From Deltaproteobacteria bacterium (lineage in GTDB: Bacteria > Desulfobacterota > Deferrisomatia > Deferrisomatales > BM512), in contig PKTT01000062.1 in NCBI GenBank assembly GCA_002869015.1, positions 26,257-90,256 on the forward strand: a stretch of 64,000 nt of DNA. The letters are read 5' to 3'. The notes below the pieces were generated by a model. It worked only from the letters and a program-made list of their open reading frames with translations, was not told the origin of the DNA and searched no databases. The position numbers were made by a program, and so were the translations under genes. Shown piece after piece: positions 1 through 64,000 of the stretch. Each line of letters begins with the position of its first letter. Within the stretch, counting starts at the first letter, position 1.

Positions 1-286
1 CGCCAGCGACTCCCGTAAAGAGCCGCATTGCCGCCTGCCCCTTCTTGCCGAGAAGCATATAGAGTATCTCTACGCCAACGTGGGCTCCCTGCCTGTGTGC
101 ATAAGGCAGGGAAAAACCCAGCGCCAGCGCCGCCAAGAGGACGCCCAGCTCGACAGCGCCGAGGATGGGGTGACCGAAGAAACGCCCAATTACATCGGCG
201 CAGGTTATCGACATTGTCCCGCCGATGCAGACTGCGCTTAAAACTTTGAGAATACCAACCATCCGGTCGATAAGCTGGTCTAACAT
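1..286 (-). CDS. TRAP transporter small permease (DctQ family), N-terminal part only; continues past window start
   Basis: Not in the ORF track because it is open at the window edge. Own translation from ATG at 286: MLDQLIDRMVGILKVLSAVCIGGTMSITCADVIGRFFGHPILGAVELGVLLAALALGFSLPYAHRQGAHVGVEILY..., hydrophobic and DctQ-like. RBS AAGAGGA at 294-300. Lies 39 nt downstream of the TRAP binding-protein gene on the same strand. Confidence 0.6.
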   Translation of the reverse strand, partial: MLDQLIDRMVGILKVLSAVCIGGTMSITCADVIGRFFGHPILGAVELGVLLAALALGFSLPYAHRQGAHVGVEILYMLLGKKGQAAMRLFTGVAG

Positions 287-325
287 TTGCGAATCCTCTT
301 ATCTGTTAAATAATCTTAAGTTTCT

Positions 326-1339
326 TTACATGCTGCTGTATTTCTTGATTGCATTGCGGGCGAGATCGACGATCTTCTTGCCGTCAAAACCCTTGGCATC
401 CATATCCTTTATGTACTCGTCAACGACGGGGGCAACCGCTTTTTTCCAACGCGCAATCTCCTCATCGCTAAGAGTAATGGACTCGACGCCTTTCTCCTTG
501 GCGAACTCTCTGCCGATAACGTCGATCTTGTCCCAGGTCTCGGCTGTCATCTCAAACCATTCGTTGTTGATCTCTTCGATGATCTTCTGGTCAGCAGCGT
601 CGATGGAGTTCCAGCGGTCCTTGTTCATAACAACGTAAAAGCCACTTGCATACGCTACAGCCTGACTTTCAGTGGTGTACTTAATTGTATCGAAGAGCCT
701 GAAGCCTTTACCTGCCTCATAGGGGAAGGTGGCGCCGTCGACTACACCCTTGCTTAGCGCCTGATAGGTTTCGGGCATCGGCATAGCGACCGGTGTACCG
801 CCGAGGGCTGAGACGAGCTTTGCGGAGAAACCTGTGGCGCGCAGCTTAAGGCCCTTAAGGTCCTCAAGGGAGCGAACGGGCTTCTCTTTGGTGTGGACAA
901 GGCCGGGGCCGTGGGCGGTGATGTACATTACCTTGACGCCATCAAGCTCTTTTGGCTGTAAAGTATCGAAGACCTCTTTAATCATTTTGGAGGAGACTAC
1001 GCCATTTGGTGAACCGAGGGGCAGGTCTGCTACCTCCATAATCGGGAAACGGCCACGGGTGTAGGCGAAGAGCGACATGCCGATGTCCGTGATACCGTTC
1101 AAGACGCCGTCATACATCTGTGAGCCTTTGACAAGTGTCTGACCGGGGAACATCTGAATCATAATCCTCCCATCGGTACGCTTCTCGACCTCTTGGGCCC
1201 AGTCAGCCATCAGCTTGCTGTGTACATGCGTGGGAGGGAACATGTGGCTGTAAGTAAGTTGAAGAGCCGCGAATGACTGGGCGGCGAAGAAGGTTGTCAC
1301 AAAGAGTGCGAAGGTAATTGTTAAAAAACGTTTTGACAT
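326..1339 (-). CDS. TRAP transporter substrate-binding protein (DctP family)
   Basis: ORF 326..1432. Start moved to ATG 1339 (MSKRFLTITFALFVTTFFAAQSFA signal peptide, AGGAG RBS at 1349-1353). Sequence is typical of DctP-type periplasmic binding proteins. Confidence 0.85.
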   Translation of the reverse strand: MSKRFLTITFALFVTTFFAAQSFAALQLTYSHMFPPTHVHSKLMADWAQEVEKRTDGRIMIQMFPGQTLVKGSQMYDGVLNGITDIGMSLFAYTRGRFPIMEVADLPLGSPNGVVSSKMIKEVFDTLQPKELDGVKVMYITAHGPGLVHTKEKPVRSLEDLKGLKLRATGFSAKLVSALGGTPVAMPMPETYQALSKGVVDGATFPYEAGKGFRLFDTIKYTTESQAVAYASGFYVVMNKDRWNSIDAADQKIIEEINNEWFEMTAETWDKIDVIGREFAKEKGVESITLSDEEIARWKKAVAPVVDEYIKDMDAKGFDGKKIVDLARNAIKKYSSM

Positions 1340-1546
1340 TTCATAATCTCCTTTGGCTATGAATGAACGGGATGAACGTGCCATGGTATAAGCAACTGCA
1401 ACCCTTGTGCCTCCCTTATAATCAAACAGCATATTTTTTCAAAAAGCTTAATTTATGGGGATTCCGGAGCTCTTTGAGCAAAGTCCCTCGCTCGAACGTT
1501 TAAGCTAATAAAAACGAATGTAAAAAAGGCAAAGGACACCCCGAGC

Positions 1547-1569
1547 AAATGTAAAAGTTCTTTACATTT
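1547..1569. promoter_or_regulatory. Perfect 9-bp inverted repeat AAATGTAAA-N5-TTTACATTT, candidate operator in the TRAP/usp divergent intergenic region
   Basis: Read directly from the sequence. A half-site-like copy AATGTAAAA lies at about 1518-1526. The stem is too AT-rich to be a convincing terminator. Confidence 0.3.
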
Positions 1570-1698
1570 TTCCGCCACTCTCCCATGGGGCTGATTTAGC
1601 GCTGATCTATCTTGAGAATTTTTTTACGCCCCTCTCCCATAAGTAGTGTTGGGTGAATCGCAGCAAAAGCTCCTTCTCTTCGCGAACGGCATAATAAT

Positions 1699-1707
1699 TG
1701 CTATAAT
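1699..1707 (+). promoter_or_regulatory. Candidate extended -10 promoter (TGcTATAAT) for the usp gene
   Basis: TGCTATAAT lies 60 nt upstream of ATG 1767. The -35 region is poor (TTCGCG). Confidence 0.4.
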
Positions 1708-1766
1708 TTATCAATTGAGCGCATACTCAAAACCTAAAAACCAAGCTAGACCGACAGGAGTCAGAG

Positions 1767-2171
1767 ATGGACATAATGGCATGCTATGTAGATTCAGAGC
1801 TGGGCAATAAAGTGATTGAGGTGGCTACCTCCTATGCGAAAACTCTTGGAGCAAACCTCCACGTCGTCACCTCTCTTCCACAGAAGATTGAGCGGAACCT
1901 GCACGACCTCTCGGACCGAGAAGCCGCCCAGAAAAAGCTCTTGGAGGTCCAGGAAAAGGTAAAGGCCCAGGGTGTGGATTGCGTTGTCTCGCTACAGACT
2001 GATGACCTGTCAGATGGCGAAAATCTGGTTTCCTACGCTGAGCAGAACCCTATGGAGATGGTGGTTGTAGGCGTCCACCGGGTATCGAAGGTAGGCAAGC
2101 TAATTTTCGGCTCGACCGCTCAGCATGTAATTTTGAGCGCTCCCAGCTACGTGCTCTCCGTTAAGGTATAA
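1767..2171 (+). CDS. Universal stress protein (UspA family)
   Basis: 134 aa with the C-terminal Usp signature ...VVVGVHRVSKVGKLIFGSTAQHVILSAPSYVLSV. Confidence 0.8.
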   Translation: MDIMACYVDSELGNKVIEVATSYAKTLGANLHVVTSLPQKIERNLHDLSDREAAQKKLLEVQEKVKAQGVDCVVSLQTDDLSDGENLVSYAEQNPMEMVVVGVHRVSKVGKLIFGSTAQHVILSAPSYVLSVKV

Positions 2172-2288
2172 CAGGGGCATACTCCCACATCGAACCAAAC
2201 TCGGCTTTGCGGGAAACATTTGGATAAAAGGAGGCGTTCAAGCGCATCCTTTTCATATTCACAATCACATTAAAACTTCACAGGCTAA

Positions 2289-2819
2289 ATGATGCTTATA
2301 GAGTTTGAGGGCCGTAAACCGAAGATAGGGAAAAACGTTTTCATCGCTCCAACGGCGGTACTAATAGGTGACGTTGAGGTAGATGATGATTCATCCATAT
2401 GGTTCGGCGCGGTGCTTAGGGGAGACCTCGGGCCTATTCGGGTGGGTAAAAGATGCTCCATTCAGGATAATGTCTCAATACACGTCTTCGACACATCTCC
2501 CACGATCCTCCACGATGACGTAACAGTTGGTCACAACTGTGTTCTTGAGGGCTGCGAACTGGGCAGGGGCACGCTGATAGGGATGAACTCTACGGTGCTC
2601 CCATTCGCCAAGACCGGAGAAGAGCTTATGCTTGCCGCGGGGAGCGTCATCTCCGAAGGGGCAAACTTCGGCGATCGCCTACTGCTGGCTGGAGCTCCAG
2701 CGCGTGTAAAAAAAGAGCTCACCGGCAACGCGCTTGAGTGGACGAAGAGAGCCGCTAAAGATTATGTCTCTTTAAAGGGGAGATATTTGGCCCAAGGGAT
2801 AGGCAAAAAAGATATCTGA
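2289..2819 (+). CDS. Gamma-carbonic-anhydrase-like / hexapeptide-repeat (YrdA/PaaY-like) protein
   Basis: 176 aa. The left-handed beta-helix pattern (IGKNVFIAPTAVLIGDVEVDDDSSIWFGAVLRGD...IRVGKRCSIQDNVSIH) is typical of the gamma-CA family. Confidence 0.8.
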   Translation: MMLIEFEGRKPKIGKNVFIAPTAVLIGDVEVDDDSSIWFGAVLRGDLGPIRVGKRCSIQDNVSIHVFDTSPTILHDDVTVGHNCVLEGCELGRGTLIGMNSTVLPFAKTGEELMLAAGSVISEGANFGDRLLLAGAPARVKKELTGNALEWTKRAAKDYVSLKGRYLAQGIGKKDI

Positions 2820-2826
2820 TAAAGCT

Positions 2827-3468
2827 TCATCTGCCTACACAAGACAGCTCAAAATTCATTGCGGCAGCTTGATTTCTAGCCTCTGAAAGATCTCCCGGGT
2901 CATTTATATTGGTGAATGAGGTTAGCTCGGGGTCTATCTTGCGAAGCTCATCTAAATCGAGTATTTCAGCCCTTACCTTTTGGAATAGATGCTGTATCTT
3001 GAGGTCACCCAAAGATATCTGCCCAAGCATTGCCTGAAGGCATCCTACTCCGTAGAGGGCACAGAGGGGCTCATACCCCTTTTGCGTCTTTGGAACAACT
3101 ACATCACAACCAACGCGAAGCTCCCACAACCTCATCAAAAGCGCCTCTTTTATAAAGGGCATGTCACAGGCGATGCAGAGGACATGCCCCTCATCCCCCA
3201 ACTTTCTCCGGCAATAATCAAGCGCAGTTGCGATTCCACCCAGCGAGCCAGCGTTAACGTAAGCATCCCCTATGGTTTTAACACCTTTATAATCGAGCTT
3301 GGGGGTGCCTCCGACAACGACAACCTCCTTCGCAATCTTTGAAACTCTACCCCAAACGCGTTCAATAATTGGGATACCGGAGATCAGGAGTTCCGCTTTA
3401 TCCTCCCCCATCCTGCTTGATTTGCCCCCGGCCAGTATGGCTACAAGGGGAATTAATCCGTCACGCAT
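2827..3468 (-). CDS. mobA: Molybdenum cofactor guanylyltransferase
   Basis: 213 aa with the N-terminal nucleotide-binding motif LVAILAGGKSSRMGEDKAEL typical of MobA. Confidence 0.8.
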   Translation of the reverse strand: MRDGLIPLVAILAGGKSSRMGEDKAELLISGIPIIERVWGRVSKIAKEVVVVGGTPKLDYKGVKTIGDAYVNAGSLGGIATALDYCRRKLGDEGHVLCIACDMPFIKEALLMRLWELRVGCDVVVPKTQKGYEPLCALYGVGCLQAMLGQISLGDLKIQHLFQKVRAEILDLDELRKIDPELTSFTNINDPGDLSEARNQAAAMNFELSCVGR

Positions 3469-3609
3469 AAGTTACCCATGGCATAAAAAAGGGGGTGACA
3501 ATAGATAGCGGCATAGATATGGACTGTTGCGCCATGAAGAAGGTTAGCTTTCATGTATTTAGGTTATCTATTTAAATTTCAAGCTAGCCAGGTGTTTTAA
3601 GCCCCAACA

Positions 3610-3639
3610 AAAGAGCCCCCCATTAATGGAGGGCTCTTT
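3610..3639 (-). terminator. Rho-independent terminator after the ligase/molybdoenzyme operon (hairpin usable on both strands)
   Basis: AAAGAGCCC-CCCATTAATGGA-GGGCTCTTT hairpin with flanking A/T runs, 36 nt downstream of the stop at 3675. Confidence 0.55.
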
Positions 3640-3674
3640 TTGATCTTTAGTACTGTATGAACTTTTAAATATTT

Positions 3675-5729
3675 CTAGGCCCTGGCAACGTTGCACATAA
3701 GGGACTTCATGTCAGGGTATCCTAGAATTTTCTCTCGACAATCGGTGTCGGTCAGGAGGTTTGCGTTTTTCTCTCCCTCCCAGCCGTGCGGCACGAAGAC
3801 GATACCCTCACTAACACGCTCATCGATCCGCACCTTCATCTTAACCTGACCGCGATTCGTTGAGATAAGGGCGGTATCTCCGGTGGAGAGTCCATATTTT
3901 GCCCCAGTCTCCACGCCAAGCTCCGCAAAGGGCTCGGGGCTCTCGGTCACCAGCGCGTCTACGGCGCGGAACTGGCTATGTGTATAGTAATAATCCCTGT
4001 GCCCTGTAGAGAGGATAAGGGGGTATTTCTCCAAAAACTCAGGCTTCGAGCTTCTTGGGCTCCGCTCGGGCTCTATGTACTCCGGCAAGGGGTTTGCGCC
4101 GACATCGGCGAGCGCCTGGCTGTAAATTTCGATCTTGCCGGAAGGGGTCTTGAAGTAACGCCCGTTATCGGGGACTTCATACGCCTTATGGTTGTAGTAA
4201 GTGCCCTCGGGGGTCTCTGCCAAGAGCCCCTCGAAGGTCAAACCGGAGGGGTCGAGCTCGAAGCGAATGAGGTCTTCCTCTGTCTCCCAGGGGAAGTCCG
4301 CGCCAATGCCGAGGCGTTTTGCAAGCTCTGTGAAAACCCACCACTCCGAGCGCGACTCACCGATGGGCTCAATGCACTTCTTCCTTAACATGAGGTACGG
4401 CAAGCAGTGGCAGACGTTGTAAGTATAGGCAAGGCCCCACTTTTCAAGGTGTGAACAAGCAGGAAGGACGTAATGCGCTTCCTTCGCCGTTTCAGTAAGG
4501 AACATATCGTGGACGACGAGGAGCTCAAGTCGACGGAACGCCTCGCGGAAGGCGTTTGAGTCCGCCATTGATACAAGGGGGTTGCCGCCGACGACCCAGA
4601 ATGCCTTGATCTTGTCCGGGATTGACTCCGGCACTTTGGTGATGACGCCATACGGGCTCTTCCTGCCCCAAACTTCAATGAATAGGGGGTAATCGTCCAT
4701 GCCGAGGGGCTCGCCCTCCACATTCATGCCGACATTGCCAAAGAATGGGCGCGGGCTTATGACCCAGCCCCCGGGAACGTTGATATTACCCGTAATTATC
4801 TGAAGCACCGAGAAAGCGCGGCTGTTTTGCGTGCCGCCAGCTGTCTGGTCCTGCGTGCATGTACCCTGATAAATGCTTGCGCCCTTGGTTGTGGCGAACA
4901 TGCGGGCAAGCTCACGAATTTTTTCAGCTGGCACCCAGGTAATCTCTTCCGCCCACTCAGGGGTGAAGGGGCCGACGCTTTTGGCAAGCTCATCGTAGCC
5001 AATGGTATGCTTTTCAACGAACTCATGGTCTACGAGATCCTCATTTATAATGACGTTGATCATCGCCATCGCCATCGCGCCGTCGGTGCCGGGCCTTATC
5101 TTGAGATACATCTCGGCGTTGTCCGCCAGCGGTATACGGCGGGGGTCAATTACGACCAGCTTGGAGCCCTTGGCAAGGTTCTCCTCCAGGCGGAGCTTTA
5201 AGGGGAAGTCGCTTGCATCGGGGTTATGGCCCCAGAGGATATAGAGCTTTGAGTCAAGCTCCTCTGTGGGGTACTTGCCGAAGGTGATCTGGCGCGTACG
5301 GATACGCATGCGATAACAGACGCTCTCGACGGAGAAGAAGTTGGGGGAACCGAAGGCCGCCTTAAAGCGCTGGGTAAGCCCGGCCATCTCAAGATTTTCA
5401 ACTCCTATGGAGCCGCTGAAAACGCCCAGGGTCTGGGGGCCGAAGTCAGCTTTTAGCTGGAGAAGCTTTTCGGCGATCTCATCGAGAGCCTGTTCCCACG
5501 AGATCGGCACCAGCTCCCCATCCACCCGCTTCAGCGGTGTTTTCAACCGCTTGGGGCTGTAAATATGTGGCAACATCGCCTCGCCCTTTGGGCAAAGCTC
5601 GCCATTATTGATTGGATGGGCCTCAAGCCCCTCAACTTTTACCGCTACGCCGTCCTCAACGGTTACTCTTGTCCCGCAGCTGTGGTAGCAGAGGGTGCAG
5701 TCGGTGAGGATCTCTTTGACGTTGGACAT
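3675..5729 (-). CDS. Molybdopterin (bis-MGD, DMSO-reductase superfamily) oxidoreductase, cytoplasmic, single subunit
   Basis: 684 aa. N-terminal 4Fe-4S motif DCTLCYHSCGT...CPKG. MopB-type core and a C-terminal MGD-binding barrel (GDTALISTNRGQVKMKVRIDERVSEGIVFVPHGW). No twin-arginine signal peptide. Confidence 0.85.
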   Translation of the reverse strand: MSNVKEILTDCTLCYHSCGTRVTVEDGVAVKVEGLEAHPINNGELCPKGEAMLPHIYSPKRLKTPLKRVDGELVPISWEQALDEIAEKLLQLKADFGPQTLGVFSGSIGVENLEMAGLTQRFKAAFGSPNFFSVESVCYRMRIRTRQITFGKYPTEELDSKLYILWGHNPDASDFPLKLRLEENLAKGSKLVVIDPRRIPLADNAEMYLKIRPGTDGAMAMAMINVIINEDLVDHEFVEKHTIGYDELAKSVGPFTPEWAEEITWVPAEKIRELARMFATTKGASIYQGTCTQDQTAGGTQNSRAFSVLQIITGNINVPGGWVISPRPFFGNVGMNVEGEPLGMDDYPLFIEVWGRKSPYGVITKVPESIPDKIKAFWVVGGNPLVSMADSNAFREAFRRLELLVVHDMFLTETAKEAHYVLPACSHLEKWGLAYTYNVCHCLPYLMLRKKCIEPIGESRSEWWVFTELAKRLGIGADFPWETEEDLIRFELDPSGLTFEGLLAETPEGTYYNHKAYEVPDNGRYFKTPSGKIEIYSQALADVGANPLPEYIEPERSPRSSKPEFLEKYPLILSTGHRDYYYTHSQFRAVDALVTESPEPFAELGVETGAKYGLSTGDTALISTNRGQVKMKVRIDERVSEGIVFVPHGWEGEKNANLLTDTDCREKILGYPDMKSLMCNVARA

Positions 5730-5752
5730 TTCGGTTCTCCGTATACTCTTTT

Positions 5753-7381
5753 TTAATGAAGGCTTTCTTTAGCCGGGTTGTCTGTTGCTATCTCCACGAG
5801 GCCACCCTTACTGAAGCGGTTTATCTTTATTCCGCCGGGCATCCTCGGAAAATCATCAAGTATAAGCAATTCATCAGGCAGCTTGAATTTTGCGACCTTC
5901 CCCTTCATGAACTCACGTACCTCCGCCAGGGTCAACCCCTTATCCTTGTCGCGCAGCTTTGCGCAAACGCAGATTGACTCTCCTAGGACGGGGTTTGGGG
6001 TGCTCACTACGCTTACCTCTGCGATATTGCCCTGATCTACAAGGATAGCTTCAAGCTCGGAGGGAATAATCTTGAAACCGCCGCGGTTAATCCAATCCTT
6101 GAGGCGTCCCAGGATTTTGAAATTGCCGCTGGGTGACTTCACCCCCAGGTCTCCTGTATGGAGCCATCCATTAACCAACTGCTTTGTGGTCTCCTCAGGT
6201 TTATTCCAGTATCCCTTCATAACATGCCAGCCGGAGAGGATAATCTCGCCCTCCTCATTATCTCCCATCTCTTTTCCGGTTACGGGGTCAACTATCTTTA
6301 CGTCCGTACCGGGGATGGGCTTGCCAATGAAGTTCTCCCTAATCTCAAGGGGGGAACCATAGGGAAGTAGAATAGAGTTTCCGGGGCCGACCTCTGATGA
6401 GCCCAGGAAGGATGAGAGATAGACACCCATCTTCTCCTCTACATCTTTTATCAAACCTGCGGGAGCTATCTGACCCGCGATCATACCGGCGCGCAGGGTT
6501 GAGAGGTCATAATCCTCCCTATCCTTAGCGGCAAGCTCCATTAGGTAGTGCGCCGGAGCGCCCGGCTGAAGGGTTATCTTCTCACGCTCGATTAGCTTAA
6601 AAGCTTCGGTTGGGTTAAAGGCGTCCATCATTACCACGGTAGCGCCCAAGACAAGAGGCTGCACGAGCAAGGCGCCGCAGCCGTAGGAGTGGCCCATCGG
6701 CAGAAAACCAAGGAAGATATCTTCCTCGGTGGCGTCAACGCAAAGAGAGTAGGAGAGGCCGGCGCATAGCACCTGCGACTGTCCAATCATCGCGCCCTTG
6801 GGTTTACCCGTCGTACCGGAGGTATAGAGCAGCATCGAGAGATCGTCCGGCTTTACATCCTGCTCCTCATGGGGAACTGAAGCTGCATCTGATGATGCCA
6901 ATTCCCCGAATGACCTTACTCCATCCACACCACCAAAAGTGTCATCGGAGACTACTATCACATGCTCAAGGTCTGGCAGAGAACCTTTTAGGCTAAGGAG
7001 AGAGTCTTTATAATTGAATTTCTGCCAACTTTCGAATGCGAAAACGACCTTGGCCTTGGAGTCGCCCAGGATAAAGGAGGACTCCTTCTCCCTGTAGGCA
7101 GGGTTAATCCACGCCACGGCAACTCCCAGCTTCTGCAAAGCATAGAAGGCCAGGTTGAGCTCCAGCGAGTTAGGCATATAGATCGCCGCCATATCACCTT
7201 TTTTGAAACCGAGAGCATAAAGAGCGTTTGCGAGCTTGCCGGCCCGCTCCTTAAGGTCACTGAAGGTCATACGTTCATCACTCAGGATGAAAACTTCTTT
7301 TTCGGGGAGTCTTTCGGCGGTTTTTGTAACTTGGTCCCAGATGTTTAAGGACGCTAATGGTGCGTATGGTGTGTTATCCAT
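5753..7381 (-). CDS. AMP-forming acyl-CoA (aryl-CoA?) ligase
   Basis: 542 aa. AMP-binding signature LLYTSGTTGKPKGA, and later GWLHTGDLG and GRLKDWINRGGFKI motifs. Confidence 0.85.
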   Translation of the reverse strand: MDNTPYAPLASLNIWDQVTKTAERLPEKEVFILSDERMTFSDLKERAGKLANALYALGFKKGDMAAIYMPNSLELNLAFYALQKLGVAVAWINPAYREKESSFILGDSKAKVVFAFESWQKFNYKDSLLSLKGSLPDLEHVIVVSDDTFGGVDGVRSFGELASSDAASVPHEEQDVKPDDLSMLLYTSGTTGKPKGAMIGQSQVLCAGLSYSLCVDATEEDIFLGFLPMGHSYGCGALLVQPLVLGATVVMMDAFNPTEAFKLIEREKITLQPGAPAHYLMELAAKDREDYDLSTLRAGMIAGQIAPAGLIKDVEEKMGVYLSSFLGSSEVGPGNSILLPYGSPLEIRENFIGKPIPGTDVKIVDPVTGKEMGDNEEGEIILSGWHVMKGYWNKPEETTKQLVNGWLHTGDLGVKSPSGNFKILGRLKDWINRGGFKIIPSELEAILVDQGNIAEVSVVSTPNPVLGESICVCAKLRDKDKGLTLAEVREFMKGKVAKFKLPDELLILDDFPRMPGGIKINRFSKGGLVEIATDNPAKESLH

Positions 7382-7608
7382 TGGGGGCCTCGTCTCATCT
7401 AGTAAAACATTATTTCATTTATGTATTTTCGAATTCTACCATCACCCCCTCCCCTGTCAAGGGAAAAGTATCCTTTCTCATCATGGGCCAAAATTCGATT
7501 GCCTCACAAATTATTTGCTTACAATACGCTTTTTTACTTGTTTTCACATGTGTCGGCCTATGCTGGGGCTGCTCTTTGGCCAATTATCTCTCCACTTACA
7601 CTTACATG

Positions 7609-7637
7609 TTGACAGCTAATAATTGAATGGGTAGTTT
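7609..7637 (+). promoter_or_regulatory. Candidate sigma-70 promoter of the IclR-family gene (TTGACA-17 nt-TAGTTT)
   Basis: TTGACA at 7609-7614, 17-nt spacer, TAGTTT at 7632-7637, 55 nt upstream of ATG 7693. Confidence 0.35.
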
Positions 7638-7646
7638 AGAAATAAA

Positions 7647-7663
7647 GTTTCATTTAATGAAAC
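7647..7663. promoter_or_regulatory. Palindrome GTTTCAT-TTA-ATGAAAC, candidate IclR-type operator (site 1)
   Basis: Perfect 7-bp arms just downstream of the candidate iclR promoter, in the ligase/iclR divergent region. A near-identical site lies at 19149-19163. Confidence 0.45.
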
Positions 7664-7692
7664 GCTCTTCTTCTTAAGGAGCTTATTCATAC

Positions 7693-8505
7693 ATGGATTC
7701 GCAGTCAAAACAACGAAGCGTGACAAACGGTAGGTACAACATAAGGGCGATAGAGCGCGCAATTGCGATACTCAATCTTTTTTCGCGAGAGCGCAGCCTC
7801 ATGACCCTTGACGAGATAACACGCGACACGGGGCTCTCAAAATCCACAGCCTTCAGGGTTCTAGCGACCCTTGAGCAGCACGGCTACGTAGTAATTGATG
7901 AAAGCACGGGCAAGTACCGCCTGGGGGCGATCTTCCTCTCCCTTGGCGCGGCCGTGCTGACCTCAACGAATCTGCGTAAAATAGCAAGTCCTTTTCTAAA
8001 CAGGCTAAAAAACAAATTAAACGTTACGGTCCTACTTGGCGCACCAGTCGATGGCTCCCTTGTCTACATTGACAGGAAGGAAGCGCCGGGCCCCTTGCAC
8101 ATCTCATCGGACATCAGCTGGCGGCGTGACCCGATACATTACGGCATGCTTGGCATGGTGCTCCTCTCCTCCTGGGATGACGAAGAGATATCAGAATATC
8201 TAAAGGAAAATAAGCTAATCGCGTATACCAAAAACAGCCTTACAAAAGTCGATCAGTGGCTTCAAAGGGTAAAGGAGATACGCGAGGCGGGCTACGTAGT
8301 TGAATTTGAAGAGGCGATAGAGGGCGTGTGGGGAGTTGCAGCTCCGGTAAAGAACTCCAACGGTGAAGTGGTAGCCGCAGTTGGTGTTGCACAGCCAATC
8401 TCTGCCAAGAACTCCGTATTGGTATCAGAGACAATCGGCTCCGTCACCCGCTGCGCAGAGGCTATATCATCCGAGCTCGGATACCGCTCCGCTAGCAACT
8501 TCTAA
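7693..8505 (+). CDS. IclR family transcriptional regulator
   Basis: 270 aa. N-terminal wHTH (AIERAIAILNLFSRERSLMTLDEITRDTGLSKSTAFRVLATLEQHGYV) and an IclR effector domain. Confidence 0.85.
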   Translation: MDSQSKQRSVTNGRYNIRAIERAIAILNLFSRERSLMTLDEITRDTGLSKSTAFRVLATLEQHGYVVIDESTGKYRLGAIFLSLGAAVLTSTNLRKIASPFLNRLKNKLNVTVLLGAPVDGSLVYIDRKEAPGPLHISSDISWRRDPIHYGMLGMVLLSSWDDEEISEYLKENKLIAYTKNSLTKVDQWLQRVKEIREAGYVVEFEEAIEGVWGVAAPVKNSNGEVVAAVGVAQPISAKNSVLVSETIGSVTRCAEAISSELGYRSASNF

Positions 8506-8529
8506 AGCCCTTTCCTAAAGCGTAAGTTA

Positions 8530-8572
8530 AAAAAAGCCCCGGATCGCAATTTACGATGGCGGGGCTTTTTTT
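8530..8572. terminator. Bidirectional rho-independent terminator between convergent iclR and bamI
   Basis: AAAAAAGCCCCG...CGGGGCTTTTTTT hairpin with an A-run upstream and a T-run downstream. Confidence 0.7.
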
Positions 8573-8593
8573 ACATTTTTATTCCTGCTGGCT

Positions 8594-9181
8594 TCAGCCG
8601 ACATCCTCAAAGGAGCGGGCAAGCACATAAGCTGCCTGCAGCGCCGAGGTTGGGCAGAGCGGGAAACATTCCTTACAATCCCAGCACTCTTTGGCTGCTA
8701 TCTCAGGGATAAAGCTTATCTCCCGGCTGGCACCCTGATCAACGAAGGTGACCGCATTTTTCCCCTTTATCTCATCGCAGTAGCGCACACAGAGTCCACA
8801 ATGAATACAAAAGGATGACTCTCTGCGATATTTCTCGGGGTCTGCTTTGTACTCCTTTGCCATCTCAGCAAGGTCATGGGAGTCGGGGGCATGTGCCAGC
8901 ATCAACTCCAATATTGTCTTTCTGATCTGGTCAATCTTCTCGGAGCGTGTGCGTACAACAATATCTGCTTCCACCGGGTAAACGCAGCCCACAACGTACT
9001 TGGTGCGGCCCCACGCCTCAACCTCCACCGTGCAGACGCGGCAACCGCCGTAAGGCTCCAGCTTGTCATGGTGACAAAGGGTGGGTATCTCAACCCCCAC
9101 TGTGCGGGCGGCTTCCAGGAGCGTCATGCCTTCTGTGGCTGCGACTTCTTTGCCATCTATCGTTAAGCGGACTTCACTCAT
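8594..9181 (-). CDS. bamI: Class II benzoyl-CoA reductase subunit BamI-like (NuoG N-terminal type 2Fe-2S/4Fe-4S protein)
   Basis: 195 aa. The N-terminus (RLTIDGKEVAATEGMTLLEAARTVGVEIPTLCHHDKLEPYGGCRVCTVEV) is typical of the NuoG/HydC N-terminus. Last gene of the bamB-I syntenic block. Confidence 0.75.
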   Translation of the reverse strand: MSEVRLTIDGKEVAATEGMTLLEAARTVGVEIPTLCHHDKLEPYGGCRVCTVEVEAWGRTKYVVGCVYPVEADIVVRTRSEKIDQIRKTILELMLAHAPDSHDLAEMAKEYKADPEKYRRESSFCIHCGLCVRYCDEIKGKNAVTFVDQGASREISFIPEIAAKECWDCKECFPLCPTSALQAAYVLARSFEDVG

Positions 9182-9217
9182 CTTAAATGCTTTCTCTTGT
9201 CAGGCCCTCTACAGGGC

Positions 9218-10903
9218 TCAGTTTGCCTCAATAGCGCAGTCGCCTGCGGGGCACTTCTTCTCATTGATATGCGCTTCGTACTCGGCTTTGAAATACCTTA
9301 GCGCGCTCCGCAATGGGTCCGGCGCCGTCTTCCCCAAGGAACAGAGAGAAGCCACAGACATGGTGTCTGCAATCTCCTCCAGCCGCTCTATGTCTCCCGG
9401 CCTGCCCTCGCCGCTGCAAATATCATTTAAGATATTCAGCATCTGGCGCATACCCTCTCGGCATGGTGTGCATTTGCCGCAGGACTCCTTGGTGAGGAAT
9501 TCGACGAAGTAGCGGGTAAGGGACACCATGCAAGTCTCATCGTCGATAACGAGCAGTGCGCCTGCGCCCATTGGCGCCCCAAGCTTACCAAGCTCATCGA
9601 AATCGAGGGGGGTGTCTATCATGTCGCCGGGTATAGAGCCGCCCATCGGCCCGCCAAAGTGGACCGCTTTTAACTTCTTACCGTTAGCGACGCCGCCGCC
9701 GATGGTCTCCACCACCGTTTTGAGCGATGTGCCCATCTCAACCTCGACAACGCCTATATTTCGCGCACTGCCTGAGAGGGAGATAAGCTTGCTCCCATTT
9801 GACTTCTCGGTGCCCATGCCGGCGAACCACTCTACGCCGTTATTTATTATGTAGGGTACATTGGCCCAGGTCTCTACGTTGTTTAAATTGCTGGGCATGT
9901 CGTTTACGCCGCTGACCGAGGTGCGCACATACTTGGGGCGCGGCTCCGGCATGTTTCCTTCCAGCGACCGCATCAGCGCGCTCGATTCTCCGGATACGAA
10001 GATGCCGACATCGAAATGCACCTCTACATCAAAGTCAAATCCAGAGCCGAGGATGTCATTGCCAAGCAGCCCCGCCTCACGCGCCTGTTCAAGGGCTCTA
10101 TTGAGGTTAGCCAGAAGCATCGGGCTGTCATGACGGGTATAGATGAAGCCCTTGGTTGCGCCTATAGCGCGAGCTCCGATAATCAGCCCCTCAAGAACGA
10201 GGTGTGGGTTGCCGGTGAAAAGTGCCCTGTCCATGAAAGCACCTGGTTCGCCCTCATGCCCGTTTACTATCACGTACTTCTCTTCGCCGGGGGCATTGCG
10301 TGTTGTCTCCCACTTCCGGCCCGCCGGGAAACCGCCACCCCCCCTGCCCCTCAAATTGGACTCTTTAACTTCATCCAATATAGCTTCAGGGGTCATGGCG
10401 AAGAGCGCCTTTGAAAGAGCAGCGTACCCACCTATAGCCAGATAGTCCTCAAGGCTCGTGGGGTCGATGCGTGCGTTGTCACCTATGAGAATTCTCGATT
10501 GCTCACGGTAGAAGGGAATTTTATCAAGGGCCTCTACGCGCTCACCCGTATCGGGGTCGGCGTAGAGAAGTCGCTCAATTGGTTTTTCGCCATTGGCAAC
10601 CTGAGAGACAATCTCGGCCGCGTCATCAGCGCCTACCTGGACGTAACATATATTTGAGGGGTTTACGATTACCACAGGCCCCATTTCACAAAAGCCGAGG
10701 CAGCCTGTTGCCATAACCCTTACCTTGCCTTCAAGCCCCTGCGCCTTCACCTCTTTTTCAAAGGCGTCAACTACCGCCCCGTTACCCAGAGCGTGGCAGT
10801 TGGGAGCAGCGCATATGGCAATTGAGGACGCTTTGGGGTCGCGAGCCTCTAAAATGGCTTTACGAATCTCTTCAAGTTTCTCGGGCGAGCCGATCCTTTG
10901 CAT
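9218..10903 (-). CDS. bamH: BamH-like NAD(P)H-binding flavoprotein (NuoF/HydB family)
   Basis: 561 aa. NuoF motifs (GRGGGGFPAGRKWE, ESCGKCTPCREG) plus an N-terminal thioredoxin-like Fe-S domain. Confidence 0.85.
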   Translation of the reverse strand: MQRIGSPEKLEEIRKAILEARDPKASSIAICAAPNCHALGNGAVVDAFEKEVKAQGLEGKVRVMATGCLGFCEMGPVVIVNPSNICYVQVGADDAAEIVSQVANGEKPIERLLYADPDTGERVEALDKIPFYREQSRILIGDNARIDPTSLEDYLAIGGYAALSKALFAMTPEAILDEVKESNLRGRGGGGFPAGRKWETTRNAPGEEKYVIVNGHEGEPGAFMDRALFTGNPHLVLEGLIIGARAIGATKGFIYTRHDSPMLLANLNRALEQAREAGLLGNDILGSGFDFDVEVHFDVGIFVSGESSALMRSLEGNMPEPRPKYVRTSVSGVNDMPSNLNNVETWANVPYIINNGVEWFAGMGTEKSNGSKLISLSGSARNIGVVEVEMGTSLKTVVETIGGGVANGKKLKAVHFGGPMGGSIPGDMIDTPLDFDELGKLGAPMGAGALLVIDDETCMVSLTRYFVEFLTKESCGKCTPCREGMRQMLNILNDICSGEGRPGDIERLEEIADTMSVASLCSLGKTAPDPLRSALRYFKAEYEAHINEKKCPAGDCAIEAN

Positions 10904-10912
10904 ATTCTGTCC

Positions 10913-11365
10913 TTACTTGACGTTTTTCAGCACGTCTTCGGTTTTACTCGGAGCAAGCCGTCCATGATATTGGCCGTCCACCATCATCACGGGACCAAGC
11001 GAGCAAGCGCCCATACAGTTGACCGCAGTTAAACTGAATTTTGATTCGCTGTCTGTCTCTCCGGGGCGAATACCGGCAACCTCATACACAGTGTCGAGCA
11101 CCTTCTGCGCGCCGCGAAGGTGGCAGGAAGTTCCGGTGCAGACATGGAGCTCATGGTCACCCTTTGGCACAAGGCTGAAAGTCTTATAAAAAGCGGCTAT
11201 CTGTTGAACTTTGGCCAATGGAACCCCCAGCCGCTCGCTGACCCTCTCCAATGCCTCCTTCGGCAGCCAGCGGTTGTGATGCTGGATGTCCATGAGGATC
11301 ATAATGAGCGCCCTTGGCTTGGCCTCAAATTTATCAATGATCTGGTCGATCTTATCCTGAGTCAT
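10913..11365 (-). CDS. bamG: BamG-like 2Fe-2S protein (NuoE/HoxE family)
   Basis: 150 aa. NuoE pattern HELHVCTGTSCHLRGA...CMGACSLGPVMMVDG. Confidence 0.85.
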   Translation of the reverse strand: MTQDKIDQIIDKFEAKPRALIMILMDIQHHNRWLPKEALERVSERLGVPLAKVQQIAAFYKTFSLVPKGDHELHVCTGTSCHLRGAQKVLDTVYEVAGIRPGETDSESKFSLTAVNCMGACSLGPVMMVDGQYHGRLAPSKTEDVLKNVK

Positions 11366-11382
11366 ATCCTGAACCTCGTCGC

Positions 11383-12159
11383 CTAAACCGCTTTGGCCAA
11401 GCGGAACCGCTTATCGTCTTCGTTGTAACGGACAAGCCCGTGTTTAGCCGAGTTACCTATGTGCCGGGCAACCTCTGAAGTGCTCATACCCAAAGCTTCG
11501 GCCAACTCGGCTGCGTTGCTGGCTGATTTAGCCAACTGAGTGAGGATGAGGCTTACAGCAAGCTTGTCGCCAACCAAATCCTTGAGCAGCCGCTCAACGT
11601 CAGGAGAGTTGAAATACTCGGCATACTTCTCCGCCGTATCGAAGCGCACTCTAAGCCGTTCGCGCTCAACGAGGCGCACATTGGGCAGAAGCCTGTTTAA
11701 AGCCTCGAAACGCTCGGTGAGCTGTTCGGGTGTTATTCCTTCACCCTCCCCGAGGGGGCCAAGCTCTTTAATCTGCGAGCTGAAATCATTTACGGTCTGA
11801 ACAAAGCGGAGTCCCTCACCCGCTGACATCTGCGCTATACGCAAACGCCTTGGGTCAATTCCAACGAAACCTAGCAGCTTTTTGCAAAGCTCGACCATGT
11901 GAGCCGCATGGTAATTGCCGCCGGTGTCGTAATGGCAATCCCCGAGATGGCAACCGCCAATCAGGACGCCGTCCTTGCCGTTTGTAAATGCCCGTATCAC
12001 ATGAGAGAGGTCGACTCTCCCGGTACACATGATGCGGATAAGCTTTATATCTGTTGCATATTGGAGTCTGGACACGCCAGCCAGGTCAGCAGACCCGTAC
12101 GCTCACCAATTGCAGACAAAGCCCAGAATGTCGGGCCGGTGTGAGAAGCTGGTTCCCAT
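11383..12159 (-). CDS. bamF: BamF-like MvhD-type protein, predicted selenoprotein (in-frame TGA at 12103-12105) with a C-terminal wHTH-like extension
   Basis: The ORF track starts at GTG 12075. The same frame continues upstream through one TGA to ATG 12159 (AAGGAG RBS at 12166-12171): MGTSFSHRPDILGFVCNW-TGA-AYGSADLAGVSRLQY.... This aligns with the MvhD N-terminal motif FCCNWC(T/S)YGGADxAG, with the TGA at the second Cys. Confidence 0.75.
12064..12096 (-). promoter_or_regulatory. Candidate SECIS hairpin downstream of the bamF UGA
   Basis: The mRNA from 7 nt after the UGA reads GGGUCUG-CUGACCUGGCUGGCGUGUC-CAGACUC. It forms a 7-bp lower stem (one G-U pair) with further GAC/GUC pairing possible. 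Hand-folded only. Confidence 0.35.
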
Positions 12160-12216
12160 TTTTATCTCCTTAAAAATTAAACTGCACTTACCTGAAACTG
12201 TTACCGGGATGCGCTA

Positions 12217-15200
12217 CTACGCAGCATCTATCTGCGAGGCTATCTCGCACTCGGTATAATGCTTTAGATCTACTGCTCCCGTGGGGCACTTAGTGTTGCA
12301 AAGGCCATCGCCCTTACAGAGGACCGGATTTACCCTCGCCTTCTTGCCTGCCGGGGTATCGTGGAACTCAATGGCGTTGTAGCTGCAAGCTGTTATACAC
12401 GCGCCGCATGAGATGCAGTCTGACTCTGCGACCTGGGCTACCGCGCCGGAGGCGCTCACCGCGTCTTTCGCCAAAACGTTTACCGCACGTCCTGCAGCGC
12501 CGAAGGCCTGGCTTATAGCTTCTGGAATTCGCTTCGGGTAATGGGCGCTGCCACAAAGGAAGACTCCATCGGCGGCAAAATCCACCGGGCGAAGCTTTAC
12601 GTGAGCCTCCTGGAAAAAACCGTCTGGATTGAGCGACACCTTGAACTGGCGCGCAGCCTCCTGGCTTCCCTCTGAGGGGACCACCGCCGCAGCCAGCGTA
12701 ACCAGGTCAACATCAATTTCGAGCATCTTCCCAAGGATCGGGTCCGGCACCCTCAGCTTAAGCGCCGAGCCGCCCTCCTCAACTTGAGGCTTTGCATCGG
12801 GCTCATAGCGGATGAATTTGACGTCCATACCGGCGGCTTCGCGGTACGCCTGCTCCGCCATGCCATAGGTGCGCATATCCCTGTAAATGACATAGACCTC
12901 TCTCTTGGGGTCGGATTTTTTGAGGGCTATTGCGTTTTTAACGGACTGGGTGCAGCAGAGGCGGCTACAGTAATTGCGCTCCTCATTACGACATCCTACG
13001 CACTGGATCATAGCCACGCTCTTAGCGCTATCAACCAGCTCGGAGCCCCCGTCCATCGCAGCTTCCAGCTCAAGGGAAGTTAGCACCCTCTCGCTCTCTC
13101 CGTACAGGTACTCGGTAGGCTTGTGCTCATCTGCGCCTGTAGCGAGAACCGCTACGCCGTGGGCTATGTTTCTAGTCCTGCTGCCTGTACGTACAGTCGT
13201 ATTGAAGTCACCGATGTAGCCTGTGACCTGGGTTATTCTGGAGTCAGTCCATACATGTATTAATGGGTTTTTATAGACCGCATTGATTAGACCATCTATG
13301 TGGGACTGAACATCCATCCCCTCAAGCGTTGTGGGCACCCTTCGCGCCATACCGCCAAGGTCCTTATCCTTTTCAACCAGATAAACCTCAAACCCCTGGC
13401 TCGCCATGCTTAGCGCAGTGGTCATGCCTGAAAGGCCACCGCCCACTACCAGCCCGGCTTTGTTCACAGGCAGCTCATACTCAGGCAATGGCTCCAAAAG
13501 CGCGGCGCGAGAGACAGACATGCGCACTATCTCTTTGGCTTTGGCAGTTGCGGCCTCTTTCTCTCTCGAATGGACCCAGGAGCAATGCTCGCGTATGTTC
13601 GCCATCTCATAGAAGTAGGGGTTTATTCCGCCCTCCCGGCAGGTATCGCGGAAGAGGGGCTCGTGGGTACGAGGAGTGCATGCCGCGACGACGACTCTGT
13701 TAAGGTCCTTATCTCGAATCTGGTCGGAGATATCCTTTGCATTCTCCGTCGAACAGGCAAAGAGGCTCTCCTGCGCATGGACGACATTGCCAAGCGTGGA
13801 TGCATACTCTACGACCGAGGGCACATCGACCACGCGGCCTATGTTCGCGCCGCAATGGCATACGAACACGCCAATCTTTAGCTCCTCGCCTGAGGTATCC
13901 TTCTCTTCAGGATATACTCGCTCACGGGAGAGTTTGCCTCTGCGGTAGGAGAGCAACTGGCTGCAAAGAGCGTCCGCTCCGCTGGCGGCTACAACGGACT
14001 CCGGTATATCGAGAGGGCCGGTGAAAGCGCCGCTGACGAAGATGCCCGGGCGGCTTGTTTCAATGGGGTTCTCCGGCTTGGTCTTGCAAAAACCATATTC
14101 GTTGAGCTCTACTCCAAAGGTATCCGCCAGCTCTTTGACGTTCTCGGTGGGGTTTATACCAACCGAGAGCACTACCAGATCAAACTCCGCCTCTTTGACC
14201 CCATCATCTGGAGTTGAGTAGCGGATGGTAAGATTTTTTGTTTCAGGATCTTCGCCCGCCATTGAAACGTAGCTGCGAATGAACTCGACGTCGGAGAGGT
14301 TCTCTGCGCGCTGGTAGTAGCGCTCGAAGTCCTTGCCGAAGGCGCGGATATCATTGTGAAAGACAGTGGCTTTGATTTCGGCGTCGTGGTCTTTTGCCAA
14401 GATCACCTGCTTTTGAGTGTAAGCACAGCAAACCGCCGAGCAGTAGCTGTTGCCTCCGGGGCGAACTTGGCGGGAGCCAACGCACTGAATCCAACCTATT
14501 TTCTCGGGGTGCTTTCCATCTGAAGGGCGGCGGATGTGTCCGTCATAGGGGCCAGTGGAGCAGAGTATACGCTCAAAGTCGAGGCTCGTTACCACGTTCT
14601 CCATGGTTCCATAGCCATAATCGCCTCGAAGCGAGGGGTCGAACACCTCATACCCCGGCGATAGCAGCACTGCTCCCACGCTAAGCTGCTCCAGCTTGAC
14701 GCTCTGGTGGAGGTCAATGGCGTTGTGTTTGCAAACTCCGCTGCAAATTGTGCACTTCTCCCCCTGGAGATACAGGCATTTATCAGGATCGACGTAAGTG
14801 ACCAGCGGAACAGCCTGGGAGAAGTATATGTGAACAGCCTTGTTTTCAGAGAGGTTCTGGTTGTAGGGGTCCGGCACCTTCGCGGGGCAGTACTCCACGC
14901 AGACACCGCAGCCGGTGCACTTGTTTTCGATTATGTAGCGTGGCTTTCTCGCCAAGGTGATTTTGAAATCACCGGCGTGGCCGCTCACATCGCGCACCTC
15001 TGTGTAGGTCAGAATCTCTATATTTGGGTGACGGCTGCACTCAATGAACTTCGGCGACTCAATGCACATCGAACAGTCATTGGTGGGGAAGGTCTTGTCC
15101 AACTGCGCCATCTTGCCGCCGATGGAGGGGGCCTTGTCCACCAGCACCACCCTGAACCCCGCGTCACCGAGGTCAAGGGCAGCCTGTATGCCGCTGATAC

Positions 15201-15282
15201 CCCCACCGACTATCAACACGTCGGCGTGGTCGCTCTCAAGAGAGTGTTCGAGCCGTAGGTCGTCTAACGGTAAATTTTCCAC
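12217..15282 (-). CDS. bamE: BamE-like HdrA-type FAD/Fe-S oxidoreductase (large fused form)
   Basis: 1021 aa. GTG start with AAGGAAG RBS. HdrA signatures (VLIVGGGISGIQAALDL, KTFPTNDCSMCI), several CxxCxxCxxxCP ferredoxin motifs and a second FAD-binding domain (VVGGGLSGMTTAL). No in-frame stop. Confidence 0.85.
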   Translation of the reverse strand: MENLPLDDLRLEHSLESDHADVLIVGGGISGIQAALDLGDAGFRVVLVDKAPSIGGKMAQLDKTFPTNDCSMCIESPKFIECSRHPNIEILTYTEVRDVSGHAGDFKITLARKPRYIIENKCTGCGVCVEYCPAKVPDPYNQNLSENKAVHIYFSQAVPLVTYVDPDKCLYLQGEKCTICSGVCKHNAIDLHQSVKLEQLSVGAVLLSPGYEVFDPSLRGDYGYGTMENVVTSLDFERILCSTGPYDGHIRRPSDGKHPEKIGWIQCVGSRQVRPGGNSYCSAVCCAYTQKQVILAKDHDAEIKATVFHNDIRAFGKDFERYYQRAENLSDVEFIRSYVSMAGEDPETKNLTIRYSTPDDGVKEAEFDLVVLSVGINPTENVKELADTFGVELNEYGFCKTKPENPIETSRPGIFVSGAFTGPLDIPESVVAASGADALCSQLLSYRRGKLSRERVYPEEKDTSGEELKIGVFVCHCGANIGRVVDVPSVVEYASTLGNVVHAQESLFACSTENAKDISDQIRDKDLNRVVVAACTPRTHEPLFRDTCREGGINPYFYEMANIREHCSWVHSREKEAATAKAKEIVRMSVSRAALLEPLPEYELPVNKAGLVVGGGLSGMTTALSMASQGFEVYLVEKDKDLGGMARRVPTTLEGMDVQSHIDGLINAVYKNPLIHVWTDSRITQVTGYIGDFNTTVRTGSRTRNIAHGVAVLATGADEHKPTEYLYGESERVLTSLELEAAMDGGSELVDSAKSVAMIQCVGCRNEERNYCSRLCCTQSVKNAIALKKSDPKREVYVIYRDMRTYGMAEQAYREAAGMDVKFIRYEPDAKPQVEEGGSALKLRVPDPILGKMLEIDVDLVTLAAAVVPSEGSQEAARQFKVSLNPDGFFQEAHVKLRPVDFAADGVFLCGSAHYPKRIPEAISQAFGAAGRAVNVLAKDAVSASGAVAQVAESDCISCGACITACSYNAIEFHDTPAGKKARVNPVLCKGDGLCNTKCPTGAVDLKHYTECEIASQIDAA

Positions 15283-15343
15283 GTCTATTCTTCCTTTAGC
15301 GGGACGAATCCCTAAGGGTTACTGCTAAAACGCATAGCCTCAT

Positions 15344-16507
15344 CTATAGAGACTCGTACAACAGCTCCATTACATCTTTTATCTGGAGACTTTCGCTATC
15401 CTCAAGCCCCAGCCGGCTATCTTCAAAGTTTGCTATGCAATAAGGGCAGGCGGTGGCGAGCACCGCAGCCCCAGCCTCTGCGGCCTGATTGACTCTGATC
15501 GTAGAGAAGCGCTCCTCCTTGGGGGTATCAACCCAAATGCGCCCTCCGCCCCCTCCGCAGCAGAGGCTCTTCTCCCTTGAATCCGGGAGCTCGACCAAAT
15601 CAACTCCGGGGATGCTTTTCAAAAGGTCGCGCGGCTCCTCGTAGACCCCATTGTGGCGGCCAAGGTAGCAGGGGTCGTGGTAGGCAACAACAGCGGGCAT
15701 CTCCTTTGTCGGGGTGATACGCCCCTCTGCTATAAGCTCTGAGATATACTGGGTTACGTGCACTACCTCGAAGTTGACCATAAATTCAGGGTATTCATTT
15801 TTAAAGGTGTGGTAGCAGTGCGGTGAATTGACCAACACCTTTTTGACCCCATGTTCGATGAAGTTTTTGATGTTCTCTTTGGCAAGCCTGACGAAGGTCT
15901 CCTCATCGCCGGCTTTTCTGATTGACTCACCACAGCAATTTTCCTTGGTCCCGAGAATGCCAAAGGATACGCCGGCCTTGTCCAGCAACTTGGTAGTTGC
16001 GGCAGCCACCTTCCTGAGTCGCCTGTCATAACTTAGGTAGCAGCCGGAGAAGTAGAGCACCTCCATATCATCGGTAAATGGCTTTACCGGCAAATCCTTC
16101 GCCCAATCGGCGCGCTTATCACGTGGCTCTCCCAGCGGGTTGCCCTCTATTGACAGATTGCCGCTGGCAGCTCTCAGCGGTTTGACCTTTTCAGGGAAGA
16201 CATCGTATTCAGTGGCAATTCGCCTGAGCGCTACACCGGAGTCTATCTGGCGAACATCTCTAGGGCACTGAGTAGGGCAAGTGCCGCAGGTGGTGCAACG
16301 CCAAATCTCCTCATTTTCGATTTCAGTCAAACCGAAGACAGCCTGGCGTACTATCTTTCTCATGCTGAAGGGGCGCACCCTGTTCCAGGGGCATACTGTG
16401 TCGCATAGCCCGCACTGGTAGCAGTATTTAAAGGCGTCGCCGCCTTTTTCCTTAATTATTTCAACAATGTCTTCAAAGGGCGCAACTGTTTCCACGGCAA
16501 TCCCCAA
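15344..16507 (-). CDS. bamD: BamD-like HdrD-type Fe-S/CCG-domain protein
   Basis: 387 aa. CYQCGLCDTVCPW and CTTCGTCPTQCPR motifs plus two CCG motifs (ENCCGES, SLCCGGGGG). TTG start, uncertain by a few codons. Confidence 0.8.
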   Translation of the reverse strand: MGIAVETVAPFEDIVEIIKEKGGDAFKYCYQCGLCDTVCPWNRVRPFSMRKIVRQAVFGLTEIENEEIWRCTTCGTCPTQCPRDVRQIDSGVALRRIATEYDVFPEKVKPLRAASGNLSIEGNPLGEPRDKRADWAKDLPVKPFTDDMEVLYFSGCYLSYDRRLRKVAAATTKLLDKAGVSFGILGTKENCCGESIRKAGDEETFVRLAKENIKNFIEHGVKKVLVNSPHCYHTFKNEYPEFMVNFEVVHVTQYISELIAEGRITPTKEMPAVVAYHDPCYLGRHNGVYEEPRDLLKSIPGVDLVELPDSREKSLCCGGGGGRIWVDTPKEERFSTIRVNQAAEAGAAVLATACPYCIANFEDSRLGLEDSESLQIKDVMELLYESL

Positions 16508-16522
16508 TCGTTTCTTAAGTGG

Positions 16523-17074
16523 TTAAGCGGATTTCTTGGCCATGGTGGCGACCGATTTCACCACTTCTTCAAGCCCGTATCGTTTAACCAGATATTCGAG
16601 CCCAATCTCTTTTTCTCCGCGTTCTGGTGTTATGGAGTCCTCGGCCTCAACCTGGTATTCGTGGTAGGTAAGCGCGCCCGGGTGGCAGACCTGTACGCAC
16701 ATCGGCTCACCGATGTCCAGGCTCTCGCACATATCACACTTTAGAGGAAGGCCTGAATCCGGCTCCGTAAAACGGGAGCGTGACGGGCACGAGGCGGGGC
16801 AGAGAAGACAAGACTCATACTCTTTGCCATCTATTGTGTATTTGTTTCGCCCAGCACATTCAGCCTCGGCGTAATCTCCCGCCCTGATGGGTATATAAGC
16901 GTCGGTGGACTCATCAATGACCACGGTGATACGGGAGCGGGCCGGGTTAACGCTTGTATAGGGAGGCATTGCGTGGGCTGCGGAGCAGCTCATCTCGCAG
17001 CTGAGACACCCATTACATTTATTTACGTCGACACGGATCTCTTTGATCGTCTTCATCTTCTTATTTTCTTTCAT
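16523..17074 (-). CDS. bamC: BamC-like 4Fe-4S cluster protein
   Basis: 183 aa. CNGCLSCEMSCSAAH and further Cys clusters. GGAGA RBS. Lies immediately downstream of the AOR-type subunit. Confidence 0.8.
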   Translation of the reverse strand: MKENKKMKTIKEIRVDVNKCNGCLSCEMSCSAAHAMPPYTSVNPARSRITVVIDESTDAYIPIRAGDYAEAECAGRNKYTIDGKEYESCLLCPASCPSRSRFTEPDSGLPLKCDMCESLDIGEPMCVQVCHPGALTYHEYQVEAEDSITPERGEKEIGLEYLVKRYGLEEVVKSVATMAKKSA

Positions 17075-17132
17075 TTAACTTTCTCCATAACCACCGGCGC
17101 TTCTTTGGCGCGCAGCGTCAGGGTGCGAACGA

Positions 17133-19049
17133 TTATTCAGCGGCTGAGTAAATACCACGTTTTTCAAAGTCCTCGCGCACATCGCCAAGAGCCAGCTCTT
17201 CCAGCGTCTCGGGCGTCGGGATACCATCCTGCGTCCAGCCTTTGAATTCGTAATAGGCGCTAAGGAGGCTCTGCTCAAACTCCTCATCTCGAACCGCCCA
17301 ATGGTCTTCCGGCGGACGCTCATCCGCCCTCCTCATGCCGCGCCTGACGTTTATTGCGCGAACGAGATTTCTGTTGCGGCGAAAAACCTTCCACAGGTCT
17401 TCCTTACTGAGGTCGAGGCCGGCCGCCATACGGATAAGGTCTGGTATATTGTGGATGTTGTATTGGGTCTTGCCGCCGAACTGGCCCCTGAATGACGATA
17501 CAAAGGCGCACAGGCCAATGGCGTCGTCGATGTAGTGCATCGCCTCATTCCAATCTACGATGTCACACACTGCGCCTGAAGGCATCTCGTTACGCCTCTC
17601 CCACTCCATGAAATACTTCTTGAATTTCTCATCGGGAACCGCCTCCCAGGCATCGACGAACGCCTGGCGCTCCTCTATGGTAGGTAGCGGATCCTGCGGG
17701 AAGGAGCCCTCGATCTGGGTGATGTTCATCTTCTCGCCGGTGGCGATCATTAAAAAGAACATCGGGTTGACCTTGCCGAGCTTGATCGGCACCTGCTCGA
17801 ATTTCTTCGTGGTGTTGTGGTCAAACTTCTCAGCGCCGTTGCCAATCTGGCGCGCGGCCCAGTAAACGCCGTTCGCCAACTTGTCGCCTATACCTCTGCG
17901 ATTGACTATCATATCGAGGATATAGAAGAAGCGGCCGCGTATATCTTCGGGCATGCCGGGGAAATCATCCAGGGTTAGAATGCCCTCCTCAAGGAGCTCA
18001 AGGGCGAAGGCAATTACCTGCGGAGTTGAGTAGGAGTCGAGTCCATACTCCTGCGCGACGCCGAGAATTTCGTAGGAAAAATCAAGCTCCTGGAAGGAAG
18101 CCATGTGGTAGGTGTCTTTACCAAAGCACTTGTAACTAAAGCGCTTTCGGCCGGGCCATGATATTACGTTGTGGCATTTTTTGGGACAATTATAGCAGCC
18201 TGTCTGGCGGTCCATGTGGTCATACTTGATATCCGTCCAGCGCTGCTGAAGCTCCTCGCTCCAATAATTCTTCTGGCGGACGCGAGCGTTACCCCAGGAG
18301 AAGTTGTCATGGTGGAAGCCGTCATCCTCATCAACCGCCATCCAGTCGCCAGCGCCGGGGTTATCAGCGAGGTCTTTCCTTAAATCCTTACATATATGAA
18401 AGAGCTTCTCCGGCTCCGCCATCTGAAGGTCTTTGGTGCCGCGTACAACTATTGCCTTTACCCGCTTGTCGCCCATCACCGGGCCAACTCCACGAGAAGC
18501 GCTGCAATGGCTGTGCTCGATAGAGGCTGTGTAGACGCGATTCTCACCGGCAAGGCCGATAGCAGCAATTTGAAGTTTGTCGTCGCCCAAGTCTTTTTTC
18601 AGGAAATCCTGGACCTCAGTGGTGCCCATACCCGCCAAATGAGCAGCGTCTCTTATTTCGACGTTGTCATTGTTTATGTAGATGTATACGAGCTTAGGGG
18701 CTTTGCCGCTTAATATTATCTTATCGTACCCGGCGTGCTTCATCTCCACGCCGAAGTAGCCGCCCATCATGGAGTGTGCGTGCAGATTGGTCTGCGGCGA
18801 GAAGGTATTCACAATTGTCCGGTTAGCGCCGGGGACGAAGGTGCCGTTAAGGAGGCCGCTGCTGAAGATAAGCAGGTTCTCCTCGGAGAAGGGCTCTACT
18901 TCAGGCCCAACACGGTCCCAGAGTATTTTGTCCGCCGTACCCTGCCCGCCAAGGTAAAGCTTTGTCAGCTCAGGGTCGGTTGCAACTCTTTCGATATTGC
19001 CGCGCGTGAGGTCGATTTCAAGGTTAAACCCTGTTTCTGCGTACCGCAT
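17133..19049 (-). CDS. bamB: BamB-like tungsten-pterin active-site subunit of class II benzoyl-CoA reductase (AOR family)
   Basis: 638 aa. The N-terminus MRYAETGFNLEIDLTRGNIERVATDPELTKLYLGGQGTADKILWDRVGPEVEPFSEENLLIF closely follows the Geobacter metallireducens BamB N-terminus as I recall it. AOR-family domains throughout. Confidence 0.9.
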   Translation of the reverse strand: MRYAETGFNLEIDLTRGNIERVATDPELTKLYLGGQGTADKILWDRVGPEVEPFSEENLLIFSSGLLNGTFVPGANRTIVNTFSPQTNLHAHSMMGGYFGVEMKHAGYDKIILSGKAPKLVYIYINNDNVEIRDAAHLAGMGTTEVQDFLKKDLGDDKLQIAAIGLAGENRVYTASIEHSHCSASRGVGPVMGDKRVKAIVVRGTKDLQMAEPEKLFHICKDLRKDLADNPGAGDWMAVDEDDGFHHDNFSWGNARVRQKNYWSEELQQRWTDIKYDHMDRQTGCYNCPKKCHNVISWPGRKRFSYKCFGKDTYHMASFQELDFSYEILGVAQEYGLDSYSTPQVIAFALELLEEGILTLDDFPGMPEDIRGRFFYILDMIVNRRGIGDKLANGVYWAARQIGNGAEKFDHNTTKKFEQVPIKLGKVNPMFFLMIATGEKMNITQIEGSFPQDPLPTIEERQAFVDAWEAVPDEKFKKYFMEWERRNEMPSGAVCDIVDWNEAMHYIDDAIGLCAFVSSFRGQFGGKTQYNIHNIPDLIRMAAGLDLSKEDLWKVFRRNRNLVRAINVRRGMRRADERPPEDHWAVRDEEFEQSLLSAYYEFKGWTQDGIPTPETLEELALGDVREDFEKRGIYSAAE

Positions 19050-19148
19050 ATTATTCGCCTTTTTAAAATCTTAACGTCTTTGTGTTTTATTAGCGTTCCA
19101 TAGGTGACCTCTTGAGACAAAAATATGGGCCACCTGAGGCAATCAATA

Positions 19149-19163
19149 TTTCATTCTATGAAA
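19149..19163. promoter_or_regulatory. Palindrome TTTCAT-TCT-ATGAAA, candidate IclR-type operator (site 2) upstream of bamB
   Basis: Lies 100-114 nt upstream of the bamB ATG (19049) and abuts a TTGATT -35-like hexamer on the bam strand. Matches site 1 in 15 of 17 positions. Confidence 0.4.
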
Positions 19164-19441
19164 CTGCATTTCAGCTGTTGGCATAAGATTATCTCGACAA
19201 CACTTTCGCCGCAAGGGTAAAAATCTATTTTTTACTCAATTTTTTTAAGATATCCCCTCAAAAACCTCATCACTGAGCTTTTTCAATGGGGATGCGCGAC
19301 AATTTGTTTATTGGGAAAATTATGCAGCAAAGCACAGGGGGAAGCTTAACTGGCTTTTAAGATGCCTCAGGCGAGGAAAATTGTGGGTACATATTCGTCA
19401 AATGAACTAAGCAGGTTTCCAAGGCAAGCACTAAAAAGACA

Positions 19442-20347
19442 TCATAAAAGACCCTTTCTTGCCGCCAGACATCTCACACGCGCTTCGGTGTTTAATAGAT
19501 AGCCGTCAAGGGGTTGCTTGGGCTCCGATAGTTTCTCCCACTCAGCTACCCTTATCCGCTCGACTACGCGGACCAAATCACCATCCTCTTCGGCAAGAAG
19601 CTCTTCAACCCAAGATTTATAATCCTCTGTGGCACTTATAGAGTCCGAAAAGTGCCGGCCGACATCTTCACCAGTAAATACTTTGTTGTGCCCCTGGCAT
19701 AGGAGATCGACATCCAACTTGCTTAAACGGCGGAGAGAAGTAAGGTATGAGTCATAATCCGCCACGAACTCAACCATCATGTGGTCACTAACCTCGGAAC
19801 AGCCAACCGCCTCCGATGCAATCAGGATTTTTTCATGGGGCAAGTAGTAGCTCAAAAAATCCCTGGTATGACCCGGCGTCTCCATTACCCGTATGAAGCT
19901 CTCTTTACCGAGGTCTATCTCCTCCCCCTCAGACAAAACGATATCTACATTAAAGGGCTTAAAATCATCCTCCAGCACAAGCTCCAAGCCGATTGCTTCC
20001 GCGTGGGGTCTGGCGCTGCGGTTAAGCTTTTTAATAAGATCCAAAGCCTTTGGTTTGGCTAATATCTCCGCCGCCCTTGCCGATGCTGCAACTTTAAGTT
20101 TGGGGAACGCCTCTTTGAGGTGCCCAACGGTGCCGCAGTGGTCGAAATGTGCGTGGGTTAGAAAGAGGATATCCGGCGTGCGTTCCCCCAAAACAGCCAG
20201 AAGGGCCTCAACGTAAGTCTGGCCAAGGAAGGTGAAGCCGGCGTCAAAGAGCACCGATCGTTCACCAACCTTGAGATAAATTGGGGTATTGGGGTGTCCT
20301 AAAACATAAAATCCAGGGGCAACCTCACCCGTTTTTCTGATTACCAA
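19442..20347 (-). CDS. MBL-fold metallo-hydrolase
   Basis: 301 aa with the THAHFDHCG metal-binding motif. TTG start. Confidence 0.8.
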   Translation of the reverse strand: MVIRKTGEVAPGFYVLGHPNTPIYLKVGERSVLFDAGFTFLGQTYVEALLAVLGERTPDILFLTHAHFDHCGTVGHLKEAFPKLKVAASARAAEILAKPKALDLIKKLNRSARPHAEAIGLELVLEDDFKPFNVDIVLSEGEEIDLGKESFIRVMETPGHTRDFLSYYLPHEKILIASEAVGCSEVSDHMMVEFVADYDSYLTSLRRLSKLDVDLLCQGHNKVFTGEDVGRHFSDSISATEDYKSWVEELLAEEDGDLVRVVERIRVAEWEKLSEPKQPLDGYLLNTEARVRCLAARKGLL

Positions 20348-20635
20348 AATCTGACTCCCTTTGCGACCGCTTTACGAATAATCTCTCTAATGGGAACCTG
20401 CCACATCGTCCTGTGTAACAAATCTCCACGCAAAGGCACCAGAGAAACTTTTCCATTTCCAGCGGTTTAAGAATTAATCCCAACTCAAAAGAGCAGGCAA
20501 CATAGCCTTAAGGGCTTATTTTTTTAGGTTAAAATGAAACATACAATGAATGCTGCAACTTTTCTTTAGCACCACACTTGACTTTTATATTTTTAATCAA
20601 TACCTTTTGTGTAAAGTAACTACACAGGAGTTTTC

Positions 20636-21079
20636 ATGAGGCGCAGCAGGTTTCTGCTATTATTTTTAACTGCGTGGCTAGCTTTCGGAGGTGAGGGTTT
20701 TGCTCTTACACTTTGCGAGATAGCGTGCGCCGGGGGTTCACATCACGAATCCGCCCCTTCATGCTCAAATGAAATGGGAAGAGTAATGGGTGGGGTGCAC
20801 TCAACCTCTGAGGACAACTCCAACTCCTTTTCCAATTGCTGTGACAACTCCAATAAAGACAGCGCTGCCTGTCTTATGCAATCGCATACCTCACATGAAA
20901 TGCTGAGCGAAGGGGCAAACCTTGAAAAGCTTGATCTGTCAGCTTTTGCGTCCCTTATACCGATAGGTTTTATAACCTACGAAACCGCCGGCACATATCC
21001 CAATCTTTTACATACTGATGGGCCTATAAGCCCTCATACGCCACCGATCTATCTAAACACCTCCTCATTTCTCTGTTAA
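20636..21079 (+). CDS. Exported Cys/His-rich hypothetical protein at the head of the metal-efflux operon
   Basis: 147 aa. AGGAG RBS. Signal peptide MRRSRFLLLFLTAWLAFGGEGFA. Cys/His-containing segments (CEIACAGGSHHESAPSC, CCDNSNKDSAAC). Confidence 0.55.
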   Translation: MRRSRFLLLFLTAWLAFGGEGFALTLCEIACAGGSHHESAPSCSNEMGRVMGGVHSTSEDNSNSFSNCCDNSNKDSAACLMQSHTSHEMLSEGANLEKLDLSAFASLIPIGFITYETAGTYPNLLHTDGPISPHTPPIYLNTSSFLC

Positions 21080-21206
21080 GCCCCCCTCTTCGGAAGGCGC
21101 ACGAGTAGCGCAATCGGGAATGGGATAGATCCGCCCGATTCGCCAGCCTACCGATCCGGTTGTACCCTTAGCCAATAAACATACAGCCCCTTGCTGGAGA
21201 AATAAC

Positions 21207-22499
21207 ATGAAGAGGACTGCCTTAACGCTGACTCTAGCCCTCATTGCTTTGAATGCAGCTATCGCGTCGGATGACACATATCTTGAAGGTGACCTGAACT
21301 CAGTCATCGAGTACGCCCAAGAGCATAGTCCCGCGATAATTGCAGCTAAAGGCGAGTGGCTGGCGACGCTTGAGTCATACCGCGTGACCACAGCATATCC
21401 AGACCCCGAGATGATGGTCACCTGGTTTCCAGAGCCTATAGAGACAAGGCTTGGGCCTCAGGAGTGGAACGCCACCATATCTCAGCAGATACCCTACCCC
21501 GGTGAGCTTGAAAGCGCAGGCGAGATAGTCGAGGCAAAGAGCGATGTCGCCAAAGCCGGTTTTGAGAAAGTTGCACGCGGCGTTACCACAAACGTCACCA
21601 AATCGTTACACGAGCTTTGGTATATCAGGGGCGCTGAAGAGGTTGTCCGTGAGCAGCTAAAACTCGTTAAACACATACTCCTCATAGCCACAACAACCTA
21701 TGGAGAGGGAGATTCAACCCTCTTGGAGCTAACTAAAGTCAAATCTCAGGAGGCGCAGCTCGGCTATGACCTTACCCTCCTTGAGGAGCTGGAAATTGCA
21801 GAGACTGCTACGCTCAACTCATTGATTGGGCGGGATGCCAACCTCCCCATAGGAGAGACAGTCATACCGCCCATCCCAGAAAATCTGCCGCCGGTGGAAA
21901 AGCTGGTCGATGCAGCAAAGGAGCACCGCGACGAGATAGCTATGGCCCGTGGGGCTGTTGCGGTGGCCGATGCTTCATTTAAAAAGGCCAACTTGGAGAA
22001 CCGCCCTGATTTCAAGGTCGGACTCTTTTACGCAGGGATAGGAGAACCCGACGTCCCCTCCCCTCCGCCAGACGCAGGACGGGATGCTTACGGCATACAG
22101 TTCGGAATAAAGATCCCAATATGGGGTAGCAAGCGTGACGGCCGGGTAGCTTCCGCCACGGCAAAACGTGACGCTGCGTCGGCGCAACTTGACAATGTCA
22201 AAAACTCCACAGCTGCCGCTGTCTACTCAAAATACTTCAACCTCCTCAACTCAAAGAGGCTCGTCAATCTTTATTCGGAAGAGCTTATACCGCAGGGACG
22301 CGCCGCCCTTGAGAACGCTGAAAATTGGCTGAACAACGGCGAGGGGTCACTGGGTGATCTTTTGGAGGCACGGGCGGCTTATCACAATTTTCAACTAAGC
22401 ATGCTGCGCGCCCGCGCAGATTTCGGAAAGAACCGCGCCGACATGGAGAGGCTTACCGGAGTCAGCATCGCAGCAGCGGGAGGTGGTGAGAATGAGTAA
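21207..22499 (+). CDS. TolC/CusC-family outer-membrane efflux protein
   Basis: 430 aa. Signal peptide and the coiled-coil/beta-barrel OEP repeat pattern. First structural gene of the RND operon. Confidence 0.8.
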   Translation: MKRTALTLTLALIALNAAIASDDTYLEGDLNSVIEYAQEHSPAIIAAKGEWLATLESYRVTTAYPDPEMMVTWFPEPIETRLGPQEWNATISQQIPYPGELESAGEIVEAKSDVAKAGFEKVARGVTTNVTKSLHELWYIRGAEEVVREQLKLVKHILLIATTTYGEGDSTLLELTKVKSQEAQLGYDLTLLEELEIAETATLNSLIGRDANLPIGETVIPPIPENLPPVEKLVDAAKEHRDEIAMARGAVAVADASFKKANLENRPDFKVGLFYAGIGEPDVPSPPPDAGRDAYGIQFGIKIPIWGSKRDGRVASATAKRDAASAQLDNVKNSTAAAVYSKYFNLLNSKRLVNLYSEELIPQGRAALENAENWLNNGEGSLGDLLEARAAYHNFQLSMLRARADFGKNRADMERLTGVSIAAAGGGENE

Positions 22500-24006
22500 A
22501 CATTTATTATCCACCATCTTAACGTTACTGGTTTCAACCCATACTTTTGCGGGTTACGAGGAGCTCAAGGCGGATTACGATTCTTTCAGCATTACGCCGC
22601 CCACCCATTTGGAAGAAGGCCTAAAGGAGTTCAGCAGCTCCTCCTGGGGTGATGACAGCACTAGAGGCCTAATAGAGGGACTCAAGGCTGAAAGCATAAA
22701 AGCGCTGGACGATCAAAGCATGGCGCCCAAGTTCGAAGAAAACCTTCTGAAGCGAAGTGAAGCGGAGAGCTTCTTAGCTAAGGGCGGCACAGTTGATGAA
22801 CTCAGGGCCCTTGTTGCATCGAGGAACAGATCCGTAAGGAGCCAAAGAGAGCGGGCGCTAGCGGCCATTGAGTCCATAAGCCAGGTAGCGCTCCTTGATG
22901 AAATTCTAAGCTCCTACTCTGTCCTTACAGAGTCTTTGATGAATAAGGTCGGCCCGATGAAGGGTAGCTCTCCGGTCGAGATGACATACCCGTCACCCTC
23001 AGTTACTTCACTTAAGGTGAGCGTTGCTAAGAACGAAGCCTCCATAGAGAGGGAAAATTACTTCGCGACGTTGAGAGACAAACTCTTCGAGCTTGAAGCT
23101 CTTCATAATGAGCTTACCCTCGTGCGCGAGGATAAAAGGCTGAAGGAGGAGCTCCTTGAGCTCCTTGGCTCTGTTGAAAGCGTCGCTACAGCTCTTTATG
23201 AGACCGGAAAAAGCGACTTTCAGGATGTCATCTCCGTAAGGGTAAAGAGGCTCTCACTCGGGGAGATGGTGAGATCATTGGAGGAACGGGATTTAGCCCT
23301 TACCACCTCAATTCTACAGCTTGTGGACCTTACCGATAGCAGCGTCGCTATAAATACACCCGATAAAGGGGCACTCTCAGCGTCCCCTGACAGCTGGAAA
23401 AATCTCCTCCCTGACGCCCTTATCAGCCGTCAGGAACTACGCCTTATACGCGCGAAGATAGCGAAGATGGAGGCGATGATTGAGATGGGCGAGAGCATGC
23501 TTACCCCATCAATCGACCATGGCTTCTCACGCTTTCAGGACAGGCCGCTCGCACAGGTTGGAAGCGGTGCGATGGCTGAGACCTTCCCGACAAAAGAAAA
23601 CGCCGCGATGGGTTACGCATCACCCAAAAAGCCATGGTACGGCGCTTCCGATTCATACCTGACGGAACTGCGCATAAAGCTCTCTGCGGCTAAAAGCTCC
23701 CTGGCGGAGGCGGAGAGCAAGACTGCGTCAATGCTACATGAAAAGTGGAGCGTTCTGGATGCCGCTAAAAGGGACTTTACACTCTATGACAATGAGGTTG
23801 TAGCACTAAGGCGTAGCGCGCTGGACGCAGGTGGCGCGGCTTACGAGTCGGGCTCACTGCCATTTCCAAAGCTAATAGCGCTTTACGACGCATACCTCGA
23901 CGCCGCTCTTTCACGGGCGAAGAGCTACTCGAAATATGAAACAACCCTAGCGGCGATTGAAAAAATTGTCGGCGCGCCCATATCGGCGATCTCAAGGGAG
24001 AGATAG
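22492..24006 (+). CDS. Second, divergent TolC-like outer-membrane efflux protein
   Basis: ORF 22483..24006. Start moved to ATG 22492 (GGAGG RBS, 8-nt overlap with the upstream gene). Signal peptide MSKHLLSTILTLLVSTHTFAG. Long helical OEP-like repeats. Family call is tentative. Confidence 0.5.
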   Translation: MSKHLLSTILTLLVSTHTFAGYEELKADYDSFSITPPTHLEEGLKEFSSSSWGDDSTRGLIEGLKAESIKALDDQSMAPKFEENLLKRSEAESFLAKGGTVDELRALVASRNRSVRSQRERALAAIESISQVALLDEILSSYSVLTESLMNKVGPMKGSSPVEMTYPSPSVTSLKVSVAKNEASIERENYFATLRDKLFELEALHNELTLVREDKRLKEELLELLGSVESVATALYETGKSDFQDVISVRVKRLSLGEMVRSLEERDLALTTSILQLVDLTDSSVAINTPDKGALSASPDSWKNLLPDALISRQELRLIRAKIAKMEAMIEMGESMLTPSIDHGFSRFQDRPLAQVGSGAMAETFPTKENAAMGYASPKKPWYGASDSYLTELRIKLSAAKSSLAEAESKTASMLHEKWSVLDAAKRDFTLYDNEVVALRRSALDAGGAAYESGSLPFPKLIALYDAYLDAALSRAKSYSKYETTLAAIEKIVGAPISAISRER

Positions 24007-24008
24007 AG

Positions 24009-25508
24009 ATGTCAACGAAGAAGACCGGATTGATATTAACTGTTGTGATTATCACAGCTGCTACAACGATGGCGCTAACCTGGGCCACCATACATACACT
24101 TTATGACAAGCCTGCGAGAACTGTTCTGGACGCCGAAAAGGTGCTAGGCCCGGACCATACAGCCGAAGACCATGAGCCGGGGCAGCTTTACTCCTGCGGG
24201 ATGCACCCATGGATCATCTCCGAGGAGCCGGGAGATTGTCCCATCTGCGGAATGGAGCTGACGCCGAAGCGCGACGACACCACTACATCCTCAGCTCCAA
24301 CAGAGCGGAAAGTTGTCTACTGGCGCGCTCCGATGGACCCGACAGAGATATACGAGGAACCCGGCAAATCAAAGATGGGAATGGACCTCGTGCCGGTCTA
24401 CTCCGATGAGCTGATAGGTGGCGTAGAGGTCTCCATTGACCCGGTAACCCAGCAGAATATGGGTGTCAGGACAGCTATTGCCGAGCGAAACCCCCTTGAG
24501 ATGACATTACGCACCTATGGCCGCGTTACCTACGACGTAACTAAAAATACGAAGGTAAGCCCGCGCTTTGACGGGTGGGTGGAGCGCCTATACGTCGAAT
24601 ATCCAGGCCAAAAGATAAAGCGCGGTGAGCAGCTCTTCGATATCTACTCCCCGGAGCTTGTTGGCGCCCAGGAGGAGTACCTGGCAGCGCTAAGGGGCGG
24701 TGAAGAGAGCCCCCTTGCAATAGCGACTAAGAAAAAGCTACTGAACCTCGGAGTCGCAGAGCGTGAAATCACAGCTATCAAAAAACGGGGCGAAGTTACC
24801 CGCACAATCACTATTCGCGCGCCATCCGCCGGAGTGGTCCTTGACACCCCCCTCGCTGAAGGAGCGTTCGTCAAAAAGGGTCAGGCCGTATACTCACTCG
24901 CCGACCTCTCCGACCTCTGGGTTGAGGCAACCATATATGAGCAGGATATTCCCTGGGTGAGAGAGGGCCAGCGCGCTCTTATTGACTTCCCTTACCTGCC
25001 GGGAGCGCCGGTCGAGGCTACCGTGTCATTTATCTACCCTTACCTCCGTGGCAAAACTCGTGATGTCGTGGCCCGTCTGGAGATCGATAACGGCGGAGGG
25101 AAGCTAAAGCCAGAGATGTTTGGAGAGGTCACGCTAAATAGCACCTTAGGATATGAGGGCACAACGATACCATCCGAAGCGGTGATTCGTACCGGTACGC
25201 GGAACATAGTCTTCGTCACCCGAGGTGAAGGCAAGTTCACCCCCCGCGAGGTCACCCTGGGCCATGCCCTCTCCGGAGGAAATGTAGAAGTGCTCCAAGG
25301 AATCGCACCAGGTGAAGAGGTCGTAACTTCCGGTCAATTTCTGCTGGACTCCGAATCGAACCTCAAAGAGGCGGTTCAGAAGATGCTTGAGGCCCGCAAA
25401 TCGGGTTCGGCAAAGAGTCAGAAGAATGATGACGATTTCTTCGATGATATGGAGTCCGACGACGGCTTCTTTGACGACATGGAAGAGGGTTCACAGGGCG
25501 GGAACTAG
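24009..25508 (+). CDS. cusB: RND efflux periplasmic adaptor (CusB-like) with an N-terminal heavy-metal-binding motif
   Basis: 499 aa. TM anchor, YSCGMHPWIISEEPGDCPICGMEL motif (24189-24260), and HlyD/MFP barrel-sandwich and beta-barrel regions. Confidence 0.8.
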   Translation: MSTKKTGLILTVVIITAATTMALTWATIHTLYDKPARTVLDAEKVLGPDHTAEDHEPGQLYSCGMHPWIISEEPGDCPICGMELTPKRDDTTTSSAPTERKVVYWRAPMDPTEIYEEPGKSKMGMDLVPVYSDELIGGVEVSIDPVTQQNMGVRTAIAERNPLEMTLRTYGRVTYDVTKNTKVSPRFDGWVERLYVEYPGQKIKRGEQLFDIYSPELVGAQEEYLAALRGGEESPLAIATKKKLLNLGVAEREITAIKKRGEVTRTITIRAPSAGVVLDTPLAEGAFVKKGQAVYSLADLSDLWVEATIYEQDIPWVREGQRALIDFPYLPGAPVEATVSFIYPYLRGKTRDVVARLEIDNGGGKLKPEMFGEVTLNSTLGYEGTTIPSEAVIRTGTRNIVFVTRGEGKFTPREVTLGHALSGGNVEVLQGIAPGEEVVTSGQFLLDSESNLKEAVQKMLEARKSGSAKSQKNDDDFFDDMESDDGFFDDMEEGSQGGN

Positions 25509-25532
25509 CCGTCTCAAGAGAGGAAACTCACC

Positions 25533-28500
25533 ATGATTGAAAAAATAATCGAGTGGTCGATTAATAATAAATTGATGATTGTCCTAGCGACTTTACTTGC
25601 CATCATTGGCGGTATCGTCGCAATGAGGTCGACCCCGCTTGACGCTATTCCCGACCTCTCCGACGTGCAGGTCATCGTATACACGGACTACGCCGGACAA
25701 GCGCCGCAGGTTGTAGAGGATCAGGTAACCTACCCACTCACCACCGCGATGCTCTCGGTACCACACGCCAAGGTGGTGCGCGGCTACTCCTTCTTCGGGA
25801 CTAGCTTCGTATACATAATCTTCGAGGACGGCACCGATCTCTACTGGGCTCGTTCGAGGGTCCTTGAATACTTGAACTTCGTCTCCGGGCGTCTACCGGC
25901 AGGGGTTACCCCCTCACTGGGCCCCGATGGAACTGGTGTCGGCTGGATATATGAGTACGTTCTAAAAGACACCACCGGAAACCACGATCTCCAGGAGCTT
26001 CGCTCCATTCAGGATTGGTACCTGCGCTATGAGCTCACCGCAGTCCCGGGAGTCGCTGAAGTTGCCTCCATGGGCGGCTTCGTCAAGCAGTACCAGATTG
26101 AGGTGGACCCGGTAAAGCTACTCGCCTATGGCCTGCCCCTGCAAAAGGTCCGCATGGCTATCGGGCGCTCCAACAACGACGTTGGAGGTAAATTGGTCGA
26201 AATGGGGGAGAGCGAGTTCATGGTGCGTGGGCTTGGCTACCTCTCCTCCATTGAGGATATCGAAAACATCGCAGTTGGTGTCGATGGCGAGGGCACCCCG
26301 TTACTTCTGAAATCAGTAGCTAACGTCACCGTGGGGCCAGAGCTTAGGCGTGGCGTAGCAGAGTGGAATGGTGAGGGCGAAGTAGCCGGCGGAGTTGTTG
26401 TCATGCGCTACGGAGAAAACGCCCTTGAGGTCATCGAAAACGTCAAGGCCAAGCTAAAATCTCTGGAGAGCGGCCTCCCTGAAGGGGTAAAGATTGAGAC
26501 CGGCTACGACCGCTCTCTGCTCATCGAACGTGCTGTGGACACCTTAAAGGGCAAGCTGGTGGAGGAGATGCTTGTCGTAGCCTTTATCTGCATCATCTTT
26601 TTGCTGCACTTTCGCTCTGCCTTTGTTGCAATTTTCACCCTGCCGGTAGGCATAGTCCTCGCAATCCTGGCAATGAGGGCATTAGGGATCAACGCCAACA
26701 TTATGAGCCTAGGGGGCATCGCCATCGCCATCGGGGTAATGGTTGACGCCTCTGTTGTGCTAGTTGAGAACGCGCATAAACATCTGGAGCGGGAGCGCGG
26801 CAAAAAGAGCCACCTTGAGATCATGGTGGCCGCCTCGAAGGAGGTAGGTCCGGCGCTTTTCTACAGCCTCCTCATCATAACTGTATCCTTCCTGCCGGTC
26901 TTCGCCCTTGAGGAGCAGTCAGGGCGGCTCTTTAAGCCGCTGGCCTACACAAAGACCTTCGCCATGGCGGCGAGCTCCATCCTCGCAATAACGATAATCC
27001 CCGTGCTTATGACCTTCTTCGTCAGGGAGCACACCCTGCCGAAAGATATGCCGAAAAACAAGCGCATCCTGAGCTGGGCTCTCTCTATAGCAGGGCCTCC
27101 GGCGCTGGTGATAATCGGTGGCATATCTGGGCTGCCAATCCCCGACTGGGGGCTTGTAGCGGCGCTCGGGGTATCAATATTCGCGGCTGTATGCCTCATC
27201 CCCCAGAAGATGATGAAGGAGGAGAAAAATCCACTATCCCGTTTCTTCGTATGGCTATACCTGCCGCTCATCAGGGTAGTCCTTAAGTGGCGCAAAGTTA
27301 CTGTGCTAGTAGCCCTTATCGCGGTTTGCGTGACTTGGGTTCCACTATCAAGGCTGGGTAGCGAGTTCATGCCCCCACTAAACGAGGGAGACCTCCTCTA
27401 CATGCCGACTACGCTTCCCGGCGTCTCTATAACAAAGGCAAAGGAGCTGCTGCAACAAACGGACAAAATCATACAGTCATTCCCTGAGGTTAAGCATACG
27501 CTAGGCAAGGTGGGCCGCGCCGAAACGGCTACCGACCCCGCGCCCCTCTCCATGCTTGAGACTACAATAGTCCTGCGTGATGTGGTCGAGCGTGAAATCA
27601 TCCCGGCAAAGCGCTTCTTCTCCGGCTGGCCCGGTTGGCTGAAGGAGCCCTTGACCTGGCTTTGGCCCGAGGAGCTTGAGGGCAAAATCACACACGAGTG
27701 GAGAAAAAAACATGTCGACCGATTCTTTTCAGGTTGGCCTGAGATACTTAAAGCACCGCTGGCTGCCATCTGGCCTGAAGAGCGCTATATAACCACGGAT
27801 GAGCTGGTCGACGACCTTGACCGAGCGATCCAATTCCCGGGGCTTACAAACGCTTGGACGATGCCCATCAAGACCCGCATCGACATGCTCTCCACGGGGA
27901 TTAAGACCCCCGTGGGCATAAAGCTCATGGGTCCGGACCTTGAGGTGCTCTCTGACCTTGGGGCCAGGGTCGAGGCGATCATCTCAGAGATCCCCGGCAC
28001 CCTCTCCGCATATTCGGAGCGAGTTACGGGCGGCAACTACCTCGATTTCGATATCAGGCGTGAAGAGATAGCCCGCTATGGCCTCACCGTAGGAGACGTG
28101 CAGGATATAATCATGAGCGCCATCGGCGGTATGAACATATCCCACAGCGTCGAAGGGCTTGAACGCTACCCCATCAACTTGCGCTACGGCAGGGAGCTGA
28201 GAAACGACATAGACTCTCTAAAAAGGGTGCTGGTCCCGACGCCTACCGGGGCACAGGTACCCCTAGGGCAGCTGGCGGACCTTTCGGTACACAAGGGCCC
28301 CGCAGGAATTAAGAGCGAGAACTCTCGCCGAACAGCGTGGGTTTACGTTGACCTCAAAGGCGTTGATGTAGGCTCCTACGTAAAAGACGCGAAGATGGTT
28401 CTTGAGCATGAGCTAGATGTTCCTCCCGGCTACTCTATTGTTTGGTCGGGTCAGTACGAGTATATGGAGCGCGCACGGGCGACCCTCGACATCATAGTAC

Positions 28501-29042
28501 CCCTGACCCTGGCGATGATCTTTATCCTCCTCTTCGTACACTTCGGCTCCGTGATGGAGGCAGGCATAGTCATGGCTTCTTTGCCCTTCGCCTTAGTCGG
28601 CGGGGTCTGGCTCCTCTACATCCTTGGCTACAACATATCCGTGGCGGTAGTAGTCGGCTTCATAGCGCTGGCGGGGCTCGCGGCGGAGACGGGAGTTGTG
28701 ATGCTCGTCTACCTGGATGAGTCTTTTGAACGCCGCCTAAATGACGGACAGATGAATGAAATTTCAGACCTTCACGGTGCAATCATAGAAGGCGCGGCGG
28801 ATAGGGTGAGACCCAAGATTATGACGGTGGCGACCACCCTTATCGGCCTCTTGCCTGTTATGAGCGGCACTGAGACCGGCAGCGAGATCATGAAGAGAAT
28901 CGCCGCTCCTATGGTCGGCGGGCTCATAAGCTCCACGATACTAACCCTGCTCATAATTCCAGCCGTCTATGAGTTGTGGAAACGCTGGCAGTTAAGGGAT
29001 GTTTTTTCTAAAAACGCCAACCCGGAAATCATCGGGGAGTGA
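25533..29042 (+). CDS. cusA: CusA-type heavy-metal RND efflux pump (enlarged, 1169 aa)
   Basis: Strong resemblance to E. coli CusA as recalled (NAWTMPIKTRIDMLSTGIKTPVGIKL; ERYPINLRYGRE; RVRPKIMTVATTLIGLLPV). Contains two extra segments, described in the findings. Confidence 0.9.
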   Translation: MIEKIIEWSINNKLMIVLATLLAIIGGIVAMRSTPLDAIPDLSDVQVIVYTDYAGQAPQVVEDQVTYPLTTAMLSVPHAKVVRGYSFFGTSFVYIIFEDGTDLYWARSRVLEYLNFVSGRLPAGVTPSLGPDGTGVGWIYEYVLKDTTGNHDLQELRSIQDWYLRYELTAVPGVAEVASMGGFVKQYQIEVDPVKLLAYGLPLQKVRMAIGRSNNDVGGKLVEMGESEFMVRGLGYLSSIEDIENIAVGVDGEGTPLLLKSVANVTVGPELRRGVAEWNGEGEVAGGVVVMRYGENALEVIENVKAKLKSLESGLPEGVKIETGYDRSLLIERAVDTLKGKLVEEMLVVAFICIIFLLHFRSAFVAIFTLPVGIVLAILAMRALGINANIMSLGGIAIAIGVMVDASVVLVENAHKHLERERGKKSHLEIMVAASKEVGPALFYSLLIITVSFLPVFALEEQSGRLFKPLAYTKTFAMAASSILAITIIPVLMTFFVREHTLPKDMPKNKRILSWALSIAGPPALVIIGGISGLPIPDWGLVAALGVSIFAAVCLIPQKMMKEEKNPLSRFFVWLYLPLIRVVLKWRKVTVLVALIAVCVTWVPLSRLGSEFMPPLNEGDLLYMPTTLPGVSITKAKELLQQTDKIIQSFPEVKHTLGKVGRAETATDPAPLSMLETTIVLRDVVEREIIPAKRFFSGWPGWLKEPLTWLWPEELEGKITHEWRKKHVDRFFSGWPEILKAPLAAIWPEERYITTDELVDDLDRAIQFPGLTNAWTMPIKTRIDMLSTGIKTPVGIKLMGPDLEVLSDLGARVEAIISEIPGTLSAYSERVTGGNYLDFDIRREEIARYGLTVGDVQDIIMSAIGGMNISHSVEGLERYPINLRYGRELRNDIDSLKRVLVPTPTGAQVPLGQLADLSVHKGPAGIKSENSRRTAWVYVDLKGVDVGSYVKDAKMVLEHELDVPPGYSIVWSGQYEYMERARATLDIIVPLTLAMIFILLFVHFGSVMEAGIVMASLPFALVGGVWLLYILGYNISVAVVVGFIALAGLAAETGVVMLVYLDESFERRLNDGQMNEISDLHGAIIEGAADRVRPKIMTVATTLIGLLPVMSGTETGSEIMKRIAAPMVGGLISSTILTLLIIPAVYELWKRWQLRDVFSKNANPEIIGE

Positions 29043-29047
29043 TGAAA

Positions 29048-29380
29048 ATGAAAAAAATAACCGCAGTAATTAGAGAGGAAGCTGCGCAGACGATTTTGGA
29101 CCTCCTAGCGCAAATCGGCATGCAAAATGCGACTGTAAGTGAGGTAACCGCCGTCGGCCCGCAAGCTAACGACCCCGATTCGTCCAAATTGGACATAACC
29201 CTTGGCAGGCTTTCAAAGAAGATGCTTAAGCTGGAGTTCTTCACCCCTGAAGAATACCTGCAACGCGTAGTGGCAATCGTCCTCTCCGGTGCGGATACAA
29301 ACCGTGCCGGAGACGGAGTTCTCTCCGTCACAGAGGTGACGGACCTATACAGAATAAATAAACGTCAAAAACTGACCTGA
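29048..29380 (+). CDS. P-II-like protein, translationally coupled to cusA
   Basis: ORF 29039..29380. Likely start is ATG 29048 (GGGGAG RBS; MKKITAVIREE... like GlnB MKKIEAIIRP; C-terminal GDGVLSVTEVTDLYRI like GDGKIFVxxVxxxxRI). Alternative starts at 29039 and 29042 overlap the cusA stop. Confidence 0.65.
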   Translation: MKKITAVIREEAAQTILDLLAQIGMQNATVSEVTAVGPQANDPDSSKLDITLGRLSKKMLKLEFFTPEEYLQRVVAIVLSGADTNRAGDGVLSVTEVTDLYRINKRQKLT

Positions 29381-29426
29381 TAAGCAGGCAAAAGCTGCCC
29401 TTTAAGAGGGCTAAAGGAGAAGGAAA

Positions 29427-30017
29427 ATGAATAGATTTTTCAAAGTAGCAATGATTGGCGCAATAGCTCTGATGCTGGCTGGCACCGGATTCGCTAAAGG
29501 CGGCAGCGGCGGAGGTGATATGGGCGGCTCAAGTATGGGCGGCGGCATGTCCCATGGGGAACAGTCCATGGACATGGCTAAAGACCACGCGATGGAGATG
29601 GATCGGGACATGAAGATGGACCACGATATGGATCACTCCGACCACAAGGGTGAGATGATCCACCAATCTATGGCTAACCACCACCAGCTTGCCTACCACC
29701 TAATCAACAATAAGGAGCAGATGGAGGCAATGAAGGATATGAAGGGGATGAGCATGTCTGGGGGAGCGGCTCAGATGAAGTCTCATCACCTCATGGTGTA
29801 TCCGGTTGACGATGCAGGGAATCCGCTTACCGGAAGCAAAACCGGATACCTAGTAACCTCTCCCTCCGGGGCCAAACAGAAGGCCATGGCTATGGAGATG
29901 AAAGGCGGCTATGGTGCCGACGTAGACTTCTCAGAGAAGGGCACCTACAAAGTCACCGTTAAGATCGTAAAAGGCGACACGCAGATAGTGGACAACTTCG
30001 ATTACGATGTTAAGTAA
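29427..30017 (+). CDS. Periplasmic Met/His-rich metal-binding protein (Cu/Ag-type motifs) with a C-terminal beta-rich domain
   Basis: 196 aa. AGGAGAAGG RBS and a signal peptide. Low-complexity region MGGSSMGGGMSHGEQSMDMAKDHAMEMDRDMKMDHDMDHSDHKGEM. Confidence 0.65.
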   Translation: MNRFFKVAMIGAIALMLAGTGFAKGGSGGGDMGGSSMGGGMSHGEQSMDMAKDHAMEMDRDMKMDHDMDHSDHKGEMIHQSMANHHQLAYHLINNKEQMEAMKDMKGMSMSGGAAQMKSHHLMVYPVDDAGNPLTGSKTGYLVTSPSGAKQKAMAMEMKGGYGADVDFSEKGTYKVTVKIVKGDTQIVDNFDYDVK

Positions 30018-30039
30018 TAGGTAACTTTGGCTTAGCCAA

Positions 30040-30070
30040 AAGCCCCGGAATAAATCCGGGGCTTTTTCTT
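30040..30070 (+). terminator. Rho-independent terminator of the cus-type operon
   Basis: AGCCCCGGA-ATAAA-TCCGGGGCT hairpin followed by TTTTTCTTTTCTT. Confidence 0.75.
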
Positions 30071-30238
30071 TTCTTCGGTATTAAGCGGTGAACTTTTCTC
30101 CTGCCGCGAATCTACTTACCAAGACAACGCTAAGCCCCCTTCATTTCCTGAGGGGCAGGGTATATGATGTGGCTTTACAAAACTGCCTCCATTTTCGGAG
30201 GCTCTTCTTTTATAAAAGTTTTCCCTGCAGAGATTCCA

Positions 30239-31927
30239 ATGAGCAAAATAACAATAATGCCCATCGGCAAAGAAATTGAAGTAGCCGAGGGCGAAAACCT
30301 TTTAAGCGCTGTAAGAAGGGCGGGTGCAGCGATCCAGAGCCCTTGCAATGGGGAGGGCAGCTGCGGCAAATGCCTGGTCAGAGTCGAGGGCGACAAAGCC
30401 CCGGAAACACCCCACAAAAATCTGTCACGCAAGAAATCCGAGGAGGGCTGGCGCCTTGCTTGTAGGGTCGCACCGGATTTGGATATGACTATTCATCTGG
30501 CGGAAGATTTTTCACTTGATGCCAGGATTCTGGAGGGCGACAGGATTTCAGGGATTCCCCTGACTCCAGCACCAAAGGTTACGCAGGAGGGGGGCCGCTT
30601 CAAGCTCTCTTACGGTAAGGAGCCAGAGCGTGTCGTACTGACCGATTGGGAGGAGGGCTATTCACCAAAGGGGCTCGCCATCGACATAGGCACAACCACC
30701 CTCGTAGCTACCCTCTTCTCTCTAGAGACAGGCGATGAGCTTGGGACGGCATCCGCGATAAATCCTCAAGTTGATTTCGGTCATGATGTTCTCACCCGCA
30801 TACAAAAAGGTTCGACCCCCGAGGGGCTCGCCGAGCTCATGGATGTTCTATCAAAGGGTTTTGAGAAAATGATTGAGGAGCTTTTGTCGGAGTCCGGGGC
30901 AAAGCGCGGGGAAATTCTGGATGTTGTCATAGGCGGCAATACGACGATGCTTCAGATAGCCGGTGGATTCGACCCTGCGCCACTTGGCAGGTTCCCCTTC
31001 ACAGTCGGCATAAGCGGCGGTCAGACCTACCCCGCCACACGCTTCGGCCTAAAACTCAACTCTTTAGCGCGCGTATATATACCGCCGGTTGCCCACGCTT
31101 TTGTAGGGTCGGATATTACAGTCGGCCTAATCGCAACCAATTTTTTCCACAGAGATGGAAATATCCTATTTGTAGATATTGGGACAAATGGTGAGATGGG
31201 ACTTAGCACAGCTGGAAAAAAGCTTGTCACCTCGGCTGCTGCGGGTCCCGCTTTTGAGGGGATGGGCATAGCGGCGGGAATGCGCGCAGCTAAGGGCGCC
31301 ATTGAGGAGGTTTCCGCAAAGGGTGGCGAGCTTTCGATTAAGGTGATTGGCGGCGGCGAGGCCAAGGGGATATGCGGCAGCGGGATAATAGACGCTACCG
31401 CTGCGCTTCTCTCGCTGGGCGTAATTGACGCGACCGGGAAGATGCGGGCCCCTGAGGAGGCGGAGGATGTTGCCCCCAAAGTAAGGGACCGCCTTGAGGT
31501 AATTGAGGGTAAGCCGGTCTTCCGGCTCGCAGAGGGGGTATATTTTACACAAAATGATGTGCGCCAGATCCAGCTGGCAAAATCGGCGGTGAGAACGGCG
31601 ATCGAGTCAATGCTAAGTGAGGGTGGTGTCAGGCCTGAGGAGCTTGACGCTCTTATACTGGCGGGAGCTTTTGGCTACCATCTTAAGCCGGAGAGCCTTG
31701 AAACTATAGGGCTAATACCCTCTGGTCTCATCAAGAGGATAACCTTCGCTGGAAACACAAGCCGTACGGGAAGCGCTATGCTGCTCCTAGATCTGAATCT
31801 AAGGGCTGAGCTTGAGGAGAAGATGTCAACGGTAAAGCACATAGGACTCGCCGAGGGCAAGGAGTTTCAAAAACGTTTCATTGAGCATATAGGCTTCACA
31901 GACCTAACGGCGGGAAAAGAAAGCTAG
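30239..31927 (+). CDS. RACo-like reductive activator (2Fe-2S ferredoxin domain + ASKHA ATPase, DUF4445 family)
   Basis: ORF 30164..31927. Start moved to ATG 30239 (MSKITIMPIGKEIEV...). Plant-type ferredoxin motif CNGEGSCGKCLVRV. ASKHA phosphate-1 motif GLAIDIGTTTLVATL. Confidence 0.75.
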   Translation: MSKITIMPIGKEIEVAEGENLLSAVRRAGAAIQSPCNGEGSCGKCLVRVEGDKAPETPHKNLSRKKSEEGWRLACRVAPDLDMTIHLAEDFSLDARILEGDRISGIPLTPAPKVTQEGGRFKLSYGKEPERVVLTDWEEGYSPKGLAIDIGTTTLVATLFSLETGDELGTASAINPQVDFGHDVLTRIQKGSTPEGLAELMDVLSKGFEKMIEELLSESGAKRGEILDVVIGGNTTMLQIAGGFDPAPLGRFPFTVGISGGQTYPATRFGLKLNSLARVYIPPVAHAFVGSDITVGLIATNFFHRDGNILFVDIGTNGEMGLSTAGKKLVTSAAAGPAFEGMGIAAGMRAAKGAIEEVSAKGGELSIKVIGGGEAKGICGSGIIDATAALLSLGVIDATGKMRAPEEAEDVAPKVRDRLEVIEGKPVFRLAEGVYFTQNDVRQIQLAKSAVRTAIESMLSEGGVRPEELDALILAGAFGYHLKPESLETIGLIPSGLIKRITFAGNTSRTGSAMLLLDLNLRAELEEKMSTVKHIGLAEGKEFQKRFIEHIGFTDLTAGKES

Positions 31928-31941
31928 CAAGAGATATTGTT

Positions 31942-32631
31942 ATGACAAAATCATCCAAAGCAAAAAGAGCTGTAATCGCCTGTGGAATTTTCGAGGTGGA
32001 AGTTGAGAGGCTCCTTAAAGGCCACGATTATATCTCAGTGACCTATTTGGAGCAGGGGCTACATGTAAAACCTGAGAAAATAGCTCCGCACATTCAGGAG
32101 ATAGTGGATGAAGCTGCCAAGTGGGCTGATGAAATAGTCCTCGGCTACGGCCTCTGCTCCAACGGTGTTGCAGGTGTAGTAGCGCCGGCGCAGGGGCTCA
32201 TAGTGCCTAAGGCACACGACTGCATCCCCCTCTTCTTAGGCTCTCTTGAGAAATACAAGGAGTCATCAACCGCCCACCCCGGCACTTACTACCTCAACTC
32301 TGGGTGGATAAAGGGCGAATTGGACCCCTTGGGAACCCTGGAAAAATATAAAGAGAGGCTCGACCCGGAGATAGCGGAGTGGGGCATTCAGGAGGAGATG
32401 AAACACTATACTCGTATAGCTTACATAGACGGCAACAATGGCAAAAGCGCCAAGGAGATCGAGCGCGCAAAGGAGAACGCTGAGTTTCTAGGCAAAGAGT
32501 TTCAGATCATAGAGGGTAGCGGCGACTACCTTGAAAAGCTGCTTTTCGGCCCCTACGATAGCGAGGAGTTTTTCCACATCGCACCGGGCGAGACTATAAC
32601 TCAGGATATCTATCTGGCTCAGCCTGATTAA
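31942..32631 (+). CDS. DUF1638 domain protein
   Basis: 229 aa. AVIACGIFEVEVE...VLGYGLCSNG...PKAHDCIPLFLGS pattern characteristic of DUF1638. Confidence 0.7.
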   Translation: MTKSSKAKRAVIACGIFEVEVERLLKGHDYISVTYLEQGLHVKPEKIAPHIQEIVDEAAKWADEIVLGYGLCSNGVAGVVAPAQGLIVPKAHDCIPLFLGSLEKYKESSTAHPGTYYLNSGWIKGELDPLGTLEKYKERLDPEIAEWGIQEEMKHYTRIAYIDGNNGKSAKEIERAKENAEFLGKEFQIIEGSGDYLEKLLFGPYDSEEFFHIAPGETITQDIYLAQPD

Positions 32632-32993
32632 GCCTTTACACTCTTTCGAGCCTTATACTTTGTTGCCTTGGATACCTTCTCCTCATCAAAATCATCATCC
32701 GATGAAGGGAGCGCCCCCTGGACTATTGAGCTAAGCGAATCAAATAATCTAGAGTTCTCGCCAAAAAGCCTCTTGAGGGAATGCAATGCCCTGCCAAGGG
32801 TGCGGTTTATTGCCGGCTGAAGAGCCTCTTTAAGGTCAGGCGAAAGGTCATCATATTGAGCCCGTAAATTGCTCACCCAATCTTCAAGGTACCTTTCCTC
32901 CACCCCATCTCGCTTGTATATAAAACCTTCCAGCGCTCCAGCAGCGGAAGCAAACTCATAGATGGCACCTTCTGAACCTTCATTTTTCATCAT
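32628..32993 (-). CDS. Hypothetical protein (121 aa), last gene of the sigma-54 regulator operon
   Basis: ORF in an operon context, 20 nt after the HAD gene. No recognised family. Basic C-terminal tail. Confidence 0.45.
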   Translation of the reverse strand: MMKNEGSEGAIYEFASAAGALEGFIYKRDGVEERYLEDWVSNLRAQYDDLSPDLKEALQPAINRTLGRALHSLKRLFGENSRLFDSLSSIVQGALPSSDDDFDEEKVSKATKYKARKSVKA

Positions 32994-33013
32994 CCAGCCT
33001 CCCCGGCGACATG

Positions 33014-33682
33014 TTAATTAAAATGTTTTGTAAGTTCTGAAATACTCTCAACGATGAGGTTTGCTCCCTCTTTTTCCAGCGTTCCCCTGGAATCTATCCC
33101 AGTCAGTACTCCAATAGTTTTCATACCGGCGGCATGACCCGCGCGAATATCGACATGCGAATCGCCAACGTAAACGCATACACTTGGTGGCATCCCAATC
33201 CTCCTGGCACCCTCAAGCAAAGGGTCCGGCGCCGGTTTCACGCGTGGCGCATCTTCGGTTGCCACCATAACCTTGAAGAAATCCGCCAACCCTTCACGCC
33301 TTAAGGCAAATAATTTTTTCTCCAAATATTTTCGCTGCGTCGTTGTGACAATGCCAAGCGCGATACCCAAATCGCGCAGATGCTTCAGGGATTTATCCGC
33401 CCCTGGTACCACCTTCACTTCATCCTTAAAGATATCGAGGGACTTGGCCCTTCCTACAGAGAGCAGCTCCTTAATCAACTCATCCTTACGGTACATTTCC
33501 CTTTCGGGGATCATCTTTTCCAGTATGGATGTGCCGGAGGCCATGAACTCGGCAACCTTCTCCCGTGGCGCCTGCGGAAGCCCGACAGCATCAAGCATTG
33601 AAGCCATCAGATCAAAGTAAGCCGGTATAGAATCAAGGAGGGTGCCGTCAAGGTCAAAGAGGACTGCGCGCACACCATCCAT
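33014..33682 (-). CDS. HAD-superfamily phosphatase (phosphoglycolate-phosphatase-like)
   Basis: 222 aa. Motif I VLFDLDGTLLDS, motif III K...., motif IV YVGDSHVDIRAG. Confidence 0.85.
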   Translation of the reverse strand: MDGVRAVLFDLDGTLLDSIPAYFDLMASMLDAVGLPQAPREKVAEFMASGTSILEKMIPEREMYRKDELIKELLSVGRAKSLDIFKDEVKVVPGADKSLKHLRDLGIALGIVTTTQRKYLEKKLFALRREGLADFFKVMVATEDAPRVKPAPDPLLEGARRIGMPPSVCVYVGDSHVDIRAGHAAGMKTIGVLTGIDSRGTLEKEGANLIVESISELTKHFN

Positions 33683-33687
33683 CTCCC

Positions 33688-34290
33688 CTACCCCTCAGCC
33701 TCATCGATCAAAGCCGCCGCCATCTCCTTTGCCCGCTCAGTAAAAAACCAGGGCTCGATTTTACCCTTTAACCATTTAAGGCAGGTTGAAGGCTCCATCC
33801 CTGCCCATCTGCGCATGAAATCGACGCCTGTGGAAGTGAAACGGTAAAGCTTGTCAGCATCCTTTACTATCTCATCCTCACTTGAGATTGAAGTCATCCG
33901 GCTATCATGGCCATTAATTATCTTTGAGACATGCTTGACCTCTTGGTCGCCAAAACCAAGCTCATCAAGGATTTTAGCGGCGATGCGTGCCCCCTCCTCT
34001 TCATGCTTTATCCTGAAAACATTGCCCTCAGGGTCGGCCATGAGAGATTGGGACATCTCTTCTGCTGTAAGCTCACTATAGCCTGTATCATGGAGAATCA
34101 CCGCAGCAAGGACTACACGCTCATCAACTTTAGCCCCCTCCAGCAGTTTAACTGCCAATGAGTATGCGATGAGCGTATGGACATCATTTTCGCGAACCAT
34201 AAGGTAGGGTTTTGCCCGTTCAAAAATATCTTTGAATACCCCCTTCGGGAGTGAAAGGGAGTTGCAACCATCTATTCTTTGCGTCGTCAT
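33688..34290 (-). CDS. HD-domain phosphohydrolase
   Basis: 200 aa. H...HD signature (HTLIAY...AVILHDTGY) and later DADKL. Paralog of 55554..56153. Confidence 0.75.
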   Translation of the reverse strand: MTTQRIDGCNSLSLPKGVFKDIFERAKPYLMVRENDVHTLIAYSLAVKLLEGAKVDERVVLAAVILHDTGYSELTAEEMSQSLMADPEGNVFRIKHEEEGARIAAKILDELGFGDQEVKHVSKIINGHDSRMTSISSEDEIVKDADKLYRFTSTGVDFMRRWAGMEPSTCLKWLKGKIEPWFFTERAKEMAAALIDEAEG

Positions 34291-34323
34291 AATATTTCCA
34301 AAAATAAAATTCAGATATACACG

Positions 34324-35718
34324 CTATCTGAAATCAGACCTTTCAAAGCCGTATTTCTTCATCTTCCGCTCAATGGTGCGACGTGACATCTGCATGGATT
34401 TAGCTACTTCTTTAATCTTTCCGTTGTGGCGCTCAAGCATGCGCAGGAGATAGCGTTGTTCATACTTCTCAACCACCCGCTCCAGCCCAAATCCGAAGGG
34501 CTCATCGGGCTCATCCACCTGCGTAATGACATTCTCAAAGATATTTTCACCAAGGGCCTCTTTTAAATGTGCAGGGCGTATCGTCCTACCCCTGCCCGTC
34601 GCGATAACGCTTTCAATGATATTCTCAAGTTCCCTGACGTTTCCTGGAAAATCGTGAAGCTGGAGGATTCGGGCCGCCTTCGGGCCTATTTTGGTGAAAT
34701 TTTTCCCATACTTCTCTGAGTACCGCCGCATAAACAGGTGCGCCAAAAGAGGAATATCGCTCTTTCTCTCACGCAATGGCGGCAAAACCACATGAACGAC
34801 TTTCAATCTGTAATAAAGGTCATTTCTGAAATTGCCTTTATTGACCTCTTCAAGGAGGTTCATGTTGGTCGCGGCGACAAACCTGACGTCGATCTCTCTT
34901 TCGACGGTCTCGCCTACACGCGTAACGCGTCTTTCCTGTAAAACTCTGAGAAGTTTTACTTGAAGGTGCAGCTCAAGCTCACCAATCTCATCTAGAAAAA
35001 GAGTCCCCCCATTTGCCGCTTCAAAATACCCTACGTGTTCACGCTCCGCCCCGGTAAAGGCCCCTTTAACGTGGCCAAAAAGCTCACTCTCTATAAGGTT
35101 TGGGGGAATTGCACCTAGATTTACAGCGATGAAGGGGCCTTTACTTCTAGGAGACTCGTCATGAAGTGCGTGAGCTAGAAGCTCCTTGCCCGTACCGGAC
35201 TCCCCCTCAATAAGCACTATTGCCTGCGTCTGGGCGGCGCGTGAGACTCTCTTTAAGAGCTTTGTCATTGAGGGGCTTCGGCCAAAGATACGGTGGCTAG
35301 AGTTGCCTACACGTTCGCGAAGCGCCTTTACCTCATCTCTTAGCTCCTTCATCTCCAAAGCTTTTTTTACCGCGTGGATTATCTCTTCAGGGAGCAAGGG
35401 CTTTCTCAGATAGTCAAAGGCCCCTATCTTCATAAGCTCAATTGCCGACTCAACAGATGCATGGGCCGTTATAACAATGACCTCTGTATCTGTATGGTCC
35501 TCCTTGACCTTACGCACCACATGCTCTCCGCCTATAGCGCCCAGCACCAAGTCAGTTACCACCAGGCCGAAGCTCTCCTTTTCAAGCTTTGTCATAGCAG
35601 CTTCAGCGGAGTCCACTGCCGTTACCTCGTAGCCCTCCGCAGAGAGGAGACGCTCCATAAGCGCGGACATTCCCGAATCATCTTCAACTATCAGAATTTT
35701 ATTGATATTACTCAGCAT
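34324..35718 (-). CDS. Sigma-54-dependent response regulator (NtrC family: REC + AAA+ + Fis HTH)
   Basis: 464 aa. REC domain (ILIVEDDSG...VVTDLVLG), Walker [15 protein letters not shown] motif and a C-terminal HTH. Confidence 0.9.
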
Positions 35719-35736
35719 CTCACTTCCATCTCATTG

Positions 35737-36894
35737 CTAATCCCACCAAGCCTCGTGCTGGTAATTTACGGGAACGCCATCAAGGCGCACTCTTACCCCG
35801 GTATTGTCCACTGGCAACATGTGCAGCTGACTGCTCAGACCCTTTTCTTCAATCCACTCTTTTAGAGGTTCCGGTTTCGAGCATATTGCAAATGTACCGG
35901 GACCAATTGAACTCATCGAAACAATCTCAGCGCCCAATCCACGGAAGCCATCAAGAATACCCGCTATATCCACTCCATCGCTCTCATGAAAATTGCATTC
36001 GGCTAACTTTGAACCCATTTTGGAGAGCCGGTAAATGCTCTCGCCAACAGCTTTGTAGTCGCCTCTTTTCATCGCCGGGAGCAGGTCCATCAAAACTATA
36101 TATGCCTTCTCTTTTCTAGTCTCGAGGTCAAGCTCCCTTGCCTGTCCAAGGAGTTTTTCAGCCTCATTCTCACCAGAGAAAAAACTTTTTGCGGTTTTTG
36201 GCACTACCAACAGCACCTTCATATTGTTTGGCAGTGGGGACCTCATAACTATATTGCAATCATCGGAGGCAACGACCATCCCGCCGTGTATTCCAACCAT
36301 TGCGCCGACGTTAGTCTCAAAACCTGGCACCAGGAGATTGTCGCCGTATGTGGCCTCCTCGCAGTAGTTGTAGGCTATGGACTTTCTTAGGTCGCTTAAA
36401 GTTAAAGGCCTACCGAAAAGTTCGTTCAAAGCCACCATAGTAGCGGTTATCACGCTTATGGAGGAACCTAGGCCAATGTGTTTATAGCCATGGTCCTCAA
36501 TCACCACTTTCATACCGACGTACTCCCCCACCATCGTTTGGAACATCTCGACCAGATGGCACCCGATGGATGCCCTCGAACCTGTGGCTGAGACTCCGAG
36601 GGCTTGGGTGAAGGCAATCTTTGCGCGGCTGTAGGTACCGACAGCAAAGCCGATACCTCCGCCACCCGGTATCCCAACATCGAACCGGTTCATGTCTATT
36701 ACGGAGGCATGGAGGCGCGCTGGCACCTCCACTTCGCAAACTGTGCCGACTCCATATGGCACCGTCTTCCTGACTGCGCCGCCCCAATGAGATGGGAATA
36801 TGAATTTTGATGGATCACCCGGCTTGAAGTGGGATACCCCTTGCGATTTTCGAGAGCCAGCGTCAGTCATGTTCCGCCCTTTTAAAGCACCCAT
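35737..36894 (-). CDS. GHMP-kinase-superfamily protein resembling beta-ribofuranosylaminobenzene-5'-phosphate synthase (COG1907-like)
   Basis: 385 aa. GHMP motif HIGLGSSISVITA. The N-terminal RLHASVIDMNRFDVGIPGGGGIGFAV resembles the beta-RFAP synthase signature. Family call is from motif memory only, and the start is uncertain (M1 or M9). Confidence 0.5.
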   Translation of the reverse strand: MGALKGRNMTDAGSRKSQGVSHFKPGDPSKFIFPSHWGGAVRKTVPYGVGTVCEVEVPARLHASVIDMNRFDVGIPGGGGIGFAVGTYSRAKIAFTQALGVSATGSRASIGCHLVEMFQTMVGEYVGMKVVIEDHGYKHIGLGSSISVITATMVALNELFGRPLTLSDLRKSIAYNYCEEATYGDNLLVPGFETNVGAMVGIHGGMVVASDDCNIVMRSPLPNNMKVLLVVPKTAKSFFSGENEAEKLLGQARELDLETRKEKAYIVLMDLLPAMKRGDYKAVGESIYRLSKMGSKLAECNFHESDGVDIAGILDGFRGLGAEIVSMSSIGPGTFAICSKPEPLKEWIEEKGLSSQLHMLPVDNTGVRVRLDGVPVNYQHEAWWD

Positions 36895-36977
36895 CGATTC
36901 ACATAAACCGTTAATAAGCCTAGCATATTTCTCTGTATTGTTTTAGGATTAATCGAACCCCTCCCACGGAAACAACC

Positions 36978-38132
36978 ATGGAAAAAAACACTCAGGGGAG
37001 TGCCTCATGTTCACTCTCCGACATAATCAACAATGACATTTTCAATGCCATTTTAGAGGGAAGCGCAGAGGGAATTTGCATTACCGATTCCCAAGACAAT
37101 GTCATAGCGTTTAACAAAGCCGCCGAAATTTTAACAGGTAGAAACGCCGGCGAAGTTTTGGGGTCAAGCTGCGAAAACGCCTTTCAGTGCTCTTCAACCG
37201 CCGGATGCTGCCTAAAACCTGGCGCACGCTCAGGGTTGTGGCCGGAACTTTCATGTAATGCGCTGCGCGCCGATGGCAAAGCGGTAACCTTTAGGCGCAG
37301 GTCACGGGTGATTCGCGACTCTGTTGGAAGGTTTATCGGCAACATCTCCTATTTCGCCGACATGTCCCTCAAAGAAACCCTCCAGAAGAAGATGGTTGTA
37401 TATGAAAGGATGGCGAGCCTCGGAGAGCTCTCCGCATCCATGGTCCATGAAATTGGCAACCCGGTATCCGTGATTCTCGGCTTTAGCAGAATCCTCGTCC
37501 AACAAGAGGGTGAAGACCCCGGCGGCGATATCCGCTCCAGAATTTTCAAAGAGGCAGAGCGTTGCAGGGAGGTCGTTGACCATTTATTGGATTATGCCCG
37601 CTCTGCATCAAGAGAACCCCAGAGGACGCCACTAGTATTAAAGTCAGTGGTTGACGAAACCCTGGATTTGCTTAGCTACAGGATGAAGCGCCAAGCCGTA
37701 AGCTGGGAAGTTCTCTGGGATGTCGAAAACGCAATCGTTAGCGCCGACAGGGGTGAGCTAAAGCAAGTCTTCCTCAACGTCCTTTTGAATGCTCTTAACG
37801 CCATGGATGAGGGGGGGGTCATCAGCATAAAGGGTGAAACCAAACGCAACCTGATAACGGTGGGGGGAGACTCCTTATCAAACCCACGGCGCAAAACAAA
37901 AGTTATCGAGAGCATAGCCGTATTCATAGAAGACGAGGGAAGCGGGTTGGGTGGTCTTGACCCTGAACGTTTTTTTGCGCCCTTCTTTTCCACAAAGGAG
38001 ACCGGCGGTGGCCTTGGGCTGCCCACATGCCGCAAGCTCCTTGACAAATTCGGCGGCACCATCCGCCTTGAGGAGAGGGCCAGCGGTGGCGCAAGGGTTA
38101 TAATCGAAATACCCGCTTGTCTGGATGGATAG
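36978..38132 (+). CDS. Cytoplasmic PAS-domain sensor histidine kinase
   Basis: 384 aa. PAS domain (ICITDSQDNVIAFNKAAEILTGRNAGEVLG), H-box SASMVHEIGNP and HATPase_c G-boxes (DEGSGLG, GGGLGL). Confidence 0.85.
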   Translation: MEKNTQGSASCSLSDIINNDIFNAILEGSAEGICITDSQDNVIAFNKAAEILTGRNAGEVLGSSCENAFQCSSTAGCCLKPGARSGLWPELSCNALRADGKAVTFRRRSRVIRDSVGRFIGNISYFADMSLKETLQKKMVVYERMASLGELSASMVHEIGNPVSVILGFSRILVQQEGEDPGGDIRSRIFKEAERCREVVDHLLDYARSASREPQRTPLVLKSVVDETLDLLSYRMKRQAVSWEVLWDVENAIVSADRGELKQVFLNVLLNALNAMDEGGVISIKGETKRNLITVGGDSLSNPRRKTKVIESIAVFIEDEGSGLGGLDPERFFAPFFSTKETGGGLGLPTCRKLLDKFGGTIRLEERASGGARVIIEIPACLDG

Positions 38133-38140
38133 AATCTCCA

Positions 38141-38686
38141 TCAGGCCCTGAAAAGGCTTTTGCGAAGGGACCTTTTTACATCATTTACTATCTCTGGGTT
38201 GATGATTGGGGAGTCTTCACACCAACCCTGCCATGGGCCTAGCAGCTGCTCATAAGGTATTCCGCAACCTCTTGAATAAACCGCCCCAACGCCTGGAAAG
38301 TTCTCTTCGTTGACTCTCTTGGCGAGTGCCATAAGCTCGTCGCGCCTAGCTTTTGACTCAGTGTGGAAGATTACCGCAAATGTTTTATGCCCCCCGGCGC
38401 CCTTGCCGAATTTTCCGTAGACCTCCTCCCCGGGGAAGGTCTTGCTAAATAGGGTCAGCCAATCATAGCAATCGTTATAACTCTCAAGCGCAACCGTAAC
38501 TTTCCAACATTCAAGGGCTTCTTTTAGATGTATTCTCTTCACATCACCCCTGAGCTGCTCCCAAAGCCCCGTCATACAGGGGAGGCACCTTTTATTTAGC
38601 CTATCTTTTGTGCGCCGCATCAGGGGGTCGCTTTCAAAGCTGGTCCACCCCTCAAGTGAAGCGCGCCTTCCTAAATGGATTTCCAC
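38141..38686 (-). CDS. Hypothetical protein (start uncertain)
   Basis: 181-aa ORF from GTG. Internal ATG alternatives exist (MRRTKDRL, MTGLWEQL). No recognised family. Confidence 0.4.
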   Translation of the reverse strand: MEIHLGRRASLEGWTSFESDPLMRRTKDRLNKRCLPCMTGLWEQLRGDVKRIHLKEALECWKVTVALESYNDCYDWLTLFSKTFPGEEVYGKFGKGAGGHKTFAVIFHTESKARRDELMALAKRVNEENFPGVGAVYSRGCGIPYEQLLGPWQGWCEDSPIINPEIVNDVKRSLRKSLFRA

Positions 38687-38901
38687 TTGATTGAGTTAAT
38701 CCTACTTAACGAAGTTGAACTGAACTTTGAGCGCGTTAAGGGTTCCCTTCATCCTTATCATATTTTTCTCAATCGCGGGGTTCCCTCTGCCTACCTCAGC
38801 TAACGCGTCTATTTTGGCTGACACTTCGGCAATTGCTTCCCTTATCTTCTCTGCCTGCTCCTGAACCTTCATTTTATCAGCTCCGCATTAGTTCAAATTT
38901 T

Positions 38902-40236
38902 TTATTTTTTCCTAAGGTCTTTGAACCTCTTTGACTTGACCTCATATCGCGGGAGGGACCCATAGGGAACGACCTCTATCCCTATATTCAGCTGAGTCTT
39001 CAGCCTTAAAGTGGAGGAGAGCTTCCGCAAGAGCTCGTCACGCCCCTTACCTGTAAGCTCATCTTTCAATTCAACCCTCAGATCGATTCTGTCAAGGTCC
39101 CCCTTCTTGTCTATGGTCAGTTCAAATTCGCCGTCAATTTCATTGAAAGAGCGCACTACCTCTTCCACCGTCACCGGGGAGAAAAGAACCCCCTTGACCT
39201 TTGTAATATGATCTACGCGCCCGTGAACTCCCTTTTCAAGGACTCTCCAGGTACGTCCGCATCCACACTTCTCCTCGGACCATGCGGATACGTCTTTCGT
39301 GTCGAACCGTATGCACGGCTGTGCCCTCCGGTCAAAAGCACTGATCACTATGCGGCCAGGCACGCCGCTTTCAGTAACTGGCTTGTCGGAATCAAGCTCA
39401 AGAAGCTCGACAAGGAACATGGACTCAATTACGTGTAGTCCTTCCGGCTTATGGCGGCATTCAAATGACCATGCGCCAACTTCGGTCGCGCCTACATGGT
39501 CATGAACCGGGCAATTCCAGGCCTCCTCCATCCGCTTCTTCGTGGAAGGCACCAAGGCTCCAGGCTCACCGGCACAGAGAATTTTCTTTATGCCCCAGTC
39601 ATGGGGGTCTCCCTCAAGCTCTTTTTTTACCGTCTCCGCCATGCCAAGGACATAAGTAGGGGTCGCCATAAAGGCAGTAGCCTTAAGCTCTTTCATTTTG
39701 AGCAAGCGCTCCCTTGTAGCCAGCACGCCGCCAGGGACTACCTCACACCCTATCTTCTCACAGGCATAATGGCCCGCCCAATAAGCGACGAAGATATTGT
39801 AGCCAAATGGTATGAAAACCCGGTCCTCCGGCCTGAAGCCTTGCGCCCAGAGCACCGTCGCCCAACACTCGCTCCACCATTCCCAATCAGCCCATGTATC
39901 CGGCTGATATACAGGAGTGCCGGTAGTTCCGCTGGTTTGGTGAAATACCGTAACCTCATCTAACGGAACGCATAGGGTGTCGCCATAGGGGAAGGGCTCC
40001 ACATTCTGGCAGCGGTAGTCATCTTTTGTAAGCAGCGGAACTTTTGAGATATCCTCCCAGCTCTTCAGGTCCTCCGGGTGAAATGATGCCTCTTCAAATT
40101 TTCTCCGATAGAGGGGGCTTTTCTCATAGCCCCATTTTACAAGCTCCTTCATCTTTTCGAGCTGCATTTGACGGATAGCCCCCATATCCATCACTTCTAC
40201 CAGTGGGTTCCAATACTCGTCCGTTGATATTTTCAC
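38902..40236 (-). CDS. PaaK-type (phenylacetate-CoA ligase / F390 synthetase family) aryl-CoA ligase
   Basis: 444 aa. The FHQTSGTTGTPV motif and overall layout are those of the PaaK family. Last enzyme gene of the ppc/ubiDX operon. Confidence 0.8.
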   Translation of the reverse strand: MKISTDEYWNPLVEVMDMGAIRQMQLEKMKELVKWGYEKSPLYRRKFEEASFHPEDLKSWEDISKVPLLTKDDYRCQNVEPFPYGDTLCVPLDEVTVFHQTSGTTGTPVYQPDTWADWEWWSECWATVLWAQGFRPEDRVFIPFGYNIFVAYWAGHYACEKIGCEVVPGGVLATRERLLKMKELKATAFMATPTYVLGMAETVKKELEGDPHDWGIKKILCAGEPGALVPSTKKRMEEAWNCPVHDHVGATEVGAWSFECRHKPEGLHVIESMFLVELLELDSDKPVTESGVPGRIVISAFDRRAQPCIRFDTKDVSAWSEEKCGCGRTWRVLEKGVHGRVDHITKVKGVLFSPVTVEEVVRSFNEIDGEFELTIDKKGDLDRIDLRVELKDELTGKGRDELLRKLSSTLRLKTQLNIGIEVVPYGSLPRYEVKSKRFKDLRKK

Positions 40237-40282
40237 TAGATACTCCTGTCATGAAAAATTCCACACGGTTTTGCCGGGGTCT

Positions 40283-40879
40283 TTACCGCGCCTCGGCAGC
40301 AACGGATATATCGCTTCCCACCCAGCGACGGAAAAGGTTGTGCTCGATCTTCAGCGCGTCCAAAGCTTTGCCGACACTCTGATCGATTATGTCTTGCACC
40401 GTCTTTGGACGGTGATACATAGAGATCATAGGGGGCATGAGAATCGCGCCGTTGTCTGCGCAGCGGTTTAGTATCTCAAGGTGTCCTTTGTGCAGCGGCG
40501 TCTCCCTGAACATTATGACCAGATTTCTTCGCTCTTTCAGGGTCACGTCAGCAGCGCGCACGAGGAGGTTCTCATTGTAACAGTGAGCTATAGCTGAAGC
40601 GGTCTTCACCGAGCAGGGTGCGATAACCATCCCCTCAGTTATAAATGAACCGCTGGCGATCGAAGCCCCGACGTCATTAAAATCGTATGTGACGTCTGCC
40701 AAATCCATTACATCATCGACCTTCCAATCGGTCTCAAGGACTATGTTGCGCTTACTGGAATCTGAGATGACGAGGTGGGTCTCTACATCTTCTACGTCTT
40801 TTAACACCTCAAGAATTCTAATCCCGTATTGGGGACCTGTTGCGCCTGAGATGCCTACTACTATTCGTTTCTTTTTCAT
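40283..40879 (-). CDS. ubiX: UbiX-family flavin prenyltransferase
   Basis: 198 aa. MKKKRIVVGISGATGPQYGIRILEVL... is typical of UbiX/Pad1. ATGA overlap with the upstream UbiD gene. Confidence 0.9.
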   Translation of the reverse strand: MKKKRIVVGISGATGPQYGIRILEVLKDVEDVETHLVISDSSKRNIVLETDWKVDDVMDLADVTYDFNDVGASIASGSFITEGMVIAPCSVKTASAIAHCYNENLLVRAADVTLKERRNLVIMFRETPLHKGHLEILNRCADNGAILMPPMISMYHRPKTVQDIIDQSVGKALDALKIEHNLFRRWVGSDISVAAEAR

Positions 40880-42240
40880 GACCGGCCTCCAGAAATGATT
40901 GCGGCAGCCAAGTCAGCTGCATCGGGCTGGATTTTCACCCTTAGATGTTCATGGTTGTGTCCGTAGCCGGTTGCATCAATGCCCAGCTTGGAAGATGTAA
41001 AATCTTCCCCGGTAGATGGGTCTATCGGCGAACCTTTAAGCCCGGATAGTATGATAGTGTCTTCATCGGGACGATATCGCGTTGCCATAGACCATTCAAC
41101 TTCACGCGTCCTTGTGGGGTCTATATCTGAAGCAACCGCGACAGCTTTTTTTACCACTCCGGTATTTAGGAGCCGCTCTAGGAGAGCTCGTATCTGACTA
41201 CTCTCAGCCTTCGACAAGCTAACGACAACCGAGGAGCCAAAAGTGCCTCGTATTAAATGGAGGGTTTCGAAGAATTCAAACTCTCCCTCTACCTGAGAGG
41301 CGATAAATGTCTGCGCCACCTCCCTCAGGAGCACATCTCCCTCCGGGCCATCTGGAAGAAGTGCGTGGTAGATAGGGTTTTTGCGGTGGGTTATACGTGT
41401 AACAAATAAGCTCGGCGTGGTGGTAAAAAGCTGGCTGTAGCCACCTATCTCGCCAAGCGGCCCATCCTGCCTTTCGGTAGCGGGGTCTACATATCCTTCG
41501 AGCAAAAATTCAGCCTCTGCGGGCACCAATATCCCAGTCTCTTTAGCTCTGCCGACCTCTACCGCTTCCCCCCTTAAGCCGCCGGCTACTGAAAGTTTGT
41601 CTGCTCCGGCGGCCCCCTTGAAGGCGAAGGAGGCGAATATGAGCGGGGTCATGCCTATGACGACCGCCACTGGCATCCGCTCCCCACGCTCCTTGTATTT
41701 TGCGTATATCGACGAAAGCGGCGGGTTCAGGAGGGCGGCGCCAAGCTCTCGATCCCCCCTGAGTTCCATCCTGTGTATACCGCGCGCGGTCTCTCCCGTG
41801 TCAGGGTCGATTGTCTGGAGCAGCCCGGTGGTCACGAAGGGACCAGAGTCACCCTCGTAGTAGGTGAAAATTGGCATAACCTCCGAGAGGCTGGCCTCCG
41901 GCTCCAGCACTTCCTCCACGGGCATATTCTCAACTTCTTTTGGTTTAACAGGGCTCTTTAGGCGCTCCCTTAAAGCCCTGGTATATTCGCCACCCGGTGA
42001 TACCCCCATCTCCAAGGCTAGAACATCTTCGGAATAGACAAGGTTGCCCACCGCTGATACTTCATGCCCTTTGAGCGAGGTAAAGAGGACTGCTCCCTTA
42101 TCGAGAGCAGCCGCCCTTGAGAGGCACGCCGCGCATTCGAAGCGGGGGGCGAGAGTTTGTTCAATCTCGACCAACCGCTCCGTTAGCCGAAGTGCCTTTA
42201 ATGCCTCATTCAGGTTGCGAAAGGCCACCCCTACCTCCAC
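40876..42240 (-). CDS. UbiD-family (prFMN-dependent) decarboxylase/carboxylase, short type
   Basis: 454 aa with a UbiD core (ARGIHRMELRG..., EAEFLLEGYVDPATERQDGPLGEIGGY). The GTG start overlaps the ppcD-like stop by 10 nt. Confidence 0.85.
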   Translation of the reverse strand: MEVGVAFRNLNEALKALRLTERLVEIEQTLAPRFECAACLSRAAALDKGAVLFTSLKGHEVSAVGNLVYSEDVLALEMGVSPGGEYTRALRERLKSPVKPKEVENMPVEEVLEPEASLSEVMPIFTYYEGDSGPFVTTGLLQTIDPDTGETARGIHRMELRGDRELGAALLNPPLSSIYAKYKERGERMPVAVVIGMTPLIFASFAFKGAAGADKLSVAGGLRGEAVEVGRAKETGILVPAEAEFLLEGYVDPATERQDGPLGEIGGYSQLFTTTPSLFVTRITHRKNPIYHALLPDGPEGDVLLREVAQTFIASQVEGEFEFFETLHLIRGTFGSSVVVSLSKAESSQIRALLERLLNTGVVKKAVAVASDIDPTRTREVEWSMATRYRPDEDTIILSGLKGSPIDPSTGEDFTSSKLGIDATGYGHNHEHLRVKIQPDAADLAAAIISGGRS

Positions 42241-42488
42241 TCTTCGGGTATGGGATTAATCCACTCAATTATCTCTATAGACCACGGCTTGCCAACCCAC
42301 TGCCCGCGACCTAAACGGGGCCAGAGGCGATCGCCATACTTGTCCGGGTCGGAGGATGCGCGGGCCTTAACAACCTTGCAGCAGTACTTGGCCTTGGTTG
42401 AAGCCAGATCGCGAATTATCATGTCCTGCGCCTGGTCCTGAGTGAATTCATTCAAATCGGTTAAGATAAAAGTGTCGTATTCAGCCAT
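42231..42488 (-). CDS. ppcD: Small (about 10 kDa) subunit, PpcD-like by size and position
   Basis: 85 aa with no recognisable domain. Occupies the position of the 10-kDa delta subunit of phenylphosphate carboxylase between UbiD-like genes. Confidence 0.55.
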   Translation of the reverse strand: MAEYDTFILTDLNEFTQDQAQDMIIRDLASTKAKYCCKVVKARASSDPDKYGDRLWPRLGRGQWVGKPWSIEIIEWINPIPEEWR

Positions 42489-42511
42489 CTTTGGCCTCCA
42501 TTTCCTTTTAA

Positions 42512-43960
42512 TTAGTCCTTAAAGCCGTAGTTGGTCCAGTTACTGAGGACCTTCTCCTTCACGTCCTCGGGATAGACCTTGTTGAAGGAGACCATGATCG
42601 GCTTGTCGGACTCCTTCCAATGGCGCGGGAAGAGGCAATCGAAGAGCACCTTCGAGCCCTTTGACTTTTTCCGCTCCTCCGGGGATGCGAATGGGTTGAG
42701 CGGTGTACCAAGGTGGTTTTCGTAAAGATGAATACCATCAATTGGGTGGCACCTTGTTGAAATGGCGTGAATGACCTCATCCTTGTTGTAGATATCGGTC
42801 TCCTCATCGACGACCACCGCCATGTGGAACCAGGGCCCCAGCTTTGAGCCGAAGATAAGGTTTGCGATCTGCTGCGCTATGCCTGTGTAAACATGCGCCG
42901 TTCCAATTACCACCAAATGATGAGTTGATTCGGGCCACATGTAGACGCCGGTAATCGGAATGCCCTGGCTCTTTAAGAGCTTCTCCATCTCAAGACCAAG
43001 GGAGAAGGACCTGAGGAGCTGCCCCTCATCTGTAGGTACACCCATATTAGAGAGCGGCATGATGGGCTTTTTGCGGTAAGTTATGCAGCGAACCCTGTAG
43101 ACCGTGCGGGGCTCTCTCGGGGAGGTGCGGTAACCTGTGTACTCACCAAAGGGAGCTTCCTCAAGCTCGATCCCTGGGAGGATATCGCCTTCGATGATAA
43201 TCTCTGCGTGGGCAGGCACATAGAGGTCGCTGGTCTCGCACTTGACCATCTCGACGCCCTCACCCATAAGCATTCCGCAGAACTCGTCTTCGGGGATTGA
43301 CGCAGGCGCGCAAGCCGCGATGCCCGCGAGCGGGTCCATTCCGATAACCGTCGCAAAGGGCATCGGCTCGTTCCTCGGCACATGCTTGTAGTGGAACATT
43401 TTGCCCATATCGGAGAATGGCAGCACGGGGCCGACCATCGTCTTCTCGTCAAAGACCATTTGGCGGTACATACCCCAATTTATGTCCTGGGTATCGGGGT
43501 CTTTACCGACTATCATATGCCAGGTGCTTAGATAGCGGCCGCCGTCACCGCCATGAACCATGGGGGCGGGCAGGTCGAAGAGATTGACGTCATCGCCGGT
43601 GATTACTACCTCTTTACAGGGAGCATCTGCGCGGTCAACGATGACGGGAGGATAGGATTTGCCGCTCTCTGTACGCTCAAGGTAAGCAGCGCATATTTCC
43701 GGAATAGGCGTATCGGGGGGAAGCCCGAGTGAAATGGCAAGCTTACGATAGGTTGCCAGTGGCGCGCCAAAAGCCTCGAAGCCTTCGTAATCCTTGATAT
43801 TCTTAAAGTAGGGCGAGGGGCCCTTTATCTCGCATACGCGGCGCACGATGGCGCCCATCTCCATGTCCCAGTCGACCTCCTGCTCCACGGTGACCAGGTC
43901 ACCAGCTTCGTCAAGTGCTTTAATGAACTCTCGGTTGTCTTTGTAATATTTGTAAGGCAT
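42512..43960 (-). CDS. ppcA: UbiD-family large subunit of phenylphosphate-carboxylase-type enzyme (alpha/beta assignment tentative)
   Basis: 482 aa with a UbiD fold (GGRYLSTWHMIVGKDPDT..., AEIIIEGDILPGIELEEAPFGEYTGY). Synteny matches ppcBCAD. Confidence 0.75.
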   Translation of the reverse strand: MPYKYYKDNREFIKALDEAGDLVTVEQEVDWDMEMGAIVRRVCEIKGPSPYFKNIKDYEGFEAFGAPLATYRKLAISLGLPPDTPIPEICAAYLERTESGKSYPPVIVDRADAPCKEVVITGDDVNLFDLPAPMVHGGDGGRYLSTWHMIVGKDPDTQDINWGMYRQMVFDEKTMVGPVLPFSDMGKMFHYKHVPRNEPMPFATVIGMDPLAGIAACAPASIPEDEFCGMLMGEGVEMVKCETSDLYVPAHAEIIIEGDILPGIELEEAPFGEYTGYRTSPREPRTVYRVRCITYRKKPIMPLSNMGVPTDEGQLLRSFSLGLEMEKLLKSQGIPITGVYMWPESTHHLVVIGTAHVYTGIAQQIANLIFGSKLGPWFHMAVVVDEETDIYNKDEVIHAISTRCHPIDGIHLYENHLGTPLNPFASPEERKKSKGSKVLFDCLFPRHWKESDKPIMVSFNKVYPEDVKEKVLSNWTNYGFKD

Positions 43961-43978
43961 TCGTCGCTCCTTTTTCCT

Positions 43979-44521
43979 CTAGCCCCAGCCCTTGTTTCCG
44001 ACCTTGTCTACCAGCGGTTTCCATTTGCCCTGCGCGCGCAAGATAAACTCGCCAAGCTCTCGCAGGACGCCCTCTCCACCCTTACGGGTAGTCACGTAAT
44101 GGGATATCTCTTTGACCTCGGGGACTGCGTTGGCGGGAGCAACCGCAAAACCGACAAGCCGCATCACTCCCATATCGATAATTTCGTCGCCAACAAAGCA
44201 GACCTCTTCGGCGGTTATTCCCATCTCTTCCATAATCTCTTTACACTTCGCGGCTTTGTCCTTGGCCTGGTAAAAGCGCTTTACGCCTATCTCCTCACAA
44301 CGAACCGCGACTGTCTTGGATTTACGGGTGATCATCGAGACCTCTATACCCATCATCATGAGCATGTTGGCTCCGAAACCGTCGTCGTGGCTGAAGGTCT
44401 GGAACTTTACGCCTTCGTCGTTGTAGAGGATGTGTCCGCTTGTCAAGACGCCGTGCACATCCAGGATGACAATTTTTATTTTTGATGCCTTTTCAATCGC
44501 TTCATTCTGGTCGTAAACCAT
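43979..44521 (-). CDS. ppcC: KdsC-like HAD phosphatase subunit (PpcC-like, gamma)
   Basis: 180 aa with close KdsC-type layout (IKIVILDVHGVLTSG..., VCFVGDEIIDMGVMRLVGFAVAPANA, GGEGVLRELGEFILRAQGK). Motif I reads DVH rather than DVD. Confidence 0.75.
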   Translation of the reverse strand: MVYDQNEAIEKASKIKIVILDVHGVLTSGHILYNDEGVKFQTFSHDDGFGANMLMMMGIEVSMITRKSKTVAVRCEEIGVKRFYQAKDKAAKCKEIMEEMGITAEEVCFVGDEIIDMGVMRLVGFAVAPANAVPEVKEISHYVTTRKGGEGVLRELGEFILRAQGKWKPLVDKVGNKGWG

Positions 44522-44544
44522 CTTTATCTCCTCTTGCCGGCGGC

Positions 44545-45957
44545 TTAATCCAGGCCAAGCTCTTCCCAGCGGCTTTTTATGTTCTCAAGAACCTCTTGGC
44601 TCATCTCAACCTTGACCGGCTTGTCCTCCCACTCGAAGGGGATCGTTGCGTCCATGATGATTCTAGAGGTGATGAATTTGTTCTCTTTATCGTGCAGGGC
44701 TGGGTCAAGAGGTGTAGAACGGCCCCTGTTGATTATCTGGGTGGAGCGCTCTGGGTCATAACGCGTTGCCAACGCCCACCAGACGCGCGGCAGGTCATCG
44801 GCGGCGATGTCATCATCGACGATGATGAGACCTTTGAGACCATAAGTGCAGGTATTTGAGGCTATAACCGCAGCGGCAACTTGGTTGGAGTGGCCCGGAT
44901 ACATCTGCTTAAGTGAAACAATCGCCCAGAAGCGTCCGCAAGCTTCGGGGGGCATGTAAACTGACTGTATGCCCTTGATCCCCATGCGAGTGAGTTCCGT
45001 CCACAGAGTTGCGTTGCGAACGAATGCAAGCATCATGTGGTTGTCGTTGACGGGGCGGCCGACCGAGGCGGCGAGCAGGATAGGGTCATTTCGGTGGTAA
45101 ATGCGCTTAACCTCAATGGCTGGCTTATCTACCTGCTTATAAATCTCCTCGGTGTAGTAACCGGTGTATTCGCCGAAGGGACCTTCGCTGCGGAGGTTGT
45201 CGCCGTCAATGTATCCCTCGAGGACGAATTCCGCGGTGGCGGGTATCGGCAATCCGGTAAGAGGGGCTGTGACTACTTCGACCGGCTCGCCGCGCAAAGT
45301 ACCGACGACATCGTACTCATCGGCGTTCTCAACCATTGCGCTGCCTGCGAGCATAAGGAGAGGATCACACCCGACTACCAGGCAGATGGGCATCTTCTCG
45401 CCTTTTTTCCGATACTTCTGAAGGATGCGGTCTCCGCGCTTGCCCTTCAGTATCTGGGCGCCAACGGTCTTTGCGTCGAGGACCTGGCTTCTGTAGGTGC
45501 CCAGGTTGATCTCACCGGTTTCAGGATCCTTGACCACCATGAAGCAAGCAGTACCGATATACCTTCCGCCATCCTTCTCATAGAACTTGGGGGCGGGGAG
45601 CTTATAGATATCAATATCCTGCTCTTCAATCACATTCTCAAAAATGGGGCCGGTCTCGACCTGTTTTTTGGGGATAATCTCGCCAATGGAAAGCTTCATC
45701 CATTCGTAGCTTATCTCAGTCATGGTCATGTCGGCGGGTTTACCGAGACACATGGCAAGGCGCTTAGTGTTTGAATACGCGCCAAACATCACGCTGCCGA
45801 TACAGCCCTTTACATTCTCAAAGAGCATGGATGGGCCATCTCGCTCCTCAACCAACTTGGCTATGTGGGACATCTCGAGGTCCCAATCGACCTCTGCCGT
45901 CACCCTCTTCAAGTCACCTTTCGATTCACACAAACCGATAAAATCCCTAAGGTCCAT
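44545..45957 (-). CDS. ppcB: UbiD-family large subunit of phenylphosphate-carboxylase-type enzyme (alpha/beta assignment tentative)
   Basis: 470 aa with a UbiD fold (GGRYIGTACFMVVKDPETGEINLGTYR, AEFVLEGYIDGDNLRSEGPFGEYTGYY). First gene of the operon. Confidence 0.75.
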   Translation of the reverse strand: MDLRDFIGLCESKGDLKRVTAEVDWDLEMSHIAKLVEERDGPSMLFENVKGCIGSVMFGAYSNTKRLAMCLGKPADMTMTEISYEWMKLSIGEIIPKKQVETGPIFENVIEEQDIDIYKLPAPKFYEKDGGRYIGTACFMVVKDPETGEINLGTYRSQVLDAKTVGAQILKGKRGDRILQKYRKKGEKMPICLVVGCDPLLMLAGSAMVENADEYDVVGTLRGEPVEVVTAPLTGLPIPATAEFVLEGYIDGDNLRSEGPFGEYTGYYTEEIYKQVDKPAIEVKRIYHRNDPILLAASVGRPVNDNHMMLAFVRNATLWTELTRMGIKGIQSVYMPPEACGRFWAIVSLKQMYPGHSNQVAAAVIASNTCTYGLKGLIIVDDDIAADDLPRVWWALATRYDPERSTQIINRGRSTPLDPALHDKENKFITSRIIMDATIPFEWEDKPVKVEMSQEVLENIKSRWEELGLD

Positions 45958-45997
45958 TGATTCCTCCTAACACCACTTCGGGTTTATGAAATAACGT

Positions 45998-46033
45998 TAT
46001 AGAAACTATAAATAAGGATTCATATATAGACAA
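45998..46033 (-). promoter_or_regulatory. Candidate sigma-70 promoter of the ppc operon (TTGTCT-17 nt-TATAGT) overlapping a LysR-type T-N11-A box
   Basis: On the minus strand the -35 TTGTCT is at 46033-46028 and the -10 TATAGT at 46010-46005. Palindromes TATAGAAACTATA (45998-46010) and ATAACGTTAT (45991-46000) lie in the ppc/lysR divergent region. Confidence 0.4.
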
Positions 46034-46092
46034 TTCAGAAGATTTAATGCTATATATAAGTATATCTTTGGTTTTGAAACACTGTTTGGAGA

Positions 46093-46992
46093 TTGCTTAT
46101 GATAAACCTCAACCAACTGCGAGTCTTCCACGAAGCAGCCAAGTGCCAGAACTTCTCTGAGGCTGCCAGGAATCTATGCGTAACCCAGCCCGCCGTCACA
46201 GGCCAGATACGCTCTTTGGAAGAATCTTTGGAGATAAGGTTATTCAAAAAACGCGGGAGAAAGATGCTCCTCTCCGAAGCAGGAGCGGTTCTCTTTAGCC
46301 TTGCAACAAAAGTTTTCGACCTTGAGCAGGAGATGGAGCAGGTTATCGCAGAGATGCACGAGTTAAAACGAGGCATCCTAAAGGTTGGAACCACAAAGAC
46401 CTACGCCCGCTACCTTATGCCCTCTTTGATCTCAAAGTTCAGAAAAAAACACCCGGATATTAAAGTTATCCTGGATGAAGGCAGCTCGATGGAGATAACG
46501 TCCAGTCTCTTGGACCTTCGTAATGAGCTGGCGGTGGTAGCGGCGCACGAGGAGATTCCCGGCATATCGACCATACCCTTTCGAGAGGAGCCGGTAAGGT
46601 TGGTTGTAGCCAATGAGCACCCTTTCGCAAAGAAGGGTACTATCGAGTTTAGCGAGCTGGCTGGGCAATTCATAATTCTAAAAGAGCAGCAATCGAGTAC
46701 GCACCAAATTGTTCAGGAAGCTTTTACCGAGCATGGCTTGACCCCTAACGTGCTGGTTGAGACCAGTAACGTCGAGTTTATCAAGGAGACAGTTGAACGC
46801 GGAGAGGGGGTTGCCTTTCTGGTCTGGTCATCCATAGAGAAAGAGATCAACGCGCAGAAGCTGAAGGCCATAGAGATAAAGGGGTGTCACCTTTCGCTCC
46901 AGGTCGTAATATGCTTTCTGGAGGAGGGCGGACTCTCACCGGCGGCCAAGGCCTTCCTCAATATTTTGAAGGAGGCTTGCGAGACCGCTTAG
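46093..46992 (+). CDS. LysR family transcriptional regulator
   Basis: 299 aa. N-terminal HTH (LNQLRVFHEAAKCQNFSEAARNLCVTQPAVTGQIRSLEESL). Divergent from the ppc operon. Confidence 0.9.
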   Translation: MLMINLNQLRVFHEAAKCQNFSEAARNLCVTQPAVTGQIRSLEESLEIRLFKKRGRKMLLSEAGAVLFSLATKVFDLEQEMEQVIAEMHELKRGILKVGTTKTYARYLMPSLISKFRKKHPDIKVILDEGSSMEITSSLLDLRNELAVVAAHEEIPGISTIPFREEPVRLVVANEHPFAKKGTIEFSELAGQFIILKEQQSSTHQIVQEAFTEHGLTPNVLVETSNVEFIKETVERGEGVAFLVWSSIEKEINAQKLKAIEIKGCHLSLQVVICFLEEGGLSPAAKAFLNILKEACETA

Positions 46993-48041
46993 GGCGAAAT
47001 AAACATCCCTTCAAGGTCCAGCAGGCTTTCAAGGTAGAGGTCTGGCTTCTCGCCTTTGAGCGGCCTGTGCTCCTTCTCTCCACCTTTTATTATCGCGCAC
47101 TTAACTGATGAAGCGCGGGCGGCCTTCAAGTCGCTCATCGAATCCCCAACCATAATGGCCTTATCCGGAGATAGTGACATCAGCTCCAAAGCCTTTTGGA
47201 TACCCTCCCCATCCGGCTTCATCAGAGCTACATCGTTTCTAGTTATAATTACATCAAAGAGGCCCCGCCACTGGAAGCGGTCCAAAATTTTATCACCGAC
47301 CTCTCTGCCTATATTACTCACCATAGCGATAGGGAATTTATTTTCCTTGAGCTTCCTCAACAGCTCTTCTGCTCCGCTGCTTTCGCTCCATCTATCCAGA
47401 GCGTCATGGTCATATTTGTCATAGATGGGGCCTAAAGCAGCATCAATCCTTGATATTGCTTCACGGTCGAAACCCTCTTTAACGTAGGCGGCTTTACGGA
47501 TACCTGCGTAATCCACGTCTTTTAAGATTGCTTCATCGAAACCAAGCCCAAGGAGCGCACCTTTAAGCTCAGCCTCGGCCTCAAGAAGGTTCCATTGAAA
47601 ATCGACCAGCGTCCCTTCGAGGTCAAATATTACACCTTCAAGGTGACGATCACCCCCCCTCATCTCTAGTGAAACGGAGATCTCATCGCCATTTGAGAGC
47701 GATAGAAGATCGCGGAGGCGGTAGGGTGAGACAAGTTCAATTTTATCTGCGGGGTAATCATCGACCTCAGGTAAAACTATAACCGCCGGAACCAATCCAT
47801 TGACCCTGACCGGATAGCAGATTGCACTGCAAAAACCCGGCGCTGGTTTTACGGTGCTTGAAGAAGATACTTTGTCCCAATGATCTTTTATTGAGAGGCG
47901 ATCTTTCGAGAGAGTGAGGTTGAGAGTTCCCGGATAGGGCTCCCTTCCCAGCGCGGAAGTAAGCTGCGGCTTGACCCAGTCAAGTTCAGTAAAAAAATTC
48001 GCTTCGTTTAGCCCCTCCGACACTCTCGCCCTGAATTCCAT
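46989..48041 (-). CDS. Fusion protein: archaeal-type CTP-dependent riboflavin kinase domain (DUF120) + HAD hydrolase domain
   Basis: ORF 46989..48104. Start moved to ATG 48041 (GGGAG RBS). The N-terminal ...LGREPYPGTLNLTL... and ...KIELVSPYRLRDLLSLSNGDEISV match MJ0056-type RibK as recalled. The C-terminal HAD has motifs VIFDLEGTLVDF and MVGDSMSDLKAA. Confidence 0.7.
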   Translation of the reverse strand: MEFRARVSEGLNEANFFTELDWVKPQLTSALGREPYPGTLNLTLSKDRLSIKDHWDKVSSSSTVKPAPGFCSAICYPVRVNGLVPAVIVLPEVDDYPADKIELVSPYRLRDLLSLSNGDEISVSLEMRGGDRHLEGVIFDLEGTLVDFQWNLLEAEAELKGALLGLGFDEAILKDVDYAGIRKAAYVKEGFDREAISRIDAALGPIYDKYDHDALDRWSESSGAEELLRKLKENKFPIAMVSNIGREVGDKILDRFQWRGLFDVIITRNDVALMKPDGEGIQKALELMSLSPDKAIMVGDSMSDLKAARASSVKCAIIKGGEKEHRPLKGEKPDLYLESLLDLEGMFISP

Positions 48042-48066
48042 ATCTTTTTTCTCCCGAGAAAAACAA

Positions 48067-48090
48067 TCGGGCCCTCCAAAGAGGGCCCGA
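48067..48090 (-). terminator. Rho-independent terminator after the pps operon (hairpin usable on both strands)
   Basis: TCGGGCCCTC-CAAA-GAGGGCCCGA. On the minus strand it is followed by TTGTTTTTCT and then directly by the RBS of the ribK-HAD gene. Confidence 0.6.
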
Positions 48091-48122
48091 CTTTTTACGT
48101 GCAAACTAACGCATCAAAAACA

Positions 48123-48623
48123 TTACTCTTTCATCTCCGAGAAGACGGCATTCTCCATAGCCGCCATCTCCTCTTTCTCTCCTTCGAGCCACTCATAGGT
48201 AAAGGGCTTGGCGGTAACTCCAGGAAAGGATTGGTCCCTTGCACCCAAAAGCTCCATCTCGTAGACCATCATTTCACTTGGCTTTACAGCCTCAAGGCTA
48301 TCCTTGACTTTCTTGGCCTTGCCTTTTACCAGATAAGCAAGGTTACCATTGCCGATTATATGAACCCCTGCGAGGCCCGAGGCATTGATGTTGACAGCCG
48401 CGGTGCCTTTGGAGTCAACGGCAAACCTCAGACGCTTAGAGTCCATAGCAACTGCCCATGTATATGCTGAACTTGGGTAACCATCTGCGCCAGCAGTCAG
48501 AAGCAAGGCGGGTGCTCCAGGCTGAAGAAAACTGACTAAATTTTCGGGCATCTCTTTTAACACACCGCTCATTTCCTTACTCCTTCTATGCTTATCTATG
48601 CATTCATCGCTTAACCATCTCAT
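48123..48623 (-). CDS. Pyridoxamine-5'-phosphate-oxidase-like (FMN-binding split-barrel) protein in the ppsC position
   Basis: 166 aa. ATGA overlap with ppsB (alternative start MSGVLK at 48572). ...PALLLTAGADGYPSSAYTWAVAMDSKRLRFAVDSKGTAAVNINASGLAGVHIIG... looks like the PNPOx-like family. No CBS-domain pattern. Confidence 0.5.
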   Translation of the reverse strand: MRWLSDECIDKHRRSKEMSGVLKEMPENLVSFLQPGAPALLLTAGADGYPSSAYTWAVAMDSKRLRFAVDSKGTAAVNINASGLAGVHIIGNGNLAYLVKGKAKKVKDSLEAVKPSEMMVYEMELLGARDQSFPGVTAKPFTYEWLEGEKEEMAAMENAVFSEMKE

Positions 48624-49750
48624 TTAAAGCGTACCCCTGTGATGAGCTGGCCTACGATCCTGTCCATAGCATCCTTCTTCTTCTCCGTCTTGGCCTGGGC
48701 CTCTTTCTTGGACCAGACTGATTCAGGCCTGACCTGAAGGATAATTATGTTGGATGGGAAGGAGAGATCCCTGTCAATGCCAAACTCAATATCATAGGGC
48801 TTGCCATAATAACGATCGATGGTTTTAGAGACCTTGCACAGCTCAACGAGTTCGTCACGCTGGAGGCAGAAACGGTTGCGGTCTTCTTCGCAAACCGCCA
48901 CCTCTTTGATATCGCTACCGCCCTCGTTGTAGACGCACTGGATCTCCTTTGCCCCTTTAGTTGAGCTGATGACATCCAAGGTAACCTTGTCCAGGAGGTA
49001 GTTGTCCGGGGTCACAAGCCCGCTGACCACTGCCTCACCGAGCCCGTAGCTGACATCCACCGAGATCTTTGAGCGGTCGCCATTTAAGGGATTAAGGGTG
49101 AAGATGACACCGGATACCCTTGAATTAACCATTTTGGGCACGCCAACTCCGATGTTCAGGAGGAAGCCCATGTCTTTGTTCATCCGGTAGGTGATCGCCT
49201 CAACGTGGTATGCGCTGGCCCAGGTCTTTTTAACGTAATCGACCAGGTCTTTTTCGCCCATAATGTTGAGGTACGTTTCCATCTGACCCGGCATTGACAC
49301 TGCACCTGAAGAACGAACCGCCACCCTTAAATTCGGGACACCGGCCAAATCGCAGAGCTTTCCATACTGTGAACATATCTCGTCCACCAACACCTGCGGG
49401 ACGGTAGCGTCATTTATAAGGTCTAGGGTAAAGTCACTTGCAGCTTGACATTTTTCCACTGAAACCTCACCCAGGGAGTTTATATATTTCCCCAGCTCAT
49501 CAAGAATTCCAGTTTCACGGATAAAAATGTCATTCGCCTTAAGCGTGAGAGCGAAACCGGGGCTAATCGGAATACCAGCCTTTCGCATTTCGCCCAGATT
49601 GGCGTTTTTCTTACCAACCAGCGGGAAGTCGGAACCTTCAAGCTCCTCATACCAGAATGACAGGCTATTTTCTTTCTCAGACATGGCCATTCCCTGACTA
49701 TTTTGAAATTCATCTTCCATCATAAAAAATTTAACTTGAGCCGCTTCCAT
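48620..49750 (-). CDS. ppsB: Phenylphosphate synthase beta-like subunit (PEP synthase N-terminal ATP-binding part)
   Basis: 376 aa. DFPLVGKKNANLGEMRKAGIPISPGFALT is typical of the PEP/pyruvate-binding (PPDK_N) domain. Adjacent to ppsA. Confidence 0.8.
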   Translation of the reverse strand: MEAAQVKFFMMEDEFQNSQGMAMSEKENSLSFWYEELEGSDFPLVGKKNANLGEMRKAGIPISPGFALTLKANDIFIRETGILDELGKYINSLGEVSVEKCQAASDFTLDLINDATVPQVLVDEICSQYGKLCDLAGVPNLRVAVRSSGAVSMPGQMETYLNIMGEKDLVDYVKKTWASAYHVEAITYRMNKDMGFLLNIGVGVPKMVNSRVSGVIFTLNPLNGDRSKISVDVSYGLGEAVVSGLVTPDNYLLDKVTLDVISSTKGAKEIQCVYNEGGSDIKEVAVCEEDRNRFCLQRDELVELCKVSKTIDRYYGKPYDIEFGIDRDLSFPSNIIILQVRPESVWSKKEAQAKTEKKKDAMDRIVGQLITGVRFK

Positions 49751-49753
49751 TTC

Positions 49754-51610
49754 TTATGCCCTCTCTACGATGACTACGCTGCCCTGATCGCCATCAATCC
49801 TTATGGTGTCACCGGTCTTGATTACTGATGTTCCGTTGCCTGTGCCAACAACAGTGGGCAGGCCATACTCACGGCAAACAATAGCCGCATGGCACATTGC
49901 GCCGCCCACGTCGGTTATGCAGCCGGCAATCTTGGTGAAGGCAGGTGCCCAACTCGGCGAAGTAGTGGTTGCGACAAGTATCTCTCCTTCTTTGAGATCG
50001 GCGAGGCCCTCTACGGTCTTGATGACGCGAGCCTTACCCTCGACCAGCCCTGAGGAGCCGGGTGAGCCCATAAGCTCGTCGGATGGGGCGCCTACGGCTG
50101 CTTCCATGCCCTTAAGCCAGTTCTTCAACGTACCTGTGGTGACGCCCCAGAGCATAATGCTGAAGGGCTCTGTTACGACATCCGGGGGGGTACCAAGGGC
50201 TGGCGGGGGAGTCCACTCCTGGAATTTAGCGATAACGCCCTTGCGCCACTCCAACTCCTTGCCCCAATAGGAGGGACCAAGGGATTTCACGCCGGTAGCC
50301 CAAGCTGTTACGTAATCCCAAAGGGCTTCTTTGATCTCGCCGCGCTTCATAAGCCAAATCTCTTCACGGTCTTTAATGAAGCCGGCAGAAACGAGTATGT
50401 CTGCGACCTGGCGCATCTTGTTCCAGAAGACGGAGTGGAACCAGTTCTCTACGTAAAAGCAGTGGTCCTCGACGTAGGGGAAGACTTTTTTAGCCATGCC
50501 AAGGGCCTGCTCGAAGGCAACGCGATCCTCGTCGTTGTCGATAAGAGCCATGTACTCTTCAACGATCTTTTCGCTCTCTGCCAGCAGTTTCTCAGTGGGG
50601 CGACCGACCTCTTTGCCAGCATTGATCGCGTCAATGTGCATGCGAATGGAGGAGAAGGGAATGTTCAGGTCGTCATTCCAGGACTTATGGTGGTGATACC
50701 ACCCAGTGCCTGTTGAGACCCAGAACCAGGGATAGCGGGATTTTTCAAGCTCATCCAGCCAGTATTTTCCGGCGCTGCTTTTTTCAAGCGCCGCCATCAT
50801 TTCCGTTGCATCCCTCTCTATAAGGATCTCATCAGCAAGGTTCTCCTCAATTGCGAGCTTTGCCAGCCTGATTAGCTCAGCATCAGGACGGTAAAGAACG
50901 ACATCAATGCCGGAGACCATCTTTGTCAGTGTAGAAATCGGAATATCGGGGAAAATTGAGTTTGCCGTGTTGATGAAGGTAAGGTAAGCGGCATAGCCCA
51001 GATTCAAGAATTCAAAGTGGTACTGCCAAATAGTCAGCCCCATGTTGATGAGCTCGTCGTACTCGGTCAGCAGATGATATCCGCTGCCGGTGCCCTTATT
51101 CTCAAAGACAACGCTCTCATCCTCAACCTCGGGAAGAGGCTTGAAGGAGACTGCTTCAAGGTCCGAAAGGAGCTTGTTTACCTTCACCTTCCATTCGGCA
51201 TAAAGGGAATCCCAGTTTTCATAATAGTAACCTGCGCGCTTCATGAATACGGGGACACGCTCGCCGATCTCTTCAGGATCGGCCACGCCAACTGGAGTTA
51301 TGTAGACATAACCGTTAACGACTCTGTGGTCTATTCCATTTGCCGGGGGCATAAGAAACGTACGAGTGTTATTCTGCGAAAGCGCCAGGTACCATGCTTC
51401 ATCCCAAATAAGGTCGAAGGGATAATGGGGCTCCGGGTAATGGAGGCCATCATAGAACCAAAGCTGTTCATCCTCATACTTACCCCTTTCGGGGTCTTCT
51501 TTTGAGAATTGGTAGTTGTAGGGATACATGCGCTCCCAACCCTCGGTGCCAGGAATCGTCGGAATGTCATGGGGGCTCTTGAATTTTCCGCTCACTGTGT
51601 TCCTCCTCAT
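49754..51610 (-). CDS. ppsA: Phenylphosphate synthase alpha-like subunit (central/His-domain part of PEP synthase)
   Basis: 618 aa. C-terminal PEP-utilising mobile domain GEILVATTTSPSWAPAFTKIAGCITDVGGAMCHAAIVCREYGLPTVVG. Size is about 70 kDa, as for PpsA. Confidence 0.8.
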   Translation of the reverse strand: MRRNTVSGKFKSPHDIPTIPGTEGWERMYPYNYQFSKEDPERGKYEDEQLWFYDGLHYPEPHYPFDLIWDEAWYLALSQNNTRTFLMPPANGIDHRVVNGYVYITPVGVADPEEIGERVPVFMKRAGYYYENWDSLYAEWKVKVNKLLSDLEAVSFKPLPEVEDESVVFENKGTGSGYHLLTEYDELINMGLTIWQYHFEFLNLGYAAYLTFINTANSIFPDIPISTLTKMVSGIDVVLYRPDAELIRLAKLAIEENLADEILIERDATEMMAALEKSSAGKYWLDELEKSRYPWFWVSTGTGWYHHHKSWNDDLNIPFSSIRMHIDAINAGKEVGRPTEKLLAESEKIVEEYMALIDNDEDRVAFEQALGMAKKVFPYVEDHCFYVENWFHSVFWNKMRQVADILVSAGFIKDREEIWLMKRGEIKEALWDYVTAWATGVKSLGPSYWGKELEWRKGVIAKFQEWTPPPALGTPPDVVTEPFSIMLWGVTTGTLKNWLKGMEAAVGAPSDELMGSPGSSGLVEGKARVIKTVEGLADLKEGEILVATTTSPSWAPAFTKIAGCITDVGGAMCHAAIVCREYGLPTVVGTGNGTSVIKTGDTIRIDGDQGSVVIVERA

Positions 51611-51675
51611 AGGTTTTTAAGACTTAGTATGATTTAGCGTTTGGTAATGGTTTTAAAAAATAAGTATTAATAACG

Positions 51676-52323
51676 CTAAAGCCTGAACCAGCGAGGCTTA
51701 TCAAAGCGCTCGGTGGTCTTGAGTATTTTGCTGTTGAAGTTCTCTCCGCAGCTCTGGTTCATTTCATGGGTGAGTTCCTTGAAGACCTCGCTCCCGAGAA
51801 ACATCCCGATATCCACAGGATCCTTGAAGGTGAGCTCCAAGAGGACTTCGCTGAAACCGCCGATTAAGATGTTCCACTCTCTTGTGAAATCAACGTAATC
51901 GAGCTTGTCAATTGCAGGTATAAACTCGTTTTCCATGAAATCGTCGTAGCACTTTTCCTTACCTGGGCGGATATCGAAGTACTGGTTGAATTTCCAAACG
52001 CCCTCTTGGATTGAATACTTTTCAGGACCAAACTTGCGCTTTTGGACAAGCACTCTGGAGGTGTACTGGGAGACTAAAGCTTTGAGGTCTGACTTTATCT
52101 CCTCGAATTCCTTGGAAGCGAGGATGGTAAAAAGCTGCTGTATGGTATCGACGCTTTTTACGGAAATGATTCTTGGTCCCTGGCCTGACATGACATAAAA
52201 ACCGCCAACCGAGTTAAACCCCAACTCGTTGCTCCTCGGGATGTATGATTTTGAGATAAAATGCTCGTATTCATCCTCTGAACCTGGCAATACGTTCCAG
52301 CTCTGGGTGAACAACAGCGACAT
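51676..52323 (-). CDS. Hypothetical protein made of two homologous ~100-aa halves; first gene of the pps operon
   Basis: ORF 51676..52356. Start moved to ATG 52323 (AGGAG RBS). Internal duplication is visible by eye. No recognised family. Confidence 0.55.
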   Translation of the reverse strand: MSLLFTQSWNVLPGSEDEYEHFISKSYIPRSNELGFNSVGGFYVMSGQGPRIISVKSVDTIQQLFTILASKEFEEIKSDLKALVSQYTSRVLVQKRKFGPEKYSIQEGVWKFNQYFDIRPGKEKCYDDFMENEFIPAIDKLDYVDFTREWNILIGGFSEVLLELTFKDPVDIGMFLGSEVFKELTHEMNQSCGENFNSKILKTTERFDKPRWFRL

Positions 52324-52454
52324 CTCGTTCTCCTTTCGACCTTGGTGGCTTCTCAAAAGACCGGCTTAGCCTGATATAGAGAGCCAGTTAAACACTTTTC
52401 ATATCTCCCGCCTGAGCCACAAAGGTGCACTCAAGGGAATGGGAGTTTTCTAAA

Positions 52455-52469
52455 GCAAAAGGTGTGCCC
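52455..52469 (-). promoter_or_regulatory. Sigma-54-type promoter candidate for the pps operon (GGGCAC-N5-TTGCT)
   Basis: The minus strand reads gGGCACaccttTTGCTt, matching TGGCAC-N5-TTGCW except for the first T. Lies about 130 nt upstream of ATG 52323 and downstream of the OMP-gene terminator. Confidence 0.5.
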
Positions 52470-52585
52470 CTCTAGTGATAACAACGTTTGCGCAATAGTT
52501 TTTCCTATCCAGACAAGGTTTTTACGCATAAATGCGTCACCGGTGTCGCAGGTCGGCCTTTTATTTTAGAATGCTGTTTTATATT

Positions 52586-52617
52586 GAGAAAAACAGTGCG
52601 ACAGGGTTGTCGCACTG
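52586..52617 (-). terminator. Rho-independent terminator of the outer-membrane channel gene
   Basis: Perfect 10-bp stem CAGTGCGACA-GGGT-TGTCGCACTG, followed on the minus strand by TTTTTCTC. Confidence 0.65.
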
Positions 52618-52722
52618 CCATTTTGGGCAAAAAAAGAGCGCCGACAAGGACGGAAGACTATCCCTGTCGACGCTCCTGGCCAAAAACCACTATGTATTTA
52701 TGGCCCGCAGCTAATTAGTTTT

Positions 52723-53673
52723 TTAGAACGCTACTATGGCCTTAAGCCATGTCTGGCTACCTTCAGGCATATTCTCGGCGCCATATTCCTGCATATGCTT
52801 TAACACTACCGAGTAGCGCCCCTTATTGGGCCACCACTTGATAGCAGGGCCTATGCCGGCGATTTTGCACTTGGAGTCGTCAAGCTCCTGGCCCTCAAAC
52901 TCGTCGTCAGTTACCTGCTCATAGTAAAAGCCGTTGACGCCAAATTCCCAGTCGCCGTACATGTAGCCGATCGCGTAGTCGAAATGGAACTCATCGCCCG
53001 GATCTAGGGTGCCCTTCTCGCCGCCCATGACGTAGTCGTCGTTGTCAGTGTTGATGTCATACATAAGCTTTAAAGAGAAGTCCCAATTGCCGGCCAGGTA
53101 GGTCATTGCGACTACAGGCTCAAAGGTCCAGTGGTTGCGGCTGAGAAGCTGCGTTGACGGGTCATCCTCGTCATAATTTCCGGTTGGAACGTAGGTGTCG
53201 ACTGTCGCTACAAGATGAAACTGGGGGCTGAAATGCCAACCCAGGATAAATGGGCTGATTATGATATCCCCGAGTCCGGCTGAGTCTTCATTGACCAGGG
53301 TGTCACCGCCGGCCTTGACCTCGACATCGGCGCTATAGAGGGGCACAAAGATGTGCGCCGCCCATGAGGCGCCAAGGATCTCCTTGTCGCTGACGTAGAT
53401 GAAACGTGGAACCTCAGCGATTACGCCTGCGTCGAAATCGACCGGGACCTTGTCGCCATCGGCATCCCTAAGCTCGTCCTTACTAATGTATCCAAGGTAG
53501 TTGATAAAATAATTTCCCGGCGGAGGGAGGATGCCAACGACGAAGTCCTCTGCCCCATTGGGGTAGTGCTGCCCACCTATGGCGAACGCCTGCCCGGAGG
53601 CTATAAATGATACGACAACAAAGATTATTGCTCCCATCGTGGTACTAAAATTAAATGATAATTTTTTCCGCAT
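52723..53673 (-). CDS. Outer-membrane beta-barrel channel of the 'MetA-pathway of phenol degradation' transporter family
   Basis: ORF 52723..54078. Start moved to ATG 53673 (AAGGA RBS, signal peptide MRKKLSFNFSTTMGAIIFVVVSFIASGQAFA). N-terminal HYPNGAEDF...PPPGNY pattern, alternating beta-strand sequence and a C-terminal Phe. Confidence 0.7.
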   Translation of the reverse strand: MRKKLSFNFSTTMGAIIFVVVSFIASGQAFAIGGQHYPNGAEDFVVGILPPPGNYFINYLGYISKDELRDADGDKVPVDFDAGVIAEVPRFIYVSDKEILGASWAAHIFVPLYSADVEVKAGGDTLVNEDSAGLGDIIISPFILGWHFSPQFHLVATVDTYVPTGNYDEDDPSTQLLSRNHWTFEPVVAMTYLAGNWDFSLKLMYDINTDNDDYVMGGEKGTLDPGDEFHFDYAIGYMYGDWEFGVNGFYYEQVTDDEFEGQELDDSKCKIAGIGPAIKWWPNKGRYSVVLKHMQEYGAENMPEGSQTWLKAIVAF

Positions 53674-53765
53674 AACTCTGTCCTTTCGCTTGAAGAGTCT
53701 CGGCCGCAGCGGCCAAAATAATGAATGAAGATATAAATGCTTCTTGCGTATTTGATAATTAGTGA

Positions 53766-53780
53766 GCAAAAAGCAGGCCA
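53766..53780 (-). promoter_or_regulatory. Sigma-54-type promoter candidate for the outer-membrane channel gene (TGGCCT-N5-TTGCT)
   Basis: The minus strand reads TGGCCTgctttTTGCT with correct GG/GC spacing, about 93 nt upstream of ATG 53673. Confidence 0.4.
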
Positions 53781-54147
53781 ACACAGATAAAACATGATTT
53801 TCCGGGGATGTTATCTCTTTTGAATTATGCTTGGAGGGATTTACTGACAAAAACACGTCACTCTTGTCGCATAAAATCATCCGCCCTCCTCTGTGTGCGC
53901 AAAAAAATCCTTCTGCCAGGAAAAAGAAATTCTTAGCCCAGACAAAAAATTTCCAAAAAATAAAAGTAGCTAGCTTAAAAAAAGCGCCAGAGGCTACCTG
54001 CCCATGGCGCAAATTTTTTCGGCGGGAAAATGCTACCGAATTGGTAAAAGTCAAAAACAGCCCGCTAAGACCCATCAATGGTCCATATCAGGTCTTTCGA
54101 CCAGAGAGGATACTTGACATTAGTTCGCGTGCCTTTCCGCTGGCTGG

Positions 54148-55449
54148 CTATGGCGACTTTATCTTTTCAAATGCACTTCCGCCTCCTGATGTTGCGTCAA
54201 ACCCAACCTTTGAGCCCTCAGCGCTACCTGCCGACGACGTATCGATGACATACCCCTCAAGGCCAGTCATCATTACCATGTCTCTTTCAGGGTTAAAACG
54301 GGTTGCAAGGGCCCACGACACCTCACGGGCATCCCGCGGGTTCACATCGTCATCCACAACAGTGAGAACCTTTAAGCGGCGGTCGATACTTAGCGCGTGG
54401 TATATCAGACGGCGCACCTCAGTTGATTTCATACCTGAAACCGAACAAATTGCCTTGAAACCACAAGTTCCGGGCTCCATTTCGAGATCCACAACACCAT
54501 GGAATAGCGCCTGGAGTTGACTAAGGAGCTCCGTGCCCGCAGCAAGGGAGAGCAGATTGTCAACCTCGCGGGTCCACGGGCAGAGGCCGGGGTAGAGAAT
54601 CTCTTCACGGCGGGTTAACAGCCCAATCTCTATAACAGGGCTCACATTCGTGAAGTAATTGCCGCTGTTTTCACCAAAGGGGCCCTCACTTTCACGTATC
54701 CCGGGCAATATCCGTCCCTCCAGGATGACTTCGGCAAAAGCGGGCACTTTGAGATCAACGCTCTTACAGCGGCAAAGCTCCAGAGGAAGCCCCCTTAACG
54801 CGCCGGCAGTTTCAAACTTCTCCGGCCCACCGGGACCGACCTTCACAACGGAGGCCAAAATAGTCGCGGGGTCTGCGCCCAAAATAACCGCCACTTCAAG
54901 CGGGCGTTTTTCACGCTCTGCATTTGCAATAAAATGAGTCATCGGTGGAGTGGCCGCGAGCATTCCCAACCGGTTTGGCCCGTGCACCATCATTCTGTGA
55001 ATGCCCAGCGCACCCTTTGTACCATCAGGGTCTTTAGCTACAACCAACCCTGAAGTTATATAGGGGGCTGCATCACGCTCGTGGTGGGTAAGGATTGGGA
55101 GCTCTTTCAAAAGGTCTATATCCTCGCCAATTACAACCTGCTGCACCGGCGGGGCGCCCTTAAAGTCAACCGGTGGCAGCCCTTGGACCTTTCTCTCTAT
55201 ATACGTCTTTGCCAGATCCTTTTCAGTCGTCTCAAGGGCAACTGCTGCCAACTTACGGCTACCAAAAAGATTACCGGCGATCTTTGCACGGTCATAGCCC
55301 TTTACGTTCTCAAAGAGAACTGCACATCCGGTGTCCTGCGCTTCCCTGAGGAGGGCGGCTACCTCAAATTGCGGGTCTAACGGCTCTTCGACCCTTATGA
55401 GGTCATCATCAATCTTTTGGAGGTACCCGCGTAAATCCCTGTATGACAT
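54148..55449 (-). CDS. UbiD-family decarboxylase/carboxylase, short type (fourth paralog in the window)
   Basis: 433 aa with a UbiD core (GALGIHRMMVHGPNRLG, AEVILEGRILPGIRESEGPFGENSGNY). Confidence 0.85.
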   Translation of the reverse strand: MSYRDLRGYLQKIDDDLIRVEEPLDPQFEVAALLREAQDTGCAVLFENVKGYDRAKIAGNLFGSRKLAAVALETTEKDLAKTYIERKVQGLPPVDFKGAPPVQQVVIGEDIDLLKELPILTHHERDAAPYITSGLVVAKDPDGTKGALGIHRMMVHGPNRLGMLAATPPMTHFIANAEREKRPLEVAVILGADPATILASVVKVGPGGPEKFETAGALRGLPLELCRCKSVDLKVPAFAEVILEGRILPGIRESEGPFGENSGNYFTNVSPVIEIGLLTRREEILYPGLCPWTREVDNLLSLAAGTELLSQLQALFHGVVDLEMEPGTCGFKAICSVSGMKSTEVRRLIYHALSIDRRLKVLTVVDDDVNPRDAREVSWALATRFNPERDMVMMTGLEGYVIDTSSAGSAEGSKVGFDATSGGGSAFEKIKSP

Positions 55450-55553
55450 CTAAAAACCTTTCACCTGAAGCTGTAGAACTCCGGGCTTAAAATCAATTGA
55501 ACCAAATATTTTTTTGTCATCACATTAAGCAGTAAAATAATTCTATGTATAAA

Positions 55554-56153
55554 TCACCCGGCAGAAACTTTAAGAGCAGCCTTTCTTGCCTCAAGCTCAT
55601 CAAGCGCCAATCTTTTACCGGAGGCCGTGAGAAACCAGCCCTTCAGCTCCTCGCTCAGCCTGGTGATATTTTCCTCAACGGAAATTGAAAAACGTTTTGG
55701 GTCTACCTCTTGCGCATCAGCGGAATATCGCCAAAGCTTATCAGCATCTTTAATTACAGCCTCCTCGATGGATTCGGCAAAGGCACCCGAATCGTGCCTG
55801 GAGATGATTTTCACAATTGCCGCTGTCTTTGCTTCGGGATAACCCAAATTCGAGAGTATAAGCTTCGCTATCTTTGCGCCTTCTTCTTCATGCAGGTCCC
55901 TCAGCTCGGGCCTCGTTGCCTTGGGGCCGAAGGCCGATGTTTGCAGATCCTCTGGCACAGCACTCCATCCGGTATCATGCAAAATAACCCCGGGAATTAT
56001 TACTTCTTCATCGCCACCCTCAAGCTTAATTAGCTTAAAAGAAAACTCCAATGCTATCTTGGTGTGTATTTCATTGTGCCTCGTCATCAAATATGGCTGG
56101 GCAACACGGTAAATGTTTTTGTAGATATCTTTAACAAACAAATTGTTATCCAC
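55554..56153 (-). CDS. HD-domain phosphohydrolase (paralog of 33688..34290)
   Basis: 199 aa. H...HD (HTKIALE...GVILHDTGW) and DADKL motifs. Collinear similarity to the other HD protein. Confidence 0.75.
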   Translation of the reverse strand: MDNNLFVKDIYKNIYRVAQPYLMTRHNEIHTKIALEFSFKLIKLEGGDEEVIIPGVILHDTGWSAVPEDLQTSAFGPKATRPELRDLHEEEGAKIAKLILSNLGYPEAKTAAIVKIISRHDSGAFAESIEEAVIKDADKLWRYSADAQEVDPKRFSISVEENITRLSEELKGWFLTASGKRLALDELEARKAALKVSAG

Positions 56154-56319
56154 TTTCTAAATTTTATCTAAACAGCTTTAGCTAAGATATTCGCACCAGA
56201 AATGAACAGGCAACTATGATGGCTTTAATGTGGAGGAAAGGAGGTCATTCTCCTACACAGTTAAAACCACCACAGTTGCCTTTGTTAAACTACTTCAATA
56301 AACGCCGGATGTATATCGG

Positions 56320-56940
56320 TTATTTAAAAAGCGGCGCCCCCAATGGTAAAACAGGCTTCTGGAAGTGTTCGCCAAGCAGAATCGCCGAACCGGCATAAGC
56401 GCAAAAGAAGGCAAACCCTAACTCCAGATACCCGGCAACGTTGGCGAGCTGTAGAGTTATGAAACCATTGGGTCCAATGGGGGCACCCTGCAAGGAGTAA
56501 AGTCCTTCAAGCAAAAAAACCACCCCTACCTCCGCAATACCAAGCAACAAAAACCAGCTTAACCGCCCAAATCCAATAGCTAAAACCATCGTAAGGACTG
56601 CCATGGTAATCCAGAAAAAACCCATGAGTTCAGGCGTAAAGGCTCCTGGTGCAGGGGCCTCGAAAACTTGAATCCAGAGTGTGAGGGCTGCGCCCAACGT
56701 TACAGTGGTACCAAAGAGACAAGAGATGGTGCCAAGCAGGATCTCTTCCCGGCGGTAAGCGATTATGCCACCGACAATTTGAGGAAGAGAGCATGCGACG
56801 AGCACTCCAACCATCAAGGGGGCAGAACTTATCGGGACGAATCCCGCCCTGAAACCTCCCAGGCAAGCAACTAGGACTGCCACCGAGAACATTACCAACG
56901 GCCCACCATTTGCCCAGCTCTGACTACTTCTGTTTTCCAT
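56320..56940 (-). CDS. GPR1/FUN34/YaaH (SatP-like) carboxylate channel family membrane protein
   Basis: 206 aa with six hydrophobic segments. The C-terminus ...AILLGEHFQKPVLPLGAP resembles the E. coli SatP ...AMGEVLNEQFGRTVLPIGE as recalled. Confidence 0.6.
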   Translation of the reverse strand: MENRSSQSWANGGPLVMFSVAVLVACLGGFRAGFVPISSAPLMVGVLVACSLPQIVGGIIAYRREEILLGTISCLFGTTVTLGAALTLWIQVFEAPAPGAFTPELMGFFWITMAVLTMVLAIGFGRLSWFLLLGIAEVGVVFLLEGLYSLQGAPIGPNGFITLQLANVAGYLELGFAFFCAYAGSAILLGEHFQKPVLPLGAPLFK

Positions 56941-57321
56941 AGCTTTTGCCTCCGCTTCTGATTCACCTCTCTTTTAGAGCAATTTCTAAAAGAATGTCGC
57001 TGAATCAAGGTTGTTAAAGCATGGCCGGCAAATAGCGCAAAACCATACTTTAAGTTATGACAGGTATAATTTATTGTTATTGATATTTATTTATTGACAT
57101 CTCTAAATATCTTCATGTTAGCCTTCTATTACTTGGTGAAATTTATTCCCATATTAAACATGACGATGCGTCAACAGTGTCCAACGCTCAAGATATTTAT
57201 TTTTATGGTTTTCATAAATTATTTTATTTTTACAATTTTACTTGCAATTAAAAGCACTTAGCATATCTACACTTGAGTTAAATTATTATTCACCGAAAGA
57301 TTATTCCTACGAACTGGTAAA

Positions 57322-58206
57322 ATGAATTTTCATCAGCTCAAAGTATTTTATGAAGCGGCTAAACTTCTAAGCTTTACTAAAGCGGCAGAAGTCCTTTGCG
57401 TCTCCCAGCCAGCGGTAACCGCCCAGATTCGTGCTCTTGAAGAAGCATCCGGAACTAAATTATTCAACAAAAGAGGGTCGCGATTAACCCTGTCCGAGGC
57501 GGGGGTGATTTTGATTCAATATGCCCACAAAGTATTTGAGCTCGAGTTTGAGATGGAGATGGCATTAGATGACTTTCTAAGCCTTAAGCGCGGTCTGCTA
57601 AGGGTTGCGTCGACAAAAACTTATGCACGGTACGTTATGCCCTCGGTCATCTCAAAATTTCGCGAGCGCTATCCCTCAATCAAGGTTGTCTTAGACGAGG
57701 GAAGCTCACGCTACGTTTGCCGCACACTTTTAGAGATGTTCAATGAAATTGGGGTATTGGGAGTTTCTGGTGAGGTCGAAGGCCTTCAATTTACGCCCTT
57801 TAAAGAGGAAGAGGTATGCCTCTTTGCATCGCCTTGTCATCCCCTTTGCAGAGATGAGCCCATCCACCTTGAAGAGCTGACAGATGAGCTGATTATAATG
57901 CGCGAGGAGGGCTCTACCCTACACTCTATAGTCATGGACTGCTTCAAAAAGAGCGGCCTCTCGCCGACGGTTTTGCTCCAAACAAGCAACTCCGACCTCA
58001 TAAAGGAGATGGTGGCAAAAGGTGAAAGCGTCGCCTTCCTTGTAAAAAGCGCCCTTGAGGAAGAGCTGTCCTCTGGAAAACTCGTACTTATTCCAATTAA
58101 AGATCAAACCATGAAGATAAAGGTGTGTAGCGCAAATCTTTCGGAGGCCAACTTATCACCAGCAGCTCAAGCATTTTTGGAAATTCTACATTTAGAAGCC
58201 AACTGA
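57322..58206 (+). CDS. LysR family transcriptional regulator (paralog of 46093..46992)
   Basis: 294 aa. HTH FHQLKVFYEAAKLLSFTKAAEVLCVSQPAVTAQIRALEEA. Divergent from the SatP-like/HD/UbiD genes across a 380-nt AT-rich spacer. Confidence 0.9.
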   Translation: MNFHQLKVFYEAAKLLSFTKAAEVLCVSQPAVTAQIRALEEASGTKLFNKRGSRLTLSEAGVILIQYAHKVFELEFEMEMALDDFLSLKRGLLRVASTKTYARYVMPSVISKFRERYPSIKVVLDEGSSRYVCRTLLEMFNEIGVLGVSGEVEGLQFTPFKEEEVCLFASPCHPLCRDEPIHLEELTDELIIMREEGSTLHSIVMDCFKKSGLSPTVLLQTSNSDLIKEMVAKGESVAFLVKSALEEELSSGKLVLIPIKDQTMKIKVCSANLSEANLSPAAQAFLEILHLEAN

Positions 58207-58385
58207 CGGAGCCTAACTCCTAACCACCCTAAATCAAAGACTCAGCAAATAGCACCACTGCCCGCACGGAAAAGAATCCAACTTGACGTTACCTTAGCCT
58301 TCCTTTACTGCCGACACACCCTGTGCGTAATGATTAGTTCATGAACTATAATTTAAAAAAGCCAAAGGCAAAAAATAACTGCTTG

Positions 58386-58426
58386 GACAAAATAAAAAAC
58401 GCCTCGGACAAACTGTCCAAGGCGTT
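58386..58426 (-). terminator. Rho-independent terminator immediately 3' of the tRNA-Ala fragment
   Basis: AACGCCT-C-GGACA-AAC-TGTCC-A-AGGCGTT hairpin, followed on the minus strand by GTTTTTTATTTT. Confidence 0.65.
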
Positions 58427-58434
58427 GATTTTAT

Positions 58435-58484
58435 TGGTGGAGCTGATCGGGATCGAACCGACGACCTCTTGAATGCCATTCAAG
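58435..58484 (-). pseudogene. Truncated tRNA-Ala(GGC): 3' 50 nt only (anticodon arm, variable loop, T-arm, acceptor 3' strand, CCA)
   Basis: The minus strand reads CTTGAATGGCATTCAAGAGGTCGTCGGTTCGATCCCGATCAGCTCCACCA, nearly collinear with the 3' half of E. coli tRNA-Ala(GGC) as recalled. No D-arm or 5' acceptor strand lies upstream. Confidence 0.7.
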
Positions 58485-58691
58485 AATGCCAATTGTTATT
58501 TATTAATCTTTTCATTTACTTACAGAAACTATACCTTACTAGCCAAGCAAATAGCCAAGCAAAATCACACCGCCATTTACCTTAAGAGCATGGGTTATCC
58601 ATCCCACCAACCCAACTGAACTAAACTCACCTAACTCAATGATTCTAAATTTTTCTGAGATATGATCTGAAAAAGTTTTTTCATGCCCGTT

Positions 58692-58725
58692 AAAAAAAGG
58701 GGCCCGGCAGATATGCTGCCGGGCC
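58692..58725 (-). terminator. Rho-independent terminator of the giant repeat-protein gene
   Basis: GGCCCGGCAG-ATATG-CTGCCGGGCC hairpin, followed on the minus strand by CCTTTTTTTAAC, 25 nt after the stop at 58750. Confidence 0.65.
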
Positions 58726-58749
58726 ATATTTTAGATATTAGTTGTAATA

Positions 58750-61700
58750 TTAAGGTGTTGAGAGGTCATCTATTGTGTAATAGAGGGTCAAGTAACTATA
58801 TTTGCTGTTGTTACCCTGCCAAATGGTAAAGTCATGAGACTGCTGCCCCAAATCCCATCCAACTACCGAGTTCCAAGTCTCAGATATAGTTAATAATGCG
58901 ATGTCGTCATCGTTAGTCGGCTCACTGTCCCTGTCACTTATACTCAGCTCTAACTCCAGATTTGAGCTTACTGTCTGCCCAACCCAAAAATCTCTCGTCC
59001 ATGAAGGGCTTGGATACCACGAGTTACCGTTCTCCACGTTTACGTCGTCCCACGTATTCACGTAACCCACAGCCAGGTCAGCTTGCACATCGCACCACCC
59101 GAAAAACTCGATGCTGTTATCATCACCCCAAGCATCATCGTTTGCCGTACTTAGATAGACACGGTCCACGGTTATCCTAACCTGGGCAAAGCGGAATGGA
59201 ACCTTTACAAACTCGCAGAAGACTAGCTTCTCATCACCGTAAAAATCAACCTGGACGTAAGCGTAGTAGACGTAGTCAATGTCCGACATGGCCGGGTTGT
59301 CGGTGAAAGTCGTCGCCGTCGGCGCTACTGTTTGGGCAACCCTCGTCCACCCCGATCCGGGACCGGTCCAAGAGGGAAAGTCCGACACATCGGTGGGAGG
59401 CATCGGCGCCGGGGGCACCTCTCCCGCCGATTGTTGGTACCTCAGGAGTACAATATTGGTCACGTTAGCTGGGTCCACGATGCTCCAGGTCAGGTCGACG
59501 TCGTATATCTGAGAGCCTGTGGTATTGTCAACCGAGGTAGTGGCTGCCAGCCCGGTGATCAGGTAATCCGCGTCAGGAATCGTCGGATCTGGGTCAACGT
59601 CATCCTGAAGGAAGTCTAGGTCAGTGTCGAAGTGATAGGGGTCCGCTGCCTCCCTCTCCAAAGTGTCGCTTCTTACGTTGGCGTACTCGAAGTAATCAAA
59701 GAGGCCGTCGCCCTCGGAATCTGCGACGAGGGGGTTGGAGAAGTAGATGAACTTAAGCTCCTGCGGAGTGCCCGCAGGGTAGTCGTAGCGATCCCATCCA
59801 CGTACTTCGTCGAAATCGGAGAGTCCATCCGCATCGGTGTCAGGGTTAAAGGGATCCGTGCCCCAGAGGTACTCCTCACGTTCACCAAGGCCGTCGAGGT
59901 CGGTGTCAGCGCAGTATACCAGGGTTAAGACATCCCCCGCCCGGAGCTTAATCTGGTCGACAGTAAGCCCTTCAAAATCCGCCGAGGTGGAGAATCGCCA
60001 CGCCCCGTCGGTGGGAACGGGATTGCTTGCCCTACCGTCAACCAGTTCCACTGGGTAGTCGGGAGCCGGAACACCGTCAGTGACGGTGAAGGGAGTCGCA
60101 GTGGCGGTGAAGGGTATTTTAAGGAAATGCCCTGCAGTGTCGAAGACCTCGCCCACCGTCACACCGTAGAGGGAAGGGTCGACATAGTAGTCGAGGTTGG
60201 TGGCGACCCTGTAGCTCTCCATGGGCCTGTCAAAGCCGTAGTCGATAGAGACGAGCGCCGTCTTCGCCATTACGTCGGTGAGGTTGTGGTTGAAGGCGCG
60301 ACCCAGCGCGTCGGTGAGCTCGTAGCTCGATGGCTGGACTATGAGACTCCGCGAATCGGAGAGAAGGTCCAGGGTCGTACCTAGGTCAAGCTCTGCTGCG
60401 AAGACCCAGCCCTCTATCCTTTGGCCAGGGCCAAGGGTCGTTTGGGGAAAATCGCCTACACTAACGTCCAGTTCTAGGTTCGCCACCGGGAGGAACTCGC
60501 CCGGCGAGTTCTGCGAAGGTACGAAGGCAGATAGAATTAGGTTGTCAATGGTAAAGGCGATGTCCCCCCGATTCTCCACGTTCAACGTCACCTGTATCAG
60601 TCCACCGGAGTAGTCTTCCTGGTTTGCCCTGGCATTTTCGTACGCCTCGCGGTGTTCGTTTGTTTGCTCGTCGGTCCAGCTGTGGGATACGGAGCCCGTA
60701 ACTGAGCCGCCACTGGGGATATACCCTTCGAATTCGACCTCTACCTCCACCCCGACCTCGGTTGTCTCGGAATGTGTGTCGGAGGACGAGTCCTCAATGG
60801 TGGTACTTGTAGACTCTGTTGTCCCTGTGGTGTAGACGAGTAAGATCTGCGGAGAGCAGCCAAACTCGATCCCAATCTCCGGGAGGTCGGCTATGAGGGG
60901 ATTGAAGCGGTAGTTGTCCTGAAGAGGGTTGAAGCCCAACTCTATGATCTCCCGCCCGTCTGAAAGGCCGTCACCGTCAGTGTCCATGTGAGAGGGCGAT
61001 GTTGAGTAGTGGTTGACCTCCATGAAGTCGGTGAGGCCGTCACCGTCGCTGTCGACGTCAGCGGCGGCGTTTACGCTTATAGAGACCAGCGGGGTAGCGA
61101 CGCCCCCGCGCCCGTCCTCCACCGTCACGGTGAAGTAGTCCGGCCCAACGAAGTCAACATCGGGCTGGTAGGTGAAGGTGCCTTCTCCATGGTTTAAAAT
61201 CGAGCCGCCCTCCAGCGAGGCCAGCGGCGAGTTGAAGAGTAGGACGTCACCGTCACCATCGGTGGCGTAGACCTCGAAGGTTATTGAATCACCCTGCTCG
61301 ATGGAGAGGTTCACGTCGAGGGCCACCGGCACGTCGTTGACCGGAGATACGTAGACCGTAACCTCGCCGATGGCCTGTGCGCCGCCAGCGTCCTGAAGCG
61401 TGTATCCGAAGGTGTCGGTCCCGTAGAAATTTAGCGGCGGCGTATAGGTGACAAGTCCAGTGGCACCGTCCAGGGTCAGCACCGCCCCGGCCTCAGAGAT
61501 AAAGTCGACGTCTACCACACCAAAGATGTCGCCCTCCGGGTCGCTGTCGTTTGCAGCGAGGTTAAGGCCCGCCGCCGGGGTGTCTTCATTGGTTGATACC
61601 ATATCGGGGTTAGCGCTGGGCGCATCGTTCACCGGTGTTACCGTCACAGTGACGGTGGTGGTGGCGAAGCCGAGCCGCCCGTCGGTTATCGTGTAGGTGA

Positions 61701-64000
61701 AGGTGTCGACGCCGTTGAAGTCAGCGAGGGGAGCGTAGGTGAAGGTGCCGTCACCATTGTTTATTACCATAGCACCCACCGCGGAGTACGGGTCGGAGGT
61801 GAGGACGGAGACGAGGTCGCCGTCGGCGTCGGTGTCGTTAATGAGTACGTAGGGCACCAGGAGGGGGTTGTCCTCCGGCCCGGAGGTTGAATCGGGGTTG
61901 GCGACCGGCGGATCATTGACCTCGTTGACGGTGATGGTCACCGTCGCCGAGTCCGTGTTCCCGCCCGCATCCTCAATAGTGTAGGTGAAGGTGTCGATGC
62001 CAAAAAAGTTGCCCGCAGGCGTGTAGAGGAAGACACCCCCCAACTCCGTGACCGTTCCTCCACCCGCGCTGATTGGGTCGTGGGTGAGAAGGGAGACTGG
62101 GTCAATGTCGGGGTCGTAGTCATTGGAGAGTGCGGCAATGAGGACGGAGGTGTCCTCTGAGGCGAGGGCGGCGTCATCCACCGCCACCGGGTCGTCATCC
62201 ACGGGGGCAACATCTATAGTTACCTCCACCGAAGAGCTGAGCGCCCCGGTCTCGTCCACCAGGGTGTATCTGAAGAGGTCCGCGCCGAAAAAGTCATCCC
62301 CGGGGGTGTAGGTGAAGACCCCCGCACCGTGGTAAGTCAGGACCCCGCCGCCGAGGGTTGACGTGGGGAAGCCCACGACGGTGAGGGTGTCGCCATCAAC
62401 GTCGTAGTCGTTGGTGAGTACGGAGAAGACCACCGCCGTTTCCTCGTCGGTTGCAAAGACATCCGCTATTCCGACGGGCGCGTCGTTTGCAGGTGTCACC
62501 GTTACTGTAACAGTCCCGGAGGAGGAGCCTGTAGTACCGCCGTCCTCGCTGACGGTATAGGTAAAGGTGACCACGCCGCTGAAGTCAGCGTCGGGGACAA
62601 AGCTAAGGGAGTTGCCGCTCTGGCTCACCGTACCGCCCGCGGGGGCCGCGTCGAAGTAGTAGATGGTAAGTACGTCGCCGTCGCCGTCGAGATCGTTGGC
62701 GAGCACGTCAATGGTCACCCCTACTCCATCCTCGGCGACGCTCCCAAAGTCAGGGTTTGCTATTGCCGTGTCGGCCACCGGGAGGACTTCCACCGTGACA
62801 ATGGCGGAGCTCGTCCCCCCGTTGCCGTCTGTGATGATGTAAGAGAAGGTGTCTATGCCGTTCCAGTTCGCGGCAGGGGTATAGAGGAAAGAACCCCCAC
62901 CGCTGTGGGCCACTTTGCCGCCACCGAGGGTGAAGTTGTCGTAACCCCCGATGGTCAACGTGTCGCCATCGGCGTCGGAGTCGTTCATGAGGACGCTGGA
63001 AGTAACGACCGCCATGTCCTCATAAGTTGCCGACGCGTCAGGTGCCGCCACTGGGGCGTCGTTCACAGGGAGGACCGTCATAGTGACCAGTCCGTAGGCT
63101 GCAGCCCCGTGGGGGTCGGTCACCGTGGTGGTGAAGTAGTCTGTGCCGTGAAAGTTCTCCGCCGGAGTGTAGATATAGGTGCCGGCAGGAGACTCCACCA
63201 CCGAGCCGCCTGTGGCGGTCACCACGTCGGCTGCGAGGGTGAGGGTGGCGTAATCGTCGTCAACATCGCCTGCCCTTGGGAAGAGCTCTCCCTCAGTGAG
63301 GGTTATCGCGATGTCCTCGGGGGTGCGCCGGGATAGATCGCCGACTACAGGTGCGTCATTTACCGGGTTGACCGTAACGTGGGCCACCGCGTCGTCGAAG
63401 CCCCCGTTGCCGTCGCTCACCGTGTAGGCAAAGCTATCCGGACCGAAGAAGTCGACCGGCGGAGTATAGGTGAAAGTGCCGTCGCCCAGCCCCTCCACAA
63501 AGCCGCCCGCCGCGGAGACGCCGGAACAGCTCGAGACCGTGAGAGTGTCGCCGTCGATGTCAGTGTCATTGGCGAGGACGTTGCCGGTTACGGTGGGTTG
63601 TTCCTCCATCGTAACTGCTATCGCCAGATCGTCGGTCGCCACCGGCGAATCGTTCGCAGAAGTCACCGTAAGGTGGACCTCTACCTCCACAGAGCCACCC
63701 TGACCGTCGATGACGGTTACGGCGAACATATCCTCACCGTTGTAGTCGCCGAGAGAAGTGTAAAAGAGGTCAGGGCTTGCGATAGAGTACGCGCCGCCGA
63801 AAGCTGTGGTCCCCACCTTGTCCACCAACTCCAGGGTGCCGCCATCAAGGTCGGTGACATGGTCAAGGACATCATCTATCAGGTAGTCGACGGAGTCCTC
63901 TGGGAGCGTTACGTAGAGGGGGTCTGCGGTGGGCACGTCGTTGACGGAGATTACGTCGATGGTAACCGTCGCCATGTCAGTGAGCCCCGCGCCGTCGGAG
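58750..64000 (-). CDS. Giant extracellular repeat protein (tandem ~95-aa cadherin/Ig-like domains + thrombospondin-type-3 Ca-binding repeats), C-terminal 1749 codons; N-terminus beyond the window
   Basis: The ORF is open to the window edge, and the frame upstream of the annotated M at 63975 continues without a stop (..SDGAGLTDMATVTIDV). At least 10 units are delimited by (V/A)xD(A/V/S/P)P motifs. DxDxDGxxDxxE repeats (DSDGDGLTDFME, DTDGDGLSDGRE, DTDADGLSDFDE) are present. Confidence 0.85.
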   Translation of the reverse strand, partial: SDGAGLTDMATVTIDVISVNDVPTADPLYVTLPEDSVDYLIDDVLDHVTDLDGGTLELVDKVGTTAFGGAYSIASPDLFYTSLGDYNGEDMFAVTVIDGQGGSVEVEVHLTVTSANDSPVATDDLAIAVTMEEQPTVTGNVLANDTDIDGDTLTVSSCSGVSAAGGFVEGLGDGTFTYTPPVDFFGPDSFAYTVSDGNGGFDDAVAHVTVNPVNDAPVVGDLSRRTPEDIAITLTEGELFPRAGDVDDDYATLTLAADVVTATGGSVVESPAGTYIYTPAENFHGTDYFTTTVTDPHGAAAYGLVTMTVLPVNDAPVAAPDASATYEDMAVVTSSVLMNDSDADGDTLTIGGYDNFTLGGGKVAHSGGGSFLYTPAANWNGIDTFSYIITDGNGGTSSAIVTVEVLPVADTAIANPDFGSVAEDGVGVTIDVLANDLDGDGDVLTIYYFDAAPAGGTVSQSGNSLSFVPDADFSGVVTFTYTVSEDGGTTGSSSGTVTVTVTPANDAPVGIADVFATDEETAVVFSVLTNDYDVDGDTLTVVGFPTSTLGGGVLTYHGAGVFTYTPGDDFFGADLFRYTLVDETGALSSSVEVTIDVAPVDDDPVAVDDAALASEDTSVLIAALSNDYDPDIDPVSLLTHDPISAGGGTVTELGGVFLYTPAGNFFGIDTFTYTIEDAGGNTDSATVTITVNEVNDPPVANPDSTSGPEDNPLLVPYVLINDTDADGDLVSVLTSDPYSAVGAMVINNGDGTFTYAPLADFNGVDTFTYTITDGRLGFATTTVTVTVTPVNDAPSANPDMVSTNEDTPAAGLNLAANDSDPEGDIFGVVDVDFISEAGAVLTLDGATGLVTYTPPLNFYGTDTFGYTLQDAGGAQAIGEVTVYVSPVNDVPVALDVNLSIEQGDSITFEVYATDGDGDVLLFNSPLASLEGGSILNHGEGTFTYQPDVDFVGPDYFTVTVEDGRGGVATPLVSISVNAAADVDSDGDGLTDFMEVNHYSTSPSHMDTDGDGLSDGREIIELGFNPLQDNYRFNPLIADLPEIGIEFGCSPQILLVYTTGTTESTSTTIEDSSSDTHSETTEVGVEVEVEFEGYIPSGGSVTGSVSHSWTDEQTNEHREAYENARANQEDYSGGLIQVTLNVENRGDIAFTIDNLILSAFVPSQNSPGEFLPVANLELDVSVGDFPQTTLGPGQRIEGWVFAAELDLGTTLDLLSDSRSLIVQPSSYELTDALGRAFNHNLTDVMAKTALVSIDYGFDRPMESYRVATNLDYYVDPSLYGVTVGEVFDTAGHFLKIPFTATATPFTVTDGVPAPDYPVELVDGRASNPVPTDGAWRFSTSADFEGLTVDQIKLRAGDVLTLVYCADTDLDGLGEREEYLWGTDPFNPDTDADGLSDFDEVRGWDRYDYPAGTPQELKFIYFSNPLVADSEGDGLFDYFEYANVRSDTLEREAADPYHFDTDLDFLQDDVDPDPTIPDADYLITGLAATTSVDNTTGSQIYDVDLTWSIVDPANVTNIVLLRYQQSAGEVPPAPMPPTDVSDFPSWTGPGSGWTRVAQTVAPTATTFTDNPAMSDIDYVYYAYVQVDFYGDEKLVFCEFVKVPFRFAQVRITVDRVYLSTANDDAWGDDNSIEFFGWCDVQADLAVGYVNTWDDVNVENGNSWYPSPSWTRDFWVGQTVSSNLELELSISDRDSEPTNDDDIALLTISETWNSVVGWDLGQQSHDFTIWQGNNSKYSYLTLYYTIDDLSTP
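61070..64000 (-). repeat. Array of at least 10 tandem ~95-aa domain repeats within the giant gene
   Basis: Boundaries fall at VNDVP, ANDSP, VNDAP, VNDAP, VADTA, ANDAP, VDDDP, VNDPP, VNDAP and VNDVP. Each unit contains a D-x-D-G-D Ca-like motif and an F-x-Y-T-(V/I)-x-D core. The repeats are diverged at the DNA level. Confidence 0.7.

Follow-up and report, generated by a model that had tools for sequence, protein, structure and literature searches.

The closest known system to the locus described here is the pps-ppc cluster of Thauera aromatica and Aromatoleum, which comprises ppsABC, ppcABCD, ORF7-11 and ORF13-14. The phenol-cluster genes ORF7-11 and ORF13-14 have been listed, with ORF8 being UbiX-like (PMC6114531). 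Three further systems bear on the individual proteins. Members of the SatP family (SatP/YaaH succinate-acetate channel; AceTr, TC 2.A.96; structures 5YS3 and 5ZUG) are carboxylate channels with the signature motif NPAPLGL(M/S) (PMC8379382). HmfF is compared here as a 2,5-furandicarboxylate decarboxylase with a UbiX-type partner, and Bacillus subtilis YpgQ is a nucleoside triphosphate (NTP) pyrophosphohydrolase. In Escherichia coli, Nudix enzymes produce DMAP for prFMN (PMC12359138).

We analysed a 64,000-nucleotide stretch of DNA from a Deltaproteobacteria bacterium (the window), concentrating on a segment with a divergent LysR gene and three minus-strand genes (Table 1). All four ORFs lie exactly where an earlier note on this DNA had placed them, and its family calls (UbiD, HD, SatP/YaaH-like and LysR) were borne out by Pfam and, for UbiD, by TIGR00148. 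The window indeed encodes four UbiD proteins (433, 454, 470 and 482 aa), so "fourth UbiD paralog" is numerically right, and both the AT-rich divergent spacer, claimed at about 380 nt, and the paralogy of the two LysR regulators were recovered. The interpretation built on these genes held in part: the divergent LysR arrangement and a plausible three-gene unit stand, but a separate pathway, conservation of the triad and a carboxylate substrate do not. We consider it likely that the segment, as a transcription unit, is accessory to an island for anaerobic phenol (phenylphosphate) carboxylation and does not form a catabolic module of its own.

Table 1 Features of the segment and of the surrounding island (positions counted from the first nucleotide of the window)
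Feature	Position	Strand	Basis or remark
LysR2, LysR-type regulator, divergent from SatP-like gene	57322..58206	+	Pfam HTH_1 + LysR_substrate
LysR1, paralog of LysR2	46093-46992		49% identity to LysR2
AT-rich divergent control region, 381 nt	56941..57321	.	GC about 0.35-0.40
Candidate LysR box TTTATGAAAACCATAAA, TTAT-N7-ATAA (T-N11-A)	57202..57218	.	window/L085 spacer alignment
SatP-fold (AceTr/GPR1-FUN34-YaaH superfamily) six-helix membrane protein, 206 aa	56320..56940	-	Pfam, profile, AF2 model
HD199, stand-alone two-metal HD phosphohydrolase, 199 aa	55554..56153	-	PF01966
HD200, paralog of HD199	33688-34290		35% identity to HD199
UbiD433, short UbiD-family enzyme, HmfF-like, 433 aa	54148..55449	-	Pfam UbiD_N/UbiD/UbiD_C; TIGR00148
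Candidate sigma-54 -24/-12 element TGGCCTGCTTTTTGC	53766..53780	-	2 mismatches, correct GG/GC spacing
Outer-membrane channel gene (Phenol_MetA_deg family)	52723..53673	-	PF13557, 196 bits; likely start MRKKLSF at 53673
Intrinsic-terminator-like hairpin, 18-bp stem + T-run	52634..52677	-	first strong one 3' of unit
Candidate sigma-54 promoter GGGCACACCTTTTGC, upstream of unk226 + pps genes	52455..52469	-	1 mismatch
Phenylphosphate-synthase-like genes: 618-aa PEP-utilizers + 376-aa PPDK_N subunits	48620..51610	-	
CTP-type riboflavin kinase fused to PpaX-like HAD phosphatase (RFK::HAD)	46989..48104	-	
UbiD454 (sister-clade "third UbiD") + UbiX flavin prenyltransferase	40283..42240	-	

UbiD433 passes the TIGR00148 model (300 bits, cutoff 245), and R152, E255 and E260 (EGPFGE, E-x4-E) are invariant across 23 orthologs and aligned with HmfF. 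The catalytic roles of the conserved Arg and of E-x4-E are known from Fdc1 and UbiD, and UbiD433 appears from these residues to be a catalytically intact prFMN enzyme. Several specific assignments were rejected by score: phenylphosphate carboxylase alpha/beta (TIGR02723 with 81 bits for a cutoff of 565, TIGR02724 with 89 for 469), VdcC (247 against 650 bits), UbiD proper (PRK10922, 207 against 788) and menaquinone decarboxylase (TIGR03701, 195 against 496). The phylogeny that the earlier note had proposed as a check puts UbiD433 and UbiD454 in sister clades, outside both ppcA and ppcB.

Orthologs with 52-61% identity to UbiD433 were found in 80 loci. UbiX lies directly downstream in 71/75; 75 loci have riboflavin kinase (RFK), and 54 have a Nudix gene within 3.5 kb downstream. 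PpsA/PpsB occur in 50-52 and a ppcC-like HAD gene in 64. Thauera aromatica (L025) has its genes in the order pps - ppcB - ppcC - ppcA - UbiD433 ortholog - UbiX - RFK - CoA ligase - OMP. UbiD433 clades with the third-UbiD genes of Thauera and Aromatoleum and is their best match in the window; judged by sequence, it is orthologous to the third UbiD-like gene of their pps-ppc cluster, the one next to UbiX, which by position would be ORF7 in Thauera. We know of no function assigned to this clade, Thauera included. The UbiX of the window, at 40283-40879, follows the sister paralog UbiD454 and is not beside UbiD433; it scores 253 bits against NF004685 (cutoff 188), and a cognate UbiX is thus available to UbiD433.

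These surroundings also raise the possibility, which we regard as unlikely, that UbiD433 and its Thauera ortholog are not catabolic at all. UbiD433 would then bind prFMN and either mature the oxygen-sensitive PpcA/PpcB carboxylase or hand the cofactor over to it, acting in a cofactor-supply cassette with UbiX, a PNPOx-like flavoprotein, riboflavin kinase and a DMAP-making pyrophosphatase (Nudix, HD or HAD). The ORF7-type UbiD almost invariably precedes UbiX and RFK, and often a Nudix gene as well, and in the window the pps genes are also followed by genes for RFK::HAD and a PNPOx-like protein. DMAP is made by Nudix enzymes (PMC12359138), and LpdD is a known prFMNH2-binding chaperone that aids activation of UbiD enzymes (PMC10865409). 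However, the Arg and E-x4-E residues of UbiD433 are invariant, as a working decarboxylase would have them, and a UbiX/UbiD pair is normally a cofactor synthase and its enzyme. It also counts against a maturase that, to our knowledge, a UbiD paralog in such a role has no experimental precedent.

HD199 passes PF01966 (29.2 bits, cutoff 22) and has a complete set of metal ligands, with H30, H59-D60, H88, H120-D121 and D136 invariant in the family alignment. Its AF2 model adopts an HD fold (pLDDT 94), and the nearest structures to this predicted one are 2PQ7, 3DJB and YpgQ (TM 0.67/0.70 for YpgQ). The HD family turns up repeatedly in UbiD/pps clusters, and these loci belong to Desulfobacterota; the arrangements include ppcA-ppcD-UbiD-UbiX-RFK-..-HD (L123), pps/YaaH/UbiD..HAD-HD-HD (L116) and UbiD-CoA ligase-UPF0261-CBS-HD (L125/L126), and the family is also present in L124. 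Two other loci, L121 and L122, hold it as CBS-HD pairs with no UbiD genes nearby. The distributions of the Nudix and HD genes are complementary: 54 Rhodocyclales-type loci carry Nudix, which is missing from the window and from all YaaH/HD loci, and an HD homolog was found in 0 of the same 83 Rhodocyclales-type loci that include the Nudix bearers. RFK::HAD is a rival candidate for the Nudix-equivalent step, and as a positional analog it is as good as HD199 or better.

The SatP-like protein is a divergent member of its superfamily. It passes PF01184 marginally (26.7 bits, cutoff 25), a profile of its family aligns end to end with SatP 5YS3/5ZUG (E 2.6e-7), and the six helices of its AF2 model (pLDDT 78) superpose in Foldseek on 5YS3, 5YS8 and 5ZUG (TM 0.75/0.82-0.85 for the predicted structure, 19% identity), followed by UreI. 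The SatP signature is not kept: the window sequence reads NGGPLVM and the subfamily consensus NPAPWAL, so that only the N, the second P and partly the L remain. Neither is the F17-L131-Y72 constriction conserved. In a HMMER alignment F17 is replaced by V20 (V in 22/23 family members) and Y72 by F76, which is invariant in the family, while L131 probably corresponds to V138, where the alignment is gapped. The pore constriction is thus predicted to consist of smaller, fully hydrophobic residues in place of F-L-Y, and the earlier note's carboxylate substrate is not established.

The SatP-like protein belongs to a small, tight subfamily, found in MAGs only, in which 6 representatives score <=1e-30 before a sharp drop. 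The gene directly flanks phenylphosphate-synthase-like genes in 23/27 informative loci, although the metagenomic loci are often related (12 clusters at 80% identity, 7/12 with a pps-adjacent member). In 20 near-full and 2 partial loci PpsB follows at a distance of 16-50 nt, pps genes are beside the gene in 3 further loci, and UbiX is upstream in 18; 4 informative loci have no adjacent pps genes. In the closest relatives, L084 and L085, the SatP-like gene is accompanied only by LysR and is not part of a pps operon. That this small family is elsewhere almost always encoded within phenol-kinase operons is the most interesting point of a segment whose novelty is modest; neither this SatP-like/pps linkage nor the HD/UbiD-cluster linkage was found in the literature searched.

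It is against this context that the pathway favoured by the earlier note, distinct from phenylphosphate carboxylation, has to be weighed. The SatP-like channel would import a small aromatic or aliphatic carboxylate (hydroxybenzoate, furandicarboxylate or a phthalate-type acid, for example), UbiD433 would decarboxylate it with HD199 as an auxiliary, and this independent LysR module would at most supply a phenolic product to phenylphosphate carboxylation. SatP-family members are carboxylate channels (PMC8379382), the nearest solved structure to UbiD433 is that of a furandicarboxylate decarboxylase, HmfF, and the unit has its own LysR and no sigma-54 match, whereas the outer-membrane channel and pps genes do have sigma-54-like sites. 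We nevertheless find such a module quite improbable. UbiD433 orthologs, neighbours of UbiX, sit within pps-ppc clusters in at least 50/83 loci, and the pps neighbours of the SatP-like family, the recurrence of the HD family in UbiD/pps clusters and the loss of the SatP signature and constriction all argue against it. The unit itself lies directly 5' of the outer-membrane channel and pps genes and in the same orientation, and the ppc genes, UbiX, RFK and CoA ligase are all within 16 kb. The earlier note had named beforehand, as refuting its reading, a SatP-HD-UbiD neighbourhood that is conserved in no relative. The triad was seen in 0 of about 120 related loci, whichever of the three families is followed: 83 UbiD433-type loci have neither a YaaH nor an HD homolog, and in 37 loci no UbiD433-type gene is beside YaaH.

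LysR control of the unit fared better. LysR2 has the features of a LysR-type regulator, namely HTH_1 and LysR_substrate domains, a divergent target gene and a candidate T-N11-A box, and its orthologs (58-69% identity) are again divergent to the SatP-like orthologs in L084 and L085. When the spacers of the window and L085 are aligned, a single block stands out as well conserved (AAAATAATTTAT..ACCATAAAAA..TTGA); the box falls inside it and may serve as the LysR site. Sigma-70-like hexamers, which are consensus matches only, are present on both strands of the spacer. Because no terminator-like site was found between the SatP-like, HD199 and UbiD433 genes, a LysR-controlled three-gene unit is plausible, and the three genes are presumably co-transcribed. 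With gaps of 166 and 104 nt between them, they are somewhat widely spaced for a tight operon. Together with the uniqueness of the triad and the duplicates in the island (a pair each of LysR, HD and third-type UbiD genes), these gaps are consistent with a rearrangement in a mosaic aromatic-degradation island that left three uncoupled genes side by side, each perhaps serving the island separately. We think such a chance juxtaposition very unlikely, since all three genes are on one strand with no terminator-like site between them and each family is independently linked to UbiD/pps clusters.

We therefore return to an accessory unit of the phenol carboxylation island. LysR2 would probably bind the T-N11-A box and drive SatP-like - HD - UbiD433. 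Transcription could continue into the sigma-54-type outer-membrane channel gene, since the first strong terminator lies 3' of that gene; the sigma-54-like element about 90 nt 5' of it is weak, a pattern not above chance in the window. The SatP-fold protein may be an inner-membrane channel through which the phenolic substrate, or the aromatic carboxylate intermediate, would reach or leave the pps/ppc enzymes, although phenol is membrane-permeant and the need for a channel is therefore not obvious. HD199 would be a two-metal phosphohydrolase or pyrophosphohydrolase serving the phosphate or cofactor chemistry of the cluster; our leading guess is conversion of DMAPP to DMAP for UbiX, the step for which a Nudix enzyme is positioned in Rhodocyclales clusters. 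UbiD433 may (de)carboxylate aromatic acids reversibly in an accessory role, or may be a prFMN-handling partner. The substrates, regulation and co-transcription of the unit are inferred; its gene identities, folds, orthology and neighbourhood statistics are observed.

Compared with the Thauera/Aromatoleum cluster, the window has both pps subunits (57-59% and 36-40% identical to their counterparts), ppcB, a HAD-type ppc subunit, ppcA, UbiD433 (55-59% identity), UbiX, a CTP-type riboflavin kinase, a CoA ligase and a Phenol_MetA_deg protein, whose homolog in Aromatoleum and Thauera comes after the UbiD-UbiX-RFK-Nudix genes. In the window, however, the gene order is rearranged, UbiD433 is apart from UbiX, a second third-type UbiD (UbiD454) is present, LysR-type regulators and a sigma-54 response regulator stand in contrast to the XylR-type PheR, and two HD proteins and the RFK::HAD fusion are found instead of Nudix. 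The SatP-like gene has no counterpart in any of the 83 Rhodocyclales-type loci. The SatP-like protein shares with SatP/YaaH the full-length profile match, the predicted six-helix fold and a C-terminal E-x-F-x-R/K-P-x-LP-x-G motif, but differs in its low identity, degenerate signature and changed constriction, and in a context of phenylphosphate-synthase operons, not acetate metabolism. HmfF (6H6V/6H6X) is the best solved-structure match of UbiD433 (275 bits over residues 15-431; closest structure 6H6X), and both have the short architecture of about 450 aa and the EGPFGE motif; identity is moderate, and the context of UbiD433 is a phenol cluster, not furan degradation. HD199 resembles YpgQ in its stand-alone HD fold, its length (about 190-200 aa) and its full metal-ligand set, but its identity to YpgQ and related HD proteins is only 14-19%. 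The Nudix DMAPP phosphatases NudJ, NudF and NudB, which feed prFMN synthesis (PMC12359138), are the functional counterpart we propose for HD199. The HD family is also paired with CBS proteins outside UbiD clusters; it occurs in prFMN-related clusters in place of the Rhodocyclales Nudix, no HD-bearing locus having a Nudix gene, and in L123 the HD gene lies just past UbiD-UbiX-RFK.

The four genes described in the earlier note, encoding a SatP-like membrane protein, an HD-domain protein (HD199), a UbiD-family protein (UbiD433) and a LysR-type regulator (LysR2), were recovered with identical boundaries. Consistent with that description, LysR2 shares 49% identity with its paralog near the phenylphosphate carboxylase (ppc) genes, LysR1, and the divergent spacer is AT-rich (381 nt, GC ~35-40%). 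The minus-strand run begins with the SatP-like, HD199 and UbiD433 genes and continues, after a 475-nt gap, with the genes for a Phenol_MetA_deg outer-membrane protein (OMP), a 226-aa ORF, two phenylphosphate synthase (pps)-like subunits, a PNPOx-like protein and a fusion of riboflavin kinase with a HAD domain (RFK::HAD). Past LysR1 lie the ppcB-like UbiD470, a HAD subunit, the ppcA-like UbiD482, a further UbiD (UbiD454), UbiX and a CoA ligase, and farther still a histidine kinase, a sigma-54 response regulator and a second HD protein (HD200), 35% identical to HD199. We consider it probable that the segment is an accessory unit of this phenol carboxylation island, which represents the well-known pps-ppc system in a Desulfobacterota variant.

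Positions of the genes and sites discussed in the text (window coordinates)
Feature	Position	Strand	Remarks
RACo-type corrinoid activase and DUF1638 genes	30164-32631	+	activase with Fer2 and RACo domains
Segment with HD200 and adjoining PGP/PpaX-like HAD	33014-36894	-	
HD200	33688-34290		200 aa
Sigma-54 response regulator	34324-35718		
UbiD454	40876-42240	-	Desulfobacterota type, beside UbiX
LysR1	46093-46992		
RFK::HAD	46989-48104	-	CTP-type riboflavin kinase fused to PpaX-like HAD phosphatase
Phenylphosphate-synthase-like subunits (two)	49754-51610; 48620-49750	-	
226-aa ORF	51676-52356	-	
Sigma-54-like -24/-12 element	52455-52469	-	upstream of pps genes
Hairpin 3' of OMP gene	52677-52634		18-bp stem
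Long mechanical ORF	52723-54078	-	probably spurious
OMP start codon	53673		likely real start (MRKKLSF)
Sigma-54-like -24/-12 element	53766-53780	-	upstream of OMP gene
Long mechanical ORF	53831-54520	+	probably spurious
UbiD433	54148-55449	-	three UbiD Pfam domains; Rhodocyclales type
HD199	55554-56153	-	HD-domain protein, 199 aa
SatP-like	56320-56940	-	206 aa; GPR1/FUN34/YaaH model
Candidate LysR box	~57202-57218		TTAT-N7-ATAA
LysR2	57322-58206	+	LysR-type regulator
Hairpins flanking 1741-aa ORF	58398-58426; 58701-58725		strong
1741-aa ORF	58750-63975	-	

A signal-peptide-like stretch follows the likely OMP start, and the two long mechanical ORFs overlap the 3' end of UbiD433 and the intergenic gap. 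For the 226-aa ORF, which lies immediately 5' of the large pps subunit, the sole family match is a sub-threshold one to DUF4286, and none of the ~120 related loci fetched from other genomes carries a homolog. The corrinoid activase and DUF1638 genes lie upstream of the aromatic island. The 1741-aa ORF carries many repeated VNDAP/TxxxDxDGD-like units and has a GC content of ~60%, compared with 40-50% in its neighbours.

UbiD433 passes the general UbiD model TIGR00148 (300 bits; cutoff 245) and fails the models for the phenylphosphate carboxylase alpha and beta subunits (81 and 89 bits versus cutoffs of 565 and 469), VdcC (247 versus 650) and UbiD proper (207 versus 788). Its homologs (54-61% identity) are plentiful in Aromatoleum, Azoarcus, Thauera and other Rhodocyclales and also occur in some delta-type MAGs. 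A genome scan with UbiD433 yielded 80 loci, against which 21 window proteins were run by tblastn. UbiX lies immediately 3' of the UbiD433 ortholog in 71 of the 75 loci with enough sequence, and a Nudix gene is found no more than 3.5 kb downstream in 54 of the 80; RFK is present in 75, the HAD-type ppc subunit in 64 and PpsA/PpsB in 50-52, and tblastn detected no SatP-like or HD homolog in any of them. The gene order in Thauera aromatica is pps, ppcB, HAD, ppcA, UbiD433 ortholog (56% identity), UbiX, RFK, CoA ligase and OMP. This cluster has been described as pps-alpha/beta/gamma, ppc-alpha/beta/gamma/delta, ORF7-11 and ORF13-14, with a UbiX-like ORF8 and a CoA ligase as ORF14 (PMC6114531); because it sits before ORF8, the UbiD433 ortholog would be ORF7 in that numbering.

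A neighbour-joining tree, the kind of check proposed in the earlier note, set ppcA and ppcB apart from each other and from a third group, which splits into two sister clades: UbiD433 falls with the Thauera/Aromatoleum genes in the first, and UbiD454 with UbiX-adjacent UbiDs from Desulfobacterota loci in the second. The orthologs, the clusters and the tree thus place UbiD433 in phenol clusters, and it is no marker of a separate pathway. Judged by sequence, it appears to be a second form of the conserved third UbiD that phenol clusters carry as a standard component. The proposal of a second, distinct UbiD module is accordingly unsupported and the idea of a separate decarboxylation pathway at this locus is corrected; the SatP-HD-UbiD triad was conserved in no locus examined. 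In the UbiD433 family neither the catalytic Arg nor the EGPFGE motif varies, and among solved structures HmfF, a furandicarboxylate decarboxylase, is the nearest (275 bits over the full length). As an intact ORF7-type prFMN enzyme, UbiD433 may serve as an accessory (de)carboxylase or a prFMN partner. Both sister clades are represented in the window, which suggests duplication or lateral acquisition.

Genomic context provides the strongest result on the SatP-like protein. PpsB starts 16-50 nt downstream of the SatP-like gene in 20 of the 33 loci with a near-complete copy, a count of loci that are not independent (12 clusters at 80% identity, 7 of them with a pps-adjacent member). The same order occurs in two more loci with partial copies, and the gene lies beside pps genes in three further loci. 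An adjacent pps gene was absent in only four SatP-like loci with enough downstream sequence, and in one of these (L101) the neighbours are genes for a 4-hydroxybenzoyl-CoA-reductase-like molybdoenzyme. UbiX is found upstream of the SatP-like gene in 18 loci, with a PAC_bac-like gene in between in L095. In a Desulfobacterota MAG (L086), ppc, UbiD and UbiX follow one another on one strand, divergent from LysR, SatP-like, PpsB, PpsA and CoA ligase genes in that order. The real linkage that recurs joins the SatP-like gene to phenylphosphate synthase, along with UbiX and LysR. The earlier remark that linkage of a SatP-like channel to UbiD is undescribed seems to hold within the searchable literature, where we found no publication joining YaaH with phenylphosphate and none joining at least three of the terms UbiD, UbiX, HD domain and phosphohydrolase.

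A one-UbiD cluster was also recurrent (L095, 3085-3534 and 8641-12161; L124; L126), in the order UbiX, PAC_bac-like, SatP-like, PpsB, PpsA, UbiD, AMP-binding ligase, low-MW phosphotyrosine phosphatase and UPF0261. Its substrate may be of the aniline type or another phenolic.

At the family level, the SatP-like protein scores barely above the GPR1/FUN34/YaaH cutoff (26.7 versus 25 bits). Similar proteins form only ~80 clusters (48-78% identity), all from MAGs, for example of Deferrisomatales and Desulfobacterota. The subfamily is small and tight: when 1.84 billion representatives were searched exhaustively by profile, six matched at 1e-30 or lower, and scores fell steeply thereafter. Its profile aligns with SatP structures along the full length, and its six-helix AF2 model (pLDDT 78) can be overlaid on SatP at TM scores of 0.75/0.82-0.85 and 19% identity, so that predicted structure supports membership of the SatP superfamily at the fold level. 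Unlike in SatP, the NPAPLGL signature is degenerate, and the constriction F17-L131-Y72 (PMC8379382) corresponds to V20, probably V138, and F76. Y72 and L131 were mapped from the HMMER alignment, as adding SatP to the family alignment (mafft --keeplength) was unreliable mid-alignment, and the L131-V138 correspondence is uncertain. Smaller residues at the SatP constriction are reported to widen specificity towards larger acids (PMC8379382).

HD199 belongs to a Desulfobacterota family of 225 clusters (44-53% identity, ~190-200 aa) whose two-metal signature (H, HD, H, HD and D) is invariant. A PDB sequence search gave nothing significant (best E 0.1); in a fold search, the AF2 model (pLDDT 94) was nearest to uncharacterised stand-alone HD hydrolases and the NTP pyrophosphohydrolase YpgQ. 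Linkage of this family with UbiD/pps clusters was the second real recurrent linkage that we observed. HD follows ppcA-ppcD-UbiD-UbiX-RFK after one opposite-strand gene in L123, and lies near a LysR/UbiD/PpsA-like cluster in L124; in L116, a pps/SatP-like/UbiD cluster is followed by a HAD gene resembling the HAD half of RFK::HAD and then by HD-HD. L125 and L126, related to the one-UbiD cluster type, end in a CBS-HD pair (UbiD-CoA ligase-UPF0261-CBS-HD), and L121 and L122 have CBS-HD pairs without UbiD genes.

The distributions are complementary, with Nudix in Rhodocyclales-type and HD in Desulfobacterota-type clusters. Given that Nudix hydrolases convert DMAPP to DMAP, the UbiX co-substrate (PMC12359138), a DMAPP phosphatase role is a reasonable guess for the HD protein by analogy, albeit one that we rate as rather unlikely. 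Simple replacement of Nudix by HD199 is downgraded by the PpaX-like HAD fused to RFK, an equally good positional analog. The riboflavin kinase of Rhodocyclales phenol clusters is a separate protein, with Nudix close to the third-type UbiD in 54 of 80 loci, whereas the window carries the fusion, which hints that its HAD domain may take the Nudix job, possibly DMAPP to DMAP. HD200 and its adjoining HAD lie downstream of the sigma-54 response regulator and a GHMP-kinase-like protein, the latter weakly similar to beta-ribofuranosylaminobenzene-5'-phosphate synthase (66 bits versus a cutoff of 328), an enzyme acting on 4-aminobenzoate or 4-hydroxybenzoate.

The terminator scan, like that for sigma-70 promoters a search for consensus matches, revealed no terminator-like site between the SatP-like, HD199 and UbiD433 genes; its first strong hairpin and only convincing terminator lies 3' of the OMP gene. 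In the closest relatives (L084 and L085) the SatP-like gene is divergent from a LysR2 ortholog (58-69% identity), and a spacer block common to the window and L085 contains a classical T-N11-A candidate LysR box. We infer that the three genes are co-transcribed, and LysR2 probably controls them as an accessory unit of the phenol island. A pattern search placed sigma-54-like elements before the OMP and pps genes and none upstream of the SatP-like gene. These two sites fit the sigma-54 response regulator but are suggestive by position only, because the pattern lacks overall enrichment in the window (49 matches versus ~60 expected). Rfam matched neither an FMN or other riboswitch nor any further RNA family anywhere in the window.

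In the accessory unit as we envisage it, the SatP-fold inner-membrane channel would pass a phenolic substrate or 4-hydroxybenzoate for the pps/ppc pathway, and the two-metal HD (pyro)phosphohydrolase would aid cofactor or phosphate chemistry. The analysis establishes gene identities, folds, orthology and the neighbourhood counts; the substrates, the roles of the enzymes, control by LysR2 and joint transcription are inferred. Anaerobic phenol carboxylation is a model for ATP-driven, prFMN-dependent aromatic carboxylation, and the locus bears on inner-membrane substrate passage, prFMN/DMAP supply in strict anaerobes and the job of the conserved third UbiD. It leaves the known pathway unchanged. 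Accessory functions still missing from that pathway gain candidates in the membrane protein of SatP fold, linked genetically to the phenol kinase, in the HD hydrolase family and the RFK::HAD fusion, both placed in the niche of the Rhodocyclales Nudix, and in the two sister clades of UbiX-associated UbiD.

A bolder joint reading, which we regard as improbable as a whole, is that proteins of the SatP-fold subfamily form a channel devoted to one neutral or weakly acidic aromatic compound (phenol or aniline-type) and functionally coupled to phenylphosphate synthase, such that the substrate is phosphorylated and trapped on entry, with the HD protein as a non-Nudix DMAPP phosphatase feeding prFMN synthesis. 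Such coupling of channel and kinase would resemble GlpF/GlpK, or else a primitive form of group translocation in which a PEP-synthase-like kinase takes part. If true, an aromatic, non-carboxylate substrate would be a first for AceTr, and anaerobic phenol degradation would have its first described component for uptake across the inner membrane.

Follow-up and report, generated by a model that had tools for sequence, protein, structure and literature searches.

A displaced tRNA-Ala(GGC) 3' fragment as the probable boundary of an integrative element in a Deferrisomatales-like genome

The tRNA-Ala(GGC) fragment and its immediate surroundings

Our analysis of the window, by which we mean the whole stretch of 64,000 nucleotides, centers on a short interval between a LysR-family regulator gene and the gene for a large repeat-containing adhesin, where the 3' half of a tRNA-Ala(GGC) gene lies on the minus strand. 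Contigs from ENA (92,181 bp), JGI and Logan contain the same DNA and extend it 6.5 kb past the window's end; window and ENA contig show 12 differences in 15,251 overlapping bases. The features of the interval are listed below in window coordinates.

57322..58206, plus strand: LysR-family regulator gene, convergent with the fragment and the last gene of the conserved metabolic (chromosomal) flank
58398..58426, minus strand: intrinsic terminator after the fragment, with a 13-bp stem, a 3-nt loop and the T-run TTTTTTATTTT
58425..58434, minus strand: the 10 nt 3' of the CCA, ATAAAATCAA, common to the tRNA locus of metagenome contig L003 (GTAAAATCAA) by alignment in a blastn block
58435..58484, minus strand: 3' fragment of a tRNA-Ala(GGC) gene (tRNA positions 27-76), probably displaced
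58484..58491, minus strand: second copy of TGGCATTC (plus strand GAATGCCA), abutting the fragment's 5' edge
58540..58563, no strand assigned: two tandem copies of the 12-mer TAGCCAAGCAAA in the AT-rich spacer, on the presumed element side of the fragment
58701..58725, minus strand: terminator of the adhesin gene, with a 10-bp stem containing 9 G-C pairs
58750..64000, minus strand: C-terminal 1741 codons of a 2387-aa cadherin-like/Big_9 repeat adhesin (putative island cargo), whose gene extends past the window

The fragment is a 50-mer, CTTGAATGGCATTCAAGAGGTCGTCGGTTCGATCCCGATCAGCTCCACCA, read on the minus strand from 58435-58484, which occurs once in the window and had 0 matches in shuffled sequences. 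It comprises a 5-bp anticodon stem (CTTGA/TCAAG) closing the loop ATGGCAT, with the anticodon GGC, followed by the variable loop AGGTC, a T arm (GTCGG-TTCGATC-CCGAT), the 3' acceptor strand CAGCTCC (with U70), the discriminator A and CCA. It is a tDNA end-fragment that reaches the tRNA 3' end, not an internal piece. The 5' acceptor strand and the D arm are absent from the locus, leaving no functional cloverleaf, and a search of the window for a tRNA-Ala 5' half with up to 3 mismatches allowed found none. ARAGORN called 0 tRNAs and 0 tmRNA in the window, and Rfam at gathering thresholds gave no match at the fragment.

The identification, first made in an earlier note from the letters of the sequence, holds up against an intact gene. 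L003 carries a complete tRNA-Ala(GGC), called by ARAGORN and scoring 62.3 bits against the Rfam tRNA model, and the fragment matches its 3' half, with no 5' half, save for a one-base indel in a contig that is error-prone. The blastn alignment of window positions 58425-58484 is a 60-nt block of 96.7% identity whose homology ends upstream exactly at the first base of the anticodon stem; beyond this break, L003 goes on into the D arm and the window into unrelated AT-rich sequence. The 10 nt that the block shares beyond the CCA may belong to a conserved trailer of the tRNA or, alternatively, extend the att identity block. Based on the fragment, an intact partner tRNA would be expected to read CTTGAATGGCAT...CCACCA(ATAAAATCAA).

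Matches to the segment are scarce. A metagenome scan returned two short contigs with an intact tRNA-Ala(GGC) and the same anticodon arm, one of them L003; both come from another sample, and the fragment's own JGI source contig is evidently not part of the collection. A reference-genome scan for the tRNA 3' half, which left the T stem free but required an encoded CCA and hence possibly excluded genomes without one, gave 0 hits, as did the same pattern in the viral collection. No match was found in the E. coli collection, and the window is not enterobacterial.

The terminator that the earlier note placed after the fragment is present, and fragment and terminator fold together with z = -4.8 against shuffles. 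We interpret the hairpin as the original chromosomal tRNA terminator. It is bordered by an A-run and, opposite, by a T-run, is found 190 nt past the end of the convergent LysR gene, and on the plus strand exchanges one G-U pair for an A-C mismatch. The hairpin may thus be bidirectional, stopping convergent LysR transcripts as well.

Could the fragment serve as an RNA in its own right? Compared with a functional tRNA it has not decayed; it folds well when joined to its strong terminator and, under permissive settings, gave a weak match to the tmRNA model, the only clan-related Rfam match, in which only the tRNA-like 3' end was aligned. One may consider a 3' minihelix for read-through adhesin transcripts, a tRNA-half-like small RNA or a tmRNA-like piece. 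We regard such a role as exceedingly improbable, given that a strong terminator belonging to the adhesin gene itself lies 215 nt upstream of the fragment and that promoter-like sites at the fragment are no commoner than in shuffles, none of them convincing. An identity as tmRNA (ssrA) was rejected: the score of 12.9 bits is far below the gathering threshold of 47, ARAGORN is silent, and the anticodon arm is a normal GGC arm. The perfect anticodon-arm palindrome, the T arm, the acceptor strand, the CCA and the position between two terminators could still suggest more than an inert scar, namely a tRNA-like 3' processing or stability element for riboswitch-controlled adhesin read-through, or a landing pad still competent for incoming elements; we consider this very doubtful. 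The fragment is probably inert now, with its terminator still usable.

Two short repeats lie next to the break. The 8-nt direct repeat of the earlier note is present at 58471-58478 and 58484-58491, the first copy of GAATGCCA being anticodon-loop/3'-stem sequence. In 2.2% of flank shuffles, an 8-mer of the fragment recurs at a distance of up to 30 nt from it, a frequency that is suggestive but not compelling. The tandem 12-mer also exists, at 58540-58563, with no further exact copy in the 70.5-kb composite, where the only match with one mismatch falls at an unrelated site (37667-37678). As a guess, the tandem TAGCCAAGCAAA might represent arm-type integrase binding sites.

Stable and variable DNA on the two sides of the fragment

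The low-coordinate side (1-58.2 kb) contains solely genes of metabolism, transport and regulation. They encode phenylphosphate-synthase-like proteins, four UbiD-family proteins and one UbiX-like protein, CoA ligases, aldehyde:ferredoxin oxidoreductase, Hdr/Nuo-like electron-transfer proteins, an RND efflux system and a sigma-54 two-component system. These 58 kb are free of integrase, transposase and phage genes. Positions 38900-56200 form a dense cluster for anaerobic phenol/aromatic-acid degradation, in which the phenylphosphate-synthase-like proteins (PPDK_N and PEP-utilizer), the four UbiD-family paralogs and the UbiX-like flavoprotein are accompanied by a Phenol_MetA_deg outer-membrane protein, a CoA ligase and two LysR regulators.

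The LysR protein that flanks the fragment is identical to the product of locus tag C0608_11380 in a 'Deltaproteobacteria bacterium' MAG, and the tag that follows, C0608_11385, belongs to the adhesin, with no annotation between the two. The nearest relatives of the LysR protein are proteins of Deferrisomatales MAGs with 69-71% identity. A pair of a YaaH-like gene and the LysR gene is conserved in the related loci L006 and L007, and synteny stops downstream of LysR. In the three nearest LysR relatives (58-71% LysR identity), no tRNA lies downstream of the gene and the region after it is different in each, which fits a boundary between stable and variable DNA. An empty site, with an intact tRNA-Ala beside the LysR gene, was found in none of the LysR relatives, all of which are too distant (58-71%) to reveal one, and a reference-genome scan with the LysR neighbour found no relative.

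On the high-coordinate side, the order from the fragment is the adhesin gene, a c-di-GMP-I riboswitch in its leader, a lipoprotein gene, an AlpA-family gene and a primase-helicase gene. This mosaic runs about 8-12 kb past the fragment, partly outside the window, where its features were located on contig L008.

L008 4326-4401 (plus), window coordinates 66102-66177 (minus), outside the window: c-di-GMP-I riboswitch
L008 2659-3765 (plus), window coordinates 66738-67844 (minus), outside the window: predicted lipoprotein gene, 368 aa, between the adhesin and alpA genes
L008 221-1923 (minus), window coordinates 68580-70282 (plus), outside the window: frameshifted Prim-Pol/PriCT_1/AAA_25 primase-helicase gene

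The adhesin gene, about 7 kb long with a GC content of 0.59, has no close relatives in the database besides itself. The riboswitch (RF01051) scores 57.9 bits against a gathering threshold of 35 and lies about 200 nt upstream of the adhesin start. The lipoprotein, encoded at a GC content of 0.40, matches neither Pfam nor PHROGs. The AlpA-family protein matches Phage_AlpA in Pfam (E = 5e-18) and is described as 'excisionase and transcriptional regulator' in PHROGs; its gene adjoins that of the primase-helicase, in which Pfam recognizes Prim-Pol (2e-44), PriCT_1 (9e-8) and AAA_25 (1e-15 and 2e-9), in agreement with PHROGs. Such a pairing of alpA with a Prim-Pol, PriCT_1 and AAA_25 primase-helicase is of the kind carried by satellite-like integrative elements.

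A single frameshift, located at a G-rich run in the helicase part, breaks the primase-helicase reading frame. The homolog P0244 aligns to it in two reading frames, as residues 8-360 and then 359-553, and the same truncated product of 355 aa is recorded in the NCBI, JGI, ENA and Logan assemblies. The frameshift junction is identical in three assemblies, which may share reads.

The composition check called for in the earlier note bears out a difference across the fragment, with the high side forming a mosaic that departs from the backbone in both GC3 and tetranucleotide usage. GC3 is 0.33 in the lipoprotein gene and 0.72 in the adhesin gene versus 0.49-0.70 in the backbone, and tetranucleotide distances are 246-559 on the high side versus 155-236 over window positions 1-55.5 kb. 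The alpA and primase genes have ordinary GC content, and the deviant composition of the adhesin gene could stem from its repetitive amino-acid content. Three sharply different compositions lie side by side. They would also suit a hot spot with several independent acquisitions, comprising the adhesin with its riboswitch, the low-GC lipoprotein, a satellite-like replication module and a repeat; the element behind the att scar would then predate, or differ from, that of the AlpA/primase module and might be largely gone. Signs of decay, namely the frameshift and the repeat at the contig break, are compatible with such a history, as is the documented occurrence of tandem and composite islands at a single tDNA (PMC4383910). 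We consider it unlikely overall, though the strongest rival to a single element: the internal boundaries of successive islands should show a second att-like tRNA fragment, and no such fragment or other tRNA-like sequence exists between the first one and the contig end.

Every assembly stops about 12 kb past the fragment, at a repeat starting with TGACCTGCCCCC. It begins about 165 nt after the helicase ORF, and three assemblies end 30-104 nt into it, the Logan contig exactly 30 nt in.

L010 5692-5796; L009 11867-11923; L011 2794-2823: assembly ends within the TGACCTGCCCCC sequence

In L010, an ORF starting with MARKRYRPEE follows TGACCTGCCCCC. We take the two to be probably the end of a multicopy IS, which may belong to the IS3 family. 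The TGACCTGCCCCC sequence has no match in plasmids or viral contigs and no further copy in the composite. Up to this point, neither an intact tRNA-Ala(GGC) nor, judged by the Pfam gene tables, an integrase domain occurs in the 12 kb past the fragment; tblastn of two related integrases against the 70.5-kb composite gave no hit, and blastx of the stretch between the adhesin stop and the fragment, run for an integrase remnant, returned only noise-level matches. Capsid, packaging and integrase genes are likewise absent from the available high-side sequence, in which the contig end may truncate the unit.

Proposed integration at tRNA-Ala(GGC) and the evidence from related elements

Integration into tDNA leaves a regenerated tDNA and a displaced fragment at the ends of the island (PMC4383910). 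Fragments of the 3' type mark 3760 of 3919 islands, with anticodon-centred sites in 2083, and such a fragment shares the orientation of the intact tDNA and follows it downstream (PMC4383910). Given this orientation, the island should lie on the 5' side of our fragment, that is, on the high-coordinate side. The fragment's 5' limit falls at a recognised crossover sublocation, of the anticodon loop/stem class, the other classes being the T loop and the T/acceptor junction (PMC4383910).

In conjunction with the contents of the two flanks, we propose that the fragment is the distal boundary of an integrative element in tRNA-Ala(GGC), with the adhesin, the lipoprotein and a decaying AlpA/primase module on the island side, and assign this reading a probability of about 0.65. 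The element would have recombined with the chromosomal tRNA-Ala(GGC) gene at the anticodon loop by means of a tyrosine integrase, and the tRNA 3' half that it carried would have restored a working tRNA at the opposite end, with the original 3' half and its terminator left beside their old downstream neighbour, the LysR gene. The inserted DNA would extend to higher coordinates over at least 12 kb, including the adhesin gene with its riboswitch, the lipoprotein, AlpA and primase-helicase genes, and the element would be in decay, judged from the frameshifted primase-helicase and the repeat that interrupts the DNA beyond. Under this model, we interpret positions 58435..58484 as the core and B' part of an attR-type site. 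We infer that the scar is the work of a tyrosine integrase and that the adhesin and the primase module were cargo of one element; the integrase and the intact tRNA would presumably lie beyond the contig end.

The earlier note had proposed an att scar with the inserted DNA, including the adhesin, at higher coordinates. The scar is favored by the end-fragment, its canonical crossover limit and a precedent in a related element described below, and is weakened by the lack of an integrase and an intact tRNA in the 12 kb at hand. The polarity finds support in the AlpA and primase-helicase genes, which lie on the high side and have no counterpart in the 58 kb of the low side; the adhesin is a putative part of the cargo.

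A tRNA pseudogene could also arise without site-specific recombination, if the 5' half was lost through deletion or through illegitimate or IS-mediated rearrangement, or, as a variant, if the fragment were the remnant of a regenerated tRNA with the island on the low-coordinate side. Such an origin would account for the integrase and partner tRNA missing from the available 12 kb, and a repeat, maybe an IS, lies in the neighbourhood. We nevertheless hold it improbable. The break falls exactly at the anticodon-stem boundary and keeps the full palindromic core, and a random break would come within 2 nt of that boundary about 7% of the time. Related elements make copies of the same extent, and the 58 kb of the low side are devoid of mobile-element genes and end in synteny with relatives.

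What do relatives of the primase-helicase reveal about their attachment sites? Full-length homologs have 560-620 aa and at most 42% identity. The most informative case is a 10.4-kb element between an intact tRNA-Glu(TTC) and a second, approximately 50-nt copy of the tRNA's 3' part.

L014 3768-14247; L015 51-10530: element with a capsid gene, HTH genes, a primase-helicase and a tyrosine integrase that overlaps the att copy

The copy in L014 spans the tRNA from shortly before the anticodon stem up to the discriminator, matching the window fragment in extent. Another element, in L099, has as its boundaries a 20-nt repeat located at the rpsI 3' end, and its integrase is convergent with the intact target gene. 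L012, L014 and L096 have the integrase on the strand of the primase-helicase, 1-5 kb farther downstream, a distance that at the window locus corresponds to the stretch beyond the contig break. In several viral contigs, the integrase is upstream of and divergent from the primase, and among 80 viral loci with related primases, few of which have tRNAs or flanks, integrase placement varies.

The L014 tRNA runs parallel to primase and integrase, and that of the window locus would be antiparallel to them, an arrangement that none of the few relatives compared here displays directly. The window locus would be compatible with an integrase immediately beyond the break and, after it, an intact tRNA-Ala in convergent orientation; this combined layout occurs in no single relative examined. 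The orientation of the tRNA relative to the primase, unlike that in L014, and the adhesin and lipoprotein genes beside the fragment, where L099-type relatives have an integrase, add some weight to separate acquisitions. Since integrase placement varies widely among the relatives, geometry is a weak argument for separate elements, and we retain a single element with its boundary at the tRNA fragment as the preferred reading.

Known systems and relevance for metagenome-assembled genomes

Williams is said to have described the island signature of tDNA fragments in 2002, as cited in the Islander paper. Like the islands found by Islander (PMC4383910), the locus combines a fragment of about 50 nt that spans from the anticodon stem to the tRNA 3' end with mobile-element genes on the fragment's 5' side and ordinary chromosome on its 3' side. 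It differs from them in that the regenerated tDNA, to be expected 2-200 kb upstream of the fragment in the same orientation, and the tyrosine integrase are not seen, with the assemblies ending 12 kb away. In the scheme of Islander and Williams, the anticodon-centred class is the 'A' sublocation (PMC4383910).

Small satellite-like or PICI/P4-like integrative elements with AlpA or HTH_17, a Prim-Pol/PriCT_1/AAA_25 primase-helicase and a tyrosine integrase, represented by L014/L015 and L099, share with the locus an AlpA-type gene immediately upstream of a primase-helicase of the same architecture (35-42% identity) and, in the case of L014, a tRNA 3' copy of the same extent. Unlike these elements, the window locus has no capsid, packaging or integrase genes in the available sequence, its primase-helicase is frameshifted, and its cargo would consist of a 7-kb adhesin gene and a lipoprotein gene. 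We have not filed the locus as a member of a satellite family.

Partial tRNA genes produced by integration are pervasive and often mishandled in annotation (PMC9897764). The window fragment resembles such attR sites in being a tRNA fragment, attributable to integration, that adjoins foreign DNA; unlike them, it is too short for tRNA calling, so that ARAGORN and Rfam are silent and the fragment is unannotated. It is an ordinary instance of a known and well-understood type of scar, and changes nothing in existing knowledge of tRNA-targeted integration.

The relevance of the fragment lies in its position. It supplies an edge, precise to the base, at which a conserved gene cluster for anaerobic phenol degradation gives way to a variable region in the genome of an uncultured deltaproteobacterium that is Deferrisomatales-like, and suggests that a 2387-aa adhesin under the control of a c-di-GMP riboswitch was acquired by horizontal transfer. 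Recognition of such fragments can also help annotation and island mapping in metagenome-assembled genomes, in which sequences this short stay unannotated.

Two observations from the compared loci are of separate interest. In L096/L097 (ENA ERZ2916587 NODE_74), two to three tandem elements of about 9.1 kb, each with a primase-helicase, a sigma factor and an integrase, lie upstream of the ylxM-ffh-rpsP operon, at a site with no tRNA. In L003 (JGI contig Ga0124853_1367510), positions 380-1193, directly upstream of the tRNA-Ala(GGC) gene, hold 10.3 tandem copies of a 79-nt unit with 98% matches. Each unit consists, in order, of the 5' acceptor strand and D arm of tRNA-Ala, a mini hairpin, part of the variable loop and T stem, and 30 unrelated nt. 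The units are not recognised by Rfam and fold no better than shuffles; the array may be a real, tRNA-derived one or an assembly artefact of this error-prone contig.
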